A DNA stretch of 64,000 nt, taken from assembly GCA_049840735.1 (NCBI GenBank), contig JASGJN010000022.1, positions 384,001-448,000 of the forward strand. The letters are read 5' to 3'. This stretch comes from Anaeromyxobacter sp. GTDB taxonomy: Bacteria; Myxococcota; Myxococcia; Myxococcales; Anaeromyxobacteraceae. Within the stretch, counting starts at the first letter, position 1, and the number at the start of each line of letters is the position of its first letter. This document shows positions 1 through 64,000 of this stretch, piece after piece. The notes below the pieces were generated by a model, which was not told where the DNA came from, ran no database searches, and worked only from the letters and a program-made list of their open reading frames with translations. The position numbers and the translations under genes were made by a program.

Positions 1-1607
1 CCAAGGGGATCAAGATCATCCAGGACGTGGTCTACAACCACTCCAGCCGCTGGGGCGCCAAGGGGCTCTGGACCACCAAGGTCTACGGCGTGCGTGACTC
101 GCAGTGGAGCTGGTACTACGACCAGCCGGTGCCGGGCTTCGAGTACGACGGCCTGACCATCGAAAGCACCACCGGGAAGAGCTGGTACAACGGCGACCTG
201 TGGTCGACGGCCGAGCCGGCCGGGAACACCTGCGTGAACTGGGGCGTGGTCACGCAGTACTACAGCGCCGAGGGCTACCACATCTACAACTGCCAGTGGC
301 CCAACCCGACCTCCAAGATGTTCCCGTCGCAGTACTACCACCAGTGCTGGATCGGGAACTGGGAGGGTGAGGACTCGCGCAGCTGCTGGCTGCACGAGGA
401 CCTGGCCGACTTCAACACCGAGAGCGCGGCGGTGCAGCAGTACCTGATCGGCGCCTACAACAAGTTCGTGGACATGGGCGTGGACGGCTTCCGCGTGGAC
501 ACCGCGGTGCACATCCCGCGCGTCACCTGGAACCGCCGGCTGCTGCCGCCGCTCTACGCCCACGCGTCCTCGAAGTGGGGCACCAAGGGCCAGAACTTCT
601 TCGTGTTCGGCGAGGTGGCCGCCTTCGTGAACGACAAGTGGAACCGCGGCTCGGTCAACCACTCCGCCCAGTTCTTCACCTGGAAGGAGCGCAAGGAGTA
701 CACGCAGGACGACGTCCAGGCCGCGCTCGACCAGTTCAACTACGAGAACACGCTGGGCACGGGCGGCCAGCCCACCAGCACCAACGCCTTCCTGAGCGGG
801 AACGCGTACCACACGCCGGACCGCAGCCAGTTCTCGGGCATGAACATCATCGACATGCGCATGCACATGAACTTCTCGAGCGCCGGCAACGCGTTCGGGA
901 ACGGCATGGACTCGGACGACTCGACCAACGACGCCACCTACAACGTCGTCTACGTCGACTCGCACGACTACGGCCCCAACATGGCGAAGAACGCCTTCTC
1001 CGGCGGCACCGCGACGTGGGCGGAGAACATGAGCCTGATGTGGACGTTCCGCGGGATCCCGACGCTCTACATGGGCTCGGAGATCGAGTTCAAGGCGGGC
1101 GCCCAGATCGACTGCGGCCCGACCTGCCCGCTCTCCACCACGCGCCGCGCCTACTACGGCGACAACCTGGCCGGCGCCGTGACGGCCAGCGACTTCGGCG
1201 TGACCGGGAGCGCCACCGGCACCGTCGCCACCACGCTCAGCTACCCGCTGGTGAAGCACGTGCAGCGGCTCAACCAGATCCGCCGCCGCATCCCGGCGCT
1301 GCAGAAGGGCCAGTACTCCACCTCCGGCGTCAGCGGCAGCATCGCCTTCAAGCGCCGCTTCACCGACACGGCCAAGGGCGTGGACAGCTTCGTGCTGGTG
1401 ACCATCTCCGGCGGCGCCACGTTCAGCGGCATCCCCAACGGCACCTACAAGGACGCCGTCACCGGCGACGTGAAGGTGGTCTCCGGGGGCTCGCTGACCG
1501 CCAGCTGCAGCGGCCAGGGCAACCTGCGCGTCTACGTGCTCGACCTGGGCGGCGCCAACGCCGCGCCCGGGAAGATCGGCGCGGACGGGCCGTACCTGAA
1601 GCCGTGA
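1..1607 (+). CDS. GH13 alpha-amylase family glycoside hydrolase, 5'-truncated by the window edge
   Basis: Frame is open from base 3 (KGIKIIQDVVYNH). GH13 regions are intact: DVVYNH, DGFRVDTAVH (nucleophile Asp), FGEV (acid/base Glu), VDSHD. Confidence 0.92.
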   Translation, partial: KGIKIIQDVVYNHSSRWGAKGLWTTKVYGVRDSQWSWYYDQPVPGFEYDGLTIESTTGKSWYNGDLWSTAEPAGNTCVNWGVVTQYYSAEGYHIYNCQWPNPTSKMFPSQYYHQCWIGNWEGEDSRSCWLHEDLADFNTESAAVQQYLIGAYNKFVDMGVDGFRVDTAVHIPRVTWNRRLLPPLYAHASSKWGTKGQNFFVFGEVAAFVNDKWNRGSVNHSAQFFTWKERKEYTQDDVQAALDQFNYENTLGTGGQPTSTNAFLSGNAYHTPDRSQFSGMNIIDMRMHMNFSSAGNAFGNGMDSDDSTNDATYNVVYVDSHDYGPNMAKNAFSGGTATWAENMSLMWTFRGIPTLYMGSEIEFKAGAQIDCGPTCPLSTTRRAYYGDNLAGAVTASDFGVTGSATGTVATTLSYPLVKHVQRLNQIRRRIPALQKGQYSTSGVSGSIAFKRRFTDTAKGVDSFVLVTISGGATFSGIPNGTYKDAVTGDVKVVSGGSLTASCSGQGNLRVYVLDLGGANAAPGKIGADGPYLKP

Positions 1608-1617
1608 CGTGAGTGAC

Positions 1618-1649
1618 GGCCCGGGGCGGGCGCAGGCTCGCCCCGGGCC
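1618..1649 (+). terminator. GC-rich hairpin after the amylase stop codon (no U-tract)
   Basis: GGCCCGGGGCGGGC-GCAG-GCTCGCCCCGGGCC, a 14-bp stem with one G-U pair, 10 nt after the stop. Confidence 0.55.
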
Positions 1650-1799
1650 AGCAGGAAAGGTTCCGGTCCGGCGCTCAGGGTCACTCTCCCCAGCCACCCC
1701 TGGGCGCCGGGCCGGGGCCCCCTGTCACCGTCCCCGCGGTGATGGGGTGGGGCGCCCCGCGCCCGGCCGTGTCATGCTGCGCTCCCCCCCGGAGCCTGC

Positions 1800-1979
1800 A
1801 TGACCCCGCTCGCTGCCCTCTCGCTGTAGCTCGCCGCCGTGCCGGTCGCCGTCTCGACCGCCGCGCCGGCCAGCGCAGGAGGGGCCGCGGGAGGTCGCCG
1901 TGAGGCGCGGTCGGGTGCGGGCGCTGCTCCGGATGCGCAGGGCGCGGGCCCCGGGGGTCCGGCGGAAAGTGTAATGTAG
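1800..1979 (+). pseudogene. Possible remnant of a secreted-protein gene with an in-frame TAG in the signal peptide
   Basis: GGAG then ATG at 1800; reads MTPLAALSL*LAAVPVAVSTAAPASA..., TAG at 1827-1829, next stop 1977-1979. Confidence 0.3.
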
Positions 1980-1992
1980 AAGGACGCGACCC

Positions 1993-2754
1993 CTACCCGA
2001 TCGGCATGATCACCCACGTCGCCTCGGGGGGCAGGCCGGGCCAGCCACCGGGGGTCCAGCGGCAGGACTGGATGGCGCGCCAGACCTCGGCGGCGACCGA
2101 GGCGGGCACGCGCGGGGTGAGCATGGTGAAGCGGGACGGGGTGCCGTCCGCGCCCACCGCGAAGCGGACGCTGATCAGCGGGGAGCGCTCGGCGGGGAGG
2201 CGCTGCTGCTCGGCGGCCAGGGCCTGCTGCACGCAGCCGGGCGTGGTGGCGGGGCGGGTGTAGCCGGCGGCGGGGTAGCGCGGCTCGCCGGCGGCCGGGC
2301 TGAGGGTTCGGTCGCAGCTGCCGGCCACGAACCAGCCCAGGTCGAGGCAGGCCTCCAGCACCTGCGGCGACGCCTCGTCGCGCTCGTCCGAGCAGAGGCC
2401 GGCCGCCAGGGCCGCGCGGGCCTGGCACTGCGGGTGCTTCGACCAGTCGAGCCGCGCGGCGGCGGTGGCGCCGGGCGAGCTGCGCTCCACCAGGCCGCCG
2501 TCGGTCACCTCGAAGCAGTCCTGGAACCAGCTCACGCCCACGCGCGAGCAGACGCCCTGGCCGGCCGGGCCGGCGCCGGCGTCGCGGAAGGCGGCGCGGC
2601 AGGCCTCCACCAGCTGCTCCTGCTGCAGCGCGCAGCGCGCCCGGTCCTGCCGCTGCTGCTCCAGCGTCCGCGGCTCACCGCCCGCGCCCTGCGCCGCCGC
2701 CGCGCCGGCCAGCGCCGCCGCGGCCACGAGCCCCGCCACCCGCATCGCGCTCAT
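1993..2754 (-). CDS. Secreted Cys-rich protein with a TonB C-terminal-like domain
   Basis: Signal-like N-terminus (MSAMRVAGLVAAAALAGAAAAQ). C-terminus ISVRFAVGADG...WRAIQSCRWTPG...WVIMPI fits the TonB_C pattern. Confidence 0.6.
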   Translation of the reverse strand: MSAMRVAGLVAAAALAGAAAAQGAGGEPRTLEQQRQDRARCALQQEQLVEACRAAFRDAGAGPAGQGVCSRVGVSWFQDCFEVTDGGLVERSSPGATAAARLDWSKHPQCQARAALAAGLCSDERDEASPQVLEACLDLGWFVAGSCDRTLSPAAGEPRYPAAGYTRPATTPGCVQQALAAEQQRLPAERSPLISVRFAVGADGTPSRFTMLTPRVPASVAAEVWRAIQSCRWTPGGWPGLPPEATWVIMPIG

Positions 2755-2776
2755 GGCACGCGAGCCTAGCACGCCT

Positions 2777-4351
2777 TCAGCGCGTGACCGCGCCGCCGGC
2801 CAGCGCCGCCTCGACGGTGTCGGGGTCGGCCGGCAGGCCGGCGGTGAGGGGCTCGCAGCCGGTCGCGGTCACCAGCAGCGTGTCCTCGATCCGGATCCCC
2901 AGCTGCTCGCCGTCGTAGAAGCCGGGCTCGATGGTGATGACCATGCCCGGCTCGAGCGGGCCGTCGGGCAGCGGGTCGTGCACCGAGAGCCCCACGCCGT
3001 GGCCGAGCCCGTGGACCAGCGCCTGCCCGGTGCGGCGCAGCAGCTCGGCGCTGGCCTCGGCGTACAGCGAGTCCCCCTGCCGCCCGCCCAGCCGCACGCC
3101 GGGCCTGCAGCCGGCGATCGCCAGCTGCTGCGCGTCCAGCACGGCCTGGTAGAGCCGGCGCTGCTCGGCGGTGAAGCGGCCGCCCACCGGGAAGGTGCGG
3201 GTGAAGTCGGAGGTGTAGCCGTCCGGCGTGCGGCAGCCGACGTCGAGCACCAGCAGCTCGCCGTCGCCGAGCGGCCCCGGCTGGCCCAGCCCGTGGGGCG
3301 AGGCGGCGGCGCGGCCGGAGAGCACCAGCGGATTGAAGGCCAGCCCGGGGCAGCCCTCGGCGCGCCAGGCGCCCTCCAGCGCGGCGCTCACCTGCGTGGG
3401 CGTGGCGCCGGCCCGGAGCAGCGGGAGCACGGCCCGCACGCCGCCCACGGTGGCGCGCGCGGCCAGCCGCAGCGAGGCCAGCTCGGCCGGCGACTTGATG
3501 GCCCGCAGCCGGGTGAGGGGCGCGTGCAGCGAGAGGCGCAGCCCGCTGCCGTCGCCCGGCAGCACCTGCGGCCAGAGCGAGGTGCGGCCCGTCAGCCAGC
3601 GCGCCTCGTACCCGCCGGCCCCGGCGCCGCGGTCGCCGGAGAGGCCCAGCAGCACGTCCTCCGGCGCGGGCCAGACGAGGCCGCCCCCGGGCGCGGCGGC
3701 GGCCAGCTGCGCGCGGCGGCCGGCCCACGGCTCCTCCGCCGGGGCCGGCAGCGCCGGCAGCAGGCGCGGCAGCGCGACCACCAGCCCGGCCGCGGCCAGG
3801 CCGGCCGCGGCGCCCAGCCCCAGCGCGGCGCGCGCCCGGAGCGGCTCGAGCCCCACCGGCCGCCACAGGCGCAGCGACACGAAGAGCAGCAGCCCGGCCG
3901 CGCCCAGCCGCAGGAGCCAGCCGTCCAGCGCCGGCACCCCGGCCCCGAGCAGCAGCGCCCCCACGCAGGCGCCCAGCGCGTGCCAGCCGATGCGGGCCGG
4001 GCGGGCCAGCACCACCGCCGCGATCAGCGCCAGCAGCGCGGCGCCGGCGGCCAGCCAGCGGTGCTCGAGCGGGCTCACGCCCAGCAGCGCGAAGAGCGCC
4101 GGCCACAGGCCCAGGAAGAGCGCCAGCCGCGGCAGCGCGCCCACCAGCAGCGCGGCGAGCCCCACCGCCAGGCCGGCCTGCGCCGCGGCGTGCCAGACCA
4201 GCGCCCCGGCCACCCCGGCCCGGAGCGCGGCCACCAGGAGCGCCAGCAGCGCCGAGGCCAGGAGCAGCGCGGCGCGGCCGCCGCGCGGCAGGAGCACGCC
4301 CACGGCCAGGCCGGAGAGGGCCAGCGCAGGGCTGAGGTCGTCCAGGATCAT
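2777..4351 (-). CDS. M24 (Xaa-Pro aminopeptidase-like) metallopeptidase with a multi-pass hydrophobic N-terminus
   Basis: All five M24 ligand motifs: LDVG, SDFTRT, HGLGHGVG, TIEPG, RIED. ATG 4351 chosen because the longer ORF merely reads through a palindromic repeat. Confidence 0.85.
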   Translation of the reverse strand: MILDDLSPALALSGLAVGVLLPRGGRAALLLASALLALLVAALRAGVAGALVWHAAAQAGLAVGLAALLVGALPRLALFLGLWPALFALLGVSPLEHRWLAAGAALLALIAAVVLARPARIGWHALGACVGALLLGAGVPALDGWLLRLGAAGLLLFVSLRLWRPVGLEPLRARAALGLGAAAGLAAAGLVVALPRLLPALPAPAEEPWAGRRAQLAAAAPGGGLVWPAPEDVLLGLSGDRGAGAGGYEARWLTGRTSLWPQVLPGDGSGLRLSLHAPLTRLRAIKSPAELASLRLAARATVGGVRAVLPLLRAGATPTQVSAALEGAWRAEGCPGLAFNPLVLSGRAAASPHGLGQPGPLGDGELLVLDVGCRTPDGYTSDFTRTFPVGGRFTAEQRRLYQAVLDAQQLAIAGCRPGVRLGGRQGDSLYAEASAELLRRTGQALVHGLGHGVGLSVHDPLPDGPLEPGMVITIEPGFYDGEQLGIRIEDTLLVTATGCEPLTAGLPADPDTVEAALAGGAVTR

Positions 4352-4397
4352 CGCGCGCCTTGGGCCGGCCGCGGGCCGGCGGTGCTCGGGGGACTGA

Positions 4398-4465
4398 CGC
4401 TCGCCCTGGGCTCGTCGAAGGGCGAACGGGTCCCGTTCGTGGTTCGACAGGCTCACCACGAACGG
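4398..4465. repeat. REP/BIME-like pair of inverted palindromic units (copy A)
   Basis: Unit 1 (4398-4428) TCGCCC-TGGGCTCGTCGAA-GGGCGA; unit 2 (4433-4465) CCGTTCGTGG-TTCGACAGGCTCA-CCACGAACGG, a perfect 10-bp stem with the core in the opposite orientation. Confidence 0.8.
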
Positions 4466-4540
4466 TTGGGACCGCAGTCTCGCGCCCCGCGACCAGGCCG
4501 GCAAGCAATCCGCGCCCGCGCCGCCGCCGGTGTCCCCGTT

Positions 4541-6583
4541 CTACCCGCCGTCCGGCCCGGTCCGCTTCCAGATGGTGCCGCACCACAGGCACACCCAGCG
4601 CCGCTCCTCGCTGGCGCCCCGCGCGGTGATGTGGGCCTCGAAGCGCGAGCCGTCGGTGCGCCCGCAGGCGGGGCAGCGCTGGTCGGCGGGGGCAGCCGGC
4701 CCCGGGTCGCGGGGGGGCCGGCCGCGCCGCGGCGGGTCCTGGGCCAGCCAGATGGTGCCGCCCTGGGGCAGCTCGGGCAGCGGCAGCATCCCGCCGCGCA
4801 CCACCGCGGTGCGCCCGGAGAAGTGCTCGGTGAAGCGCGTGCCGTTGGCGATCCCGCCCGCCTCCACCGGCAGCGCGCGGGCCGGCCGCGGGCGCTCGCC
4901 GCGGTGGCCCACCACCACCGCGCGCCCGGCGCGCCCCTCGCGCTGGTAGATGAGCGTGTCCGGCTCCACCGCCAGCGTCTGGTAGCCGCCCTCGCGCAGC
5001 GGCTCGCAGCCGCGCCGCAGCGCGATCAGGCTCCGGTAGAAGGCCAGCAGCCGCTGGTCCCAGCGCGTCCGGTCCCAGACCATGCAGCCGCGCTGCTCCA
5101 GCGCCGGGTCGTCCTCCAGCCCGACCTCGTCGCCGTAGTAGACGACCGGGACGCCCGGGTAGGTGAACTGGATCACCGCCGCCAGCCGGTGCAGCGCGTC
5201 GTTGCCGCCCACCACCGTGCGGATGCGCTGGAAGTCGTTGCCGTCCACCATGCGCAGGCCGTGCAGCACGCTGGGCCAGGGCACCACCGCCCGCGCCGCC
5301 TGCCAGGCCGCGTCGAGCGCCTCGGTGGACATGGGGCCGCCGGTGACGTCGTGCACGTCGCGCTGGTGCTCCTCGTAGCCGCGCAGCCAGTGCCAGAGCG
5401 GGAAGGCGAAGGCGCCGTGCTCGGCGGCGGCGTCGAGCTGGTCGCCCTGCAGCACCGCGGAGATGTCCACCAGGCTGCGGCTGGTGAGGCAGGCGTCCGG
5501 CCGCGCCTCGCGCACCGCCTGCCGCGCCAGCCGGAGCAGCTCGCCGGCGCTGCCGGGCCGGTCGGGCTCGGAGAAGTGGAAGGTCCAGCCGTCGGCGCCC
5601 CAGGGCGGCCGCAGCCAGCGGCGCAGCACGGCGTCCTCGCCGGTGATCATGCGCCGGAGCAGCTCGGGATGGCGGTGGTCCAGCCGGCGCTGGGCGGCCA
5701 GCCCCAGCCAGCGCGCGTGGTCACCCTGGGCCACCGGCAGGAAGAAGCCGGCCTCCTCCGAGGCGGGGTCGGCCAGCGCGGTCCGGAACCAGGGGTGGGC
5801 GGCGCTCACCTGGTGGAAGTCCAGCTCCAGCAGGTAGCGCAGGCCGCGCGCGGTGAGCGCCTCGCGCAGGCGGGCCAGCGCGGAGTTGCCGCCCAGCCGC
5901 GGATCGACGTGCTGGTGGTCGGCGGTGTCGTAGCGGTGGCTGGAGGGCGAGGTGAAGATGGGCGTCAGCGCCAGCACGTCCACGCCCAGGTCGGCCAGGT
6001 GGTCGAGCCGCTGCGCCAGGCCGTCGAGGTCGCCGCCGTAGAAGGCCAGCGGGAAGGGCTGCCCGGGGGCGGGCGGCTCGCCCCATGCGAACAGCCGGGC
6101 CTCGCCGCCGTGCGGGTTCTCGCCGGGCGGGCCGGCGGCCTCGCGGTGGTCGCCGCTGGTGGCGAAGCGGTCCACCACCACCTGGTAGACCACCGCGGCG
6201 GAGAGCCACGCCGGCGGCGCGTCCTCCGCCACCAGCCGGAAGTTGGAGTGGTCGGGCGGGCTGTAGGGGAGGGCGCCGGCGGCGGAGTAGGACCAGACGC
6301 CGTCGTCGCTCTCCACCACGAACCGGTAGGGCATGAGCGCGCTGCGCACCGGCAGCGAGGCCTCGAACCAGCGCGAGGGCGGCTTGGCCGGCCCGGTGGC
6401 CATGGGCGTGAACACCTGCCACCCGTCCACCACCGTCCGCACGAACACCCGCCGCACCGGCGCGCCCGCGCCCATGCGCAGCCGCAGCGTGACGGTGTCG
6501 CCCAGCCGCGGCTGGGCGCTGGAGACGTACCTGGGCGAGCCGTCGTGGTGGATGGTGCCCAGCCAGGCGGGGGCCGTCCGCAT
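4541..6583 (-). CDS. Maltodextrin glucosidase/neopullulanase-like GH13 protein with degenerate catalytic motifs and a C-terminal zinc ribbon
   Basis: MalZ-like architecture (N-terminal Ig-like domain, YQVVVDRF, FYGGDLDG, LTPIF..SSHRYDT, PGVPVVYYGDEVG). Catalytic regions read DGWTFHFSE and LTSRSLVD. C-terminal CPAC...CLWC. Confidence 0.85.
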   Translation of the reverse strand: MRTAPAWLGTIHHDGSPRYVSSAQPRLGDTVTLRLRMGAGAPVRRVFVRTVVDGWQVFTPMATGPAKPPSRWFEASLPVRSALMPYRFVVESDDGVWSYSAAGALPYSPPDHSNFRLVAEDAPPAWLSAAVVYQVVVDRFATSGDHREAAGPPGENPHGGEARLFAWGEPPAPGQPFPLAFYGGDLDGLAQRLDHLADLGVDVLALTPIFTSPSSHRYDTADHQHVDPRLGGNSALARLREALTARGLRYLLELDFHQVSAAHPWFRTALADPASEEAGFFLPVAQGDHARWLGLAAQRRLDHRHPELLRRMITGEDAVLRRWLRPPWGADGWTFHFSEPDRPGSAGELLRLARQAVREARPDACLTSRSLVDISAVLQGDQLDAAAEHGAFAFPLWHWLRGYEEHQRDVHDVTGGPMSTEALDAAWQAARAVVPWPSVLHGLRMVDGNDFQRIRTVVGGNDALHRLAAVIQFTYPGVPVVYYGDEVGLEDDPALEQRGCMVWDRTRWDQRLLAFYRSLIALRRGCEPLREGGYQTLAVEPDTLIYQREGRAGRAVVVGHRGERPRPARALPVEAGGIANGTRFTEHFSGRTAVVRGGMLPLPELPQGGTIWLAQDPPRRGRPPRDPGPAAPADQRCPACGRTDGSRFEAHITARGASEERRWVCLWCGTIWKRTGPDGG

Positions 6584-6586
6584 GCC

Positions 6587-7168
6587 TCAGCTCCGCCGCG
6601 CCAGCAGCTCGGAGAGCGCCTTGATGGGCCCGACGTCGGCGCGCGCCGAGTCCACCAGCACCTTGAGCACGCCCACGGCGGCACGGCACAGGTCGGCCAG
6701 CACCTCCAGGCGCCGCGCCTTGAAGCGGGCCAGCGCCTTCACCTCGGGATCGACGTCGGCCAGGGCGGCGCGGATCTGCTGCAGCGCGCCCTCGAAGGCC
6801 TCCAGGGCGCGCTCCACCGCCGCCTTCTCGCGCTCGCGCAGCACCCGCGTGACGAGCCGCCAGACGTTGGTCTCGGCCTCGTAGTGCTCCTTGCGATCGC
6901 CGGGGATGGTGACGCTGCGGACCACGCCCCAGTGGCGCAGCTCGGCCAGGCTCATGGAGAGCAGGCCGGTGGAGATGGCGAGGCGGTCGCACAGCTCCGG
7001 CGCGGCCAGCGGCCGGTCGGAGAGGAACAGCACCCCCCAGATCCGCCCCAGCTGCCGGCGGAAGCCCCACAGCTCCATCAGCGCCCCGACGGCCTCGGCC
7101 ACGGCCAGGTCGGCCTGCTGCAGGGCGTGGGAGCTGGGGCCGGGGCTGGCGGGCGTGACCTCGGGCAT
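6587..7168 (-). CDS. GbsR/MarR-family winged-helix transcriptional regulator
   Basis: WGFRRQLGRIWGVLFLSDRPL...ELCDRLAISTGLLSMSLAEL..WGVV...GDRKEHYEAE matches the GbsR-type pattern. Confidence 0.85.
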   Translation of the reverse strand: MPEVTPASPGPSSHALQQADLAVAEAVGALMELWGFRRQLGRIWGVLFLSDRPLAAPELCDRLAISTGLLSMSLAELRHWGVVRSVTIPGDRKEHYEAETNVWRLVTRVLREREKAAVERALEAFEGALQQIRAALADVDPEVKALARFKARRLEVLADLCRAAVGVLKVLVDSARADVGPIKALSELLARRS

Positions 7169-7174
7169 GGGTCC

Positions 7175-8035
7175 TCAGGCCAGGGCCAGGTCCACCAGGG
7201 CGCAGGCCGCGAACGCCACCGAGGCGAAGGCGTTGTAGTTGAAGAAGGCGACGTTGATCCGCTCGGGCCGCAGCCCGCCGCGCGGGGCCACGTAGGCGTG
7301 CTCGGCGGCGATCACCGCCGCCAGGATGGCGGTCCCCACCGCCCAGCCCGGCCCGCGCCCGGCCAGCGCGCCGGCGGCGGCGATGGCGCCCACCGCCAGC
7401 ACGTGCAGCCCGCGCGCCCACCAGAGCGCGCCGGCCACGCCGAAGCGGGCCGGGATGGAGCTCAGCCCCTCGCCGCGGTCGAACTCGGCGTCCTGCAGGG
7501 CGTAGAAGACGTCGAAGCCGGCGATCCAGGCGCCCACGCCCAGCCCCAGCACCACCGAGGCCAGCGGCGCGCCGCCGGTCAGCGCGATGGCCACGCCCAC
7601 CGGCGCCAGCGCCTGCGCCACGCCCAGCCACAGGTGGCAGGCCCAGGTGAACCGCTTGGCGAAGGAGTAGCCGAGCAGGATGGCCAGCACCGGCGGCGCC
7701 AGCACGCCGCAGATCCAGGAGAGGCCGAACGCGGCGGCGGTGAAGACCGCGCCGCTCCCCAGCAGGAGCGCCCAGGCGGCGGCGGGCGAGACCTCGCCGG
7801 TCACCAGCTCGCGCCTCATGGTGCGCGGGTTCTTCGCGTCGAAGCGGCGGTCGGCGATGCGGTTCATGGCCATGGCGGCGGTGCGGGCCGCCACCACCGC
7901 CAGCGCCACCAGCGCCAGCCGCACCGGGTCGAGCCGGGCCGACCGCGCCACCAGCGCCACCGCCGCCGCCACGAAGGGCAGCGCGAACAGCGAGTGGGAG
8001 AGCTTCACCATCCGCGCCAGGGCCGCCACCGTCAC
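7175..8035 (-). CDS. mqnP: UbiA-family prenyltransferase of the futalosine pathway
   Basis: KLSHSLFALPF, ARTAAMAMNRIADRRFDAKNPRT..RE, YSFAKRFT, GFDVFYALQDAEFD; lies in the mqn operon. Confidence 0.9.
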   Translation of the reverse strand: MTVAALARMVKLSHSLFALPFVAAAVALVARSARLDPVRLALVALAVVAARTAAMAMNRIADRRFDAKNPRTMRRELVTGEVSPAAAWALLLGSGAVFTAAAFGLSWICGVLAPPVLAILLGYSFAKRFTWACHLWLGVAQALAPVGVAIALTGGAPLASVVLGLGVGAWIAGFDVFYALQDAEFDRGEGLSSIPARFGVAGALWWARGLHVLAVGAIAAAGALAGRGPGWAVGTAILAAVIAAEHAYVAPRGGLRPERINVAFFNYNAFASVAFAACALVDLALA

Positions 8036-9297
8036 GCCACCACCTCCGCGCCGGGGCGCTGCCGCGCCACCCAGTCGAACGGGCGCTCCTCGGCGCCGTG
8101 CGCCAGGACCAGGTACTCGAAGGGATCGACGTCCAGCATGGAGAGCTGGAGCGCCAGCATCCCGCGCAGCGGCGCGGCCAGCAGCCCGGGGGCGCGCCCC
8201 GGCGCCAGCCGCCCCACGTGCGGGGCGCCCACCGCGGCGCCGTTCCAGGCCAGCGGCATGAGCCGCGAGGACGGCACCTCCGGGAAGGCCTTGTGCAGCG
8301 CGGCCAGCTCGGAGAGCGGCGCCAGCGAGGGCGACGAGGCCAGCGAGTCGGTGCCCACCGCCAGCGGCACCCCGGCGTCGAGCAGCTGCGGCAGCGGCGG
8401 GAGCCTGCCGCCGATGTGCAGGTTGGAGCGCGGGCAGAGCACGGCGGTGGCGCCGGAGGCGGCCAGGGCCGCCACGTCCTCGGCGTCCAGGTCCACGCAG
8501 TGGACCGCCAGGTGCTGCGGGCGCAGGTGCGGGGCCACCAGCGCCACCGCGGAGCGGCCGCGCGGGCGGATGGCCTCCAGGTCCACGCCCAGCGCCCGGA
8601 ACATGCGGGCGAAGTCGCCCGATCCGTCGGCGCAGAGCTGGCGCTCGGCCGGATCCTCGGCCAGGTGGATCGAGCCGGGGCCGGCGTCCAGCAGCGCGGC
8701 GATGGCGTCGAGCGGGGTGGAGTAGATGGCGTGGGGCGTGCGGACCACGCGCAGGCCGGCCGGCGGCGGGCCGTGGCGGGCCAGGGCGGCGTCGGCGGCC
8801 GACAGCGCCGCGGCCAGCCGCTCGGGGGCGAGGCCGAAGACCTCGTGGAAGACGGTGCCGGCCAGGCCGTGGGCGGCCAGCACCGGGAGCGGGTCGAGCG
8901 AGTTGGAGACGTCGCCGATGGCCGCCACGCCGTGGAGGACCATGTCCTCGACGGCCATGGCGCAGGCCAGCGCCGGCGCCTCGGCGGCCGCCGCCCGGGC
9001 GCGGGCGGACACGAAGAGCTGGATCCAGGAGGGCAGCCCGCTCCCGCCCGGCACGCGGCCGGAGAGGTGCGAGACCTCGAGGTGCAGGTGGGCGTTGACC
9101 AGCGCCGGCAGCAGCACGGCGTCGATCCGGTCGCCCGCCCCGTAGCGCGGCTCGATCAGCGGGCGCGGGCCCACCGCCACCACGGTGTCCCCCTCCAGCA
9201 CCACCGCCCCGTCGGCGATGGGCTCGGCGGCCAGGCCGGAGGGACCCTCGGCCAGCCCCGGGAGCACCCAGGGCGCGCTGACGACTCGGACGGTCAC
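8032..9297 (-). CDS. Amidohydrolase, probable aminofutalosine deaminase
   Basis: NAHLHLE, TPHAIYS, HLAED, AVHCV and GTDS metal motifs. GTG start overlaps the upstream TGA. Substrate inferred from context. Confidence 0.8.
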   Translation of the reverse strand: MTVRVVSAPWVLPGLAEGPSGLAAEPIADGAVVLEGDTVVAVGPRPLIEPRYGAGDRIDAVLLPALVNAHLHLEVSHLSGRVPGGSGLPSWIQLFVSARARAAAAEAPALACAMAVEDMVLHGVAAIGDVSNSLDPLPVLAAHGLAGTVFHEVFGLAPERLAAALSAADAALARHGPPPAGLRVVRTPHAIYSTPLDAIAALLDAGPGSIHLAEDPAERQLCADGSGDFARMFRALGVDLEAIRPRGRSAVALVAPHLRPQHLAVHCVDLDAEDVAALAASGATAVLCPRSNLHIGGRLPPLPQLLDAGVPLAVGTDSLASSPSLAPLSELAALHKAFPEVPSSRLMPLAWNGAAVGAPHVGRLAPGRAPGLLAAPLRGMLALQLSMLDVDPFEYLVLAHGAEERPFDWVARQRPGAEVVA

Positions 9298-11171
9298 GCC
9301 TCCCTGGCCTCCACCAGCTCGTACCGCATGTTGCGGCGCCCGGCCCGGAAGCCGGCGTCGCGGATGTGCCGCTCCACCTCGTCCGAGTCCATCTGGAAGG
9401 TGGTGCCGGCGGCCGAGACCACGTTCTCCTCGATCATCACCGAGCCGAAGTCGTTGCACCCCATGTGCAGCGAGGCCTGGGCCACGCCGCCGCCCATGGT
9501 GACCCAGGAGGCCTGCAGGTTGGGCACGTTGTCCAGCACCAGCCGCGAGAGCGCGTTGGTGCGCAGGTAGGCCTGGGCGCTGGTGTCCCCGGGCGTGAGC
9601 CGGGTGTGGTCGGACTGGAAGGGCCAGCAGATGAAGGCGGTGAACCCGCGGGTCTCGTCCTGCAGCTCCCGCAGCCGCAGGAGGTGGGCCACCCGGTGCC
9701 GGGCCTCCTCGCCCACGCCGAACATCATGGTGGCGGTGGAGCGGAGCCCCTGCTGGTGGGCGGCCTTCATCACCACAAGCCACTCGTCGGTGGAGCACTT
9801 GAGCGGGGCGATGCGCCGCCGGACCTCGTCCTCGAGGATCTCGGCGCCGCCGCCGGGGATGGAGTCCAGGCCGGCCGCGATCAGCCGGCGGATGGTCTCG
9901 TCCAGCGGCAGCTCGCTGGTGCGGGCGATGTGCCAGATCTCCTCGGGGGAGAGGGCGTGCAGGTTGATGACCGGCCACTTCGACTTCACCCAGCGGAACA
10001 GGTCCTCGTACCACTCGACGCCCAGGTCGGGGTGCAGCCCGCCCTGCAGCAGGATCTCGATCCCGCCCAGCGCCACCGTCTCGTCGATCTTGCGCGTCAG
10101 CTCGTCGCGCGAGAGGACGTAGGCCTCCTTGTGGCCGCGGGGCCGGTAGAAGGCGCAGAAGTGGCAGGCCGTGGTGCAGACGTTGGTGTAGTTGACGTTG
10201 CGCGAGACGATGTAGGTGACCAGGCCCTCGGGGTGGAGCGCGCGGCGGCGGGCGTCGGCGGCCAGCCCCAGCTCCAGCAGCGGCGCCTGCTCGTCCAGCA
10301 GCTCGGCCTCGTCCGCGTCCAGCCGCTCGCCGTCGGCCCCCTTCTGCAGCGCGGTGTCGAGCGAGACGGCGCGGCGGGTGCGCTTCGAGCGGACCACGTC
10401 GTCCACGAAGCGCAGCTTCATGGGCGGCAGGAAGCCCTTCCGCGCGGCCCGGTCCAGGAACGCCTCCAGCCCCTCCAGCTCGTAGGGGCCCAGGCCGTAG
10501 CGGATGCGCTGGGTCAGGTAGCGCCGGTAGCGCTCCGGGTCGCCGCCCTTCTGCGCGGCGAACCGCTGCGCCAGCTCGGTGCGGATCCCCAGGCCGTGCT
10601 GCGCGGCCCGCGTCAGCTCCTGCACGTCCTCCGGCTTCACGGCGCCGGGCCGGGCCGCCCAGAGCGCGAAGATCATGGGGAGGCCGGTGAGGTGGTTCCA
10701 CTCGCGCCCGAGGTCGAGCACGTGGTTGGCCTTCACGTCGAAGCCGCGGTCGCCGATCACCAGCGCGCCCCTGGTCCCCTTGGCCTGGGCCAGGCCGCCG
10801 GCGGCGGGCAGCGGGGTGTACCGCGGGTGCACGCCCATCTCGTCCAGCACCAGCTTGGCCAGCACGTGGGAGGTGCGCGAGGCGGTGTCGAGGAAGACCT
10901 CGTCCCAGATGGCCGGCGACTGCTCGCCGGCCAGCACCACCGTCTGCACCGGCCCGTCGGCGCCGATGGCCATGCCGGGGACGATCTCGTACTCACCCTT
11001 GGTGAGGGCGGCGACCGAGACCAGGGCCAGGTCCACCTCGCCCGCCTCCAGCAGGGCGGCGGCGCGGGAGGGCTCGGCCGGGACGAGCTCGATCCGCTCG
11101 GAGCCCTCCAGCCCCGCGGTGAGGGGCCAGGCGTTGAGGAAGGAGACGGCGGCGGCGCGGAGCTTCGGCAT
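9294..11171 (-). CDS. mqnC: Fusion of chorismate dehydratase (MqnA) and cyclic dehypoxanthine futalosine synthase (MqnC, radical SAM)
   Basis: First ~250 aa are MqnA-like (VSFLNAWPL, LVIGDRG, DLG..W...TGLPMIFALW). The rest has RNVNYTNVCTTACHFCAF, LLQGGLHP, QASWVT, GSVMIEENVV. Confidence 0.92.
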   Translation of the reverse strand: MPKLRAAAVSFLNAWPLTAGLEGSERIELVPAEPSRAAALLEAGEVDLALVSVAALTKGEYEIVPGMAIGADGPVQTVVLAGEQSPAIWDEVFLDTASRTSHVLAKLVLDEMGVHPRYTPLPAAGGLAQAKGTRGALVIGDRGFDVKANHVLDLGREWNHLTGLPMIFALWAARPGAVKPEDVQELTRAAQHGLGIRTELAQRFAAQKGGDPERYRRYLTQRIRYGLGPYELEGLEAFLDRAARKGFLPPMKLRFVDDVVRSKRTRRAVSLDTALQKGADGERLDADEAELLDEQAPLLELGLAADARRRALHPEGLVTYIVSRNVNYTNVCTTACHFCAFYRPRGHKEAYVLSRDELTRKIDETVALGGIEILLQGGLHPDLGVEWYEDLFRWVKSKWPVINLHALSPEEIWHIARTSELPLDETIRRLIAAGLDSIPGGGAEILEDEVRRRIAPLKCSTDEWLVVMKAAHQQGLRSTATMMFGVGEEARHRVAHLLRLRELQDETRGFTAFICWPFQSDHTRLTPGDTSAQAYLRTNALSRLVLDNVPNLQASWVTMGGGVAQASLHMGCNDFGSVMIEENVVSAAGTTFQMDSDEVERHIRDAGFRAGRRNMRYELVEAREA

Positions 11172-11189
11172 CTTCGGTTCCTCGGTGGA

Positions 11190-12347
11190 TCAGGCGGTGA
11201 CCGGCAGCGCGGCGGGCGGGGGCGCCTCGTGCACCCTGAGGACGCGGTAGAGGCTGTCGCGCTCGGCCGGCACGCGGCCGGCGCTGCGGATGAGCTGGTG
11301 CAGCGTCTTCTCGTTGAGCCCCTGCGGCACGGTGGAGCCGGCCATGTGGTAGATGCGCTCCTCGAGCACGGTGCCGTCGAGGTCGTCCACGCCGAAGGCC
11401 AGCGCGGTCTGGGCCAGCCGCTCGCCCAGCGAGACCCAGTACGCCTTGATGTGGTCGAAGTTGTCGAGGTACAGGCGCGCCACCGCCAGCGTGCGCAGCG
11501 CGTCGTAGCCGGTCGGCTTGGGGAAGGCCTTCCCGATCATGTTGTGCTCGGGGTGGAAGGCCAGCGGGATGAAGACCTGGAAGTGGCCGGTCTCGTCCTG
11601 CAGCTCGCGCAGCCGGCGCATGTGGTCGACCCGCTCCTCCAGCCGCTCGATGTGGCCGTACAGCATGGTGGCGTTGGTCCTCACGCCCAGCCGGTGCGCG
11701 GTGCGGTGGATCTCCAGCCACTGCTCGGCGGTGGCCTTGTCGTCGCAGATCTTCCGGCGCACGCGGGGGGCGAAGATCTCGGCGCCGCCGCCGGGGAGCG
11801 TGTCCAGGCCGGCCGCCATCAGGCGGCGCAGGACCTGCTCGTAGCTCATGCCGAACTTCTCGGCGAAGAAGTGGATCTCGATGGCGGTGAAGGCCTTGAT
11901 GGCCAGCTCCGGCCAGGCCTTGCGGATGCGCGAGAGGAGCTCGGTGTAGTACTCGAAGGGCAGGTCGGGGTGGAGGCCGGAGACGATGTGGACCTCGGTG
12001 ACCCCCAGCGGCCGGCGCGAGAGCACCTTCTCGACCGCCTCCTCCAGCTTCATGGTGTAGCCGTCGGAGGCGCGCTGGTCGTCCTTGCGGGCGAACGAGC
12101 AGAACTTGCAGCTGGCCACGCAGACGTTGGTGGGGTTGAGGTGGACGTTCCGGTTGTAGAACGCCAGGTCGCCGTGGCGCCGCCGCCGGACCACGTCGGC
12201 CAGCGCCCCCACCGCGCCCAGGTCGGCGGTCTGGAAGAGCTGGAGCGCCTCCGCGTCGGTGATGCGCTGGGAGGCCAGGACCTTGTCGGCGATGGCGCCG
12301 AGGCCGTCGCGGTCGAGCGCGCGCCGGGCCAGGGTGGAGAGCTGCAT
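11190..12347 (-). CDS. mqnE: Aminofutalosine synthase (radical SAM)
   Basis: LNPTNVCVASCKFCSF, EVHIVSGLHP, IKAFTAIEI, ATMLYGHIE, HIKAYWV, EERIYHMAG. Confidence 0.93.
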   Translation of the reverse strand: MQLSTLARRALDRDGLGAIADKVLASQRITDAEALQLFQTADLGAVGALADVVRRRRHGDLAFYNRNVHLNPTNVCVASCKFCSFARKDDQRASDGYTMKLEEAVEKVLSRRPLGVTEVHIVSGLHPDLPFEYYTELLSRIRKAWPELAIKAFTAIEIHFFAEKFGMSYEQVLRRLMAAGLDTLPGGGAEIFAPRVRRKICDDKATAEQWLEIHRTAHRLGVRTNATMLYGHIERLEERVDHMRRLRELQDETGHFQVFIPLAFHPEHNMIGKAFPKPTGYDALRTLAVARLYLDNFDHIKAYWVSLGERLAQTALAFGVDDLDGTVLEERIYHMAGSTVPQGLNEKTLHQLIRSAGRVPAERDSLYRVLRVHEAPPPAALPVTA

Positions 12348-12939
12348 CTACGGTTCCTCCGCGGGTTCGGGGGCGCGCGGGACGAGCCCCTCCCACCGCT
12401 TCATGAGAATCGTTGGGCAGGCCCAGGTGGTCGAGCGCGCGCGCCACCACCGTGTCCACCAGCTGCGGCACCGTCGCGGCGCCGGAGTAGAAGGAGGGCG
12501 AGGCCGGCATGACCATGGCGCCGGCCTCGATCACCGCCGTGATGGCGCGGGCGTGGACCAGCGAGATGGGCGTCTCGCGCAGCACCAGCAGCAGCTTGCG
12601 CCGCTCCTTGAGCATCACGTCGGCGGCCCGGCCCACCAGGTCCACCGACATGCCGTAGGCGATGCGCGAGAGCGCGCCCGCCGAGCAGGGGATCACCACC
12701 ATGCCGTCGTAGAGCGACGAGCCCGAGGCGAACGGCGCGGTGAAGTCGTGGTTCTTCCAGGCCTTGAAGGGGTAGCGCGGCTCGGCGCCCAGCTCCTGCT
12801 TCCAGACCTGCTTGCCGGTGGTGGTGAAGACCAGGTCGGCGTGCACGCCGTGCGCGGGGCCGTGCTCGGCCAGGAAGTCGAGCAGCCGCTTGGCGTAGGG
12901 CGCGCCGGTGGCGCCGGAGATGGCCACCACCAGCTTCAC
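12348..12939 (-). CDS. ubiX: Flavin prenyltransferase UbiX/MqnM, with an apparent +1 frameshift near the 3' end (~12409)
   Basis: VAISGATGAPY, FASGS, IPCS, RAADVMLKERR.L.LVLRETP, PASPSFY. Removing one base restores ...PNDLMKRWEG...EEP-TAG, which ends directly before the mqnE ATG. Confidence 0.88.
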
Positions 12940-13748
12940 GCGCGCACCGCCGTGACCAGCCCGCACACGCCGGGGAAGAGGGTGGTGCCGCGCACGTCCT
13001 CGAAGCCGAGCCGCGCCGCGGCGGCCTCGAACTCGCGCCGCGAGGCGAACCGCTCCATCGACTCGACCAGGTAGCGGTAGGCGGCCGGGTTGGGCGAGAG
13101 GATCCGCCCCAGCACCGGCAGCGCCAGCTTGTTGTAGGCGCCGTGGACGAAGCGCGAGCCGCGCGACTCGGAGCGGAAGAACTCCAGCACGCCCAGCCGC
13201 CCGCCCGGGCGCAGCACCCGGGCCAGCTCGGCCAGGCCGGTCTCGTAGGAGTCGAGGTTCCGCATCCCGAAGGTCACGGTGGCCAGGTCGAAGGAGGCCG
13301 CCTTGAAGGGCAGGGCCAGGGCGTCGGCCTGGCTGGCCGGCAGCCCGGTCTTCTCCACGCCGCGGGCCAGCATCTGCAGGCTGAAGTCGGCGGCGAAGAC
13401 CCGCAGCCCGGGGGCGCGGCGGTGGGCCAGGCCGGCCACGTCCATGGTCCCGGCGCACAGGTCGAGCAGCCGCTCCCCGGCGCGCGGGGCCAGCGTCGTG
13501 AGCAGCCGGCGCCGCCAGGCCTGGTCCACCCGCAGCGTCATGACGCGGTTGAGCAGGTCGTAGGAGGGCGCGATCCGGTCGAACATGGCGCGCACCGCGG
13601 GGGCGCGCGGCCCCTCGCCGGGCAGCGGGACCGCCGTCTCGGGGTCGCCCTTCGACTCCGCCTGTCCTGAGCGCAGGCCCGCCTCGCGGGCCGGAGCCGA
13701 AGGACTCAGTGCGAACGGATCTGGTGATCGACCGGACGACGGGGTCAC
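12936..13748 (-). CDS. menG: Demethylmenaquinone methyltransferase (UbiE/MenG)
   Basis: AMFDRIAPSYDLLNR, LLDLCAGTMD, ADALALPF, FGMRN, RVLRPGG, AYRYLVES. The GTG directly follows the ubiD stop; a later start is possible. Confidence 0.9.
   Translation of the reverse strand: MTPSSGRSPDPFALSPSAPAREAGLRSGQAESKGDPETAVPLPGEGPRAPAVRAMFDRIAPSYDLLNRVMTLRVDQAWRRRLLTTLAPRAGERLLDLCAGTMDVAGLAHRRAPGLRVFAADFSLQMLARGVEKTGLPASQADALALPFKAASFDLATVTFGMRNLDSYETGLAELARVLRPGGRLGVLEFFRSESRGSRFVHGAYNKLALPVLGRILSPNPAAYRYLVESMERFASRREFEAAAARLGFEDVRGTTLFPGVCGLVTAVRA
13648..13718. repeat. Nested palindromic element (copy B) at the 5' end of menG
   Basis: 71 bp, 66/71 identical by manual alignment to 53779-53849. Inner GTCC-TGAG...CGAA-GGAC unit lies inside an oppositely oriented TTCGA...CTCA unit. 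Confidence 0.85.
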
Positions 13749-15269
13749 TCAGGCGGCTCCCTTCTTCGGGCTCCAGGCGGGCGCGGGCGGCAGCGGGAGG
13801 TTGGGCCGGCGGAAGGGGCCGGCCCCCGGCACCAGCCGCTCGTAGAGCGCGTCCATGCGGGCCAGCACCTCCGGCGGGTGGACGCACGGCTCGGGCCACT
13901 CGCGGCCGCCCTCCTCCGCCCACTTGCGCGTGGCGTCCACGCCGATCTTCCCGCCCAGCCCCAGGTGCGGCGAGGCGTGGTCGAGGATGTCCACCGGGCC
14001 GTCCACGATCACCAGGTCGCGCTTCGCGTCCACGTTGGCGAGGGCGCGCCAGGCGGCCAGCGCGTGGTCCTGCACGTCCACGTCCTCGTCGAAGACCACC
14101 AGCGTCTTGGTGGAGGCCATCTGGCCGGAGCCCCACAGGCCGTGCATCAGCTTCTTGGCGTGGCCGGGGTACTCCTTCTTCATGGAGATGAGGCAGAGGT
14201 TGTGGAACACGCCCTCCGCCGGCATGGCCATGTCGACGATCTCCGGGAAGACGAGCTGCAGCATGGGCAGGAAGAGCCGCACCGTGGCGGTGCCCATCCA
14301 CAGGTCCTCGACCGGCGGCGGCCCGACCACGGTGGCGGGGTAGACCGGATCCTTGCGGTGGGTGATGGCCACCACGTCCAGCGCGGGGTAGTCGTCGGCC
14401 AGGGAGTAGTAGCCGGTGTGATCGCCGAAGGGCCCCTCGCGCACCAGCGGCGCGGCGGTGTCCACGAACCCCTCGATGATCACGTCGGCGTCGGCCGGCA
14501 CGTCCAGCCCGGTGGCCACGCCCTTCACCGTCCGGACCGCCTCGCCGCGCAGGAAACCGGCGAAGAGGTACTCGTCCACGTTGGGCGGCAGCGGCGCGGA
14601 GGCCGACCAGGTGAGCGCCGGATCGCCGCCCAGCGCGATGGCGACCGGCATGCGCTCGCCCCGCTTCCTGTAGCCGCGGTAGTGCGCGGTGGCGGTCTTG
14701 TGCAGCTGCCAGTGCATGGCCAGGCGGCGCGGCCCCAGCACCTGCAGCCGGTACATGCCCACGTTGCGGATGCCGGTCTCGGGGTCCTTCGTGATCACCT
14801 GCGGCAGCGTGATGAACGGCCCGCCGTCGTGCGGCCAGGTGGTGAGGACCGGCAGGATGCCCAGGTCGGGCTCGCGCTCCACCACCTCCTGGCTGGGGCC
14901 GGACGAGACGTGCTTGGGCGTCATGGTGGCCAGCTTCCCCAGCCTGGGGAGCAGCTTGAGCTTGTCCCAGAGCGACTGCGGCGGGGCCATGCGCAGCAGC
15001 GAGCGCAGCTCGGCGGCGTGCTCCTCGAAGTCCTCGGAGGAGAGCGCCCAGCTGGTCCGCCGGCGGGTGCCGTAGAGGTTCATGGCCACCGGCATCGAGC
15101 CGGGGTGGCCCTTCACGTTCTCGAACAGGAGGGCCGGGCCCCCCTGCTTGGCGGCGCGGTCGGCCAGCGCGGCCATCTCCAGCACCGGATCGACCGGATC
15201 CTTCACGCGGACGAGCTCGCCGGCCTGCTCCAGCCGGTCGAGGAACTCGCGGAGCGAGCGGTAGCCCAT
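13749..15269 (-). CDS. ubiD: Menaquinone biosynthesis decarboxylase, UbiD family (MqnL)
   Basis: MGYRSLREFL, GGPALLFENV, DGGPFITLP, RNVGMYRLQ, EGPFGDHTGYY, LDHAS..GGKIGVDAT. Confidence 0.93.
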   Translation of the reverse strand: MGYRSLREFLDRLEQAGELVRVKDPVDPVLEMAALADRAAKQGGPALLFENVKGHPGSMPVAMNLYGTRRRTSWALSSEDFEEHAAELRSLLRMAPPQSLWDKLKLLPRLGKLATMTPKHVSSGPSQEVVEREPDLGILPVLTTWPHDGGPFITLPQVITKDPETGIRNVGMYRLQVLGPRRLAMHWQLHKTATAHYRGYRKRGERMPVAIALGGDPALTWSASAPLPPNVDEYLFAGFLRGEAVRTVKGVATGLDVPADADVIIEGFVDTAAPLVREGPFGDHTGYYSLADDYPALDVVAITHRKDPVYPATVVGPPPVEDLWMGTATVRLFLPMLQLVFPEIVDMAMPAEGVFHNLCLISMKKEYPGHAKKLMHGLWGSGQMASTKTLVVFDEDVDVQDHALAAWRALANVDAKRDLVIVDGPVDILDHASPHLGLGGKIGVDATRKWAEEGGREWPEPCVHPPEVLARMDALYERLVPGAGPFRRPNLPLPPAPAWSPKKGAA

Positions 15270-15303
15270 GGCGCGCGGATCTCTATCCCACCGGCCGGCT
15301 TGT

Positions 15304-15319
15304 TTCAACAATCGTTGAA
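15304..15319. promoter_or_regulatory. Palindromic operator candidate TTCAAC-N4-GTTGAA upstream of the mqn operon
   Basis: TTCAAC-AATC-GTTGAA, about 35 nt upstream of the ubiD ATG; the same motif recurs at 19703-19718. Confidence 0.7.
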
Positions 15320-15544
15320 GGAAAAAAGCTTCGTCCGGACGCGGGGCTTGGAGCCGCTGAGGGCTCCTTCCCCACCGCCCTTCCAGGGGCCGGACCTTGC
15401 GTCTGCGGGCGCTCACGGAGCGTCAAGGCGGGCCGCCCCGCCCGCCGCAGGGCCAAGGCGCGAGCCGGGAAGGTCCGGGCGAAAGGACGCGCCCGCGACG
15501 AAGCTTCCCCATCGACCGTCCGACCGATCTAGGCTACGCCGCCC

Positions 15545-15820
15545 ATGGACCGCCGCCAGCGCGCACGAGAGCTGATCCTGGTCGCCCTCCACGGGGTCGA
15601 GGAGGAGCTGTCGGCGCATCGCTACCCGATCTGCGCCGAGCACCTCTGCACCTGCCGCGAGAGGCTGCGCGAGTACCTGGCCTCGCTCGAGGGCGGCTGC
15701 CTGCCGCCCAAGCGGGAGCGGCCGGAGGGGCTGGGGCGGATCATCGTCGACTCCTGGGGCTACGACGTGCCGCTGGCCAACGTGATCCTGGCGGCGGAGC
15801 GGGCCTGGCGGAACGCGTAG
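15545..15820 (+). CDS. Small hypothetical protein (91 aa)
   Basis: ATG start, strong GC3 codon bias, fills the gap between neighbouring minus-strand genes, and is followed by a hairpin. Confidence 0.7.
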   Translation: MDRRQRARELILVALHGVEEELSAHRYPICAEHLCTCRERLREYLASLEGGCLPPKRERPEGLGRIIVDSWGYDVPLANVILAAERAWRNA

Positions 15821-15844
15821 GGGCCGCCCGCGCGCGAGCGGCCC
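15821..15844. terminator. Hairpin between convergent genes
   Basis: GGGCCGCCCGC-GC-GCGAGCGGCCC between the stops at 15820 and 15853. Confidence 0.45.
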
Positions 15845-15852
15845 GCGCCGGT

Positions 15853-18535
15853 TCAGGGCTGCCCGGCCCCCTCCGGCAGCAGCAGCCCGGCCGCCTCGAG
15901 CGCCGGCCGCAGCTGGCGGGCGTCGCCGACCACCACGATCTGCTCGCGCCCCACGCCCAGCCCCTGCGCCACGGCCTGCAGCCCGGCGGGCTGCACCGCG
16001 GCCAGCCGGGGCATGAACGTGTCCCACTCGTCGGTGGGGAGCCGGTACAGGAACAGCTCCTCGAGCCGGCGGCCGTTGCGCTGGGAGGTGCCGAACCGGA
16101 GCAGCTGCTCGCGCGCCACGCGCTGGCGCGCCCGCTCCAGCGCCGCCGCGTCCAGCGGGGCGCGGGTCGCCTCCAGGCCGGACAGGATGGCCTGGATCGC
16201 GCCGGCGGCGCCGGCGCTGGGCACGGTGGTCCGGACGACCAGCGCGCTGCCGCGCGAGAGGTCCGTGCTCGAGGCATGGACGCCGTAGGTGAGCCCCTGC
16301 TCCACCCGCAGCCGCTGCTCGAGCGCGGTGGTGAGGTGGTCGGACAGGACCAGCCAGGCCGGCTCGTCGCGCGCGGCGCGCGGCGTGACCCGGACGCCCA
16401 GGAACAGGCTCGCCTGGGTGGCGCCGGGCTGGTCGATGATCACCAGCCGGCGCTGCTCCGGCAGCGGCGCCGGGCCGGGCAGCGCCTTCGCCTCGGCGTC
16501 GGCCGGCTTCCAGCTCCCGAACAGCTTCTCGAGGCCCTTCCACAGCTCCGCGTCGGGCTTCACCGCACCGCTGATGATCAGCACGGCGCGGTCGGGCCGG
16601 AGCGTCTGGCGCAGGAAGGCCTTGGCCTCGCCGGTCCCGAAGTCGCGGATCACGTCCGGGTTGGACGGCTGCTCGTAGCCGGCGCCGGGGAAGAGGCTGG
16701 AGAGGAAGATCCGGGTGAGCCGGTCGTCCCCCTGCACCGGGCGGCGCTCCAGCTCGTCGGCGATGGCGCGGCGCAGGCGCTCGAAGGCGGGGGCGTTGAA
16801 CTCGGGCGCCCGCGCGCCGCAGGCCATGTGGCTGAGCGACGCCGGCAGCCAGGAGGCCGGACCGTGGGTGGTGGAGAGCAGGTGCCCGTCGGCCGGGCGG
16901 AAGCGCTGCCCGCTGCAGGCGGAGCTCCACAGGGCCACGGTCTCCAGGTCCAGGTCGCGGGCGCTGACGCCGGGCGCGCGGATCACCAGCCGGGCGCCGG
17001 CCACCGGGAAGCCGGGGCGCGGCGCCACCACCACCTCCAGCCCGTTGGAGAGCCGGCGCCGCTCGATGACCGGCACGGCCGGCCGGAGCCTGGAGAAGTC
17101 GAGCCGGGTGCCTGCGTCGGGCTCGCCGTCGAGGGTGTCCCCGCCGCGCTGCTCGCCGCGCCCCATGAGCGCGCCGGTCAGGCGCGGCGCGCCCCCGGGC
17201 ACCACCAGGAGCGCCACCAGCCGCTTGTCGTCCAGGTAGCGGGCCACGTAGTCGTGGGTATCGGCGGAGAGCTGCTGTTTGATGAGCCGCTCCAGGCCGG
17301 CCAGGGCGTCGGTCATGCCGGTGGTGCGCAGCGTGGCCGCCAGCCCGCCGGTGTCCAGCGACTCCATGGCCAGCTGGTGCTCGAGCACCAGCGCGTCGCG
17401 GACGGCCTCCTTGGCGATCAGGTCCTCCTTCTCGAGGAAGCTGGTCCCGTGCCGGAAGCGCTTCTCCGACCGGAACGCGTCCAGCGCGCGCTGCGCGTCG
17501 CCGGCGTCGCGCAGCGTGAGCTGGCCGACCACCAGCGAGACGCCCTGGTGGCGCAGCGTGGTCGCGTCGCCCGAGACCACCCGCTCCTGCAGCCGGGCCG
17601 CCACGGCGGACAGGCGGTACTCCAGGTACTGCGCGGCGGCGATGGCGCGCGGGCCGCCGCCCTGGAGCTCACCGGGCACGGCCCAGGCCACCCAGAGCGT
17701 GGGCCGCTCGACCGCCGCGCTCCGGGTCTCGATGCCCTGCGCCACGGGGCCGTCCAGCGCCGGGGTGGGGGCCTCGGCCGGCTCCGGCTCCACCCAGGTC
17801 GAGCGATCCGCCGGGTCGGGTCCCGCCACGATGGCGCCGCCCAGCTGGATGGCGGTGCGGCTGACCTGCTCGCCCGCGGTCGGGCCGGTCACCACCAGGA
17901 TCACGCGCTCCGGCACGTAGTACCGGGTCACGAACTGGCGCACGTCGGCGAGCGTGATGGCGGCGAGCGACTGGGGCGTGCCAACGGGCCGGGCGTACGG
18001 GGTTCCGGGCACGGCCCGGGCCAGCAGCCACTCGAGCTGCTCGGTCTCGCTGGTCTCGTCGGCCTGGGCCTCGGCCAGCTCGCGCCGGACCACCTCGCGC
18101 TCTCGCTCGAAGTCGGCCTGCGTGATCCCCCAGCAGCGGGCTGCGCAGCCGCTCCAGCTCGACCTGCAGCAGCAGCTCGAGCTGATCCGGGCTGCCGGTC
18201 GCGAGGTAGTCGGTGGCGTCCGCGCGCGTGAACGCGTTGAAGCGGACGCCGGCCCCGAGCAGCCGGTCCCAGGTCCGCGGCCCGCCGCCGGAGCGCGCGC
18301 GGAAGGTGAGGTGCTCGACCAGGTGCGCCATGCCCTCCTGGCCGGGCGGATCGTCCACGCGCCCCACGTCGTAGGAGGCCGAGACCGACAGCTCGGTCAT
18401 GTGCGGCAGCTGGTACGCGAGCAGCCGCAGGCCCGAGGGGTAGGTCGAGGCGAAGCCGGTGTACGGGACCGGGGAGGCGGCGCGGGCGGGCGCCGCAGCG
18501 AGCCCCAGCAGCAGCACGGCGGTGAGGAGGCGCAT
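15853..18535 (-). CDS. Secreted M16 (pitrilysin/insulinase) metallopeptidase, split by an apparent +1 frameshift at 18127-18131
   Basis: Signal peptide, GMAHLVEHL (HxxEH), FNAFT. Deleting one base of the 5-C run joins ...RSPLLG to ITQADFEREREVVRRE and the 15853-18093 ORF (RRLSNGLEV, LRVEQGLTYG). Confidence 0.85.
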
Positions 18536-18630
18536 CCCCGGACGCTAGCACGCCGGAGTGAAGGCCTGCGGCGGCCGACCTGCGGCCTCCCGCCGCCGGA
18601 GCCGTCCCTGGGTACCCCGCGGAGGCGCCC

Positions 18631-19677
18631 TCAGAACGCCCGCTCGGTCAGGTGCACCGCCGCCTCGTGCAGCGCGGCGCGGTGCGGGCCCTCGGGGACC
18701 AGCTCCAGCGCGGCCAGCGCGCGGTGCGTGTGCTCGCGGGCCATGGCGCGCGCCGCGTCGACGCCGCCGACGCGCTTCACGGCCTCGATCACCTCGACCG
18801 CCACGGCGTCGGCGGGGATGTTCCCCTCGACCACCGCGGCCAGCCGCTCGCGCAGCCGCCCATCGGCCTGGCAGGCGCGGATCAGCGGCAGCGTGGCCTT
18901 GCCCTCGATGAGGTCGGCGCCGAGCCGCTTGCCCAGCAGCGCCGGGTCGGCGGCGTAGTCCAGCGCGTCGTCCACCAGCTGGAAGGCGATGCCGATCCCC
19001 TCGCCGAACTGGATCAGCGCCTCCGGCACCTTGCCGGTGAGGCCGGCCGACCAGGCGCCGGCGGCGGCGGCCCAGCCGAAGAGCGAGGCGGTCTTGCCGA
19101 TGACGACGTCGAGGTAGTCCTTCTCCGTGGCCTGGAACCCGCCGCGCAGCGAGAGCTGCAGCACCTCGCCCTCCACCAGCCGGCGCATGGTGGCCAGCAG
19201 CGAGGGGAGCGCGGCCGAGCGGGCCGGCGCGGCGGAGACGATTTCCAGCGCGCGGGTCAGCAGCCAGTCGCCGGAGAGGACCGAGACGGCGTTGCCCCAG
19301 ATGACGCGCGAGGCCGGCTGGCCGCGCCGCAGCGGGCCGTCGTCGATCACGTCGTCGTGGAGCAGCGTGGCGGAGTGGGTCAGCTCGGCGGCCACCGCGT
19401 AGGGCACCGCCTCGCGCATCTCGCCGCCGCAGGCGCCGGCGGCCAGCAGCGTGACCATGGGCCGGATGCGCTTGCCGCCGGCCGAGACCAGGTGGCGCGC
19501 CGCGGCCCGGAGCTTCTCCTCGGCGTCCTCGGTGGCGCGGGTGAGCTGGACCTCCAGCTCGAGCAGGTTCTCCGGGAGGCTCGGGACGTCGGCCAGGGCG
19601 GCCTGGGCCCGCTCAGGGCGGACCCCGCGCTTCGCGCTCGCGTCGAGCTGCGAAAGGATGGCCTGCTCTCTCGCCAC
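18631..19677 (-). CDS. Long-chain trans-polyprenyl diphosphate synthase (IspB/HepT-like)
   Basis: GGKRIRP, ATLLHDDVIDD..LRRG, GKTASLF, FQLVDDALD, DLIEGKATLP. GTG at 19677 is preceded by GGAGG. Confidence 0.92.
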   Translation of the reverse strand: MAREQAILSQLDASAKRGVRPERAQAALADVPSLPENLLELEVQLTRATEDAEEKLRAAARHLVSAGGKRIRPMVTLLAAGACGGEMREAVPYAVAAELTHSATLLHDDVIDDGPLRRGQPASRVIWGNAVSVLSGDWLLTRALEIVSAAPARSAALPSLLATMRRLVEGEVLQLSLRGGFQATEKDYLDVVIGKTASLFGWAAAAGAWSAGLTGKVPEALIQFGEGIGIAFQLVDDALDYAADPALLGKRLGADLIEGKATLPLIRACQADGRLRERLAAVVEGNIPADAVAVEVIEAVKRVGGVDAARAMAREHTHRALAALELVPEGPHRAALHEAAVHLTERAF

Positions 19678-19699
19678 TGCGGACCTCCGGGGGACGCCG

Positions 19700-19750
19700 G
19701 CCTTCAACGAAAGTTGAAGGCATATAGCGCGGCGGGCGAGCCGGGGTCAA
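19700..19750 (-). promoter_or_regulatory. Sigma70-like promoter with a palindromic operator over the start region
   Basis: Minus strand TTGACC (19745-19750), an imperfect AT-rich -10 (CTATATG, 19721-19727), then GCCTTCAAC-N4-GTTGAAGGC (19700-19721, 9-bp perfect arms). Confidence 0.65.
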
Positions 19751-20003
19751 CGAAAGCCGGCCCCGTCCGGCGCCACGGCGGGCGCCCGTCCGCTCTCCGG
19801 GCTGGAACGGCCGCGGCACCGGCTTTCTCCGGGTGTGAAGGCGCGTGCTCCGCGGGGCGGACCCACGGTCCGCGGCGGGCCTGGTTCGCCCGCTGGCCCA
19901 GCGGCTGCACGGGAGCCGCGCGATCCCCGGGCGCCCGGCGGTCCGGCCGCCCCGGCCCGGATGGCGGGCGGCCCGGCGCGGGGACGGGGCGAGGGGGGAG
20001 CGC

Positions 20004-22073
20004 ATGCGGGTGGCGATGGTGTGGGTCGCGCTGGCGGCCGGGCTGGTGGGCTGTCCGTCCTCGAAGGGCGGGAAGCCGCCGGACTGCCCGCCGGAGCAGC
20101 AGGGGCCCGACGGCCAGTGCCTGCCGCCGGTGTGCGAGGGCTCGGGCCCCGCCTGCGGCTCGGCCTGCTGCGCCGCCGATCAGACCTGCGGCGGCGACGG
20201 GCGCTGCCACGGGCGCGCCTGCAGCGACCTGGCTCCGTGCGACGCCGGCGAGACCTGCAAGGCGGGCTTCTGCCTGTCGGCGGATCCGACCTGCGCCTGG
20301 ACCGCCGCGCCGGGGCCCTTCGCGCCGCGCATCGCCTGGCAGTGGACCGGCTCCGCCACGCTGCCGCAGTACCAGGACGTGCTCATGACGCCGGTGGTGA
20401 TCCAGCTCTCCCCGCTCTCCGGCGACCTGTTCGCGGCCCCGGCGGTGGTCTTCAACGCCATCCGTGGCGACGTGGGCGCGGCCGAGGAGGTGGAAGGCGT
20501 CATGCGCGCCGTCCGCGGCGAGGACGGCTCGGACCTGTGGACCAGCGACCCCGCCCACCTGGTCAACGGCCTCACCGGCATCGCCGCCGGCGACCTGCGC
20601 GGCGACGGCCACGTGACGCTGGTGACCGGCCGCTTCTCGCACGGCGACCCGGCCCAGGACGGCGTGGTGGCCTTCGACGAGGAGGGGCGGTTCAGGTGGG
20701 AGGTGATCGGCCCGCGGGTCCGCTGGGGCGCGCCCACCATCGCCAACCTGGACGGCGGGCCCGGCGCGCAGGTGATCGTGGGCGCCACGGTGATCGACGC
20801 CGACGGCCACGTCCTCTGCCAGGGCGCCTTCGGGCAGGGCTCCAACTTCATGGGGCCGATCTCGGCGGTGGCCGACGTGGACCTGGACGGGCGGCCGGAG
20901 ATCGTGACCGGCAACACCGCCTACGACGCCAGCTGCCAGCCGAAGCCGGGCTGGCCGGCCACCTACCCGGACGGCGCCACGCCGCGCGAGGACGGCACGG
21001 TGGCGGTGGCCGACTTCACGGGCGACGCGCACCCCGAGATCGTGGTGGTGGGCGCCGGCCAGGTGCGCCTGCACGACTGGCAGGGGAGGCTGCTCTGGGG
21101 GCCGTTCCCGCTGCCCGGCGGCGGCGCCGGCGGGCCGCCCACGGTGGCCGACTTCGACGGCGACGGGCGGCTGGAGATCGGCGTGGCCTCGCGCTCCACC
21201 TACTCGGTGCTGAAGCCCTTCGCGGCCGACCCGGTGGTCTGGTCGCGGCCGACGCAGGACCACTCCGACGTGACCGGCAGCTCGGTCTTCGACTTCGAGG
21301 GGAACGGCAGCGCCGAGGTGGTCTACGGCGACGAGTGCTACACCCACGTCTACGCCGGGCGCGACGGGGCCACGCTCTTCGAGGCGGAGAACCCGAGCTG
21401 CACCACGCAGGAGAACCCGGTGGTGGCCGACGTGAACCGCGACGGCCGGGCGGAGATCGTGGTGCCCACCAACTCGGTCTGCAACTACGCCTGCCCGTGG
21501 GGCGACCAGTACGGCTCGGGCCACGGCGTCACGGTCTACAAGGACCTGAACGACCGCTGGGTGGGGACGCGCCCAGTCTGGAACCAGCACGCCTACGCGG
21601 TGACCAACGTGGGTGACGACGGCGTCATCCCGCAGTCGGCCGCCGACTTCTGGCGGCTCCCGGGGCTGAACGCCTTCCGCAAGAACACCGAGGGCAGCCT
21701 GAACTCGGCCGCGCCCGACCTGGCGGTGGACCACGTGGACGTGTCGGTGGACCCGGGCGCCTGCCCGGACCGGCTCACGGTCACGGTGCAGGTCTGGAAC
21801 CGCGGCGCGGTGCCGGTGGCGCCGGGCGTGCCGGTCGCGTTCCGCAGCGACCCTGCCGGCGACGTGCTGGGCGTGGTCCAGACCGCGACCCGGATCCTGC
21901 CCGGCCAGGCGGAGGCGGTGAAGCTGGTGCTCCAGCACCCGAGCCAGACGCCCGCCGGCCTCGCCGTGCAGGTGGACGACGACGGCACCGGGCACGGCGT
22001 GGTGGGCGAGTGCGACGAGTCGAACAACGGCGCGAAGACCGGCGACGCCTTCTGCACGGGCAACGGGCTCTGA
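20004..22073 (+). CDS. FG-GAP/VCBS-repeat lipoprotein with Cys-rich N-terminus and CARDB-like C-terminal domain
   Basis: Lipobox LVGC; repeats ADVDLDGRPEIV, ADFTGDAHPEIV, ADFDGDGRLEIG, ADVNRDGRAEIV; C-terminal PDLAV...VWNRG...ECDESNN. Confidence 0.85.
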   Translation: MRVAMVWVALAAGLVGCPSSKGGKPPDCPPEQQGPDGQCLPPVCEGSGPACGSACCAADQTCGGDGRCHGRACSDLAPCDAGETCKAGFCLSADPTCAWTAAPGPFAPRIAWQWTGSATLPQYQDVLMTPVVIQLSPLSGDLFAAPAVVFNAIRGDVGAAEEVEGVMRAVRGEDGSDLWTSDPAHLVNGLTGIAAGDLRGDGHVTLVTGRFSHGDPAQDGVVAFDEEGRFRWEVIGPRVRWGAPTIANLDGGPGAQVIVGATVIDADGHVLCQGAFGQGSNFMGPISAVADVDLDGRPEIVTGNTAYDASCQPKPGWPATYPDGATPREDGTVAVADFTGDAHPEIVVVGAGQVRLHDWQGRLLWGPFPLPGGGAGGPPTVADFDGDGRLEIGVASRSTYSVLKPFAADPVVWSRPTQDHSDVTGSSVFDFEGNGSAEVVYGDECYTHVYAGRDGATLFEAENPSCTTQENPVVADVNRDGRAEIVVPTNSVCNYACPWGDQYGSGHGVTVYKDLNDRWVGTRPVWNQHAYAVTNVGDDGVIPQSAADFWRLPGLNAFRKNTEGSLNSAAPDLAVDHVDVSVDPGACPDRLTVTVQVWNRGAVPVAPGVPVAFRSDPAGDVLGVVQTATRILPGQAEAVKLVLQHPSQTPAGLAVQVDDDGTGHGVVGECDESNNGAKTGDAFCTGNGL

Positions 22074-24530
22074 TCAGTCCTCCACCACCACCGTGACCGG
22101 CGCGCTCACCACCGCGCGCCCGGCCAGCGCGGCGGTGATCACGTGGCGCCCCGGCACCGGCCGCCAGCGCGCCTCGTGCGGATAGCCGACCGTGGCGATG
22201 GGCGTCCCGTCCACCAGCCAGACCACCGGCTCGCCGGCCGGCGTGGCCCGCGCCTGCAGCCGGATGGTGGCGGCCTCGGCAGGCGTGTCCGGATCCCACA
22301 GGTAGCGGGCGCGCGGCCGCGGCTCGAGGATGGTGACGCCGGGCGGCTGCTCCGGGCCAGGGCAGAGCGGGCTCTCTTGCAGCGGCGCCACCTCCAGCCG
22401 CTGCCCGGCGGCCCAGGAGGCGTAGCGCGCCGGGAGGTCGAGCAGCACCGGCCGGCGCACCCAGCGGGCCGGACAGCCGGCGCCGGCGCGCAGGCCGTTG
22501 CGCGCGTCGAGGGGGACCTGGCGGTGCCAGGGGCAGCGCTCCAGGGGCTCGGTGCCGGGGGCGAAGTGCTCGCTCCGCGCGTGCGGGCAGTGGGGCCCGG
22601 CCAGGCGCCCGGAGAGCGCACAGACCGTGCGCGCCACCCAGCCGGCCGGCATCGGGAAGGCCAGGAGCGGCGCGCGCTGCGGCGCCCGCAGCGGCGAGAC
22701 GGCGTCGAGGATGGCGTGGGCCGCGCCGGCGGCGCCGGTGAGCCCGGTGACGCGGTTCATGCGCCGCCAGTCGTGGTTCCCGACCCAGACCGCCACCACC
22801 AGCCGGTCGCTGTAGGCCACGGCCCAGGCGTCGCGGAAGCCCTGGCTGGTGCCGGTCTTGACCGCCACCGCCTGGTCGTAGTCGAGCGCGCTGCCGGGCG
22901 GGAAGCTGGGGCGCCGCGCCTCCGGGTCGGCGAGGAGCTGCGCCGTGAAGCCGGCCACGTCCTGGCGCAGCAGCCGGCGCCCGGCCGGCACCGGCACGTC
23001 GGCGAAGGTCCGCAGCGGGAGCCAGGTCCCGCCGCGCGCCAGCATGGCGTAGAGCCCGGCCACCTCCTCCAGCGTGACCGGCAGGTTGCCGATGGCCACG
23101 CCCAGCCCATAGCGCCCCGGCTCGCGCGAGATCCCGGCCACGCCGCCGGCCTCGAGCAGGTCCAGCACGCGCGGCACGCCCACCTCCGAGGTGACCCGCA
23201 GCGCCGGGATGTTGCGCGAGTTGGCCAGCGCCTCGCGCAGCAGCATGGGGCCGAAGAAGAGGTGGTTGGCGTTCTCCGGCAGGAAGGAGCGCCCGCTCTC
23301 CCACTGGAAGTCCATGGGCGTGTCCTCGAGCTCGCTGGCGGCGGTCAGCCGGCCGGACTCGAGCGCGAGGGCGTAGATGAAGGGCTTGAGCGCCGAGCCG
23401 GGCGAGCGGCGCACGCGGGCGTAGTCGATGCCGCCGCGGGCCTCCTCGGCGAAGTAGTCGGCCGAGCCGACGTGGGCCAGCACCGCGCCGTCCTCGGGAT
23501 CGAGCACCAGCGCGGCGGTGTTGCCCGCGCCGGCGGCCTGCAGGCCGGCCAGGTTGTCGGCCAGGACGCGCGCCACCTTCCCCTCGATCTCCAGGTCGAG
23601 CGTGGTGGTGCGGATGGGGCGCTCGGGCCGGCGGTCGCGCAGCGCCGCCTCCCCCAGCGCCAGCACCGCGTGCAGCGCGGCGGGATCCCGGCGCGGCCGC
23701 GGCGCCAGCCCCAGGTCGCCCTGGAGCGCCTGCGCCAGCTCGGCGTCGTCGAGGTAGCCGCGGGCGTGCAGCGCGCGCAGGATGCGGTGCGCCCGCCGGA
23801 TCCCCCGCGCCAGCCCGGCCGGCTCGCGCGGGTTCATGAGCCCGGGCGCCTGCGGGAGGCCGGCCAGGTAGGCGGCCTGCAGCCAGGAGAGGTCCTCCAC
23901 CGGCTTGTCGAAGTAGAGGCGCGCGGCCCGCGCCACGCCGCGCACGTTGTTGCCGTAGGGGGCCAGCGTCAGGTAATGCCGCAGCACCGCGTCGTGGCCG
24001 TGGTGGCGCACCAGCAGCACCGCCTCGACGGCCTCGCGCGCCTTGCGCAGCAGCGTGCGCCGCCCCGGCGACTGCAGCCGCGCCGTCTGCATGGCGATGG
24101 TCGAGCCCCCGGAGACGATCCGCAGCGCCCGCAGATCCTGCCAGGCGGCCCGGGCCAGCGCGCCGGGTCGGACGCCGGCGTGCTCGAAGAAGGTCCGGTC
24201 CTCCGTCTCCAGCGTGGCGGCCAGGATCCGCCGCGGGACCTCCGGCGGCAGCGGCCAGTACCCCAGCGCCTCGCCCTGGCCGGGCAGCTCGCCCAGGTAG
24301 GCGCCGCGGCGGTCGAGCAGCAGCGTGGAGGGGCGCGGCGCGGCCAGGTCGGTGCGGAGGTCCCGGCAGGTGGCGGCCACCAGGGCCGCGACCAGCAGCG
24401 CCGCCAGGCGGAGGCGGCGCCGCCAGGCCCAGGCGGCGAGCGGCGCCAGGCCGGCCGCGGCCCGGCGCACCGCCCGGACCGCCTGCCGGCCAGCCGCCGC
24501 CACCGCCGCGCGGGCCTGGCCGAGGTTCAC
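22074..24530 (-). CDS. pbpC: Penicillin-binding protein 1C
   Basis: Transglycosylase motifs EDRTF and GGSTIAMQ; transpeptidase SALK, SRN, KTGT; Cys-rich plus Ig-like C-terminus; GTGA-coupled to the A2M gene. Confidence 0.9.
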   Translation of the reverse strand: MNLGQARAAVAAAGRQAVRAVRRAAAGLAPLAAWAWRRRLRLAALLVAALVAATCRDLRTDLAAPRPSTLLLDRRGAYLGELPGQGEALGYWPLPPEVPRRILAATLETEDRTFFEHAGVRPGALARAAWQDLRALRIVSGGSTIAMQTARLQSPGRRTLLRKAREAVEAVLLVRHHGHDAVLRHYLTLAPYGNNVRGVARAARLYFDKPVEDLSWLQAAYLAGLPQAPGLMNPREPAGLARGIRRAHRILRALHARGYLDDAELAQALQGDLGLAPRPRRDPAALHAVLALGEAALRDRRPERPIRTTTLDLEIEGKVARVLADNLAGLQAAGAGNTAALVLDPEDGAVLAHVGSADYFAEEARGGIDYARVRRSPGSALKPFIYALALESGRLTAASELEDTPMDFQWESGRSFLPENANHLFFGPMLLREALANSRNIPALRVTSEVGVPRVLDLLEAGGVAGISREPGRYGLGVAIGNLPVTLEEVAGLYAMLARGGTWLPLRTFADVPVPAGRRLLRQDVAGFTAQLLADPEARRPSFPPGSALDYDQAVAVKTGTSQGFRDAWAVAYSDRLVVAVWVGNHDWRRMNRVTGLTGAAGAAHAILDAVSPLRAPQRAPLLAFPMPAGWVARTVCALSGRLAGPHCPHARSEHFAPGTEPLERCPWHRQVPLDARNGLRAGAGCPARWVRRPVLLDLPARYASWAAGQRLEVAPLQESPLCPGPEQPPGVTILEPRPRARYLWDPDTPAEAATIRLQARATPAGEPVVWLVDGTPIATVGYPHEARWRPVPGRHVITAALAGRAVVSAPVTVVVED

Positions 24531-27500
24531 TTTTCGTGCTCCCCGGTGATGCGGACGCGCAGGCCGGCGCCGCGGCCGCGGACCTCCTGGCGGTACATCA
24601 GCTCGGCGAACGGCGCGGGCTGCACGAAGGAGCCCTCGCTGCTGGCGCGGACGCGGAAGTGGAAGGACTGCGTCCCGGCCGGCAGCCGGTCGAAGTAGTA
24701 GCGGAGCTCGCCGTCCAGCCGCTGCACCGCGGTGGGCGCCAGCGTGTCTGCCTGCGAGGGCGTGCCGATGGCGCCGGTGGTCTGCAGGGCCGGGTTGAGC
24801 AGCTCCAGGCCGCCGGCGAACGGGACCACCAGCGCCACGTGGAACCGCTCCTCGGCGCTGGTGACGCGGGTGTGCAGCTCGAGCACGTCGCCCACCGCCA
24901 GGGTGCGGACCTCGCCGGCCTGGTCCGGCCGCTCGGGCGCCAGGGTCCCGTCCTGCGCCACGGCCGAGCTGGAGCGCGCCACCGAGAGGCCCTGCGCGGT
25001 GGCGGCCACGCGGTCGCCGGGCGCGGCCGGCACGTAGGCGTAGGCCACCCGGACGCCGGCCGGCGCGCCCTCCAGCTTGCCGGAGAGCGGCGCCTCGCCC
25101 CTGGCGGTGAGCGCCCCCACCTTGCGCGTGCCGTCCACGTCGAGCGCCGCCTGGCCGGTCAGCTTCAGGCTGGACGCGGGCAGCTGCGGCTGCGGCAGAT
25201 CGAGGTAGGTGGCCAGCGCCTCCAGCCCGCGGCGGGTGGCATGGGCGTCGCCGAAGCCGCGGTCCGGGCGCGCGTAGGAGAGCAGGCCGTCGCGGAGCTG
25301 CGCCTGGCGCGGATCGGTGGGGTCGAGCAGGAGGAGGCTGCGCCAGACCGCGGCCACCGCCGAGGCGTCCGAGCCGAGGTAGCCGCCGCCCCAGCCGTTG
25401 CGCCCCCAGCGCAGCCCGTCGAAGACCGGCTTGCCGTCGCGCAGCTTGAACACGACCGTGCTCCAGAGCTGCTCCTTCAGCGCCGCCAGGTTGGTCCGGT
25501 AGAGGTCGGGGCGGCCGTTCATGGCCGCGGCCAGGTCGGCCACGCTGGTCGCGTCCATGCCGGCGCGGGCCTGGAAGAGGTCCACCGCGTAGTGCTCGTC
25601 GAGGTGGCCGGTGCGGGAGAGCGCCGCCAGCGCGGCGGTGCGCTGGTTGGGCTCGAAGCCGCGCCAGGCGCCGGGGTAGTCGCTGCGCAGCGCCTTCGCC
25701 AGCGCCTCGCCGGCGCGCTTCTCCACCTTCTCGTCCACCGGCAGCCCGGCGGCGCGCAGCGCGCGCAGCAGCTCCAGCACCTGCGCGGTCAGCGCCACGT
25801 CGCCCTTGTTGCCCGGCCAGTAGGCCAGGAGCCCGGCCTCGTCCTGGTGCAGCGGCAGGTCGGCCAGGAGGCGGCGCGCCGCGGCCTGCGCCTGCGCGTC
25901 GGGGCCGGGGAGCCCCAGCCGCGAGAGCACGCCGGCGAGCCCCACGCGCGCCCAGACGCGGGCGGCCCGCTGCTCCAGGCACTCGTGCGGATAGGCGTCC
26001 AGGTAGTCCACGCCGGAGATGAGCTCCAGCACGCCGGGGACCGAGGTCAGCGCCACGTCCTGGCGGACCGTGCCCGGGCGCGGGGCCTCGGGGAACGGGC
26101 GCAGCGTGACCGGGCCGGGCGCGAGCCGCTCGACGTAGGCGAACCGCTCCACGGTCCGGTCCGGCTGCACCGGGATCTTCACCTCGAAGGCGTCGCCCAC
26201 CCCGTCGGCGGCGCGGGTGACGCCCACCTGCACCGTCAGCTCGGAGCTGCCGGGCACGGCGGCCACGGTGACCGGGGTGAGGCCGCTCACCGGCTGCTCC
26301 GGCGAGAGCTGCACCGGCACCGACTGCTTGGCCTGCGCGGCCTGGCCGTTCACCTGGATGGAGACGGTGCCGGCGCCGCCGGCGCCCTCCAGCACGCGCG
26401 CCACGCCGCCCGGCCAGAACCGGTCGCCGCTGCGCACCAGCCGCGGCAGCTGCGGCTGGATCAGCACCGGCAGCCGGACCCGCAGCGTGCTCTGGTGCAG
26501 CCCGAAGCGGGCCGTGCCCGAGGCCGCCACCGCGCGGACGCGGAAGTCGGTCAGGTCGTCGGAGAGCGTGACCGGCACCACCAGCCTGCCGGAGGCCGGG
26601 ACCTGCAGCGTGGCCTGGTAGAACGGCACGGTCTTGAAGTTCTTGCGCACGACGGGGCGCTGGGCCACGCCGCCGACTCGGGCCTCGGCCGAGAGCTCCT
26701 CGCCGTCGCCGCCCGGCTCCTCCTCCAGCTCCAGCACCCGGCCCACCGCCAGGTTGCGGGTGTCGCGCACGGTGGTGGCGCGGCGGTTGGGCTCGATGAA
26801 GCGGGAGAGCGGATCGAGGGGCCCCTCCCTGGCCAGCGACAGCACCGCCGCGTCCACCAGCCAGAGCGTCACCTCGCCCGCGAGCGGCCGCTTCGCCTCG
26901 TCGGAGAGCGTGAGCTCCAGCTCCACCCTGGCGCCCGGCCGGACCGACTCGGGGTGCTTCACCACCACCCGCACCTGGTTCTGGACCGGCTCCACCTTCA
27001 GGTCGAGCGAGCCGGCCACGGTGAGCGGCCGGTAGCGGCCGTCGTCCTGGGTCCCCTCGCCCAGCCGGCCGCGCAGCACCACCGCGTGGACCGGGAGGTT
27101 GGGCACGTGGCGGGCCTCGACGGGCAGCTCGGCCACGGCCTTGCCGCCGCTGACGTCCAGCCAGCGGTAGACGTTGCCGACGGGCTCCTCGACGATCACC
27201 AGCGCGCGGCCGGTCTGGACCGGGCTCTCGATCACCACCCGCGCCGTCTGGCCGGGCGCATGGCTGGGCCTGTCCGGCGTGAGCTGGATGATCCCCTCGC
27301 GCGGCTTCTGCCAGGCCACCGGCCCGGGGCCGCCGGCGTAGAGGTCGGCGGAGAGCGTCTGCACGCGGCCGAGGCGATCGCGGCCGGTCAGCTCCACCAC
27401 GTAGACGCCGGCCTCGGAGATGGGGAAGGCGGCCGTCACCGGGCCGGCCTCGGTCTTGATCCGCTTCTCGGCGACCTTCACGTCCTCCTGCTCGGTCAGG

Positions 27501-30289
27501 TACCTGGCCTGGCCGGTGGCGAAGGGCGTCTCGCGCAGCTGGCTGCGCCAGAGCCGCCGGTACACGCGCACCACCACCTCCTGCCCCAGCACCGGCTTGT
27601 CGTCCGGGCCGATGGCCAGGATCTCCGGGCGCAGCTCGGTGGCCTTCTCCTGGTAGCGGGCCAGCTTCATGCCCAGCAGGAAGGGCGGCAGCCCCTTCAC
27701 CTCCAGGGCCGCGCTCACCTGCTGCTGGTCCGGGCCGGTGACGGTGGCCTCCAGGTGGTAGATGCGCGGCGTGCCGTCCAGGTCGCGCGACGGATCGACG
27801 GTGATCTGGTCGGCGCCGGCCGGGTCGAGCTTGCTGGCCCGGCGCACCACCGGCGCGGGCCGGGCCGAGTCGGGGCGCGCGAACTGGGCGGCGGAGGCGA
27901 AGAGGAACCCCTCGCGCCCGGCCGGCGTGTGGAAGTACGGGCGCTGCGTCACGGTCCAGCTCACGGGCAGCCCGGCGCCGGCGCCGCCGGCGTAGTAGCG
28001 GGCCACGCCCTTCACCTTGAAGGGCCGGTCCAGCGGCACGGCCAGCGGGCTCGAGAGCTGCACCTCGAAGGTCGGGATGCGATAGGCCTCGATCTGGAAG
28101 GTCCGCTCGCCCAGCGCGTCGCCGGACTTCTTGTCGAAGAGGACGGCGCTGAAGCGGCCGGAGGGCAGGTCCGCCTCCTTCAGCTCGGCGGAGAAGCCGC
28201 CCAGCGCGGTGAAGGCGAGGGGTAGCGGGATGCTCCGCCCGTCCGGCCCGTCCACGCGCAGCGCCAGCCCCTCGCCGCCCGGGAAGACCAGGCCGCCGGC
28301 CACCTTGCGGCGCAGGTAGCCCTTCAGCTGGACGGCCTCGCCGGGCCGGTAGATGGCCCGGTCGGTGAACAGGAAGGCGAAGGTCTTGTCGTTGGCCGGC
28401 GGCGGCGGGTTCTGCGTGAGCCAGCGCAGCCAGCGCCCGGAGGTGGACCAGTGGGCGTCGGCGAACTGCGGCTGGGCCTCGCCCGGATCGAGCACCAGCA
28501 CGTCCTCGCCCTGCTGCACCGAGACCCGCAGCACCTGGGTCCAGTCCTGGAGCCGGCCCACCGCGGCGCGCCCCCCGGCGTCGGTGGTCGCCTCGACCTT
28601 GGCCGGCCGCTCCTCCTTGGTGGTGTGGCCGCCGCGGCTCACCTCCTCCACGCGCTTCCCCTCGATGCGGATGCGGGCGCCCTGCACCGGCTCGGCGCGG
28701 TCCAGCGTGCGGACGAAGAAGACGGCGCGGTCGCGCTCCTCGACGGTGGTGAGCGTGAGGTTGGTGACCTGGACGCGCACATAGGTGCGCTGCGGCGGCC
28801 CCACCAGCCGGCGCAGGCCGACCAGGTACGTGCCCGGGCGCCCCTTGCCGACCACCGGGTCGAGCAGCGCCCCCAGGTCGAGGCCGAAGCTGGTCGTGCC
28901 GGCCCGCTTCTCCAGCGGCAGCGGCACCACCTTCGACACCAGCGGCGAGCCCAGCAGCCGCAGGTGCGCGACGAGCTCGGCCGGGCCGCGGCGCTCGGCG
29001 GTGTCCGGCGCGGCGGGCTCCTCGCCGGGGAAGGGCGGCGCGCCCTCCTCGTTCACCTCGACCGGGCGGTCGGGGAAGGGCCACAGGCCGTCGTGGAAGG
29101 GGTCGATCCGGTAGATGCGCACGTCGGCGCGGGCGTCGCCGTAGCCGGTGAGCGGCAGCATCCGCGGCCCGCGGGCCTCCACCAGCGCGCTGCCCCGGCT
29201 CCAGCGCAGGAAGGGGCTCTTCCACCCGGAGTAGAAGTAGAGCTCGACGCCGCCCGGATCGCGGAGCGGCCGGCCGGACTCGTCCTTGACCGGCGCGGCG
29301 GCGAGCCGGAGCTTGTAGAGCACGTCCGGGACCAGCTTGCCGCGCAGCGTGATCCGGTCGCCCGCGGCGTCGAAGGTGAGGTCCGGGACGGCGGGCTCGA
29401 GCTGGATGAGCTTCTTGAGGTCGCCCAGCGAGGGGTCGCGCAGCGGCGCGGAGAAGTGGAGCTGCGGGCGCTCGCCCTGGTTGCCGCAGGCCAGCGCGCC
29501 GTCGCGCGGCGCGGCGGCGCCGGGGACCACCGGCAGCTCGGCCTGGCCGCAGCGGACCTTCACCAGGTGGAACGGCGGCCGGGTGGAGAGCCGGCCGGTC
29601 CAGAGCTGCGTCCCCTCCTGGCCCAGCGCCAGCGCCACCTTGACCGAGAGCTGCCTGCCCTCCGGCACGTCCTCCGGGAGCGTGACCGCGTAGGAGGCGG
29701 CCTCGCGCTGATCGCCGCGCGGCAGCTGGGCCAGCGTGAACCGGGAGAGCCGGACCACCGGGCCGTCGCCCGGGCCGGGCGCGTCGCGCAGCTCCAGCGA
29801 GAGCATGCGCCTGAGCCCGTCGAGCGGGAGCGGCTGCGGGAAGGTGAGGGTGAAGGCCCGGAACGGGCGCAGGTCGTCCGAGCCGTCCGCCGGCGAGAGC
29901 GACGACGGCGCCGACATCATGGTGGTGAGGACCCGGCGCTGGCCGGCGGCCTCCACCTGGAAGCGGGCCAGCGGCGGCCAGGGCTCGGCGGGGCGGAACT
30001 GCAGCGTCCGCTTGTCGACCCAGCTCCAGGCGCCGGGCCAGGCGGGGACCACCTGCAGCCGGCGCGCGCCGTCGTCGGCCGGCCCGCGGCCCGGCCCGGC
30101 GTCCTTGTCGAGGTGGACGGTGACCGGGTCGTAGCCGCGCAGGAAGGTCTCGGGCAGCAGGACCACCCCGCCGCCCTCCGGGCGCTGCCCGGTGTCGGCG
30201 GCCGCGGCCGGCTCGGCCGCCGCGGTGGGGTGCGGGGCCAGGGACAGCAGCGTGAGGAGCGGGAGGAGGCGGCGGGCGGCGGGCGTCAT
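24527..30289 (-). CDS. Bacterial alpha-2-macroglobulin (YfhM/ECAM-like, ~1920 aa)
   Basis: TDRAIYRPGE, EAYRIPTF, LVDAAVLSL, GGDG bait region, LSDDLTDFRV, thioester YPHECLEQ, APFAELMY. ATG overlaps the upstream TGA. Confidence 0.92.
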   Translation of the reverse strand: MTPAARRLLPLLTLLSLAPHPTAAAEPAAAADTGQRPEGGGVVLLPETFLRGYDPVTVHLDKDAGPGRGPADDGARRLQVVPAWPGAWSWVDKRTLQFRPAEPWPPLARFQVEAAGQRRVLTTMMSAPSSLSPADGSDDLRPFRAFTLTFPQPLPLDGLRRMLSLELRDAPGPGDGPVVRLSRFTLAQLPRGDQREAASYAVTLPEDVPEGRQLSVKVALALGQEGTQLWTGRLSTRPPFHLVKVRCGQAELPVVPGAAAPRDGALACGNQGERPQLHFSAPLRDPSLGDLKKLIQLEPAVPDLTFDAAGDRITLRGKLVPDVLYKLRLAAAPVKDESGRPLRDPGGVELYFYSGWKSPFLRWSRGSALVEARGPRMLPLTGYGDARADVRIYRIDPFHDGLWPFPDRPVEVNEEGAPPFPGEEPAAPDTAERRGPAELVAHLRLLGSPLVSKVVPLPLEKRAGTTSFGLDLGALLDPVVGKGRPGTYLVGLRRLVGPPQRTYVRVQVTNLTLTTVEERDRAVFFVRTLDRAEPVQGARIRIEGKRVEEVSRGGHTTKEERPAKVEATTDAGGRAAVGRLQDWTQVLRVSVQQGEDVLVLDPGEAQPQFADAHWSTSGRWLRWLTQNPPPPANDKTFAFLFTDRAIYRPGEAVQLKGYLRRKVAGGLVFPGGEGLALRVDGPDGRSIPLPLAFTALGGFSAELKEADLPSGRFSAVLFDKKSGDALGERTFQIEAYRIPTFEVQLSSPLAVPLDRPFKVKGVARYYAGGAGAGLPVSWTVTQRPYFHTPAGREGFLFASAAQFARPDSARPAPVVRRASKLDPAGADQITVDPSRDLDGTPRIYHLEATVTGPDQQQVSAALEVKGLPPFLLGMKLARYQEKATELRPEILAIGPDDKPVLGQEVVVRVYRRLWRSQLRETPFATGQARYLTEQEDVKVAEKRIKTEAGPVTAAFPISEAGVYVVELTGRDRLGRVQTLSADLYAGGPGPVAWQKPREGIIQLTPDRPSHAPGQTARVVIESPVQTGRALVIVEEPVGNVYRWLDVSGGKAVAELPVEARHVPNLPVHAVVLRGRLGEGTQDDGRYRPLTVAGSLDLKVEPVQNQVRVVVKHPESVRPGARVELELTLSDEAKRPLAGEVTLWLVDAAVLSLAREGPLDPLSRFIEPNRRATTVRDTRNLAVGRVLELEEEPGGDGEELSAEARVGGVAQRPVVRKNFKTVPFYQATLQVPASGRLVVPVTLSDDLTDFRVRAVAASGTARFGLHQSTLRVRLPVLIQPQLPRLVRSGDRFWPGGVARVLEGAGGAGTVSIQVNGQAAQAKQSVPVQLSPEQPVSGLTPVTVAAVPGSSELTVQVGVTRAADGVGDAFEVKIPVQPDRTVERFAYVERLAPGPVTLRPFPEAPRPGTVRQDVALTSVPGVLELISGVDYLDAYPHECLEQRAARVWARVGLAGVLSRLGLPGPDAQAQAAARRLLADLPLHQDEAGLLAYWPGNKGDVALTAQVLELLRALRAAGLPVDEKVEKRAGEALAKALRSDYPGAWRGFEPNQRTAALAALSRTGHLDEHYAVDLFQARAGMDATSVADLAAAMNGRPDLYRTNLAALKEQLWSTVVFKLRDGKPVFDGLRWGRNGWGGGYLGSDASAVAAVWRSLLLLDPTDPRQAQLRDGLLSYARPDRGFGDAHATRRGLEALATYLDLPQPQLPASSLKLTGQAALDVDGTRKVGALTARGEAPLSGKLEGAPAGVRVAYAYVPAAPGDRVAATAQGLSVARSSSAVAQDGTLAPERPDQAGEVRTLAVGDVLELHTRVTSAEERFHVALVVPFAGGLELLNPALQTTGAIGTPSQADTLAPTAVQRLDGELRYYFDRLPAGTQSFHFRVRASSEGSFVQPAPFAELMYRQEVRGRGAGLRVRITGEHEK

Positions 30290-33200
30290 GGCGTGGAAGC
30301 TCCGATGCGCTGGAACAGGTCGCGGAGGTAGTCGTCCGGCACGCCGGCTGCGGCGCCGGCCAGGCCCAGCACCACCGGGCGGAAGCGCGCCGGCGCGAGC
30401 CCTGGGGGCGCGTGGACGGCGAGGAGGTAGTCGCCCGGCTCGAGCGTGAGCAGGGCCTGGCAGCCGGTGGCGAGCGGGCGCTGGGCGGCGTCGGAGACGG
30501 TGCAGGAGAGGACCTCGGCCTCCTGTTGCAGCCCGACGCCCACCCGGCCCTGGCCGGCGGCGCGGAAGCGGAAGACGCGCGTCTCGCCGGGGCCGAGCCA
30601 GCGCTCCGGCCCGGCGCCCTCGGTGAGGGGCTCGACCGGCTCGGTGGTGAAGCGGACGGCGCCGGCCGGCGGCTCGCCGGCGAAGGGGCGCACCGCGAGC
30701 CGGTGCGTGCCGGCCGGCAGGAGCTGGTCCAGGGCGCAGGGGCCGCCCAGGCCGCCGGCGGCCACCAGCGCGGCGCCGGAGGCCAGCGCGCAGACGCCCG
30801 CGTCGGCCCGCAGGTGGACCAGCGCCGGCGCGGCCAGCGTGAAGGACCGCTCCAGCGGCGCCGGGGTGAGGGCCGCGGCCTCGCCGGCGCGGAGCGCGGG
30901 GGCGCTCGCCGCGAGCGGCCGGCCGTAGGCGGCGGCAGGGCCGGCGCTGGTCGGGCGGGCCAGGGCGCGGAGCGGGCCGCCCGCGTCCAGCAGCACGTCG
31001 GCGGCGAGCCCGGCCGGCAGCGGGGCGGTGCAGGCCTCCCGGCGCGAGCCGTCGGAGAGGCGCACCAGGCAGCGGGCGCCGCCGGAGACCTCCAGCGTCC
31101 GCTCCGCCGGGGCGGCGGGCACGCGGAGCAGCAGCGGGCCGGGCTCGAGCCGCGCCTCGAAGGGCTCGGCGCCCAGCACGCGCTCCGGCGGCGGGGCGGG
31201 GAGGGTCACCAGCGTGGCCTCGACGCGCCGCTCCTCCGGCGCCCACAGGAACAGCTCGCCGCCGCCGGGCTGCAGCAGGCAGCGCGCGAGGCGGGCGGCG
31301 GGCGGGCAGAGATCCAGCGCGCGCCCCTCGGCGGAGAGCAGCACGGCCCAGGCCGCGGGCGGGAGGAGCAGCTCCAGCCGCGACGGGCCCGCGGGGAGCG
31401 GGAGGCGGGCGGCGGCGTCGGCCAGCGTCAGGACCTGCCGGCCCGGCTCCAGCCGGCCGCCCGGCTTCGGCAACGCGATGGCGGCGCGGGTCAGCTCCAC
31501 CTCCACCGGCGCGTCGGACGGCGCCAGCAGGCGCGCGGTGGCGCTGGTGCCGGCGGCGCCGGCGGCGTAGCAGGCGGCCTCGCCGGCCGCGCCGGGCGAG
31601 GAGACCCCGCCTTCGAACGCGCACCAGGGCGCGGCCCGCTCGCCGGGCGCGGCGCGGGCGGCAAGCAGGTGGACGGCGCTGGCGCGGCTGCGCTGCACCT
31701 GCACCAGCGGCCGGCGGGTCAGGCCCTGGCGCTCGGTGGCCGGCGCGTCCACCGCGGCGGCCAGCTCCTCCAGCGCCACGCGCGCCTCGGCGCCCGGCGC
31801 GGCGAAGAGGACCGGGCCCGCCTCCAGCGAGGCCTCGGGCCCGCAGGGCTGGAGCAGGCCGGGCTGGCCGGCGGGGGCGCAGCGCAGGCCCGCGCCGGTG
31901 CGCCAGCGGCCGGCGTGCGCCACGGCGGCGAGCCCCGCGCCGGTGGCGGCGACGGCGCCGCCGGCGGAGAGCGGCGCGGCGATGCGCACCCGGAGCCGCG
32001 CCAGCACCTGCGCCGGCCGCTCCAGGGTCCACAGCCGCAGCCGGTAGGCGGCGCCGGCGGGGTGGAGCAGCGCCGTGCAGGTGCGCGTCTCCAGCTGCGC
32101 GTCCACCACCGCGCCGGCGGCGTCCTCGAGGGCGCAGGAGAACGGCGACGGGGAGGCCAGCGCCACCTCCACCACCTGGGCGGGCGCGCCGCGGGTGCCG
32201 GCGGGGAGCGCCGCGGTCAGCACCTGGTCCGCCAGCGCGTAGGTCTTCCCGTCCTCCAGGGCGCCCACGTCCTGCAGCGCCGGGGCGGAGAGCGAGAGGC
32301 GCGTGGTGCCGGAGAGCTGGGTCTCGCTCTCCAGCGCCAGCCTGTAGTCGCCGGCCGGGAGCGGCTGCGCCAGCGCGCAGTTCCAGTCGTCGCCCAGCTC
32401 GCCCGACTCGGCGGCCAGCCGCCCCGCCGCGTCGAAGAGCCGGCAGCGCACGTCGGTGTCCCCGCGGGTCCGCAGCCGCAGCGTGCCGGCCTTCGGCAGG
32501 CGCACGGTGACCTCGGAGGGCACGGGCAGCTCGCGGGCGGAGCCGGGGGTGAGGAGCTCGCTGGTCAGCTGGAGCGTGTAGGTGATGGCCACGTCGCCGC
32601 GGCTGTGCTCGGTCACCAGCCGGTAGCGGCCGGCGGCGAGCGAGAGCACCGGACCGCTGGGCTCGCCGGGCGGCGCCGGCGGCGGGCGCCGGTAGGCCAC
32701 CGGCTTCTCCTCCGGCGCGGGGTTTGGGGCGGCCTCCTCGCCCGGGTCCCCGGGGGCCGGCAGGTCCTCGATGAGGCCGTCGGCGGAGGCGTCGTCGTAC
32801 GAAGGCGCGTCGTCCGAGGACTCGTCGCCGGGCGGCGCCTCGCTCCGCTCGTCCTGCGAGACGTCCTGGTCGCCGATCCCGTCCTGCGCCTCGCCCTCCC
32901 CGTACCCCTCGTCGGGCTGCGCCGGGGCGCTCTCCTCCGGCGAGCCGCCGCCGGCGGCCGGGACCAGCTCGACGGGCCGGTCCTCGCCCTCGCGGTAGAG
33001 CCGCCCCTGCATGCCGTTGGTGAGCGTGACGCGGAGGTCGAGGTCGGCCACCAGCGTGAAGTCGAACGTGTCGTGGCCGCCGCCGGAGAGCTCGACCACG
33101 TAGGGCGTCCAGAGCGCCACCGGGTGCGGGGCCTCGCCGCGCAGCACCTCCGGCGGGCGCACCGGCGCGAGGCGCGTGTGGCGCATGCTCTCGACGGTGA

Positions 33201-35644
33201 GCGGCAGCTGCGTCCAGAGCAGCTCGCCGGCGGGGAGCGGCAGCTCCAGCTCGCAGCGGCCCGGCACGCGGAAGAGCGGCCAGCCTTCGGGGTCCTCGAG
33301 CCGGCACTGCAGCGTCGCGCCCGGGGCGGAGGTGGAGAGCGCGTGCGGGCCCGCGGCGGCCACGCTCAGCCGCTCGCGGACCAGCTCGCCGGCCGGGACG
33401 CGGAAGAAGGCCTCGCCGTCGTCGGCCACCGGGGCCAGCTCGCGCACGGGCCGGTGCTCGAGCACCACCCCGGCGCGCCCCCGGCTCCGGCCGGTGGCGC
33501 GGACCGTGAGCAGGTAGCTGCCGGGGTCGAGGTAGGCGGCCACCAGGCAGTTGCGGCCGCGGCCGCCGCCCTGGTCCTGGGCCAGCTGCACCACCGTGGC
33601 GGTGCGCAGGGTGCACGCGGTGGCCAAGAGCCCCTCGGTGCGGGCGTGGTAGAGCCCGGCGGGTCTCGACCTTGAAGGTGAAGGCGTGCGGCTCGTCCGG
33701 CGCCAGGTCCAGGAAGGCCGGCTGGCCCGGCGCGAGCGCGGGCAGCGCCACCGCCGCCGGGCGCAGCGCGGTGAGCGGCGGCAGCGGCCTCGGCGGCTGG
33801 GGCGGGCGGTCCAGGCGCAGCGCGCGCGCGCCGCCGGCGGGCGCGTTCAGGACGAGCTCGTCCGCGCCGCTGGCCTCGACCACGCAGGCGCCGTCGCGCA
33901 CCACGCCTGCGCCGCCGCGGGAGAGCGCGCAGGTGGGCGGGGCGCCGCGGGCGGCGCGGACGCGGATGGGGCCGGCGGTCACCGGGAGGCTCACCGTCTC
34001 GCCCGGCGCGAGCTCCAGGGGCAGCGGCTCGGCCAGCGTCAGCGGGAGGGGGCGGGCCACGAGGCCGCGCACCGGCGCGGCGCCGGTCCGGTTGGTGGAC
34101 AGGAGGTACGGCGCGTCGCCGGAGAGGCGGACGCGCATCAGGCAGCCGGTCACCGCGGCCGAGTCGGCCGACGGGGCCGGGTCGCCGTCGGCCACGATGC
34201 GCAGGCGGTCGATGCCGGACGGCCCGCCGGAGATGCGCAGCTCGTAGCGGCCCGGCTCGAGCCGCTGCTGCAGGTCGCAGCGCGGCTGCTCGCTGGTGCG
34301 CGAGAGGCGCTGGGTGCCCTCCGCCAGGCGGTACAGCTCGCAGCGCTCCTTGCGCGCCGGGTCGGTGGAGAGGCGGTAGCCGGCGGCGTCGGCCACCTCG
34401 AACCAGATCGACTGGTCGCCGGTGGTGTTGAAGGCGCGGTGGAGGGGCCGGCCGCGGCCGACCCGGGGCAGGTCCACCGCCAGCAGCTCGCGCGGTCGCA
34501 AGGGGGGATCGCGGAACAGGGCGCAGCCGAGCGGCGCGGCGTCGGCGTCGGGCGGGGTGTCGTGCAGGCCGACCAGGTAGTCGCCGGCCGGGAGCGGCTC
34601 GATGCCCAGGGCCGGGGCGCTGGGCCGGTACTCCCCGTCCACCAGGCGCGGGGCGGCGGAGCGCGGGGCCCAGTGGAGCTGGACGCGCGTGCCGGGCGCG
34701 CCGCGGACCGAGAGGAGCTGCGGCTCGCTCCCGCGGTCGCTGGACCAGGCCACGCACTCCGGCGAGACGGCGCGCGGCTCGACCTGGCAGGTGGCGCGCT
34801 CCTGGAACAGCGCCGGGCCGTGCACCGTCAGCGCCACCGGCGTGGCCGGGGCGGCGTCGAGCGAGAGGATGGCGGTGAGGCCGGCGCGCGCCGGGGCCCT
34901 CTCCGCCGCCGGCGGGACGGCCACCACCACCAGGCCCCAGGGCGGGAGCGTGAGCGCCATGCTCCGCTCGGCCGGCGGGAGGCCGAGCTGCACCGAGAGC
35001 TGATCCGAGGCGGGCCCCTGCGTCCACTCCAGCGGCGCCGTGCCGTAGACGGTCAGCAGGTGGTCGCCGGCGTCGAGCGTGGTCTCGAGCCACCACTCGT
35101 GGATGGGCTGGCCGGCGCGCGGCGTGGGGGCGAGATCGCGGGCCACCACGTCCTCGCGCCACTGGCCGGCGCGCCAGAGCTGCACCTGCCCGGCCGTCCG
35201 GCCGGAGGCGCGCACCGCCACGGCCTGGCGGCTGTCGAGGTGGATCCAGAACGAGGCCTGCTGGCCGGAGGGGAGCGGCTGCTCCACCGCCCGCCCGGGC
35301 TGGAGCTGCACCGGGCTGGCGTTCAGCTCCTGGAACGGCACCGCCTGGAGCGCGGCCGCACCCTTCCCCGCGACCGGCGAGGCCAGCCGGAGCTTGTAGG
35401 TGCCGGCGTCGAGCAGCAGGTCCACGCGGCAGTCGGCGACGCCCGCCTCACCGCTCTGCTGGAACGGGCCGCGGAGGTGGTCCACCACCGTGCAGGCGGT
35501 GCCGCCGCCGCCGCTGGCGGCGAGCCGCACCATGCCGGCGCGGTCCACGGTGAGGAGGGCCTCCTGCGCCCCGCGGGCGGGGACGGAGGCAGGCTGGACC
35601 GCGGTGCTGCCCAGGAGCAGCGGAAGGGCGACCAGGACGAACAT
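30286..35644 (-). CDS. Giant secreted repeat protein (~1785 aa), apparent +1 frameshift at 33661-33663
   Basis: ATG 35644 with a signal-like start. Removing one base gives FKVETAGLYHARTEGLLATAC, joining the 30286-33627 ORF. Recurrent C-x(n)-C...L-x-[PA]-G-x-Y modules. Confidence 0.78.
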
Positions 35645-35686
35645 GGAGCCTCGCGCGAGCGCGGGTGGAGTCTTTCGCCGGCAGAT

Positions 35687-35702
35687 AGCAACCGGCGGGC
35701 CA
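35687..35702 (-). promoter_or_regulatory. Sigma54-type -24/-12 promoter candidate for the A2M/pbpC operon
   Basis: Minus strand TGGCCCG-CCGG-TTGCT, GG-N10-GC spacing, about 43 nt upstream of ATG 35644. Confidence 0.6.
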
Positions 35703-35885
35703 CCGCACGCCCCCCTCGTGTCGGCCACTTCGCGCGCGGTGGACAGGACGATACACGAGCGCCCGTGTCCCGCCAGCCGCAGGCTCGCCCGACGCGCCCG
35801 ACGCGCCCGACGCGCCCGGCTGATCCCGGTCACGCGTGGCGGCGAGCGGGGTGGACCGGGGTGCCGCGGGACCTGTGGCGGGGCG

Positions 35886-37442
35886 TCACTCGTAGTGCTT
35901 CAGCCGCGGCCAGAGCGCCGGCAGCGAGCCGGTGAGGCCGCGGCAGATCCAGATCACGTGGGCGTCCTCGAACGGCCGGATGTAGGGATCGTGCGGCAGC
36001 CGCAGCGCCTCGATGCGCTCCCGGTAGACGCCGCCGCAGTCCTCTCCCGCGTCGCTGACCACGATCACCGGATCGCCGCGGCCGGGCGGGAGGCCCCACA
36101 GCCAGTACTGGTTGTGGCCGGAGATGGCCGGGGGCAGGTCCTTCCCCAGCACGTCCACCGCGGCCGCGATGCCGTAGTTGGAGCCGTAGACCACCGCGGT
36201 GGCCCGCTGCTCCGGCGGCAGCGTCTCCACCACCCGCGCCACGCCGTCGGCCAGCGCCTGCCAGCCGTGCATGTCGGCGAAGACCTGGGGGAGCTCGCCT
36301 TGCACGTCGCGCTCCATGGGCGCGGGCTGGAGGTGCATCCGCTCCAGGTGCGCCACCAGCTGGTCCTCCGGGAGGATGGGGATGGCCGACGGCAGCGCCG
36401 GCGGCAGCATCAGCAGCAGCGCCGCCGTGAGCGCCCAGGCCGGCCAGGCGCGCCCGGTCCTGCGCCCCCAGGCCGCGCCGCCGGCCGCCAGCAGCACCGG
36501 CAGGATCGCGCCCGCGTAGTAGGGCTTGCCGTGCGAGGCCAGCAGCGCGCCCAGGTAGAGCGCCACGGCCACGCCCAGGAAGCGGGCCGGCCGGGCGGCG
36601 CGCGAGAGCAGCAGCCAGGCCAGGCCCGGTAGCCAGACCAGCACGTTGAGCGGCCCGGCCTCAAGCCAGAGCTCGAGCAGGAAGCCGGCCGTGCTCATGG
36701 GCGCGTTCTTCACCTCCTGCCCGCGCCGCACCAGCTCCAGGAAGGGGAAGCCGTTCGCGGCCTGCCAGGCCAGGTTGGGCAGCACCACCGCGAGGGCCAC
36801 CAGGGCGCCGGCCAGCGCCCACCGCGAGCGCAGCGCGCGCCGGGCCTGCGTCGCGAGCAGCCCGGCCAGCAGCGCCACCGCCACGATCCCGGCGGTGTAC
36901 TTGAAGAGCACCGCCAGCCCGGCCACGCCGCCCGCGGCCACCCACAGCCGCGGATCCTCCCCCTGGACCAGCCGCACCAGCAGCAGCGCCAGCGCGGTCA
37001 GCAGCGCCACCTCGAAGGCGTTCATGGTGAGCAGGTGCGAGACGCCCAGCAGCAGCGGCGCGGCGAAGGCCGTCGCCGAGGCCACCAGCGCGCCGCGCGG
37101 CCCGCCGCCCAGCCGCAGCGCCAGCCGCCCCACCAGCCAGGTGGTGGCGGCGGCGGCGAGCCAGGGCAGGAGCCGCAGCCCCGGGACCCAGCTGCCGAAG
37201 AGCGCGTGCGCCAGCCGCGCCACCAGCGCGATGCCCGGCGGCTGGTCCACGTAGCCCGCCTGCAGCCGCTCCCCGCAGGCGATGAAGTAGAGCTCGTCGC
37301 GGAAGATGCCGTAGCGCCCGCCGCAGGCGGCGTGGACGGCGAAGGTGAGCAGGGCGAAGAGCGGCGGCGCGAGGCGGGCCAGGCGCGGCGCGGGGTGGGC
37401 GGCGCCGGAAGGCGACGGCCGGGAGAGGGCAGGGGCGTTCAC
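35886..37442 (-). CDS. GT-C membrane glycosyltransferase (GT39/ArnT-PMT-like)
   Basis: YGIFRDELYF, GYVDQPP, LFKYT, PNLAWQ, GKPYY, SGHNQYWLWG; many hydrophobic segments. Confidence 0.85.
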   Translation of the reverse strand: MNAPALSRPSPSGAAHPAPRLARLAPPLFALLTFAVHAACGGRYGIFRDELYFIACGERLQAGYVDQPPGIALVARLAHALFGSWVPGLRLLPWLAAAATTWLVGRLALRLGGGPRGALVASATAFAAPLLLGVSHLLTMNAFEVALLTALALLLVRLVQGEDPRLWVAAGGVAGLAVLFKYTAGIVAVALLAGLLATQARRALRSRWALAGALVALAVVLPNLAWQAANGFPFLELVRRGQEVKNAPMSTAGFLLELWLEAGPLNVLVWLPGLAWLLLSRAARPARFLGVAVALYLGALLASHGKPYYAGAILPVLLAAGGAAWGRRTGRAWPAWALTAALLLMLPPALPSAIPILPEDQLVAHLERMHLQPAPMERDVQGELPQVFADMHGWQALADGVARVVETLPPEQRATAVVYGSNYGIAAAVDVLGKDLPPAISGHNQYWLWGLPPGRGDPVIVVSDAGEDCGGVYRERIEALRLPHDPYIRPFEDAHVIWICRGLTGSLPALWPRLKHYE

Positions 37443-37526
37443 GGGGCGCCACCCTAGCAAGGCTTCGGGCGCCGGGCTTCAGGACTCAGGGGGCTGCGCG
37501 GGGGTGGCGCCGCTCGGGTTCACCAG

Positions 37527-37679
37527 CCGTTCGTGGTGAGCGCAGGGCCGGGCTCGTACCGGGTGAACCGCAAGGCCGGCCCGGAGTCGAACCACGAGAG
37601 CGGAGCGCGAGAGCACCAGCGAGGACCCTGTCCTTCGACTCCGCGCCCGCTGTGCGGGCGCTACGCTCAGGACGAACGG
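37527..37679. repeat. REP/BIME-like inverted pair of palindromic units (copy C)
   Basis: CCGTTCGTGG-TGAGCGCAG...GGAGTCGAA-CCACGA, then the inverted unit GTCC-TTCGACTCCG...CTACGCTCA-GGACGAACGG; same core as copies A, B and D. Confidence 0.8.
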
Positions 37680-37680
37680 T

Positions 37681-37920
37681 TCCTTCGGCGCCTGTCCATC
37701 CCGCTCCTGCGGCGCCTGTCCATCCCGCTCCTGCGGCGCCTGTCCATCCCGCTCCTGCGGCGCCTGTCCATCCCGCTCCTTCGGCGCCTGTCCATCCCGC
37801 TCCTGCGGCGCCTATTCATCCCGCTCCTGCGGCGCCTGTCCATCCCGCTCCTGCGGCGCTTGTCCATCCCGCTCCTTCGGCGCCTGTCCATCCCGCTCCT
37901 GCGGCGCCTGTCCATCCCGC
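37681..37920. repeat. Minisatellite: 10 tandem copies of a 24-bp unit
   Basis: Unit TCCTKCGGCGCCTGTCCATCCCGC, 240 bp in total, no spacers. T variant in units 1, 5 and 9; private changes in units 6 and 8. Confidence 0.97.
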
Positions 37921-37921
37921 C

Positions 37922-39127
37922 TCACTCCCTCCACGTCTCCAGCACCACGTCGTCGTAGAGGACCTGCCCCTCGTAGTAGTTCGCGTGCGGGTCCCCGAAC
38001 ATGAACCAGTCCGGCCAGGCACCGCCTGCGGGCCAGCGCTGGACGTCCGGCGCCGACGGGTAGCCGGACGTGTCCTCGCAGCCGCGGGCCTGGGCGGCCT
38101 CGGCGGCGTCCACCGGCCAGTGCCAGACGCAGCGGGCGGACGCGTCGATGGTGGCGCGGTAGGTGGTCTCGCCGCCGAACTCGAACCGGCCGGAGACCTC
38201 CATGGTGTAGGTGCCGCCATCCCGCTCCACGGTGACGCGGTACCACTCGCCGGGCAGGTAGCGGTCGGCGGCGCGGATGGTGCCGTCCGGCTGCCACTGG
38301 CCGGCGGCCCAGGAGTAGAACGCGTTGCCGACCTTCTCGTCGGCGGGCCGGGACCCGTCCAGCGCGATCATCATCACGGGGCGCTCGCCGGAGGAGCGGA
38401 AGCGCTGGCCGTCCCAGATCTCCATCCACGGCGGCGAGTGGTTGTCCGAGTCGATCACCAGCTTCCTGTGGTGGTGGATCCAGGTGTTGTTGTGCGGGCG
38501 CGGCTGCGCGTCCAGGATCGACACCCAGTAGAAGCCGTTCTGCGAGGGCGCCAGCGCGTCCGGCCACCAGGGGCCGGCCCGCTCGTCGCCGCTGTCGTAG
38601 CCGTTGAGCCCCGCCAGCCCGTCGCCGAACCGGGCGAAGCCGACGCGCAGCGAGAGCCGGTAGCGGGCCGGGAGCGGGGCGGTGGGGCGGACCACCAGCG
38701 CGTCGGTGTGCGCCGGCGAGGCCACCCGCAGCACCTGGTTGGCGGGATCGGCTGGGTCGTTCACCACCGCGGCCTGGTCGGCCAGCGACGCGCCCGAACG
38801 CCGGGTGTACGCCTCGGCGGTGAGCCAGCCGTCCGCGCCGAAGGGCACCGAGGCGCGGTAGGCGGCGGGCGGCGTGACCCCGCGCGCGGTGAAGTAGGCG
38901 CCGGCGTCGGCGAAGGGGCCGTCGTCGGGCACCGGATCCGGCGCGAAGGCGCCGGCCGGCAGCGCCGCGTCGAAGCGCTCCTCGGCCGTCACCACCCAGC
39001 CCGGACCCGCGGGTGGGACCGGGGTCTCGGGAGCGCCGGAGGGGGCGGGCGGGCCGGCGGGCGGTCCACCGGTGGAGCCGCAGGCGAGGAGGACGGCGGC
39101 CAGGGAGGCGCAGGCGAGGCGGTGCAT
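37922..39127 (-). CDS. Hypothetical lipoprotein (~401 aa)
   Basis: MHRLACASLAAVLLAC lipobox, Pro-rich linker, aromatic-rich body with GC3 bias. Confidence 0.8.
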   Translation of the reverse strand: MHRLACASLAAVLLACGSTGGPPAGPPAPSGAPETPVPPAGPGWVVTAEERFDAALPAGAFAPDPVPDDGPFADAGAYFTARGVTPPAAYRASVPFGADGWLTAEAYTRRSGASLADQAAVVNDPADPANQVLRVASPAHTDALVVRPTAPLPARYRLSLRVGFARFGDGLAGLNGYDSGDERAGPWWPDALAPSQNGFYWVSILDAQPRPHNNTWIHHHRKLVIDSDNHSPPWMEIWDGQRFRSSGERPVMMIALDGSRPADEKVGNAFYSWAAGQWQPDGTIRAADRYLPGEWYRVTVERDGGTYTMEVSGRFEFGGETTYRATIDASARCVWHWPVDAAEAAQARGCEDTSGYPSAPDVQRWPAGGAWPDWFMFGDPHANYYEGQVLYDDVVLETWRE

Positions 39128-39166
39128 CCCACGGGAAGGAACGGCGGCCGTGATAGCTTCCCGCCC

Positions 39167-39952
39167 ATGCCGGTGGTGACCCTCCTCCTCGAGTACGACG
39201 GCACGCGCTACGTGGGCTGGCAGCTGCAGCCCAACGGCCCCTCGGTGCAGGCCGAGGTGGAGCGGGCGCTGGAGGCGCTGCACAAGTCGCCCCGCCGGGT
39301 GACCGCGGCCGGCCGGACGGACGCCGGGGTCCACGCCCGCGGCCAGGTGGTGACCTTCCCGGAGGAGCGCCCGCTCCCGCTCAAGGCCTACGTGAAGGGG
39401 ATGAACGCGCTCCTCCCGCCGGACATCGCCGTGCGCGCGGCGCGGCTCGAGCCGGACGGCTTCGACGCGCGGCGCAGCGCGCGCGGCAAGCGCTACCGCT
39501 ACGTGATCGAGAACGGCCCCACCCGCAGCGCCCTCACGCGCCTGCAGGCCTGGCAGCACTACCGGCCGCTGGACGTGGCCGCCATGCGCGAAGCCGCGGC
39601 CCACCTGCTGGGCCGGCACGACTTCGCCGCCTTCCAGGCCTCCGACTGCGCCGCCCATCACGCCGTGCGCGAGGTGCGCCGGCTGGACGTGCTGGGCGAG
39701 ACCGGCGGCCGGATCGAGGTGGTGATCGAGGCCACCGCCTTCGTGAAGCACATGGTGCGGAACATCGTGGGCACGCTGGCCGAGGTGGGGGTGGGCAAGC
39801 GGGCGCCCGCCTCGCTGCGCGACCTGCTGGCGCGCGGCGATCGGACCGAGGCGGGACCGACCGCACCGCCGCAGGGGCTCTTCATGGAGGAGGTCTTCTA
39901 CCCCGCGTCCGGCGGCGCGCCCGCCGCGGATGGCGACGACGACGAGGGCTGA
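39167..39952 (+). CDS. truA: tRNA pseudouridine(38-40) synthase
   Basis: EYDGTRYVGWQ, AAGRTDAGVHA, GRHDFAAF, FVKHMVRNIVG, TAPPQGL. Confidence 0.96.
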   Translation: MPVVTLLLEYDGTRYVGWQLQPNGPSVQAEVERALEALHKSPRRVTAAGRTDAGVHARGQVVTFPEERPLPLKAYVKGMNALLPPDIAVRAARLEPDGFDARRSARGKRYRYVIENGPTRSALTRLQAWQHYRPLDVAAMREAAAHLLGRHDFAAFQASDCAAHHAVREVRRLDVLGETGGRIEVVIEATAFVKHMVRNIVGTLAEVGVGKRAPASLRDLLARGDRTEAGPTAPPQGLFMEEVFYPASGGAPAADGDDDEG

Positions 39953-39953
39953 C

Positions 39954-40127
39954 TCAGCGGGCGCCAGGCGGCGTCTCGCGCGGCCGCTTGCGCGCTGCGG
40001 CAATCCCGAAGCAGGCCAGCGCGAGCAGCAGCGGCACGTGGATGGGCAGCCCGACGCCCGGCAGCGCCCAGTAGCCCACCAGCCAGGACAGCAGCAGCAC
40101 GAACCCCAGCACCACGAACAGCGCCAT
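39954..40127 (-). CDS. Small two-helix membrane protein (lmo0937-like)
   Basis: MALFVVLGFVLLLSWLVGYW...GLPIHVPLLLAL, 57 aa. Confidence 0.6.
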   Translation of the reverse strand: MALFVVLGFVLLLSWLVGYWALPGVGLPIHVPLLLALACFGIAAARKRPRETPPGAR

Positions 40128-40272
40128 GCGCCAAAGATGCACACGCGCGGCCCGGCGGTGCCGGGCGCTCCGGGCGGCCCCGCCCCCGCGGGGGAAGGGT
40201 GCGGCGCTGGGCGCCTGACGGAGGGCGGGCCGGGGTGTTATCCTCCCACCCTTTCCTGTCCTGCGGAGACCC

Positions 40273-41358
40273 ATGAGCGCGAAGCTGAAGGTCGGAGTCC
40301 TGGGCGCGACCGGCATGGTCGGTCAGCGCTTCCTCGCCCTGCTCGAGAACCACCCCTGGTACGAGGTGACGCTGGTCGCGGCCAGCGCCAACTCGGCAGG
40401 CAAGCCCTACGCCGACGCGGTGAAGGGGCGCTGGGCGATGAAGACCCCGATCCCTGCCGCCGCGGCGAAGCTCACCGTCAAGGACGCCTCGGCGGTGGAG
40501 GCCATCGCCGGCCAGGTGGACTTCGTCTTCTGCGCCGTGGACATGCCCAAGGACGAGACCGCCCGGCTGGAGGAGGCCTACGCCCGGGCCGAGACGCCGG
40601 TGGTCTCCAACAACTCCGCCCACCGCGGCACGCCCGACGTGCCGATGATGATCCCGGAGGTGAACCCGGAGCACGCCGCGGTCATCGAGGCGCAGCGCCG
40701 CCGGCTGGGGTCGAGGCGCGGCTTCGTGGCGGTGAAGCCCAACTGCTCGCTGCAGAGCTACGTGCCGGCGCTGGCCCCGCTCTGGAAGTTCGGCCCGAAC
40801 AAGGTGGCGGTCACGACCTACCAGGCCATCTCCGGCGCCGGGAAGACCTTCGAGACCTGGCCGGAGATGGTCGACAACGTCATCCCCTTCATCAAGGGCG
40901 AGGAGGAGAAGAGCGAGCAGGAGCCGCTCAAGATCTGGGGCAAGCTGGCCGACGGCCGGATCGTCCCTGCGGCCTCGCCGCTCATCACCGCCCAGTGCAT
41001 CCGCGTGGCGGCGGCGGACGGCCACCTGGCCGCGGTCTTCGTGGGGTTCGAGAAGAAGCCCGCCCGCGAGGAGATCCTCGAGGCCTGGAAGACCTTCCAG
41101 GGCCGGCCGCAGCAGCTGAAGCTGCCCTCCGCCCCGGCGCCGTTCCTCCACTACTTCGAGGAGGACAACCGCCCGCAGACCCGGCTCGACCGCGACGCCG
41201 GCAACGGCATGGCCGTGACCATCGGCCGGCTCCGCCCGGATCACCTGCTCGACTGGCGCTTCGTGGCGCTCTCGCACAACACCGTCCGCGGCGCCGCCGG
41301 CGGCGCGGTGCTGACCGCCGAGCTGCTCACCGCGGAGAAGTGGATCCAGGCCAAGTAG
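40273..41358 (+). CDS. asd: Aspartate-semialdehyde dehydrogenase
   Basis: VGVLGATGMVGQRF, PEVN, KPNCS, QAISGAG, LSHNTVRGAAGGAVL; GGAG RBS. Confidence 0.96.
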   Translation: MSAKLKVGVLGATGMVGQRFLALLENHPWYEVTLVAASANSAGKPYADAVKGRWAMKTPIPAAAAKLTVKDASAVEAIAGQVDFVFCAVDMPKDETARLEEAYARAETPVVSNNSAHRGTPDVPMMIPEVNPEHAAVIEAQRRRLGSRRGFVAVKPNCSLQSYVPALAPLWKFGPNKVAVTTYQAISGAGKTFETWPEMVDNVIPFIKGEEEKSEQEPLKIWGKLADGRIVPAASPLITAQCIRVAAADGHLAAVFVGFEKKPAREEILEAWKTFQGRPQQLKLPSAPAPFLHYFEEDNRPQTRLDRDAGNGMAVTIGRLRPDHLLDWRFVALSHNTVRGAAGGAVLTAELLTAEKWIQAK

Positions 41359-41551
41359 CGCGCTCTTCCCGGTGGACGCGGACCGGCTGGCAGCGCGGGC
41401 CGCCTGGCTCTCCACCGCCCTGGCCGCGCTCCCGGTCACCGCGGCCTGGGCCCTGGCCGGCGCGCTGCTGGGGTAGGCGTGCGTGACGTCGTCGCCGCGT
41501 CGTTGCGCCCCGTTCGCAGAACCGTCACGAACCCGCGGCAAGGTCCCGGCC

Positions 41552-42097
41552 ATGCGAAGACTCGCCCTCGTCACCGCCCTGGCGCTCTCCGGCTGCGCCT
41601 CGCTGGGCGCGCCGCCGGCCGGCTTCTACCGGGTGCCGGGCACCGCCCCCATGCCCACGCCGCTCTCCGCGCGCGAGGGCGCCCAGAGCTTCCGGTTCGA
41701 GCTGCCCGCCGGCGTGGCCTACACGGTCGAGGCCGCCACCGCCGGCGATGACCTCGAGCTCCGCACCGAGGTGAAGAACGGCGGGCGGGGCGCCATCGTC
41801 TACGCGCTGGGGCGGGCCCGCGTCCGCGCCGGCGAGCACGCGCTGGTGGTGGTGAGGACGCACGACGACCCGAGCCGGGCCCCGCTCACCAGCGCCATGA
41901 CCACGCCCGCCTATCGCGAGGGCCAGCGCGCCATCGCCGCCGGCGAGCGGCTGGTGGTGACCCGCACGCTCCGGCTGCCCGAGGCGGTGGCTGCGGGCGA
42001 TGCCGTCCGGCTGCTGGAGCGGCTGGTGCTGGAGGACGCCGTCACCATCGGCGGCGCGGCCGAGCCGGTGCGCGTGAGCTTCGAGAAGGCGCGGTAG
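41552..42097 (+). CDS. Hypothetical lipoprotein
   Basis: MRRLALVTALALSGC lipobox; GC3 bias. Confidence 0.75.
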   Translation: MRRLALVTALALSGCASLGAPPAGFYRVPGTAPMPTPLSAREGAQSFRFELPAGVAYTVEAATAGDDLELRTEVKNGGRGAIVYALGRARVRAGEHALVVVRTHDDPSRAPLTSAMTTPAYREGQRAIAAGERLVVTRTLRLPEAVAAGDAVRLLERLVLEDAVTIGGAAEPVRVSFEKAR

Positions 42098-42107
42098 GAA
42101 ACGGGAT

Positions 42108-42146
42108 CTGCTCGCCCCCGCCCCTCTCCCAGTCGGGGGCGAGCAG
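42108..42146. terminator. Strong hairpin downstream of the lipoprotein gene
   Basis: CTGCTCGCCCCCG and CGGGGGCGAGCAG form a perfect 13-bp inverted repeat with a 13-nt loop. Confidence 0.55.
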
Positions 42147-42417
42147 CTCCCAACGCCCCCCGCCAGAGAGGCGGCCGCGGGCCGGCGTGAGCCGAAGCAG
42201 CGCGGCGAAGCAGACGCATCGTCGCGCACCCTGCGCCAGATGGGTATCCCCGGAGCCTAGGGCGTCCTCGCCGGCCGCGTTGACGGACGGCAAGGACTGA
42301 CCCCCAGTCGATGAGAGCCTCCTCAGGAACCGGGGCGGCGCGGCGGGGAGGCACGGCCAGCGCACCTCTGCGCACCGTCTCGATCCCGGACGCCCGCTCT
42401 CCCGCGTCCTGCCGCCG

Positions 42418-45039
42418 TCAGTGCACCACCACCTCCGGCTCCACCGGCCGCTGCCCCCTGGCGAAGGAGATGTTCCCGTCCTTCCCCTCGTCGACCACCA
42501 CGTGGTCGCCGGCCTTGAACTCGGCCTTGAGCAGGCGCGTGGCCAGCGGGTCCTGGATCATCCGCTGGAGGGCGCGCTTCAGCGGGCGGGCGCCGTAGAC
42601 CGGGTCGTAGCCGGCGTCGGCGATGGCCTCGCGGGCCGCCTCGGTCAGCTCCAGCGTGACCTGCCGCTCCTCCAGCAGCTTGCGCAGCCGCGCCAGCTGG
42701 ATCTCCACGATGCGGCCGATGTCGGCCCGGGTGAGCGGGCGGAAGACCACGATGTCGTCCACGCGGTTCAGGAACTCGGGCCGGAACTCGGCGCGCAGGT
42801 TCTCCAGCGCCGCCTCGCGGAGCTGCTGCATGTCCGAGCCGGGCCGGCCGGCCAGCCGCTGGATCTCGGCCGAGCCGATGTTGGAGGTCATGATCACCAC
42901 CGCGTTGCGGAAGTCCACCGTCCGCCCCTGCCCGTCGGTGAGCCGCCCGTCGTCGAGGATCTGCAGGAGCACGTTGAAGACGTCGTGGTGCGCCTTCTCA
43001 ATCTCGTCGAGGAGGATCACCGCGTAGGGCCGGCGGCGCACCGCCTCGGTGAGCTGGCCGCCCTCGTCGTAGCCGACGTAGCCGGGGGGCGCGCCAATCA
43101 GCCGCGAGACGGCGTGCTTCTCCATGTACTCGCTCATGTCGATGCGGACCAGCGCCGCCTCGTCGTCGAAGAGGAACCCGGCCAGCGCGCGGGCGGTCTC
43201 GGTCTTGCCCACGCCGGTGGGGCCCAGGAAGATGAACGAGCCGATGGGCCGGTTGGGATCCTGCAGGCCGGAGCGGGCCCGGCGGACCGCGGCCGAGACC
43301 GCCTCCACCGCCTCGCGCTGCCCCACCACGCGCCCCTCCAGCCGCGTCTCCATGCTGAGCAGCTTCTCGACCTCGCCCTCCACCAGGCGCGAGACCGGGA
43401 TGCCGGTCCACTTGGAGACCACCTCGGCGATCTCCTCCCCCGTGACCTCCTCCTTGAGCATGGCGCCGCCGGACTGGACCTGGGCCAGCTTCTCCTCGGC
43501 CGCCTTCACCTGCCGCTGCAGCTCGGGCAGCCGCCCGAACTTGATCTCGGCCGCCTTCTGGAAGTCGGCGGCGCGCTCGGCGGCGGCCTGCTCGGTGCGG
43601 AGCTGCTCCAGCCCGGCCCGCGCGTCGTTCAGCTCGCGGATCACGCCCTTCTCGGCGTCCCAGCGGCTCTTGAGGCGCGTGAACTCCTCGTTGCGCGCGG
43701 CCAGCTCCTTCTCCACCGCCTCCAGCCGCGTGCGCGAGCCCTCGTCCTGCTCCTTCTTCAGCCCCTGGCGCTCGATCTCCAGCTGGCCGATGCGCCGCCG
43801 CACCTCGTCCACCTCGGTGGGCATGGAGTCAATCTCGATGCGCAGCCGGCTGGCCGCCTCGTCGATGAGGTCGATGGCCTTGTCCGGCAGGAACCGGTCG
43901 GTGATGTAGCGGTGGGAGAGGCGGGCCGCGTCCACCAGCGCCGCGTCCTGGATGCGCACCTTGTGGTGCAGCTCGTAGCGGTCCTTGAGGCCGCGCAGGA
44001 TGGAGATGGTGTCGGTCACCGAGGGCTCGCCCACGAAGACCGGCTGGAAGCGCCGCTCCAGGGCCGGGTCCTTCTCCACGTGCTTGCGGTACTCGTCCAC
44101 CGTGGTGGCGCCGATGGCGTGCAGCTCGCCGCGGGCCAGCGCGGGCTTCAGCATGTTGCCCGCGTCCATGGCCCCCTCGGCCGCGCCGGCGCCCACCAGC
44201 GTGTGCAGCTCGTCGATGAAGAGGATGAGCTGGCCCTCCGAGGCCACCACCTCCTTCAGCACGGCCTTGAGCCGCTCCTCGAACTCGCCGCGGAACTTGG
44301 CCCCGGCCACCAGCGCGCCCAGGTCCAGCGCCAGGAGCCGCTTGCCCTTCAGTCCCTCCGGCACGTCGCCGTCCACGATGCGCCGGGCCAGCCCCTCGGC
44401 GATGGCGGTCTTGCCCACGCCGGGATCGCCCACCAGCACCGGGTTGTTCTTGGTGCGGCGGGAGAGGATCTGGACCACGCGCCGGATCTCGTCGTCCCGG
44501 CCGATCACCGGGTCGAGCTTGCCCTGCCTGGCCAGCTGGGTGAGGTCCTTGGCGTACTTCTCCAGCGCCTGGTACTGGCTCTCCGCGTCGGGGGAGGTGA
44601 CCCGCGCGCCGCCCCGGACCTCGCCCAGCGCGGTGCGGATCCGGTCCGGGCTGGCGCCCGCGGCGCGCAGCGCCTCGCCGGCGCCGGTCTTCTCGGCGGC
44701 CGCGGCCAGCAGCAGGTGCTCGGTGGAGACGTACTCGTCCTTGAGCTTGCGGGCCTCGTCCTCGGCCCGGTCGAAGAGCTTCATCAGCCGGTGGGCAGGG
44801 TAGGCCTCGCCGCCGGTGACCCTGGGCACCGTGCGCAGCTCGTCCTCGAGCTGCCCGGCCACGCGCCCCGGGTCGGCGCCGATCTTCCCCAGGATGGCGC
44901 GGGCGATCCCGTCCTCCTGGGCGAGCAGCGCCAGGGCCAGGTGCTCGACGTCGATGGCCTGGTGGTCGCGACGCCGCGCCTCGGCCTGCGCGGCGGAGAG
45001 GGCTTCCTGGGCCTTGACGGTAAGCTTCTCCAGTCTCAT
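42418..45039 (-). CDS. clpB: ATP-dependent chaperone ClpB
   Basis: [27 protein letters not shown], coiled-coil middle domain, [28 protein letters not shown]. Confidence 0.98.
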
Positions 45040-45134
45040 GGGCCGAACGTAACGCCGCGCAGGACGCTGGCAAGCGACGTGCCTTCCGCGATAGACCAGG
45101 GGGGAAGCGACGCGCACCCCCCTCCGGGACCCCG

Positions 45135-46706
45135 ATGCCAGGCCAGGCGCAGCCCATCTCCGCCGCACGGGTCGCCCTCTTCCTGGCGGGCGTGCTGGCG
45201 CCCCTGCTCCTGCTCTGGGCGTTCGCCCCGCCCGACCTGGTCCTGCCCACCGACGTCTACACCGGCCTCCACGCCGGCATCGAGCTGGTGGTGGCGGCGG
45301 TGGGGCTGGCCACCTTCGCCGTCCAGTGGTTCGCCGCCGGCACCGGCGTGTTCCGCGAGGCGCGGGCCCGCTTCCTGGCCGCCACGTTCCTGGGCGTGGC
45401 CGCGCTCGAGGTCCTCCACTACCTGTGCTTCCCCGGCATGCCGGGGTTCCTCGGTCCGGCCACCACCGAGCGCGGCATCTTCTACTTCCTGGCCGCGCGC
45501 GCCTGGACCCTGGCCGCCCTGCTGGCGGCGCTCTTGATGGGGCCGGAGACCGAGCACCCGCTGCTCCGCCGCCGCTGGCTCTTCGCCTGGAACGGCGCGC
45601 TGCTGGCGGCGGTGGTGGCGTTCGACCAGCTGGCCGGGCCGGACCGGGCCTGGTTCTTCGTGCAGGGGCAGGGGCTCACGCCGGCCAAGAAGCTGATCGA
45701 CGCCGGGATGGCGGCGGTGGCGCTGGCCGGCGCCGCCCGCGCGCTGCAGCGGGCGCGGCGCGTGCGCAACGACCGCGCGCTGGTGAAGGTGGCGGCGGCG
45801 CTGACGGCCATGGCCGCGTCGGAGGTGGCCTTCACGCTCTACCGGTCGCCGCACGACCTCTTCAACGTGGTGGGGCACGTCTACCTGCTGCTGGCCTTCT
45901 GGTACCTCTTCGACGGGCTCTTCGTGGCGGCGCTGCTCCAGCCCTACCGCGAGCTGGAGCGGCTGCGCGCCCACGTCGAGGACGAGCTGAAGGTGACCAT
46001 CCGCCGGCTGGAGAAGGTGACCGAGCAGCGCGAGGACCTGCTGCGGGCCGTCTCGCACGATCTGCGCAACCCGCTGCAGGTGGTGCTGCTGCAGGTGGAG
46101 CGGCTCTCGCGCGCGGCCGGCGACCTGGCGGTGGTGCGCCGGCCGGTCTCGTCCATCCGCTTCGCCGGGCGGCGCATGGAGCGGATGCTGCGCGACCTGG
46201 CCGACGCCAGCCGGCTGGAGGGGGGCGCGCTGCAGCTGGACCGCGCCCCGCTGGCGCTGGGGCCGTTCGTGGACCAGCTGCTCGAGGTGGAGCACGGCGT
46301 GCTGGAGACCGACCGGGTCCGCAACGAGGTGCCGCTGGGGCTGCCGCCGCTGGACGTGGACGCCGACCGGCTCGACCGCATCCTGGTCAACCTGGTGGGC
46401 AACGCGCTCAAGTACTCGCCGGGGACGGTGGTGATCGGCGCCCACGCCGGCGACGGCGAGGCCTGCCTGTGGGTCAGCGACGAGGGACCGGGCATCCCGC
46501 CCGCCGACCTGGCGCGCCTCTTCGAGCGCTTCTACCGGGGTCACCGCCACGAGGGCGAGGGGCTGGGGCTGGGCCTCTTCATCGTGAAGCGCCTGGTGGA
46601 GGCGCACGGCGGGCGGATCGAGGCCGAGAGCGCGGTGGGGCGCGGGAGCACGTTCACCATCCACCTGCCGCTCTGGCGCGAGCCGGTGGTCACCAGCGGC
46701 GCATGA
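45135..46706 (+). CDS. Membrane sensor histidine kinase with a MASE3-like input domain
   Basis: Multi-TM N-terminus ([20 protein letters not shown]); H-box [30 protein letters not shown]. Confidence 0.9.
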
Positions 46707-46752
46707 GGTCCGCGCGTGGTGAGCCTGCCGGCCCCCGCGCGGCGCGCGCCGC

Positions 46753-49008
46753 TCAGCGCGCGAGGTCCGGGTAGGCCTGGCGCAGCAGCGCGTCGGCGGA
46801 GCGCCCGCCGCGCTGCGCGGCCTCCACGTCCAGCCCCTCCCCGTGCCCCTCGCCGCGCCCCTCGAACCGGACGGTGACGCCCCGCGCCTCGGCGCGGGTC
46901 GGGCAGGCCGGCAGCTTGAGCGGGCCGCGCAGCGCCTCGCAGGGCCGGCTGCGCCGCTCCTCGTAGGGCGCGGCCGGGTCGCCGCCGCTGGCCAGGAAGC
47001 GGACCTGGCCGCCGCCGAAGGCCAGCTGGCGGGCGCCGGGGCCGAGCGCCGCCTCCACCGCCGCCTGCGTCCGCTCGGCGCTCCAGGGCTCGGACCCGCC
47101 GCGGGAGAACGGGCGCCAGGGGCCGGGCGCGAGCGGCGCCGAGAGCGCGGCCCGGTCCTCCGGGTGGACCGGCGCGACGCCGCGGAAGGCCTGGCAGTGG
47201 GTGGTGTCGCAGGCCGGGCGGCCCGGGTGGCGGCCGGCGGGGGACTGGCCGTTGGCGTCGGCCACGCGGGCCAGCGCCACCCGCGCCTCGCCGGCCAGCC
47301 CGTCGGCCTCGGCGGCCACCACGCCGGCCGCGTAGCCGAGCCGGGTGGCGCGGAGCACCAGGTCCGAGCCGCGGCGGGCGCGGGCCTCGCGGGCGGTGGC
47401 GGGCGTGCCGGTGGAAGGGGAGGGGGCGCGGGCCGGCGCGGGCGGCGCCCAGGTGAGGACGCCGGCGTAGGTCCGCAGCGGCACGCCCTTCCCCTTCACC
47501 TCCCAGCCGCCGCCGGCGCAGACCAGCGGCCCCAGCCTGGCCAGCGGCGCCAGCGGCGCGAACCCGGCCGGCGTCGCCACCGGGCCGGCCGATGCGGCGG
47601 CGAACCCGGCGCCGGCGCAGCGCGCCTCCAGCGCCGCGGGGTCCACCAACCCCAGCACCTGCACCCGCGCCGCCCCGTCGGCCGGGGTGCGCGCGCGGGC
47701 CAGCGCCGCGGCGAGGTCGCCGGCGAAGCTGCGCGGGGTCCGGCCGCTGCGCACCATCACCACGACCACGTCGCGGTCCACCGCGGCGACGAGCCCGAGC
47801 CGCGGGTTGGCGGCCGCGTCCAGCACGGTGCCGGTCTTGAGGGCCACGCCGCGCAGCGCGGGGGAGGCCGGGAGGCCGGAGAGCGTCCCCTCGGCGGCGT
47901 TGCGCGAGAGGACGTCCACCAGGTCGGGCCGGGCCTCGGCCAGGAGCCGGTAGGCCTGGGCCAGCCCCAGCGGCGAGAGGCGCAGCGAGGGCTTCACGCC
48001 GATGGCCTCGGCGCCGTCGGCGGGCAGCGCCGAGAGCCCCAGCGCGCGCAGCGCCGGGCCCCAGCGGCCGAAGCCGATCACGGCCGGCGAGCGGGCCGCC
48101 CAGTCCAGGAACCAGCCGTTGCAGGAGCGGAGCAGGGCGGTGGCGGCGTCCACGCGCGCGGGGAGCTCCGGCCCGCAGCGCCAGGTGGCGCGGCCCGGGT
48201 CGGGGGCCAGCGCCGGCAGCGGCCCGGGCGCGCCGGCCAGCAGGAAGGGCTTGAGCGTCGAGCCGAAGGGGATGGGCGCACGCGCCGCCCCCTCGGCCAG
48301 CAGCACCTCGCCGCCATGCCGGGACAGGACCACCAGCGCGTCGCCGGCCGGCGCCTCCGGCGCGGCCAGGTCCTCCGGCCGGAGCGGGAGCCAGCTGGCC
48401 CCCGCCTCGCAGCGCCCCAGCGGGCGCGCCAGCGCCGGGGGCAGGCGCCCGGGGCGCGCCGGGGTCTCCGCCAGGAGCCGCGCCAGCGCGCGGCGCGCCG
48501 CCGGCGTGTCGAGCGCGGCCGGGTTGGCGCCGGCCGCGGCCTGCCGGGCCTGCAGCGTCCCGATGGCGCGGGCCAGCGGCAGGTAGCGCTGCCCCTCCTC
48601 GGCGGCCGCCCAGCTGGCCAGCTCGCCGCTGGCCGCCAGCGCGAAGGCCTCGTGGAAGAGCCGGTCGCCGGCCGCGGCGGGGCAGGCCTCCAGCAGCAGC
48701 TGGTGGGCCACCTCGTGGCGCAGCGCCAGGCCGCCGGCGCCGGAGAGCGGCAGCTCGGGCCGCAGCGCGATCACGCCCGGCCGGCTCTGCCCGGCCTCGG
48801 CCGGCCCCAGCGCCGCCGGCAGGAGCCGCACCGGGCGGGGCGCGGCCGGGAGCGCCACGCCCTCGGCCGCCAGCAGCGCCGCCTGGTCCTCCCAGGCCCG
48901 CGCCGCCAGCGCCTCCGCCTCGGCGGGCAGGCCGCCCCCGGCGCGGAAGGCCGGCGGCGGCGCGGGGGCCACCGCCAGCAGCGCCAGGGCGGTCGCGGCC
49001 AGGATCAC
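46753..49008 (-). CDS. YfaQ-like multidomain protein (HExxH, PBP-transpeptidase-like and SpoIID/LytB-like domains)
   Basis: LRHEVAH...FHEAFA; GSTLKPF, RSCN, KTGT; VVAAE...CDTTHCQAF...GEGHGEGL; last gene of the yfa-like operon. Confidence 0.72.
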   Translation of the reverse strand: MILAATALALLAVAPAPPPAFRAGGGLPAEAEALAARAWEDQAALLAAEGVALPAAPRPVRLLPAALGPAEAGQSRPGVIALRPELPLSGAGGLALRHEVAHQLLLEACPAAAGDRLFHEAFALAASGELASWAAAEEGQRYLPLARAIGTLQARQAAAGANPAALDTPAARRALARLLAETPARPGRLPPALARPLGRCEAGASWLPLRPEDLAAPEAPAGDALVVLSRHGGEVLLAEGAARAPIPFGSTLKPFLLAGAPGPLPALAPDPGRATWRCGPELPARVDAATALLRSCNGWFLDWAARSPAVIGFGRWGPALRALGLSALPADGAEAIGVKPSLRLSPLGLAQAYRLLAEARPDLVDVLSRNAAEGTLSGLPASPALRGVALKTGTVLDAAANPRLGLVAAVDRDVVVVMVRSGRTPRSFAGDLAAALARARTPADGAARVQVLGLVDPAALEARCAGAGFAAASAGPVATPAGFAPLAPLARLGPLVCAGGGWEVKGKGVPLRTYAGVLTWAPPAPARAPSPSTGTPATAREARARRGSDLVLRATRLGYAAGVVAAEADGLAGEARVALARVADANGQSPAGRHPGRPACDTTHCQAFRGVAPVHPEDRAALSAPLAPGPWRPFSRGGSEPWSAERTQAAVEAALGPGARQLAFGGGQVRFLASGGDPAAPYEERRSRPCEALRGPLKLPACPTRAEARGVTVRFEGRGEGHGEGLDVEAAQRGGRSADALLRQAYPDLAR

Positions 49009-49011
49009 GGG

Positions 49012-52000
49012 TCACCGCGCCGCGGAGGGCACGATCTCCAGCGTGGTGGCCGCGGTCCGGCCGTGCACGCGCGGCGCGTACATGTCCTCGATGGTGGCGG
49101 GCGGCGCCGAGAAGCGGCCCGGGAAGGCGGCGCGCATCACGTAGCCCACGGTGCGCGGGCTGGCGCTCCACCAGGCCGGCTCCTCCAGGTAGAAGAGCGC
49201 GCGCTCCGGGGAGAGCGAGCGGCGCTTCACCGCCTCGTGCCCCAGCGGCAGGTCGTAGGGCGGGCCGCGCCAGGCCTTGTCCTCGGAGAGCGGCGCGAAG
49301 CCCGCCGGCACGGCGTCCTCCACCACCGTGTAGGCGGAGCGGAGGGCGCGCCAGCCGTCGCCGGCGTGGGCGTCGAGGGTGAGCTCGACGTAGACCTCCT
49401 CACCCTGCGTGACCTTGTCGCCGGCGCCGAGCGGCTTCCGCTGGCCGCCCGGGAGCAGCCGGTAGTAGCGCCGCTCGATGGACATGCCCTGCGCCTCGGC
49501 CTTGACCGAGGCCAGCGGCACGCGCACCCGCGCGCGCAGCTCGGCCTGCCCCTCGAACGCCGCCACCGTGACCGCCTTGACCGACGGGTCCAGCCGGGCC
49601 GACTGGCCGGCGCCGCGGGCCTCCAGCTTCACCGCCCCGCCGCCCTCCGCCTTCACCTCCGGCGGCGGCGCCGCCTTGAGCGCCTTGGCCTCGCGCTCCA
49701 CCAGCCAGAGGCTGTGCAGGATGGCGGTGGAGCGCTCGAAGGTGGAGAGCGCGCCGCGGTCGGCCAGCGCCTCGGCCAGCCGCCGCCGCGCCGCCGCCAC
49801 GTCCACCTCGCCCAGCGAGGCGGCGTGGCCGATCACGGCGGTGAGGCCGGCGCGGCGCAGCGGGTAGTGGTAGGCCACCTCGGGGTCGAGCTGCAGGCCG
49901 GCGGGCTGGGCCAGCGCGTCGCGCGCGCGGGCGGTCAGCACCGCCAGCGCCGCCTTGACCGGCGGCTCGGCGGCGATGCCGGCCCGGTCGGCGGCCAGCG
50001 CCGCCAGGGCCACGGCGTAGAGGTCGGGGTTGCCCGCCTCGCCCACCCTGGCCAGCAGCGCGCGCACCCGCACCGCCTGGCGCGGACCGTCCAGCCGCGC
50101 CAGGACGTGCACGCGGGTGGCCTCCAGCTCCAGCGGCAGGTCCTCCCTGGCCTCGATCCAGCGGGCCGACTCGACCACCCGCGGGTCGTCACGCGAGAGC
50201 AGCCCGGCGTCGATGGCGTAGGTGAGGCCGTCCAGCGCGATCAGCGTGAGGGGCACCGAGGGCTGGTCCTCGCCGGAGAACCAGGTGAAGCCGCCGCCCG
50301 GGCGCGCCAGCGCCAGGATCCGCTCCAGCCCCTGCGCGGAGCGGGAGCGGGCCTCGGCCAGCAGCGCGCGGGAGGGCGCGTCGAGCGCCTCGAGCTGCCC
50401 GGAGGTCTCGAGCAGCCGCTGCAGCGCGATGTTGGGCACGGTGGTGGAGACCAGCTGCTCCAGGCAGCCGTGCGGGTAGGTGAGCAGCTCGTCCACCTGC
50501 GCCATCATCAGCGAGAGCGTGGAGGGGCGGAGCGCCAGCTGCAGCTCCTGCACCTGCGCCCCGGCGGGCAGCTCGAGCGCCAGCCGGCCGCCGCCGGAGG
50601 CGGAGGCGGTCAGCACCTGCTCCACCGAGCCGGGCCGCACCGGCACCTCGCGCCGGTCGGCCAGCGGGCGGTCGCCCCCCTGCAGCGCCAGCACCACCCG
50701 GCCGCCGCCGGCCTTCGCGGCCTCCAGCGCCACCGGGATCACCTGCTCACCCTTGGCGGCCAGCGCCACCGAGGCCTTGACCGGCGCGCCGGAGAGGGCG
50801 CCGTCCAGCGCCACCGCCAGCTCCACCTTGCCGGCCTGCCCCTTCTCGCCGCGCGCCAGGCGCACCGAGCCGACGGCCCGGTCCCCTTCGCGCAGGAAGA
50901 GCGGCGCCGAGGCCACCACCAGCGTGCCGCCGCGGGCGGTGAACTCGCCGGTGCCCTCGCCGAAGCGCCCGGAGGCGTCGGCGGCCACCGCCGTGACCGT
51001 CCAGATGGTCTGGTTGGCCGGCAGCGGGAAGGTGACCGTGGCCCGGCCGTCCTCGTCGGTGGTGACGGCCGGGTGCCAGAAGGCCGTGTCCACGTCGCGC
51101 TGCTGGGTGGGCGGCTTCACCGCCGCGAAGGCGTGGCCGCGGGCCAGGAAGGCGCGGGCCAGCGCCTCGCCGTAGCCGTACCCCTGGAACTCGGAGGACG
51201 TGAAGGTGGCCACGTTGTTGCGGACCAGCGGGTAGAAGAAGTCCAGCGCGCGCGGGCGGAGCTCGCCCTGCAGCGCGTAGATGGCCTTGTCCACCACGCC
51301 CACCGAGAGCTGGGCGCGCACGCCGTGGCCCTGGTGGTCGGTCACGCGCAGCGCCAGCGTCTGCGGGCCCAGCGGCTCGGCCTCCGGCCGCTCCGGCGAG
51401 ATGCTGACCTGGAGCAGCCGCTCCAGCGGGACGATCCGGAACGGCACGGTCCGCTCCTCCCAGCGCCCGGCGGCGGTGGGGTAGGCGACCGAGGCGTAGA
51501 CGGCGCTGCCGAAGCGCTTCTCCACCGGGAAGCGGTGGATGAGCGAGAGGCCGTCCACCTCGACCAGCCGGGTCTCGAAGAGACCGGCGCCGGAGAGCGT
51601 GACCCACACCCGCCCCTTGGCCTTGCCGTCGGGGCCCCAGCGGTCGGGGAAGAGGGCCACCAGCTCGGCCTCCTCGCCCGGCGCCAGCGCGCCGCCGCGC
51701 GAGGCCAGCTGCAGCGCCGGCACCCGCACCGACTCCTGGCCGTCCTTGCCCACCACCAGCAGCGAGGTCTCGCCCGACCACTCGTGCCCCTGGGCGTCGA
51801 GCAGCTTCACCCTCGCCACCACCGTGCCGGCCGCGGGGGCGGGCAGGGCGCAGCGCCAGGTGCCGTCGTCACCGGTCGTGAACTCGGCCTCGGAGAGCTT
51901 CTTCTCGTCGCCGTCGGCGCGCCGCAGCGCGAACGCGACCTTGCCCTTCACGCCGCCCAGCGCGGCGCCGGAGAGGCGGGCCGAGCGGACGGCCAGCGTC

Positions 52001-53754
52001 GAGTCGGCGCCCTCCAGCGTGACCACGCCGCCGGCGCGGAGCGTGCCCAGCACGTCGGCCGGGGCCAGGAAGAAGGGGCGGGCCGACCCGGCGAAGGCGC
52101 CCTGGTCGTCGCGGGCGCGCACCGAGACGCTGTACTTCCAGGGCAGCCGCTCGTCGCCGGCGCCCAGCGCCGGCACCGGGAGCTCCACCGTGGCCTCTCC
52201 GTTCGCGTCCAGCTCGGCGGCCTTGGCCCAAGGGTCCTCGGCGTAGGTGTCGCCGCGGGCCTCCAGCGAGGAGTAGAGCCGCTCCGGCACCGAGAGCTTG
52301 CCCTCGGTGGTGGAGGCGGTGCCGTAGGTCACCGCGCTGCCCTGGCCGCCCAGGCCGGCGTCGTCCACCCAGGCAGGGCTGTCGAGCTGCGTGCGGTAGA
52401 GGAACACCTCGTAGCGCGCCCCCTCCGGCGCGCCGCCGGAGTAGCGGCGGGCGCGGACGTGCACCTTGACCGTGCCGCCGGGCTGGATGGCCTCGGTGTC
52501 GCCGGTCACCTCCACGTAGAAGGTGGGCTTCACGTAGTCGTCCACCCGGGCCTCGGCGCCGTGCGGGGCGCCGTCCACCCGCGCCTCCAGCCGGACCACG
52601 CCCGGCTCCACGTCGCCCGGGACGGAGAGCCGCCCGTAGAAAGCGCCGAACTCGTCCACCTTGGCGCGCGCCTCGAGCTCGCGCCCCTCGGCCACCTGGA
52701 GCGACACCTCCACCTCGCGGCTCTTCGGGGTGAAGAGCCGGGAGAGGAAGGCGTCCGGCTGGCGGACCAGGCCGCGGAAGAGCACGTCGTCGCCGGGGCG
52801 GTAGATGGGCCGGTCGGTGTAGACGAACACGTCCGGCGTGGCCGCCAGGGTGGAGTAGAAGTCGGTGTCGACCAGCGCCTGGTCCTCGCCGGCGCGCGCC
52901 ACCACCATCACCCGCGGCTCGCGGGTGGAGAGCCGCACCTCGCCGCGGTCGCCGGTCTTGCCGCTCGCCACCACGGCGCTGCCGGCCCGCACCTGCACCT
53001 CGGCGCCCTGGACCGGCGCCAGGTCCTGCCCGGCCACGCGGACCAGCAGCTCGCCGTCGGTCTGCTTCACCTGCACCTTGAGGTCGGTGACGACCAGCAC
53101 CACCTGGCCCTCCACCTTCCCCTGCACCAGCTGGACGAGGTAGACGCCAGCCGGGAGCGGGTCGAGCGACACCTTCCGCTCCTCCCAGCTGCCGCCGTTC
53201 CACTCCTCGAAGCCGGGCACGTTGTAGTCGCGCTCCGGGCCGCCCAGGTCCAGGTTGAGCCAGGTCTGGCGCACCAGCGTGGTGCCGGGCGGGAGCCCGA
53301 CCAGCTTCTCCGGCCCCTCCGCCAGCCGCACCACCGGGCGCCGCTGCCCCTCGGTGCCGGTGCGGGCGGGGACCGCCTCGGCCAGCTCCTGCCTGAAGGT
53401 CTCGCCCAGCGCGTTGTAGAGGTAGGTGCCGGGGAGCCGGGCCGCGTTGACGCCGCGCGACAGGTAGCGGCCGGGGTTCTCCTGCGTGTCCGGCTGCGCG
53501 TAGGCGCGGCGCAGGTTGGCCTGCTGGGCCAGGAAGCGGTCCAGCGAGTCCGGCTTCACCACGCGCAGCTCGACCGGGCCGCGCCGCTCGAAGGCCAGCT
53601 CGAGCACGGGCGCCTCGCCGGTGCCGTAGGTGCGCGGGACGGTCAGGTAGAGCGGCTTGGCAGCCTGGGCCGGGGCGGCGGCCAGGGCCAGGGCGGAGAG
53701 CGCCGCCAGCGCCAGGAGGCGCGCGGGCATGGGCGGGGTGCGGATCTTGCTCAC
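49012..53754 (-). CDS. Alpha-2-macroglobulin family protein (YfaS/MagD-like)
   Basis: YTDRPIYRPGD, DYVKPTFYV, GVVDKAIYALQ, DTAFWHP, YPHGCLEQ, PATIEDMY; signal peptide. Alternative in-frame starts: ATG 53730 and GTG 53868. Confidence 0.9.
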   Translation of the reverse strand: MSKIRTPPMPARLLALAALSALALAAAPAQAAKPLYLTVPRTYGTGEAPVLELAFERRGPVELRVVKPDSLDRFLAQQANLRRAYAQPDTQENPGRYLSRGVNAARLPGTYLYNALGETFRQELAEAVPARTGTEGQRRPVVRLAEGPEKLVGLPPGTTLVRQTWLNLDLGGPERDYNVPGFEEWNGGSWEERKVSLDPLPAGVYLVQLVQGKVEGQVVLVVTDLKVQVKQTDGELLVRVAGQDLAPVQGAEVQVRAGSAVVASGKTGDRGEVRLSTREPRVMVVARAGEDQALVDTDFYSTLAATPDVFVYTDRPIYRPGDDVLFRGLVRQPDAFLSRLFTPKSREVEVSLQVAEGRELEARAKVDEFGAFYGRLSVPGDVEPGVVRLEARVDGAPHGAEARVDDYVKPTFYVEVTGDTEAIQPGGTVKVHVRARRYSGGAPEGARYEVFLYRTQLDSPAWVDDAGLGGQGSAVTYGTASTTEGKLSVPERLYSSLEARGDTYAEDPWAKAAELDANGEATVELPVPALGAGDERLPWKYSVSVRARDDQGAFAGSARPFFLAPADVLGTLRAGGVVTLEGADSTLAVRSARLSGAALGGVKGKVAFALRRADGDEKKLSEAEFTTGDDGTWRCALPAPAAGTVVARVKLLDAQGHEWSGETSLLVVGKDGQESVRVPALQLASRGGALAPGEEAELVALFPDRWGPDGKAKGRVWVTLSGAGLFETRLVEVDGLSLIHRFPVEKRFGSAVYASVAYPTAAGRWEERTVPFRIVPLERLLQVSISPERPEAEPLGPQTLALRVTDHQGHGVRAQLSVGVVDKAIYALQGELRPRALDFFYPLVRNNVATFTSSEFQGYGYGEALARAFLARGHAFAAVKPPTQQRDVDTAFWHPAVTTDEDGRATVTFPLPANQTIWTVTAVAADASGRFGEGTGEFTARGGTLVVASAPLFLREGDRAVGSVRLARGEKGQAGKVELAVALDGALSGAPVKASVALAAKGEQVIPVALEAAKAGGGRVVLALQGGDRPLADRREVPVRPGSVEQVLTASASGGGRLALELPAGAQVQELQLALRPSTLSLMMAQVDELLTYPHGCLEQLVSTTVPNIALQRLLETSGQLEALDAPSRALLAEARSRSAQGLERILALARPGGGFTWFSGEDQPSVPLTLIALDGLTYAIDAGLLSRDDPRVVESARWIEAREDLPLELEATRVHVLARLDGPRQAVRVRALLARVGEAGNPDLYAVALAALAADRAGIAAEPPVKAALAVLTARARDALAQPAGLQLDPEVAYHYPLRRAGLTAVIGHAASLGEVDVAAARRRLAEALADRGALSTFERSTAILHSLWLVEREAKALKAAPPPEVKAEGGGAVKLEARGAGQSARLDPSVKAVTVAAFEGQAELRARVRVPLASVKAEAQGMSIERRYYRLLPGGQRKPLGAGDKVTQGEEVYVELTLDAHAGDGWRALRSAYTVVEDAVPAGFAPLSEDKAWRGPPYDLPLGHEAVKRRSLSPERALFYLEEPAWWSASPRTVGYVMRAAFPGRFSAPPATIEDMYAPRVHGRTAATTLEIVPSAAR

Positions 53755-53892
53755 GAGCGGAACCCTCCAGGAACGAGCCCCTTCGACTTCGCCTGTCCTG
53801 AGCGTAGGCCCGCCTCGCGGGCCGGAGTCGAAGGACTCAGGGCGGACGGCCTTGTTCGGCGCGGTCACGAGCGGAACCCTCCGGGCACGAGC
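53751..53892. repeat. Nested palindromic element (copy D, 53779-53849) flanked by a 28-bp direct repeat
   Basis: 53751-53778 and 53865-53892 match at 26/28 and are 114 bp apart. Confidence 0.88.
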
Positions 53893-55322
53893 TGGCGGTC
53901 CTTCGCGACGCCGCGCAGGCCGACGTACGGCAGCTCCTCCAGCAGGCGGCGGGCCGCCTCGATCTCCGGCGCCACCTTCTTGCCCCGCTCCGAGGTCCAG
54001 GCGTCGCCCAGCAGGCGCGAGAGCGCGCGGCCGGGGTTCACGCCCAGGCCCAGCGAGACCGGCTGGCGCAGCCCCTCGGCCACCGCGGGGGCGGCGTCCA
54101 GCATGGACGGGGCCTTGCCGTTGCAGCTGCGCTGCAGCGTGGCGGCCAGCGCCGGGGTCGAGGCCAGCACCACGTGGCCGCAGGCGCGGGTGGTGGCCAG
54201 CACGTTGCCGCCGCCGGTGAAGGCGTCCTGCAGCGCGGCCGCGTCGCGCTCCGGCCAGGCCAGCGCGACCTCGGTGTCGAGGGCGTCGGCGCCGCGCGGG
54301 TTCCAGACCAGCGCCACCGTCCGCGGCGCGCGCTTGCCGGAGTACTTCCTCGCCAGGTGCGCCTTGAGCGAGGCGCGGTCGAGCGGCTCGGGCAGGTCCA
54401 GCGTGGCCAGCACCACCAGGCCGGCGTCGCCGGGGAGGAGCTTCAGGAGCTTGTCGGAGGGGGCCGCCGCGGCCAGCCGCTGCGGATCCTCCAGCTCGCC
54501 GCCCAGGCCGCGCGGCACCAGCCGCTCGCCCTCGACGCCGAAGAGCAGGCGCGGCGCAGGGCCCAGCCCCAGCAGCGCGAAGCCCAGCTGCGCCTCGCGG
54601 CCGAGCCCCTCGCGCGCGATGGAGACGGCCAGGTCCACGCCGTCGCCGCGCTCGACCGCCGGGGGCGGCAGGCAAATGGCCTGCACCACCGGGATGGGGT
54701 TCTTGGCCAGGTAGAGCTGGCCGTCGCGCTGCGCCGCGAAGACGGCGTGGTCGGCCACCAGCCAGCGCGAGACCACGATCTTCTCCGCCAGGTCCTTGTC
54801 GGCGCCGGGGCAGCGGGCCGCCTCGAAGCGGCCGCTGCGGGTGGCGCCCTCCATCAGCTCGAAGGCGCCGCGCGCCGAGGAGGACGGGTCGGGCACGATC
54901 ACCGCCGGGCTCCCGGTGGCGCCGGGGCCGCCGTAGAGCACCACGCGGAAGGGATTGGCCAGCAGCCGCGAGGCCACCAGGTCCGCCACCGTGCCCTCGA
55001 AGGCGCCGGAGAGGTCGGTGCCGCGCGTCCCCAGGAACGCGCCCCAGTCCCCGCCGAACCCCTTGCCCAGCGGCTCGGCCAGCGCGCGCTTCGTCCACTC
55101 GCTGCGGAGCGAGGCCTTCCAGACCGCCTCGGGCGCGTAGACGTCGGCGTAGATCGACAGCTCCGGCGCGGCGTCGCCGGCCTGGAGGGCGATGGGCGGC
55201 TTGGCGTCGGCGCCGCCGCTGCGGGTGTGCCGGGCCTTCAGCAGGGCCACGCCTGCGACGGAGCCTGCCACGAGCAGGATCGCGCCCGAGGCGGCGAGGA
55301 GGAGCTTCGTTCGGCGGGTCAC
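53865..55322 (-). CDS. Membrane-anchored hypothetical protein in the YfaA position of the operon
   Basis: GTGA-coupled start VTRRTKLLLAASGAILLVAG (single TM). Homology to YfaA is inferred from gene order only. Confidence 0.7.
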   Translation of the reverse strand: MTRRTKLLLAASGAILLVAGSVAGVALLKARHTRSGGADAKPPIALQAGDAAPELSIYADVYAPEAVWKASLRSEWTKRALAEPLGKGFGGDWGAFLGTRGTDLSGAFEGTVADLVASRLLANPFRVVLYGGPGATGSPAVIVPDPSSSARGAFELMEGATRSGRFEAARCPGADKDLAEKIVVSRWLVADHAVFAAQRDGQLYLAKNPIPVVQAICLPPPAVERGDGVDLAVSIAREGLGREAQLGFALLGLGPAPRLLFGVEGERLVPRGLGGELEDPQRLAAAAPSDKLLKLLPGDAGLVVLATLDLPEPLDRASLKAHLARKYSGKRAPRTVALVWNPRGADALDTEVALAWPERDAAALQDAFTGGGNVLATTRACGHVVLASTPALAATLQRSCNGKAPSMLDAAPAVAEGLRQPVSLGLGVNPGRALSRLLGDAWTSERGKKVAPEIEAARRLLEELPYVGLRGVAKDRQLVPGGFRS

Positions 55323-55904
55323 GGGGTCCACTCCTTGAAGCGGTAGAAGCCGAGGAAGAGGGGGTTCTCGGCGGTGGGGCGCCAGCCGCCGGGGGCGTCG
55401 CTGGCCAGCGCCTCCAGCCGGCCCACGCGCACGGCGGCGCCGGGCTCGCCCGGGTGGTAGACGACCAGGGCCTGGCCGTGGCCCGGATCGTCCGGGACCA
55501 CCGCCAGCATGAGGTGGAAGACCGGGCCGGACGCGTCCTCGCGGCCGAAGGCCACCAGGTCGCCGGAGCGGAGCGCCGCGCGGGCCGCCGCGTCGCGCCC
55601 CAGCGGCGCGAAGGAGCCGCGCAGCAGCGTGGCCGCGTCGGCGAAGTGGGCCGGGCGCCCGGCGGCGTCGAGGAAGAGGCCGCGCGCCACCCGCGCCGGC
55701 GCGAAGCGGGCGAAGGCGGTCCGGTAGGCGAAGCGGACCAGCCCTGCGCAGTCGCGCTGCGCCTCCTCCCAGGCCGGATTCGACGCGGCGCCCCTGCGCC
55801 AGCGCCGTCTCGGCGATCATCCGGCGCAGCACCGCCTCCGGCGGCGCCGGGGCGGGCGCCGGCGGCGAGGCCAGCGCCGCGGCCAGGAGGAGCGAGGGGA
55901 GCAT
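55319..55904 (-). CDS. DUF1175/YfaT-like protein, apparent +1 frameshift at 55779-55780
   Basis: Removing one base gives RRVDPAWEEAQRDCAGLVRFAY; later GDLVAF, FHLML, VVYHPG, WRPTAENPLFLGFYRF. Confidence 0.8.
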
Positions 55905-55906
55905 GG

Positions 55907-56812
55907 TCAGTAGGCCTCGCCGCCGTCGCCCTCGTCCGCCGCCTCGCCGTGCGCCAGCCCGGCGGCCACCGCCTCCAGGTTCTGCGGCCAGGGCGCGCCC
56001 GGCGCGGGGTCCTGCCCCGGCACGTAGACGTCCGCCTGCTGCGGGCCGAGCACGTTGACCCAGGCCAGCACGCGGGTGGTGCCGGGCGTGGCCAGCGGCA
56101 CGCGCACCACGCGCTTCACCTCGGCCGGCGTCCCCTCGAACAGCGTCAGGTTGAGCGTGCCCACGGTGTGGGCCTTGTCGCCGGAAGGCCAGTAGTTGGT
56201 GGCGATGAGGAAGACGCCGCGCGGCGGGGCGCGGTGGATGTAGAGGTAGGGGCCGTAGCCGGGCTGGTCGAAGCTGCCGCCCTGCTCGTTGAGGAAGAAG
56301 GTGCCGCCGCTCGGGCTGGCGGTGCGGGCCCAGTAGACGTGGGCCATCTTCGCGAGCTGCAGCGCGCCGTCCGGCCCCACCGAGGCGGCGGTGGGCTCGT
56401 AGATGTGCAGGTCGGTGTAGACGCCGTCGGTGTCGCTGGTCAGGACCGCGCGCAGCGGGACCGGCGGGACCTGGGCGTAGCAGGTGACCTGGGCGGTGGT
56501 GGTGCCGCCGCGGTTGGTGCCCAGCGCGGTGACCACGTTCTTGCCGGCGGCCGCCGGGAACTTGCGCGAGAACCGGCCCTGGCTGGTCCGCAGCAGGTAG
56601 CGGTCGCCGTTGATCGAGATGGTGATGGGGTCCACGGTGGGGTCGGAGACCGTCCCCTCCACCAGGATCATCCGCCCCACGCTCCAGCCGCCCGAGGGGG
56701 CGGTGAGGTGGATCTCCGGCCGCTGCGTGCCCTGACCGATGGGCATGCCGGCGTCGCGCGCCGGCGCGGGGCCGGCGGCGAGCAGGAGGGCTGCGAGCGT
56801 GGCTGCGAGCAT
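55907..56812 (-). CDS. DUF2135/YfaP-like secreted protein
   Basis: Signal peptide, Ig-like N-terminal part, LRAVLTSDTDGVYTDLHIYEP, PGYGPYLY, TNYW. Confidence 0.75.
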   Translation of the reverse strand: MLAATLAALLLAAGPAPARDAGMPIGQGTQRPEIHLTAPSGGWSVGRMILVEGTVSDPTVDPITISINGDRYLLRTSQGRFSRKFPAAAGKNVVTALGTNRGGTTTAQVTCYAQVPPVPLRAVLTSDTDGVYTDLHIYEPTAASVGPDGALQLAKMAHVYWARTASPSGGTFFLNEQGGSFDQPGYGPYLYIHRAPPRGVFLIATNYWPSGDKAHTVGTLNLTLFEGTPAEVKRVVRVPLATPGTTRVLAWVNVLGPQQADVYVPGQDPAPGAPWPQNLEAVAAGLAHGEAADEGDGGEAY

Positions 56813-56921
56813 CGATGGACCCCTCATCCCGCGCGGTTGGCCAGTGCTCCCGCCCGCGGCGAGGCCACGGGCAGCCGAGCGGGGGCGCGATGATACCCGA
56901 GCGTGTCGCCCGGCTCGCCTC

Positions 56922-56936
56922 GCAAAGCCCGGGCCA
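56922..56936 (-). promoter_or_regulatory. Sigma54-type -24/-12 promoter candidate for the yfa-like operon
   Basis: Minus strand TGGCCCG-GGCT-TTGC, GG-N10-GC, about 110 nt upstream of ATG 56812. Confidence 0.55.
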
Positions 56937-57138
56937 GGTCGTCGCATGGGTCCAGGCGGCCGAAAGGTGCGGTCCGGCAGCAGATTCGCGCCCCTTGTGT
57001 CGCCGCCCGGACACGCGGCCGGTGCGTCCGGCCGGCGACGGCGCAGGTGCCCGCCCCGCACCCGCCTGGCCGCGGCGATTGACCTTGCGTGCCTGGCGTT
57101 CCCGCGTCATCCACCTGGGACTCCCCGGAGCCGCGCCC

Positions 57139-58212
57139 TTGACCCCCCATCCCTCGATCCTGGCCGTCGGCCGCGCGCTCCCGCCCCACGCGGTGGACCA
57201 GGAGACGCTCATCGCCGCGCTCTCCACCTACTGGCAGGCCAGGCACTTCAACGTCGAGCGCCTGGCCGACCTGCACCGGGCGACGCGGGTGGGCTCCCGC
57301 CACCTGGCGCTGCCGCTGGCGGAGTACGCCGGCCTCGACACCTTCGCGAAGAGCAACGCCGCCTACGCCAGGGTGGGCGCCGAGGTGGGCGAGGCGGCGG
57401 TGCGGGCCGCGCTGGCGCAGGCCGGGCTCGGGCCGGGCGACGTGGACCACCTCTTCTTCGTCACCGTCACCGGCGTGGCCACGCCCTCGCTGGACGCGCG
57501 GCTGGTCAACCGGCTCGGCCTCCCGGCGCACGTGAAGCGGACGCCCATCTTCGGCCTGGGGTGCCAGGCCGGCGCCTCCGGCCTGGCGCGCGCCTCGGAC
57601 GTGCTGCGCGCCTTCCCGGGCCAGGTGGCGGTGCTGCTCTCGGTGGAGCTCTGCTCGCTCACGCTGCAGCGCGAGGACGTCTCGGTGCCCAACGTGATCG
57701 CCAGCGGGCTGTTCGGCGACGGCGCGGCGGCGGCGGTGCTGGCCGGCGGGGACCGGCCGGGCCGGCCCGGGCTGCGCGCCCCGCGGGTGCTTGCGACGCG
57801 CGCCACCTTCTACCCCGACACCGAGTGGGTGATGGGCTGGGACGTGGTGGACAGCGGCTTCAAGGTGGTGCTGTCGGCGCAGGTGCCGCAGGTGGTGAAG
57901 GCGCACGTGGGCGCCGACGTGGACCGCTTCCTGGCCGACCACGGCCTGGACCGCGGGCGGATCCGCCACTGGATTGCCCACACCGGCGGGCCCAAGGTGC
58001 TGGAGGCGTTCCAGGGGGCGCTGGCGCTCCCGGACGGCGCGCTGGCGCGCTCGTGGCGCTCGCTGGAGGAGGTGGGCAACCTCTCGTCGGCCTCGGTGCT
58101 GTTCGTGCTGGGGGAGCTGCTGGAGGCCGGCGAGGCCCGCGAGGGCGACCTGGGGCTCCTGGCGGCCATGGGGCCGGGCTTCTCCTCCGAGCTGGTGCTG
58201 CTCCAGTGGTGA
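57139..58212 (+). CDS. Type III polyketide synthase
   Basis: Cys-His-Asn triad GLGCQAG, AHTGGPK, GNLSSAS; SVELCSL, LFGDGAAA, MGPGF. TTG start follows GGAG. Confidence 0.93.
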   Translation: MTPHPSILAVGRALPPHAVDQETLIAALSTYWQARHFNVERLADLHRATRVGSRHLALPLAEYAGLDTFAKSNAAYARVGAEVGEAAVRAALAQAGLGPGDVDHLFFVTVTGVATPSLDARLVNRLGLPAHVKRTPIFGLGCQAGASGLARASDVLRAFPGQVAVLLSVELCSLTLQREDVSVPNVIASGLFGDGAAAAVLAGGDRPGRPGLRAPRVLATRATFYPDTEWVMGWDVVDSGFKVVLSAQVPQVVKAHVGADVDRFLADHGLDRGRIRHWIAHTGGPKVLEAFQGALALPDGALARSWRSLEEVGNLSSASVLFVLGELLEAGEAREGDLGLLAAMGPGFSSELVLLQW

Positions 58213-58775
58213 GCGCCCTGGACCTCGGGCGCGCGGTGCTGGCCGCGGTGGCGCTGGAGCGCCTGGCGGAGCTCGTCCTCTCCGCGCGCCACGCCCGCGC
58301 GCTGCGGGCCCGCGGCGCGGTCGAGGCCGGGCGCGGCCACTACCCGGCCATGGTGGGCTTCCACGCGGCGGTGCTGGCGGCCTGCGCGCTGGAGCCGCTC
58401 GTCCGGCCCGGCGCCTGGCCGCTGGCGGCGGCGCTGGCCGGAGCCGCCGGCGTGGCGGCGGCCCAGGCGCTGCGCTGGTGGGCGGTGGTGACGCTGGGTG
58501 AACGCTGGACCACGCGCGTGCTGGTGCTGCCCGGGGCGCCGCCGGTGGTGGGCGGCCCCTACCGCTGGCTGCGCCACCCCAACTACGCCGCGGTGGCGCT
58601 GGAGCTCGCGGCGCTGCCGCTGGCGGCCGGCGCCTGGCGGACGGCCATCGCCGCCACGCTGGGCAACGCGCTCCTGCTGGCGGTCCGGATCCGGGTGGAG
58701 GAGCGGGCGCTGGGGAGCGGCTGGGCGGCGGCCTTCGACCGGCCCCGCCGCGGCGCGGGGAGGGTGCACGGATGA
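58209..58775 (+). CDS. ICMT-family membrane methyltransferase (SrsB/BpsB-like)
   Basis: ERLAEL, HYPAMVGFH, LRWW..TLGERWTTRV, GPYRWLRHPNY, RIRVEERAL; GTGA overlap. Confidence 0.9.
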   Translation: MSALDLGRAVLAAVALERLAELVLSARHARALRARGAVEAGRGHYPAMVGFHAAVLAACALEPLVRPGAWPLAAALAGAAGVAAAQALRWWAVVTLGERWTTRVLVLPGAPPVVGGPYRWLRHPNYAAVALELAALPLAAGAWRTAIAATLGNALLLAVRIRVEERALGSGWAAAFDRPRRGAGRVHG

Positions 58776-59029
58776 CGGCGGGCGAGCAGCGGGTGGCGGA
58801 CGAGATCCTGCGCCTGGCGCGCGAGGAGCTGCAGCTGCGCGGCCCGGTCCCGCGGGCGGACGAGCCGCTGGCCGGCGCGCTCGACTCGCTGGCGCTGCTG
58901 TCGCTGGTGGTGGCGGTGGAGGACCGGTTCCGGGTGGCGCTGCGGGACGACGACACGGCGGGGCTGCAGACGCTGGAGGACCTGGCGCGGCTGGTGGCGG
59001 CGCGAGCCGGCCCGGAGGTGCTGCCGTGA
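58772..59029 (+). CDS. Acyl carrier protein
   Basis: LDSLALL..VVAVEDRF motif, 85 aa; ATGA overlap. Confidence 0.88.
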   Translation: MTAGEQRVADEILRLAREELQLRGPVPRADEPLAGALDSLALLSLVVAVEDRFRVALRDDDTAGLQTLEDLARLVAARAGPEVLP

Positions 59030-60816
59030 TCCTGCGCGGCCCGCCCGCCCCGCCGCCCCGCTGGCCCACCCTGGTGGACGCGCTGGGGCCGGCCGCGCGC
59101 ACGGCCACCGGCGTCACCTTCGTGGACCTGCAGGAGCGCGAGACCTTCCTGCCCTGGCCGGAGGTGTTCGCGCGCGGCGAGCGGGCCGCGGCGGCGCTGG
59201 CCGCGCACGGGGTCCGCCCGGGCGACCGGGTGGCCATCGTCCTGCGCACCGAGCCGGCCTTCCTGGACGCGTTCCTGGGGGCCTGGCTGTGCGGCGCGGT
59301 GCCGGTGCCGCTCTACCCGCCGGTGCGGCTGGGCCGGCTGGAGGAGTACGCCGCGGCCACCGCGCGGATGGTGCAGGTGTCCGGCGCGCGGGTGATCGTC
59401 ACCGGCGGCGGCACGCGGCAGCTGCTGGGGCCGGTGGTGGAGCGGGCCCGGCCGGCGCTGGGCGCGCTGGAGGCGGCGCGGCTGCTGGACGGGACGGCGC
59501 GGCTGGCGCTCCCGGCGCGGCCGGAGGCCACCGGCCTGGTGCAGTTCTCCTCCGGCTCGACCGTGGACCCCAAGCCGGTGGCGCTCTCGCACGGCGCCCT
59601 GCGGGCCATGACCGACGCGCTGGTGGCGGCCACCGATCCCGACGCGCGCGACGTGATGGTCTCCTGGCTGCCGCTCTACCACGACATGGGGCTGATCGGC
59701 TGCCTGCTCTCGGCCATGGTCTACCCGGGGCCGCTGGTGCTGATCGCGCCGGAGCACTTCCTGGCCCGGCCGGCGCTCTGGCCGCGGGCGGTGGCGCGCC
59801 ACCGCGGCACCCTCTCGGCCGCGCCCAGCTTCGCCTTCGCCTACGTGGCCGATCGCGTGCGCCCCGCCGACCTGGAGGGCTGCTCGCTGTCCAGCTGGCG
59901 GCGGGTGCTGGACGGGGCCGAGCCGATCTCGGGCCAGGCGCTCCGCCGCTTCGCCGCGCACCTGGCGCCGCACGGCCTCGACCCGCGGGCGTTGCTGCCG
60001 GTGTACGGCCTCTCCGAGGCGGCGCTGGCGGTCACCTTCGCGCGACCGGGGGCGCCGCTCACCGGGCGGCGGATCGACCCGGTGCGGCTGGCGCGCGACG
60101 GCGAGGTGGCGCCGGGCGGGCGCGAGGTGCTGTCGGTGGGGCAGCCGGTGCCGGGGGTCGAGGTGGCGGTGCGCGACCGCGCCGGCCAGCCCTGTCCGGA
60201 GGGGCGGCTGGGGCGCCTCTTCGTGCGCGGGCCGGCGCTGATGGACGGCTACCTGGGCGATCCGGAGGCCACCGCGCGGGCGCTGCGCGGGGGCTGGCTC
60301 GACACCGGCGACCTGGGGTTCGTCGCCGACGGCGAGCTGTACGTGCACGGCCGCGCCAAGGACGTGGTGATCGTGCGCGGCGCCAACCACGCGCCGGAGG
60401 AGTTCGAGGCCCCGCTGGCGGGCGTGCCCGGGCTGCGGCCGGGCTGCGCGGTGGCGCTGGGGTTCACGCCGCCGCAGGGCGGGGAGGGGCTGCTGGTCCT
60501 GGCGGAGCGGGCGCGCGAGGTGGACGGCGGCGAGCCGGCGCAGGCGCTGGAGGAGCGGATCCGCCGGGCGGTGGCGGCGGCCACCGGGGTGGTGCCGGAC
60601 GAGGTCCGGCTGCTGGCGCCTGGCACGCTGCCGCGCACCTCCTCCGGCAAGCTGCGTCGGGCCGAGGCGCTGCGGCGCTTCCAGGCCGGCCAGCTGACGC
60701 CGCCGCGGCCGGCCACGGCGCTGCGGGTGGCGCTGGCGGCGGCCCGCTCGCAGCTGGCCTGGATGCGGGCCCGGTGGCGGGGGCCGCTCCGCGCCGCGCG
60801 CGGGGAGGACCCGTGA
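59026..60816 (+). CDS. Fatty acyl-AMP ligase
   Basis: QFSSGSTVDPK, SWLPLYHDMGLIG, VYGLSEA, DTGDLG, GRAKD, LPRTSSGKLRR. Confidence 0.92.
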   Translation: MILRGPPAPPPRWPTLVDALGPAARTATGVTFVDLQERETFLPWPEVFARGERAAAALAAHGVRPGDRVAIVLRTEPAFLDAFLGAWLCGAVPVPLYPPVRLGRLEEYAAATARMVQVSGARVIVTGGGTRQLLGPVVERARPALGALEAARLLDGTARLALPARPEATGLVQFSSGSTVDPKPVALSHGALRAMTDALVAATDPDARDVMVSWLPLYHDMGLIGCLLSAMVYPGPLVLIAPEHFLARPALWPRAVARHRGTLSAAPSFAFAYVADRVRPADLEGCSLSSWRRVLDGAEPISGQALRRFAAHLAPHGLDPRALLPVYGLSEAALAVTFARPGAPLTGRRIDPVRLARDGEVAPGGREVLSVGQPVPGVEVAVRDRAGQPCPEGRLGRLFVRGPALMDGYLGDPEATARALRGGWLDTGDLGFVADGELYVHGRAKDVVIVRGANHAPEEFEAPLAGVPGLRPGCAVALGFTPPQGGEGLLVLAERAREVDGGEPAQALEERIRRAVAAATGVVPDEVRLLAPGTLPRTSSGKLRRAEALRRFQAGQLTPPRPATALRVALAAARSQLAWMRARWRGPLRAARGEDP

Positions 60817-61907
60817 GCCGGCGGCGCGACGCGGTGGTGGTGGGCGGCGGGCCGGCCGGCCTGGCCTTCGCCGCCGCCGCGGCGGCGCGCGGGCTGGACG
60901 TGACGGTGCTGGAGCGGCGCGAGGGGCCGCTCGACAAGGCCTGCGGGGAGGGGCTCCTGCCGGCCGGCGTGCGCGCGCTGGCGGCGCTGGACGCGCTGGA
61001 GGCCATCGACCCGCTGGAGTCGAGCCCCTTCGGCGAGCTGCGCTGGTGCGAGCCGGGGTGCAGCCCGGCGCGGCTGGCCCTTCCGGCGCCGGGCGGGCTG
61101 GGCGTGCGCCGCACCGCGCTGGTGGACGCGCTGCGGAGCTGCGCCGCGGCCGCGGGGGCCGAGCTCTTGACCGGCGCGGAGGTGACCGGCCACGCGCGCA
61201 CCGCCGGCGGGATCCGGGCAGAGGTGGCGGGCGGCGAGGCGGTGGAGGCGCGGCTCCTGGTGGCGGCCGACGGGCTGGCTTCGCCCACGCGGCGGCGCGA
61301 GGGGCTGGAGCGCCCGGTGCACGGCCGGCCGCGCTTCGGCATCCGCCGCCACTTCGCCGTGCCGCCCTGGGCCGGCGCGGTGGAGGTCCACTTCGGCGAG
61401 GGGGCCGAGGCCTACGTCACGCCGGCCGGGCCGGCGCGCATCGGCGTGGCCATCCTGTTCGAGCACGAGGCCCGGGGGCGCTTCGAGGCGCTGCTGCAGC
61501 GCTTCCCGGCGCTGGACCAGCTGCTGGACGGCGCCGAGCCGGTTCCGGAGGCGCGCGGCGCCGGCCCGCTGGAGCGCCGGGCCAAGGCCCGCGTCGCCGA
61601 CCGGCTGGTGCTGCTGGGCGACGCCGCCGGCTACCTCGACGCCGTCACCGGCGAGGGGCTCTCGATCGCGTTCGGCGCGGCGCTGGACCTGGCCGCGCTC
61701 CTGCCGGCGGCGCTGGCCGCGGGCGCCGGGCCGGCCGCGCTGGCGCCCTACGAGGCCGCCTGGGCGCGGCGCTACCGGGCCTACGCGGCCTGGACCCGGC
61801 TGGTGCTGCTGCTCTCGCGCCACCGGGCGCTGCGCCGCCAGGTGCTGCGGCTGGTGACCGCGCGGCCGCAGCCCTTCGAGCGGGTGGTGGCCGCCGCGGT
61901 GGGGTAG
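60813..61907 (+). CDS. FAD-dependent oxidoreductase/hydroxylase (SrsC-like)
   Basis: VVGGGPAG, DKACGEGL, AADGLAS, LGDAAGYLDAVTGEG. Confidence 0.88.
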   Translation: MSRRRDAVVVGGGPAGLAFAAAAAARGLDVTVLERREGPLDKACGEGLLPAGVRALAALDALEAIDPLESSPFGELRWCEPGCSPARLALPAPGGLGVRRTALVDALRSCAAAAGAELLTGAEVTGHARTAGGIRAEVAGGEAVEARLLVAADGLASPTRRREGLERPVHGRPRFGIRRHFAVPPWAGAVEVHFGEGAEAYVTPAGPARIGVAILFEHEARGRFEALLQRFPALDQLLDGAEPVPEARGAGPLERRAKARVADRLVLLGDAAGYLDAVTGEGLSIAFGAALDLAALLPAALAAGAGPAALAPYEAAWARRYRAYAAWTRLVLLLSRHRALRRQVLRLVTARPQPFERVVAAAVG

Positions 61908-61947
61908 CGCGGTCGCCGCGCCGCGCGGGGAGCGGTATGGTCGGGGG

Positions 61948-63360
61948 ATGACGCAGGGGACGCTCGCTCCACGGCCTCACCGCTGGCTGGCCCTGGCCGC
62001 GCTGGGCTGCGCCGTGGCCTGCGGCGGCGGCTCGGGGGGCGACGCGCCGCCCGCGCCGGAGGGGCTGCAGGTGGCGGTGGGGGACGGCGCGGTGAGCCTG
62101 GCCTGGCGCGCGTCGTCCGGGGCCACGGCCTACGAGGTCACGGTCTCGCCCGAGGCGCCCGGGGCGGTGGTGGTGGTGGCGGGCCGGAGCGCCGCCGTGC
62201 GCGGGCTCGCGAACGGCACGCGCTACCTGCTGGCGGTGCGGGCCACGAACGCGGACGGCGCCAGCCCGGCGGCGCAGCTGGAGGCCACCCCGACCGCGGT
62301 GGACCCGGCGGCCTACGCGCCGCTGCAGGTGGCCGGCGACGACAGCCCCAGCGGCGTCTTCGACCCCTCCGTGCTGCGGACGTCGGCCGGCGAGCTCTGG
62401 CTGGCCTACTCCGGCGTCGACTACCACCTCGACGCGCAGTCGCACCAGGTGCAGGACGTCTCCACCCGGCTGGCCCGGAGCGCCGACGGCGGCCGGACCT
62501 TCACCTTCGCGCGGACGCTGGCCGCCGCCGGGCCGGCCACGGTCACCGACACCACCCACCAGCTCTGCGGCGCCACCACCTGCAGCGGCCGCTGGGTGCA
62601 CGAGACGCCCTGGCTGGTGGAGGACGCGGCCGATCCCGACCCGGCCCGGCGCTTCAAGCTCTTCGCCATGAAGTACTTCCTCTACCCGCCGGCCACCCCG
62701 GCCACGGTCTACGCGCTGGGCGCCGTCGTGATGTGGACCGCCCCCACGCCCGGCGGCGCCTGGTCGGAGGAGGGCCCGCTGCTGGGCTGGGCGCTCACGC
62801 CGCCGGAGCTGGCCGCGCCGGTGGACGTGAACGGGCTCGACCCGGCGCTGGGCGACTGCGTGGTGCTGGCGGAGGGCGGGGCCTGGGTGCGCGACGGCGC
62901 GCTCGACCTGGTGCTCTCCTGCCCGGTGCCGGGCGCCGACCCGCTGCCGCAGAAGATCGTGCTGCTGCGCAGCCGCGACCACGCCCGCACCTTCAGCTAC
63001 GTCTCCACGCTGCTCGAGCCGGAGGACGCGGCCGCCTACGGCGCCAGCTTCTTCACCGCGCCCTCGCTCCCGCCCGCGGCGGACCAGGCGCCGGTGCTGC
63101 TGGTGACGCCCACCCTGTCCGGCTTCTACGCCGGCTGCCTGGCGCTGCCCTTCGCCGACCCGGTGGCCGGTACGCTGGTGCGGGCGGGCGGCGTGCCGGT
63201 GCCCATCCTCGGGGCGCCGGTGCCGGCGGCCGGCCACTTCGGCGGCGCCTGCGCCTGGGAGGGCGGGCTGGGCGCGCCCGGGATCCTGATCGACGACGTG
63301 GTGCTGGGCGGACCCTGGCCGCCGCAGTTCCGCATCCTGGCCACCGGGCACGGGCTGTAG
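61948..63360 (+). CDS. Lipoprotein with a fibronectin type III domain and an Asp-box (BNR) beta-propeller
   Basis: Lipobox AVAC; FN3 pattern VSLAW...YEV...GLANGTRY..AVRATN; Asp boxes RSADGGRTF and RSRDHARTF. Confidence 0.75.
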   Translation: MTQGTLAPRPHRWLALAALGCAVACGGGSGGDAPPAPEGLQVAVGDGAVSLAWRASSGATAYEVTVSPEAPGAVVVVAGRSAAVRGLANGTRYLLAVRATNADGASPAAQLEATPTAVDPAAYAPLQVAGDDSPSGVFDPSVLRTSAGELWLAYSGVDYHLDAQSHQVQDVSTRLARSADGGRTFTFARTLAAAGPATVTDTTHQLCGATTCSGRWVHETPWLVEDAADPDPARRFKLFAMKYFLYPPATPATVYALGAVVMWTAPTPGGAWSEEGPLLGWALTPPELAAPVDVNGLDPALGDCVVLAEGGAWVRDGALDLVLSCPVPGADPLPQKIVLLRSRDHARTFSYVSTLLEPEDAAAYGASFFTAPSLPPAADQAPVLLVTPTLSGFYAGCLALPFADPVAGTLVRAGGVPVPILGAPVPAAGHFGGACAWEGGLGAPGILIDDVVLGGPWPPQFRILATGHGL

Positions 63361-63383
63361 CGCGCCTGGCCCGCACGCGCCGC

Positions 63384-64000
63384 TCAGGCCTGGCCGGCCC
63401 AGGGCGCCGCGAGCAGCTGGGGCAGGTCCGGGTGCTCGGGCGAGAGCGCCAGCCGCTCGAGGTAGGCGCCCACGTCCAGGAAGCCGGCGCGCGACAGCTC
63501 GCGGGCCACCCGCCGGGCGCGGCGCTCGTCCCGGGGCAGGAAGACCAGGTCCACGCCGACGTGCGGCTCCGGCGCCGGGCAGCCGTGGTGGGTGGCGCCC
63601 AGGCGCCGCAGCGCCTCGCGCAGGCGGGCGTGCTCGGCCCCGCCCCGCACGGCGAAGAGGTGGAAGCGGCGGCGCAGCTCGGTCAGGCGGGGCCGATCGA
63701 GCACGTGGCGGATCAGCAGCCCGTTCAGCCAGACCCGGCGGCCGACCCGGCCGGCCAGCCAGCGCGCGGCCGAGAAGTGGTGCGCGCCGCCGCTGTTGGC
63801 CAGCACCACGCGGCCGTCCCACTGGTGCCAGACGAAGTAGTCCGGCCCGCCGCGCGCGATGCGGACGCCGCGGTAGGCCAGGTTGGAGCGGACGCCGTCG
63901 CCGGAGACGTCGCCCAAGAGCTCCGGGGTGACCGAGGTGACCAGCGAGTCGAGGCAGGCGAACCGCTCCAGCGGCGAGTGCGAGGCGGTCAGCGCCTCCA
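63384..64000 (-). CDS. Hypothetical protein (DUF6685-like motif), 5'-truncated by the window edge
   Basis: Frame stays open to the window end (EALTASHSPLERFACLDS...). Motif WDGRVVLANSGGAHHFSAARWLA. Confidence 0.65.
   Translation of the reverse strand, partial: EALTASHSPLERFACLDSLVTSVTPELLGDVSGDGVRSNLAYRGVRIARGGPDYFVWHQWDGRVVLANSGGAHHFSAARWLAGRVGRRVWLNGLLIRHVLDRPRLTELRRRFHLFAVRGGAEHARLREALRRLGATHHGCPAPEPHVGVDLVFLPRDERRARRVARELSRAGFLDVGAYLERLALSPEHPDLPQLLAAPWAGQA

Follow-up and report, generated by a model that had tools for sequence, protein, structure and literature searches.

Our analysis of 64,000 nucleotides of Anaeromyxobacter sp. DNA (contig JASGJN010000022.1; hereafter the window) indicates that a palindrome in front of both the ring and the tail genes of menaquinone synthesis is very probably the site at which an adjacently encoded repressor controls menaquinone supply across the myxobacteria. 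Menaquinone (vitamin K2) is a respiratory lipid and the quinone made by these gene sets. As a whole, the observations are best explained, in our view with considerable confidence, by a scenario in which the GbsR-type protein P0001 acts at both palindromes and would repress ring synthesis, tail synthesis and its own gene together. That this regulator couples the two branches had been proposed in a first-pass annotation of the window, and the proposal is supported by conservation of the sites at orthologous promoters, by the joint loss of site and regulator, and by the match to a footprinted GbsR-type operator. All features are listed in Table 1.

Table 1. Features of the menaquinone ring operon, the pps gene and their control regions (window positions).
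Feature	Position	Strand	Remarks
GbsR-type (MarR superfamily) regulator P0001, 193 aa	6587..7168	-	start 6 nt after ubiA stop; proposed binder of both operators
ubiA/mqnP-type prenyltransferase	7175..8035	-	TIGR01475 above cut-off; MqnP models below cut-off
amidohydrolase	8032..9297	-	PF01979
mqnA-mqnC fusion	9294..11171	-	PF02621 N-terminal; TIGR03699, 474.7 vs 428.1
mqnE, aminofutalosine synthase	11190..12347	-	TIGR03700, 515 vs cut-off 434.55
ubiX-like flavoprotein	12350..12939	-	Pfam PF02441; end coordinate approximate
ubiE/menG methyltransferase	12936..13748	-	TIGR01934 above cut-off
ubiD-family menaquinone decarboxylase, SCO4490 type, operon gene 1	13749..15269	-	TIGR03701, 636.9 bits vs cut-off 495.9
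putative ubiD promoter: TTGAAA (15303-15308), 17 nt, TAGAGA (15280-15285)	15280..15308	-	from sequence and conservation
TTGTTT, remnant -35 of divergent promoter	15300..15305	+	-10 decayed in this genome
operator 1, TTCAAC-AATC-GTTGAA	15304..15319	.	one arm = putative -35 of mqn operon
pps, polyprenyl diphosphate synthase (tail)	18631..19677	-	Pfam PF00348, E 3.6e-62; GTG start; GGAGG 19684-19688
operator 2, TTCAAC-GAAA-GTTGAA	19703..19718	.	covers putative transcription start of pps
putative pps promoter: TTGACC (19745-19750), 17 nt, CTATAT (19722-19727)	19722..19750	-	from sequence and family-wide conservation

Both palindromes of the first-pass annotation, TTCAACAATCGTTGAA (site 1) and TTCAACGAAAGTTGAA (site 2), were recovered at the positions given there and are the sole matches to TTCAAC-N4-GTTGAA with up to two mismatches in the window, where 0.11 are expected; two matches were reached in none of 100 shuffles. 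When aligned, they agree at 16 of 18 positions, as had been stated. Random genome-wide occurrence of the motif was not observed: the 6.67 Mb genome holds exactly these two exact copies (about 0.08 expected per spacer length), and none of the same arms with spacers of 0-3 or 5-11 nt. Their description as AT-rich islands also holds, with 20 (site 1) and 16 (site 2) A/T per 30 nt, values reached by 0.009% and 0.07% of the 30-mers in the window. Site 1 ends 34 nt before the ubiD ATG (15267-15269; about 35 nt had been noted), and site 2 lies 3 nt behind the promoter-like pair TTGACC-N17-CTATAT already recognized in front of pps.

Promoter elements were read by eye and from conservation; a strict sigma-70 scan returned no promoter, that of ubiD included. 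Both boxes of the putative ubiD promoter are kept in relatives, including those with a decayed operator, and the -10 box lies 10 nt from the ATG, so that the mRNA would be nearly leaderless. On the opposite strand, the pattern TTGTTT-N17-(-10-like)-ATG fits 36 of 49 family ubiD upstream regions. In relatives this divergent promoter drives mqnD or a small unknown gene and has the operator within its 17-nt spacer; mqnD (Pfam VitK2_biosynth) lies divergently in 31 of 60 loci (L058-L117), and in many relatives ubiD and the divergent mqnD have site 1 in common. The putative pps promoter is conserved across the family, including genomes without an operator. A palindromic operator overlapping the promoter, as looked for in GbsR-type regulation, is thus present as sequence at the putative -35 box of the ring operon and at the putative start site of pps.

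Since one arm of site 1 coincides with the putative -35 box TTGAAA and abuts the divergent TTGTTT, both of which are kept in every genome, the palindrome might be promoter sequence only, created by overlapping divergent -35 boxes. We regard this as extremely improbable: genomes without the regulator keep both -35 and both -10 boxes and lose the other arm, and site 2, which is located downstream of its -10 box and overlaps no promoter box, is gone in the regulator-less members of genus g26 while the promoter stays. Practically no weight is given to an RNA hairpin in the 5' leader. In this genome site 2 and its flanks do form a stem of 9 bp where the pps leader begins, but site 1 lies upstream of the putative start and would be absent from the transcript. 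At pps, moreover, the arms of many relatives are A/T-rich and reduced to 4 bp (TTCACTTTTTCTTGAA and similar), too weak for a stem, and the arm sequence and its 8-nt spacing are fixed across the phylum.

The assignment of the operon's regulator to the GbsR/MarR type is upheld by sequence and fold. Among solved structures the best phmmer match of P0001 is Mj223 (1KU9, E 2.8e-14), which is also the best Foldseek match (E 4e-10) of its AlphaFold model (pLDDT 85.8). The predicted fold, an N-terminal helix, a winged helix and a long C-terminal helical pair, is Mj223-like, and close relatives carry the database label 'GbsR/MarR family'. The modelled fold would be shared with Mj223 (PDB 1KU9) as well as with GbsR, OpuAR, OpcR and CudC, which sense choline or osmolytes. 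P0001 scores far below the CudC equivalog cut-off (NF047500, 54 vs 218 bits). At the linker, where choline sensors have an aromatic cage of 4-6 residues, P0001 (residues 95-103) holds Y96 and W103 only. Its neighbours differ, being mqn, men, pps and mevalonate genes and not the betaine synthesis genes or Opu transporters of GbsR, CudC and OpuAR.

Within the genus, each of the 28 genomes with ubiD has the ubiD site at an unchanged location, about -50 relative to the ATG, and 26 of 29 genomes with pps have the pps site with at most one mismatch; an absence of the motif upstream of orthologues, named in the first-pass annotation as an argument against the idea, was therefore not seen. The exact site was found in 22 of 24 genus relatives (reversed control: 0), and the 22 loci listed for these relatives all lie before ubiD or pps.

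On a tree of ubiD, ubiE and mqnE, the GbsR-type gene of the mqn operon has been lost four times independently in Anaeromyxobacteraceae, and in three of these losses the ubiD site has decayed with the promoter half alone being kept. At ubiD, 32/32 family genomes with a regulator match have an intact non-promoter arm (TTCA), as against 1/9 regulator-less genomes whose operon is intact through ubiA, these nine representing the four separate losses, a small sample in which related genomes are not independent. Genus g26 repeats the pattern at pps, where the site is found in three regulator keepers (0-1 mismatches) and is absent from seven non-keepers (6-8 mismatches). Without a regulator, G074 retains the ubiD site at one mismatch; it sits on a short branch, so that its loss is perhaps recent. 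Eight genomes without a regulator match were excluded from the count, their contigs ending before the operon does; four of these keep the ubiD site (G004, G044, G062, G066), and the four in which it is missing (G080, G081, G093, G096) all fall within loser clades. In G026 the site is kept at pps-ubiD though the regulator is on another contig.

The operator core is common to other GbsR-type proteins and hence does not by itself name the binder. Another such protein encoded elsewhere could therefore occupy the sites, with the operon's regulator a passenger. A paralogue located before a NAD-binding epimerase-like gene has TTCAGAATATTCTGAA-type sites (L252, L255, L257), and the own genome contains a remote GbsR-like gene (C11:68164-68790; E 1e-4 vs 5e-67 for P0001) preceded by TTCAGTCAAGACTGAA. 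This scenario is nevertheless very unlikely, as three of the four lineages that lost the operon's gene show site decay, G082 keeps the epimerase-linked paralogue yet has lost the mqn site, and that paralogue is absent from the own genome, its sites elsewhere differing at inner positions and sitting at their own promoters.

Conservation at pps is patchier across the family. Nine g19 genomes have the regulator and the ring site while pps is leaderless and lacks its site, two further regulator-bearing family genomes show a pps site with four mismatches, and among the 31 family genomes that have the regulator and are not part of the genus tally, 20 show the site (up to three mismatches). Ring-tail coupling is thus not universal, which also weakens the case for a prenyl diphosphate as effector.

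A profile search for relatives of P0001 yielded 189 representatives (E up to 1e-30). In other Myxococcota the regulator is found next to genes for pps, mqn, the classical men route or mevalonate synthesis and is accompanied by a TTCA-N8-TGAA site, with pps the commonest target and most constant neighbour of the subfamily. Out of 38 phylum loci examined for the core at pps, four had no pps and one was cut; the 33 counted, with an intact pps 5' end, all carry exact TTCA-N8-TGAA just upstream (13 such cores occur in the whole 6.67 Mb own genome). The distant loci were hand-picked to span families; the exact core is missing in 4/20 phylum loci, and in a wide set of 20 loci one (L299) showed neither quinone nor isoprenoid genes in the ORFs that were scanned (86/260). 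In all five Myxococcaceae genomes one site lies at pps and another at a distant men cluster, and G238 is also unlinked and two-sited. In Myxococcus xanthus the corresponding gene would be the one that follows the polyprenyl synthase (ABF86792). The second Myxococcaceae site is flanked by genes for DAHP synthase, MenG, MenF and MenD, which correspond to mxqA, mxqB, mxqI and mxqJ of the mxq (myxoquinone/menaquinone) cluster of Cystobacterineae; from gene content, these men loci appear to be the mxq cluster. The mxq paper describes the enzymes only: its supplement contains none of the words 'regulator', 'MarR' and 'GbsR', and the single 'regulator' of the main file stands in the title of a reference. 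Because relatives of the regulator are also found among classical men genes, the regulon concerns menaquinone made by either ring route and is not specific to the futalosine pathway.

Some clades adjoin HMG-CoA reductase, mevalonate kinase or IPP isomerase genes (L244/L294, L292, L298, L307), three of them (L292, L298, L307) flanking mevalonate genes alone. Together with the constancy of pps as neighbour, this would suit a general isoprenoid-supply regulator to which ring genes were recruited secondarily, or a protein acting via a co-repressor (end-product feedback) and not an inducer, a precedent for which is FabT, a MarR-type repressor that works with a lipid as co-repressor and whose structure was among the matches by sequence and by fold. 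We consider both variants improbable, since ring genes carry the site under either route, even 150-245 kb from the regulator, the g19 genomes keep the ring site and lose the pps site, and a weight matrix built from 48 sites finds in the own genome three matches above 31 bits, the third unconserved, and nothing else above 16.7 bits. This third site (C22:782491, flanked by mraZ and a PRK08278-type SDR gene) was rejected as a regulon member, as it occurs in 1/30 SDR loci, the own one. The suggested search near mqn, respiratory and isoprenoid genes succeeded at ubiD and pps; no conserved site was found at respiratory genes (none of the three strong sites is at cydAB), and the matrix scan gave no site at the own mqnD-like gene (C20:640498-641262; 33% to a relative's MqnD). 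mqnB was not located in the own genome.

Returning to joint repression by P0001, a dimer on site 1 would cover the ring operon's -35 box, and in relatives also the spacer within the mqnD promoter on the other strand, while a dimer on site 2 would cover the start site of pps; ring and tail synthesis would be repressed together. As the regulator gene lies within the mqn operon, self-repression would follow. Judged from sequence, direct binding of P0001 to the sites is highly likely, and so is repression as opposed to activation. The closest models are CydE of Alishewanella sp. WH16-1 (PMC6096048) and CioR of Chromobacterium violaceum (PMC11837568), GbsR-type direct repressors of cytochrome bd operons. 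The footprinted site 1 of CydE, TATTTCAGAAATTTCTGAAAGTTCA, holds a TTTCA-N8-TGAAA core, the same as in the operators here; both proteins are encoded in the operon that they repress, as predicted for P0001, and respiration is concerned in each case. In contrast, P0001 would act on ring and tail genes of menaquinone synthesis, at no fewer than two promoters, and not on cydAB, which was not found beside this subfamily in annotated neighbourhoods. CydE responds to sulfate (PMC6096048) and CioR to zinc and iron in vitro (PMC11837568).

A small-molecule switch presumably controls DNA binding. Our tentative first choice is a prenyl diphosphate such as FPP, which might detach P0001 from its sites once tail precursor builds up. 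This guess is based on pps being the commonest target, on relatives that flank mevalonate genes alone, on the variable ring route and on CrtR of Corynebacterium glutamicum, a MarR-type repressor that is encoded beside prenyl diphosphate synthase and IPP isomerase genes and that GGPP and other isoprenoid diphosphates dislodge from DNA (PMC5401885). By analogy, CrtR could be the best model for how P0001 works; it differs in controlling carotenoid genes and in requiring a TTAA motif as opposed to TTCA-N8-TGAA, and crtB and crtI are absent among the scanned neighbours of the regulator loci. A quinone or dihydroxynaphthoate is a rather unlikely effector, and the same applies to a redox, metal or anion signal.

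Our literature search found no description of this regulator-operator pair and no dedicated transcription factor for futalosine-route menaquinone synthesis or myxobacterial men genes. The four GbsR neighbourhood classes of Ronzheimer 2018 are transporters, cydAB, betaine synthesis and Opu; quinone/prenyl genes are not among them and would form a fifth class. The terms 'Myxococc', 'Anaeromyxobacter' and 'menaquinone' do not occur in its main text. A recent survey reports repeated switches between the two menaquinone routes in this lineage and names regulation as a possible, unexamined factor (PMC13386864). As both routes come with one and the same regulator family and operator, this question is testable with one deletion in a genetic model. 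We lean towards a dedicated, phylum-wide menaquinone homeostasis regulator, in which one GbsR-type subfamily would sense a lipid precursor or quinone, balance ring against tail, and have kept control through futalosine/men swaps by gaining operators before whichever ring operon is present. A biosensor that reports on the supply of prenyl diphosphate or quinone could also be derived from the regulator.

As for the remaining genes, NCBIfam cut-offs are passed by MqnC, MqnE, the SCO4490-type decarboxylase and the MenG/UbiE subfamily, while pps passed no NCBIfam chain-length model. The amidohydrolase is, from its position, a candidate aminofutalosine deaminase. Recurring one-mismatch matches of TTCACCCCTGGTTGAA type in relatives were set aside; they lie inside a peroxiredoxin-like frame or at its 5' part and have a low matrix score or none; 13 such loci were inspected, and one proved to be a pps site. 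In the ubiX-like gene, an additional base close to codon 179 puts the final ~20 codons out of frame in comparison with six relatives.

Our analysis confirms both palindromes on which the first-pass annotation had built a candidate menaquinone regulon. One precedes ubiD and the other the polyprenyl diphosphate synthase gene pps, and a genome-wide scan found exact TTCAAC-N4-GTTGAA at these two places only, against about 0.08 copies expected; spacer lengths from 0 to 11 other than 4 gave zero matches in this genome. From site 1 the operon runs ubiD, ubiE, ubiX, mqnE, an mqnA-mqnC fusion, an amidohydrolase gene, ubiA/mqnP and the gene of a GbsR-type regulator, P0001. The support now exceeds what a reading of the window could have provided.

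Features of the window and of its own genome (G000)
Feature	Position	Strand	Remark
Site 1	15304-15319		before ubiD
Site 2	19703-19718		before pps
Regulator P0001	6587-7168	-	last gene of mqn operon
ubiX	~12400	-	one extra base near codon 179 vs six relatives
91-residue gene	15545-15820	+	no Pfam match; divergent from ubiD
Alpha-amylase-family gene	2777-6583	-	starts 3 nt past regulator stop; M24 peptidase follows
Third strong site, TTCAATGAAAGTTGAA	G000:C22:782491 (L001:6492-6507)		flanked by mraZ and a PRK08278-type SDR gene
Remote GbsR-like gene	G000:C11:68164-68790		before ABC transporter ATPase gene; perfect palindrome TTCAGTCAAGACTGAA in front

Read along the minus strand, site 1 gives TTCAACGATTG-TTGAAA, followed by 17 nt, TAGAGA, 10 nt and ATG, a spacing that makes one arm of the palindrome the likely -35 box. 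Site 2 begins 3 nt past TTGACC-N17-CTATAT, with GGAGG downstream. On the opposite strand at ubiD, the palindrome occupies the spacer of TTGTTT-N17-(-10-like box)-ATG in 36/49 family ubiD regions, where the divergent gene is frequently mqnD; a single operator may thus span two back-to-back promoters in many relatives. The ubiD, pps and divergent promoters are predicted from conservation, and a strict promoter scan did not detect them. Genes resembling the 91-residue one occupy the place of mqnD at the divergent promoter in genus g26 and in genome G051. Owing to its extra base, which is either an assembly error or a genuine frameshift of the final 20 or so residues, the ubiX frame continues across mqnE. 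The alpha-amylase-family gene is possibly co-transcribed with the regulator in this genome and was absent after the mqn operon from the family loci checked.

Within the genus, the exact site was found in 22/24 relatives (none for the reversed control), and the 22 loci returned for these all lie before ubiD or pps. As the proposed regulon would have it, the motif is conserved upstream of orthologues, some 50 nt ahead of the start and with at most one mismatch in 28/28 genomes having ubiD. At pps a site with no more than one mismatch is present in 26/29 genomes; G044 has two mismatches, G004 three, and G047 none among the matches listed. These tallies compare coordinates by hand, from a site listing spanning all 30 genus genomes.

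The family sample comprised 60 loci from 50 mostly non-genus genomes, with the ubiD upstream region obtained for 49. The non-promoter arm TTCA is intact in 32/32 ubiD regions of genomes with a regulator match. In nine genomes the operon is intact through ubiA, an unrelated gene follows and no regulator orthologue was found; eight of these have lost the TTCA arm yet retain the -35 box, the exception being G074, which kept the site. (Eight more genomes lacking a regulator match were excluded owing to contig breaks.) A ubiD+ubiE+mqnE tree resolves the nine into four independent losses, namely in a g26 clade (support 0.999) whose sister group is two genomes retaining the regulator, in genus g23, in G070 and in G074. 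At pps in g26, three regulator-bearing genomes show 0-1 mismatches and seven without it 6-8, the promoter boxes being unchanged. Counting against full ring-tail coupling, the regulator is present in nine g19 genomes whose pps is leaderless and lacks the site. In g19 (L070-L099) and g23 the -10 box lies about 11 nt from the pps start codon, a leaderless arrangement that removes operator 2.

The regulator protein is present in 180/201 class genomes, a tally that includes the unpublished genome G153, and across the phylum the profile of the protein matches in 97/151 genomes; the closest regulators, where loci are named, belong to Anaeromyxobacteraceae. In other families the regulator adjoins pps, and exact TTCA-N8-TGAA lies directly upstream in 33/33 loci with an intact pps 5' end (from 38 further loci, two duplicating loci of the earlier other-family set), on a background of 13 such cores in our 6.67 Mb genome. 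Among 20 wider loci, hand-picked to span families (86/260 ORFs scanned), classical men genes occur in eight and pps in eight others, while three have mevalonate genes only and the last has no gene of these kinds; the exact core is present in 17. Each of the five Myxococcaceae genomes (5/5) has another site 150-245 kb away from pps-regulator, placed either in front of menD or between isochorismate synthase on one side and DAHP synthase, menG or both on the other; no futalosine ubiD match was found in the two genomes tested. The ring-plus-tail layout is thus retained despite an unlinked second site and different ring chemistry. In L324 (Polyangia) a single operon headed by the site combines pps, the whole mqn set, DAHP synthase, regulator and mqnD, and both sites of the window may derive from an operon of this sort. 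Two other Myxococcota families (L293, L297) carry a PAS-domain/UbiA-prenyltransferase fusion adjoining pps and regulator; in L244/L294 a 756-residue fusion of HMG-CoA reductase with an FMN-dependent domain, probably a type 2 IPP isomerase, lies immediately 3' of pps-regulator.

Most likely, a repressor dimer would block RNA polymerase at both promoters, and the same dimer would most likely limit its own synthesis. The intermediates of the two ring routes differ (2-naphthoate vs 6-naphthoate). With both routes served by the family, a shared effector is likelier than futalosine. A prenyl diphosphate is our tentative first choice of inducer, by analogy with CrtR (PMC5401885) and because pps is so constant and mevalonate genes occur as neighbours. 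Between families, members share only 35-50% identity, which leaves room for divergence of the effectors. The mainly open-access literature covered, with PMC11837568, PMC6207618, PMC13386864 and PMC8955186 among it, yielded no described futalosine-pathway regulator, in line with the first-pass annotation, and no description of this regulator or its motif in myxobacteria, though the protein list of PMC6207618 may include myxobacterial proteins. Apparently, a repressor and operator of known type serve a purpose undescribed so far, which would be to control how the ring and the tail of menaquinone are made throughout Myxococcota.

The predicted structure of the regulator has an Mj223-like winged helix and long helices at the C-terminus. 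W34, F36, G41, R113 and E114 are common to every aligned quinone- or isoprenoid-linked member, and E32, R42, W44 and R153 are present in most; three paralogues deviate at E32, F36, G41, W44 and E114. Paralogues own TTCA-N8-TGAA sites with different inner bases, so the core is a family trait, and it is co-loss that names P0001 as the predicted binder. In some Anaeromyxobacteraceae (L252, L255, L257) a GbsR-type paralogue before an NAD-binding epimerase-like gene carries, at the promoter of its own gene, a TTCAGAATATTCTGAA-type site that resembles the CydE site (PMC6096048). The remote GbsR-like gene and its palindrome, which recurs across several genus genomes, form a putative second small regulon. 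The third strong site is absent from all other SDR loci among the 30 compared, which points to recent gain or chance; the same 16-mer also occurs near a regulator in L305.

Follow-up and report, generated by a model that had tools for sequence, protein, structure and literature searches.

The 751-aa, likely exported protein that closes a mag-type alpha-2-macroglobulin (A2M, a bacterial protease trap) operon of Anaeromyxobacter sp. is, as judged from gene order and homology, the YfaQ/MagE protein of that operon, a rearranged relative of the E. coli and P. aeruginosa proteins with its motifs intact. Along its chain lie a gluzincin-type zinc-peptidase module (the zincin), a penicillin-binding-type (PBP) transpeptidase-fold module and a SpoIID-type module. 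YfaQ/MagE proteins are a known but unexplained kind; by sequence comparison, what sets this one apart are the intact motifs, the N-terminal position of the zincin and the thioester-bearing A2M next to it. A first-pass annotation had proposed three catalytic motif sets in one YfaQ-like protein, and both parts of this proposal hold: the motif sets by fold matches, a SpoIID profile match and conservation over 90 sequences, the identity by gene order and per-module HHalign comparison with E. coli YfaQ. Coordinates of the features, within the window of 64,000 nt that was analysed, are given in Table 1.

Table 1. Features of the yfaQ/magE-type gene and of the operon that it closes (residues are those of the 751-aa protein; fractions are conservation among 90 sequences)
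Feature	Position in window	Strand	Remarks
yfaQ/magE-type gene	46753..49008	-	751 aa, GTG start; closes mag-type A2M operon
Likely signal peptide, residues 1-16	48961..49008	-	Short hydrophobic N-terminus judged by eye; relatives begin likewise
Gluzincin zinc-peptidase module, residues 18-215	48364..48957	-	Lone-domain model pLDDT 96
HEVAH zinc motif (98-102)	48703..48717	-	90/90; on helix 91-108
E120 (in HEAFA), predicted third zinc ligand	48649..48651	-	90/90; on helix 116-127
PBP transpeptidase-fold module, residues 220-446	47671..48351	-	Fold match to class B PBPs
STLK (SxxK), 250-253	48250..48261	-	S and K 90/90; precedes helix
SCN (SxN), 295-297	48118..48126	-	S 90/90, N 65/90; between two helices
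KTGT, 391-394	47827..47838	-	K-[TS]-G-[TS] 90/90; on strand 389-396
SpoIID-type lytic transglycosylase module	46756..47670	-	Profile match
E567 (in VVAAE)	47308..47310	-	In alignment opposite E101, the catalytic residue of SpoIID from C. difficile; 90/90
H594, C600, H604, C605	47191..47229	-	Align with SpoIID zinc ligands H134, C140, H145, C146
GEGHGEG (719-725), C-terminal SpoIID GHG motif	46834..46854	-	Profile and conservation
Mag-type A2M, yfaS/magD position	49012..53730	-	Pfam MG2, BRD, A2M, TED, bMG10
yfaA/magB-position gene, 484 aa	53865..55322	-	No Pfam/NCBIfam match; position-based name
yfaT/magC (DUF1175, NlpC/P60-like)	55319..55904	-	Frameshifted near 55775
yfaP/magA-position exported protein	55907..56827	-	No Pfam/NCBIfam match; position-based name

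The open reading frame has a GC3 of 0.99 and coding-type base use, and every motif of the first-pass annotation was found in it again, including CDTTHCQ at residues 600-606. Searched alone, the 751-aa sequence gave no match in Pfam, NCBIfam or PDB sequences; matches came only from alignments. Homologue searching returned 262 proteins, the best 120 of them at 49-70% identity, and named homologues among the matches listed belong to Anaeromyxobacter, Archangium, Corallococcus, Stigmatella and their kin. Across 53 aligned close homologues, hardly any motif residue varies. For the distant set, representatives at 50% identity were searched by profile (618 matches, 150 of them listed), and conservation was scored over the query and 89 representatives of at least 650 aa, with shorter rows excluded. 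All 90 keep H98, E99, H102, E120, S250, K253, S295, K391 and G393, and likewise E567, C600, C605 and H722, at a median column conservation of 0.29 for this set. The columns of N297 (65/90), H594 (79/90) and H604 (82/90) are less strict; N297 is absent from 25 of the 90, with one subgroup carrying S-D-x in place of SxN. Among 20,000 shuffles of the protein, neither the ordered PBP triad nor the SpoIID pattern arose once, and HExxH with a downstream E arose in 0.14%; together with the conservation this led to rejection of chance motifs. A curiosity confined to Myxococcota was also rejected, on the basis of the wider profile search and of the metagenome loci.

The full-length model has a mean pLDDT of 89.5 and a pTM of 0.79, and the fold matches together with the placement of the motifs on secondary structure suggest that the motifs converge into active sites. 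Residues 18-215 form a gluzincin-type module for which zinc binding and peptidase activity are predicted. In fold searches this segment matched Grimontia collagenase (Z 9.7) and tricorn factor F3, an M1 peptidase (Z 10.4, rmsd 3.7, 177 residues aligned); for a helical domain the latter value counts as moderate. M1, M9, M4 and M30 peptidases fill the list of matches, with gluzincin folds in nearly all of the leading rows. With Foldseek the zincin alone gave weak matches, with a best E of 0.034 and none below 0.001. Like the catalytic domains of M1 aminopeptidases and M9 collagenases, the module has HExxH and a Glu on the next helix; it differs from them as a minimal domain of about 200 aa, at 12-13% identity and without the exopeptidase motif GAMEN.

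Residues 220-446 form a penicillin-binding-type module with predicted DD-peptidase-type activity. The closest comparison is with B. subtilis PBP3 (7bn9; Z 21.0, rmsd 2.8, 211 aligned), and Foldseek agrees on the fold at E 3e-7. Class D beta-lactamases also match, the fold Z being 18-21 over class B PBPs and class D enzymes; whole-chain fold searches listed PBP folds only, and a viral fold library returned just DD-peptidase-like and unnamed matches. SxxK, SxN and KTG are present in the correct order, and their placement agrees with the PBP layout given in the available text of PMC9334274. Compared with class B PBP transpeptidase domains the module is compact, at about 225 aa, and lacks pedestal, membrane anchor and SEDS partner.

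The gluzincin and PBP assignments could thus be made by fold, as the first-pass annotation had envisaged for all three, but the SpoIID assignment came by profile. A first profile (A1) gave only weak matches to SpoIID and PBP2, and a later alignment (A3) matched B. anthracis 4RWR at E 8.5e-13 and C. difficile 5I1T at 6.4e-9. PF08486 was matched by 25 of the 53 close relatives at E up to 0.1. The C-terminal third is on these grounds a SpoIID-type module with a predicted cell-wall-cutting activity. With SpoIID of B. anthracis (4RWR) and of C. difficile (5I1T/5TXU) it shares the catalytic Glu as well as each of the four zinc ligands, the C. difficile residues being those named in the accessible part of PMC6221140. 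In contrast to sporulation SpoIID, it is fused to two peptidase modules in an A2M-linked, non-sporulation setting. According to the same part of PMC6221140, SpoIID needs stem-free glycan and is active only once an amidase has taken the stems off; among the operon genes, none was recognised as a SpoIIP amidase partner.

The genes upstream on the same strand make up the yfa/mag set of E. coli, and the same mag set is listed for P. aeruginosa in Table 2 of PMC3735191, as excerpted. DUF1175 is called an inactive peptidoglycan-binding NlpC/P60 in the available portion of PMC10318531. The yfaQ/magE-type gene starts 3 nt past the A2M stop, and its 3' end showed neither a promoter nor a terminator. 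A CLEQ thioester motif lies at about 50466 in the A2M. E. coli YfaS is without CxEQ, and MagD is without cysteine in the available text of PMC3735191, unlike the CxEQ-bearing A2M here. Mag-type operons can accordingly hold thioester A2Ms, which blurs the published split into type I and type II.

The other A2M of the window is followed by pbpC, encoding PBP1C, at 22074-24530, as had been noted at first pass. It had further been proposed that the YfaQ-like protein serves the second A2M much as PBP1C serves the first. The coupling part stands, as in both cases a wall-enzyme gene is coupled to an A2M gene (a type I A2M for PBP1C). Enzymatically the comparison is loose: PBP1C polymerises and cross-links, whereas a glycan-polymerising transglycosylase domain is absent from the 751-aa protein by model and profile searches, and two modules of degradative type are present. 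The protein is not a PBP1C equivalent because it has no polymerase, and a PBP1C-like synthase was rejected; the chain carries a SpoIID domain of glycan-cleaving type.

E. coli YfaQ and P. aeruginosa MagE (PA4488; COG5445; Pfam DUF2300 and SpoIID) occupy the same slot right behind a mag-type A2M. Whole-alignment HHalign to E. coli YfaQ is weak (5.7%); per-module comparison is stronger, the PBP and SpoIID modules being homologous to those of E. coli YfaQ at 78% and 77% (E 1.7e-5 and 2.2e-5). Motifs in common are SxxK, the SpoIID Glu and an HExxH...E, which in Proteobacteria reads HEYLH...E; all three are found without exception in 33 of 33 YfaQ/MagE sequences from that group. In E. coli and Pseudomonas YfaQ, S-C-G and K-T-W stand in place of SxN and KTG, and neither the GHG motif nor the zinc ligands of SpoIID are present; SxN, KTG, the zinc ligands and GHG are intact in the protein described here. 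The HEYLH domain is C-terminal in E. coli and Pseudomonas, whereas the zincin here is N-terminal and about 200 aa long; HHalign between the HEYLH domain of E. coli YfaQ and the zincin gives 0.6-10.7%, below statistical support for homology, and the MagE C-terminus had no usable match in the Atlas. No match to DUF2300 (PF10062) was obtained, neither from the 53 close members at E 0.1 nor from 47 distant ones at E 0.01, and because of this the protein is filed as a rearranged relative and not as a DUF2300 member. The intact myxobacterial relative presents MagE-type proteins as built from three enzyme modules and puts names to the catalytic residues.

The proposed tie to the second A2M is supported beyond this window. 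Of 161 genome loci the best 80 were taken, and 74 remained after removal of 6 without upstream DNA; an A2M lies directly upstream in 68 of the 74, about 7 kb off in 1, and nowhere nearby in 5. CxEQ is present in 68 of the 68 A2Ms of these loci that cover the thioester site. Orthologous A2M is found elsewhere in 4 of the 5 genomes without a nearby one, and an obligate A2M neighbour was rejected, 6 of 74 loci being separated from A2M. Among 301 genomes of the phylum, tallied by hand at E < 1e-20 for the yfaQ-type gene and E < 1e-60 for A2M and including kin that are not independent of one another, 107 have both genes, 7 the yfaQ-type gene only, 1 a distant A2M only and 186 neither; the unpublished genome G181 enters only within the 186. 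The best 80 of 414 metagenome loci include 31 with the zincin-PBP-SpoIID order, and in these the A2M is directly upstream in 22, not within 8 kb in 5, and beyond judgement in 4 that are too short. Stand-alone metagenome loci include L142, L145, L147 and L150, as judged on locus DNA only.

Outside this arrangement, the modules can be found in other orders and in reduced forms. In the same set of metagenome loci (best 80 of 414) some proteins, about 790-840 aa long, have the modules in a second order, PBP-SpoIID-zincin. A C-terminal HExxH is present in 16 of 20 examined ORFs of this order, and the C-terminal zincin is homologous to the N-terminal zincin described here (HHalign 96%). In 7 loci of this order the A2M is on the opposite strand. 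A similar-sized SpoIID-plus-transpeptidase cluster in the Atlas is mostly from Acidobacteriota, the metagenome contigs themselves being without taxonomy. Read from sequence, the E. coli and Pseudomonas YfaQ/MagE proteins are this second order in worn form. Reduced forms occur in the genomes with the yfaQ-type gene only, 6 of 7 of which are without zincin. The orthologous A2M is missing (A2M matches of E 1e-20 to 1e-29 at best) from five genomes of one genus and from G183, and the yfaQ-type matches of these genomes are without the zincin part. Detailed reading of G077, G092 and G183 showed that the gene there retains the N-terminal hydrophobic stretch and SpoIID, the zincin and the SxxK/SxN core being gone; in a quick tree of the SpoIID module, the losses of zincin and PBP core fall into two separate lineages.

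On plasmids of Deinococcota, 4 of 5 loci carry a stand-alone zincin of about 200 aa directly after a CxEQ A2M, with a signal-like N-terminus and HExxH...EG. By HHalign-type comparison it is homologous to both the N-terminal (79%) and the C-terminal zincin (99%). No PBP or SpoIID match was found within these loci, and in the fifth both the zincin and a match to CxEQ are absent; plasmids searched with a distant member as query gave no match, and among the loci examined no SpoIID-PBP fusion lacking the zincin turned up next to an A2M. Because of the stand-alone Deinococcota zincins and the zincin losses in lineages without this A2M, gene content places the zincin with A2M, and SpoIID can outlast it.

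In P. aeruginosa and E. coli, the mag/yfa operon has been linked to chronic-infection fitness and to resistance to wall-targeting T6SS effectors. As far as the available text of PMC3735191 goes, processing of MagD from 165 to 100 kDa takes place only when the operon is present, and MagE has a predicted signal peptide, is nevertheless cytoplasmic in fractionation and is absent from the MagD co-immunoprecipitation partners. The magE knockout data, in the excerpts available, are ambiguous: a figure legend ties loss of the 100 kDa form to magB and magC, contrary to the text of the study, in which magC is without effect; unprocessed MagD is reported for the magE deletion; and a chaperone or signal-peptide role is proposed by its authors. 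MagD is protective against the peptidoglycan-targeting VgrG3 and Tae1, according to the accessible part of PMC12663445. The mechanism of the operon, the role of MagE and the MagD-cleaving protease are stated as open in the portions of the literature consulted. In the literature searched, which omits most subscription journals, no description of these YfaQ/MagE catalytic modules was found. The free zincin of Deinococcota and the paired losses make the question of MagD processing directly testable.

The preferred reading, put at an even chance as a whole, is a division of labour in which the PBP and SpoIID modules would trim damaged peptidoglycan and the zincin would work on A2M. The Ser250 module would cut D-Ala-type stem or cross-link bonds in a DD-peptidase-type reaction; the SpoIID module, using Glu567 and containing a zinc of structural role, would then take away stem-free glycan as anhydro-disaccharides, and the lesion so cleaned would be resynthesised by other PBPs. 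The gluzincin would clip A2M, in maturation or turnover, and so link the protease trap to wall clean-up. That the Ser250 and Glu567 modules trim damaged peptidoglycan is quite probable, as judged from homology and models. For the zincin, action on A2M is given a little under an even chance, and action on stem peptides is a less favoured possibility. The multifunctional peptidoglycan-remodelling enzyme of the first-pass annotation accordingly survives in part: the PBP and SpoIID modules likely fit it, as predicted, and the zincin may act elsewhere. The zincin may not be a peptidoglycan enzyme because it is found behind A2M even where PBP and SpoIID are missing.

Folds, the SpoIID profile, the 90/90 residues, operon position and module assortment speak for the division of labour. 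Against it stand the cytoplasmic MagE, the worn proteobacterial motifs, loss of the SxN Asn in 25 of 90 sequences, and the stem-free glycan that SpoIID wants with no amidase evident, as well as the full-length copies in 5 metagenome loci without A2M in the 8 kb upstream and the locus L199, in which A2M is present and zincin absent. With such a division the YfaQ/MagE proteins, so far unexplained, would have a function that can be tested. A more specific form of it, doubtful as yet, makes the HExxH gluzincin of YfaQ/MagE a dedicated macroglobulin maturase, the endogenous protease of mag-type A2Ms that makes, for example, the 165 to 100 kDa cut of MagD; it would accompany A2M either from a gene of its own or as a fusion to one or the other end of PBP-SpoIID, and the operon would then couple activation of the trap to repair of peptidoglycan lesions after T6SS wall-lytic attack.

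All three sites may instead work serially on peptidoglycan, the zincin stripping or shortening stems, the PBP module opening cross-links and SpoIID chewing the bare glycan, with the A2M link reduced to co-regulation. SpoIID works only after stem removal (PMC6221140, available text) and therefore a fused stem peptidase would fit; three modules in one chain, in two domain orders, and the reported protection by the operon against wall-targeting effectors point the same way. The gene content is less favourable, as 4 of the 5 Deinococcota loci have a zincin on its own behind A2M, and the two lineages without this A2M drop the zincin and keep SpoIID, the opposite of what is expected of a SpoIID feeder. 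The serial arrangement is on balance rather unlikely.

Association of the zincin with thioester A2Ms would also suit an enzyme that destroys the foreign enzymes caught by A2M, such as proteases and T6SS wall-lytic effectors, and does not cut A2M itself; the protection that MagD gives against VgrG3 and Tae1 (PMC12663445, in part) points the same way. The proposal leaves the unprocessed MagD of the magE deletion unexplained, and it is considered improbable. Still more improbable is a PBP module that serves as a BlaR1/MecR1-like sensor, acylated by wall fragments or beta-lactams and switching the zincin on, and that is no turnover enzyme. The sensor folds of BlaR1 and MecR1 do appear in the fold list (Z 16.8 and 17.5), SxN is decayed in 25 of 90 sequences that keep SxxK and KTG, and the order of zincin then PBP presumably resembles that of BlaR1. 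Class B PBPs rank higher, however (Z 19-21), the whole-chain alignment to BlaR1 has an rmsd of 24, the 751-aa chain has no membrane segment between the zincin and PBP modules, and elsewhere the zincin stands alone, in Deinococcota, or at either chain end.

Returning to action of the zincin on A2M, a predicted complex between residues 18-445 and a piece of A2M that spans the bait region scored 0.34 against 0.01 for the best control (runs of 0.36, 0.00 and 0.34; contact agreement between runs of at least 0%; partner pLDDT of at least 80). Of 157 solved pairs 116 reach the mark used, as do 2 of 215 mismatched pairs; just 18 of the 157 solved pairs, and both mismatches, do so at 0.60 or under. The prediction weakly favours contact between the zincin-PBP part and A2M.

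The published classification places mag-operon alpha-2-macroglobulins (A2Ms) in type II, without a thioester, whereas the A2M of the mag-type operon in the window carries a CxEQ thioester motif. The motif is present in all 68 compared genome loci that cover the site (in the range L002-L081) and likewise in the mag-type A2Ms of the listed metagenome loci (in the range L116-L190). This gives the Anaeromyxobacter sp. genome two thioester A2M systems, separated by about 20 kb. The other is a classical type I pair, upstream of which lies a large exported protein; the high-GC3 frame changes over at its apparent split, and a Pfam search with its C-terminal part gave no match.

Features of the window and of the compared loci
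Feature	Locus	Position	Strand	Remarks
A2M, then pbpC (type I)	window	22074-30289	-	CLEQ in A2M; SALK, SRN, KTG in pbpC
Large exported protein	window	30286-35700	-	apparently frameshift-split near 33700
Mag-type A2M	window	49012-53730	-	CxEQ
yfaT/DUF1175	window	55319-55904	-	frameshift near 55775
Stand-alone gluzincin	L196	11180-11776		directly 3' of A2M gene
Stand-alone gluzincin	L197	8065-8673		directly 3' of A2M gene
Stand-alone gluzincin	L198	9152-9796		directly 3' of A2M gene
Stand-alone gluzincin	L200	8989-9573		directly 3' of A2M gene
Reduced YfaQ-type gene	L106	8309-9679
Reduced YfaQ-type gene	L053	about 9900-11430
Reduced YfaQ-type genes	L107, L108, L119, L126, L131, L149, L156, L158

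The reduced YfaQ-type genes retain the SpoIID module, with the PBP domain down to edge strands only; one genome has two copies, one of them frameshifted. Full-length zincin-PBP-SpoIID genes at five metagenome loci (L142, L145, L146, L147 and L150), all of the subgroup with S-D-T in place of SxN, stand isolated among unrelated neighbours, with no A2M found within 8 kb upstream. The stand-alone gluzincins, unannotated and about 200 aa long, are on Meiothermus and Deinococcus plasmids, and three of the four give weak DUF1570 matches.

Within the PBP module of the query, C278 and the Cys of SCN (residue 296) are co-conserved, in 64 and 65 respectively of the 90 full-length representatives. The pair resembles the zinc or disulfide site adjoining the active site of SpoVD-like PBPs, as described in PMC9334274; no equivalent of the His ligand is evident in the query.

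The yfaT/DUF1175 frame, interrupted in the window, is unbroken in relatives, and the window copy retains the Cys of D-C-A-G-L and a His further downstream. The frameshift may be an assembly error or mark a pseudogene. Separately, a tandem repeat of roughly ten copies of an about 24-nt unit lies at about 37700-37930; its plus-strand translation reiterates LLRRLSIP.
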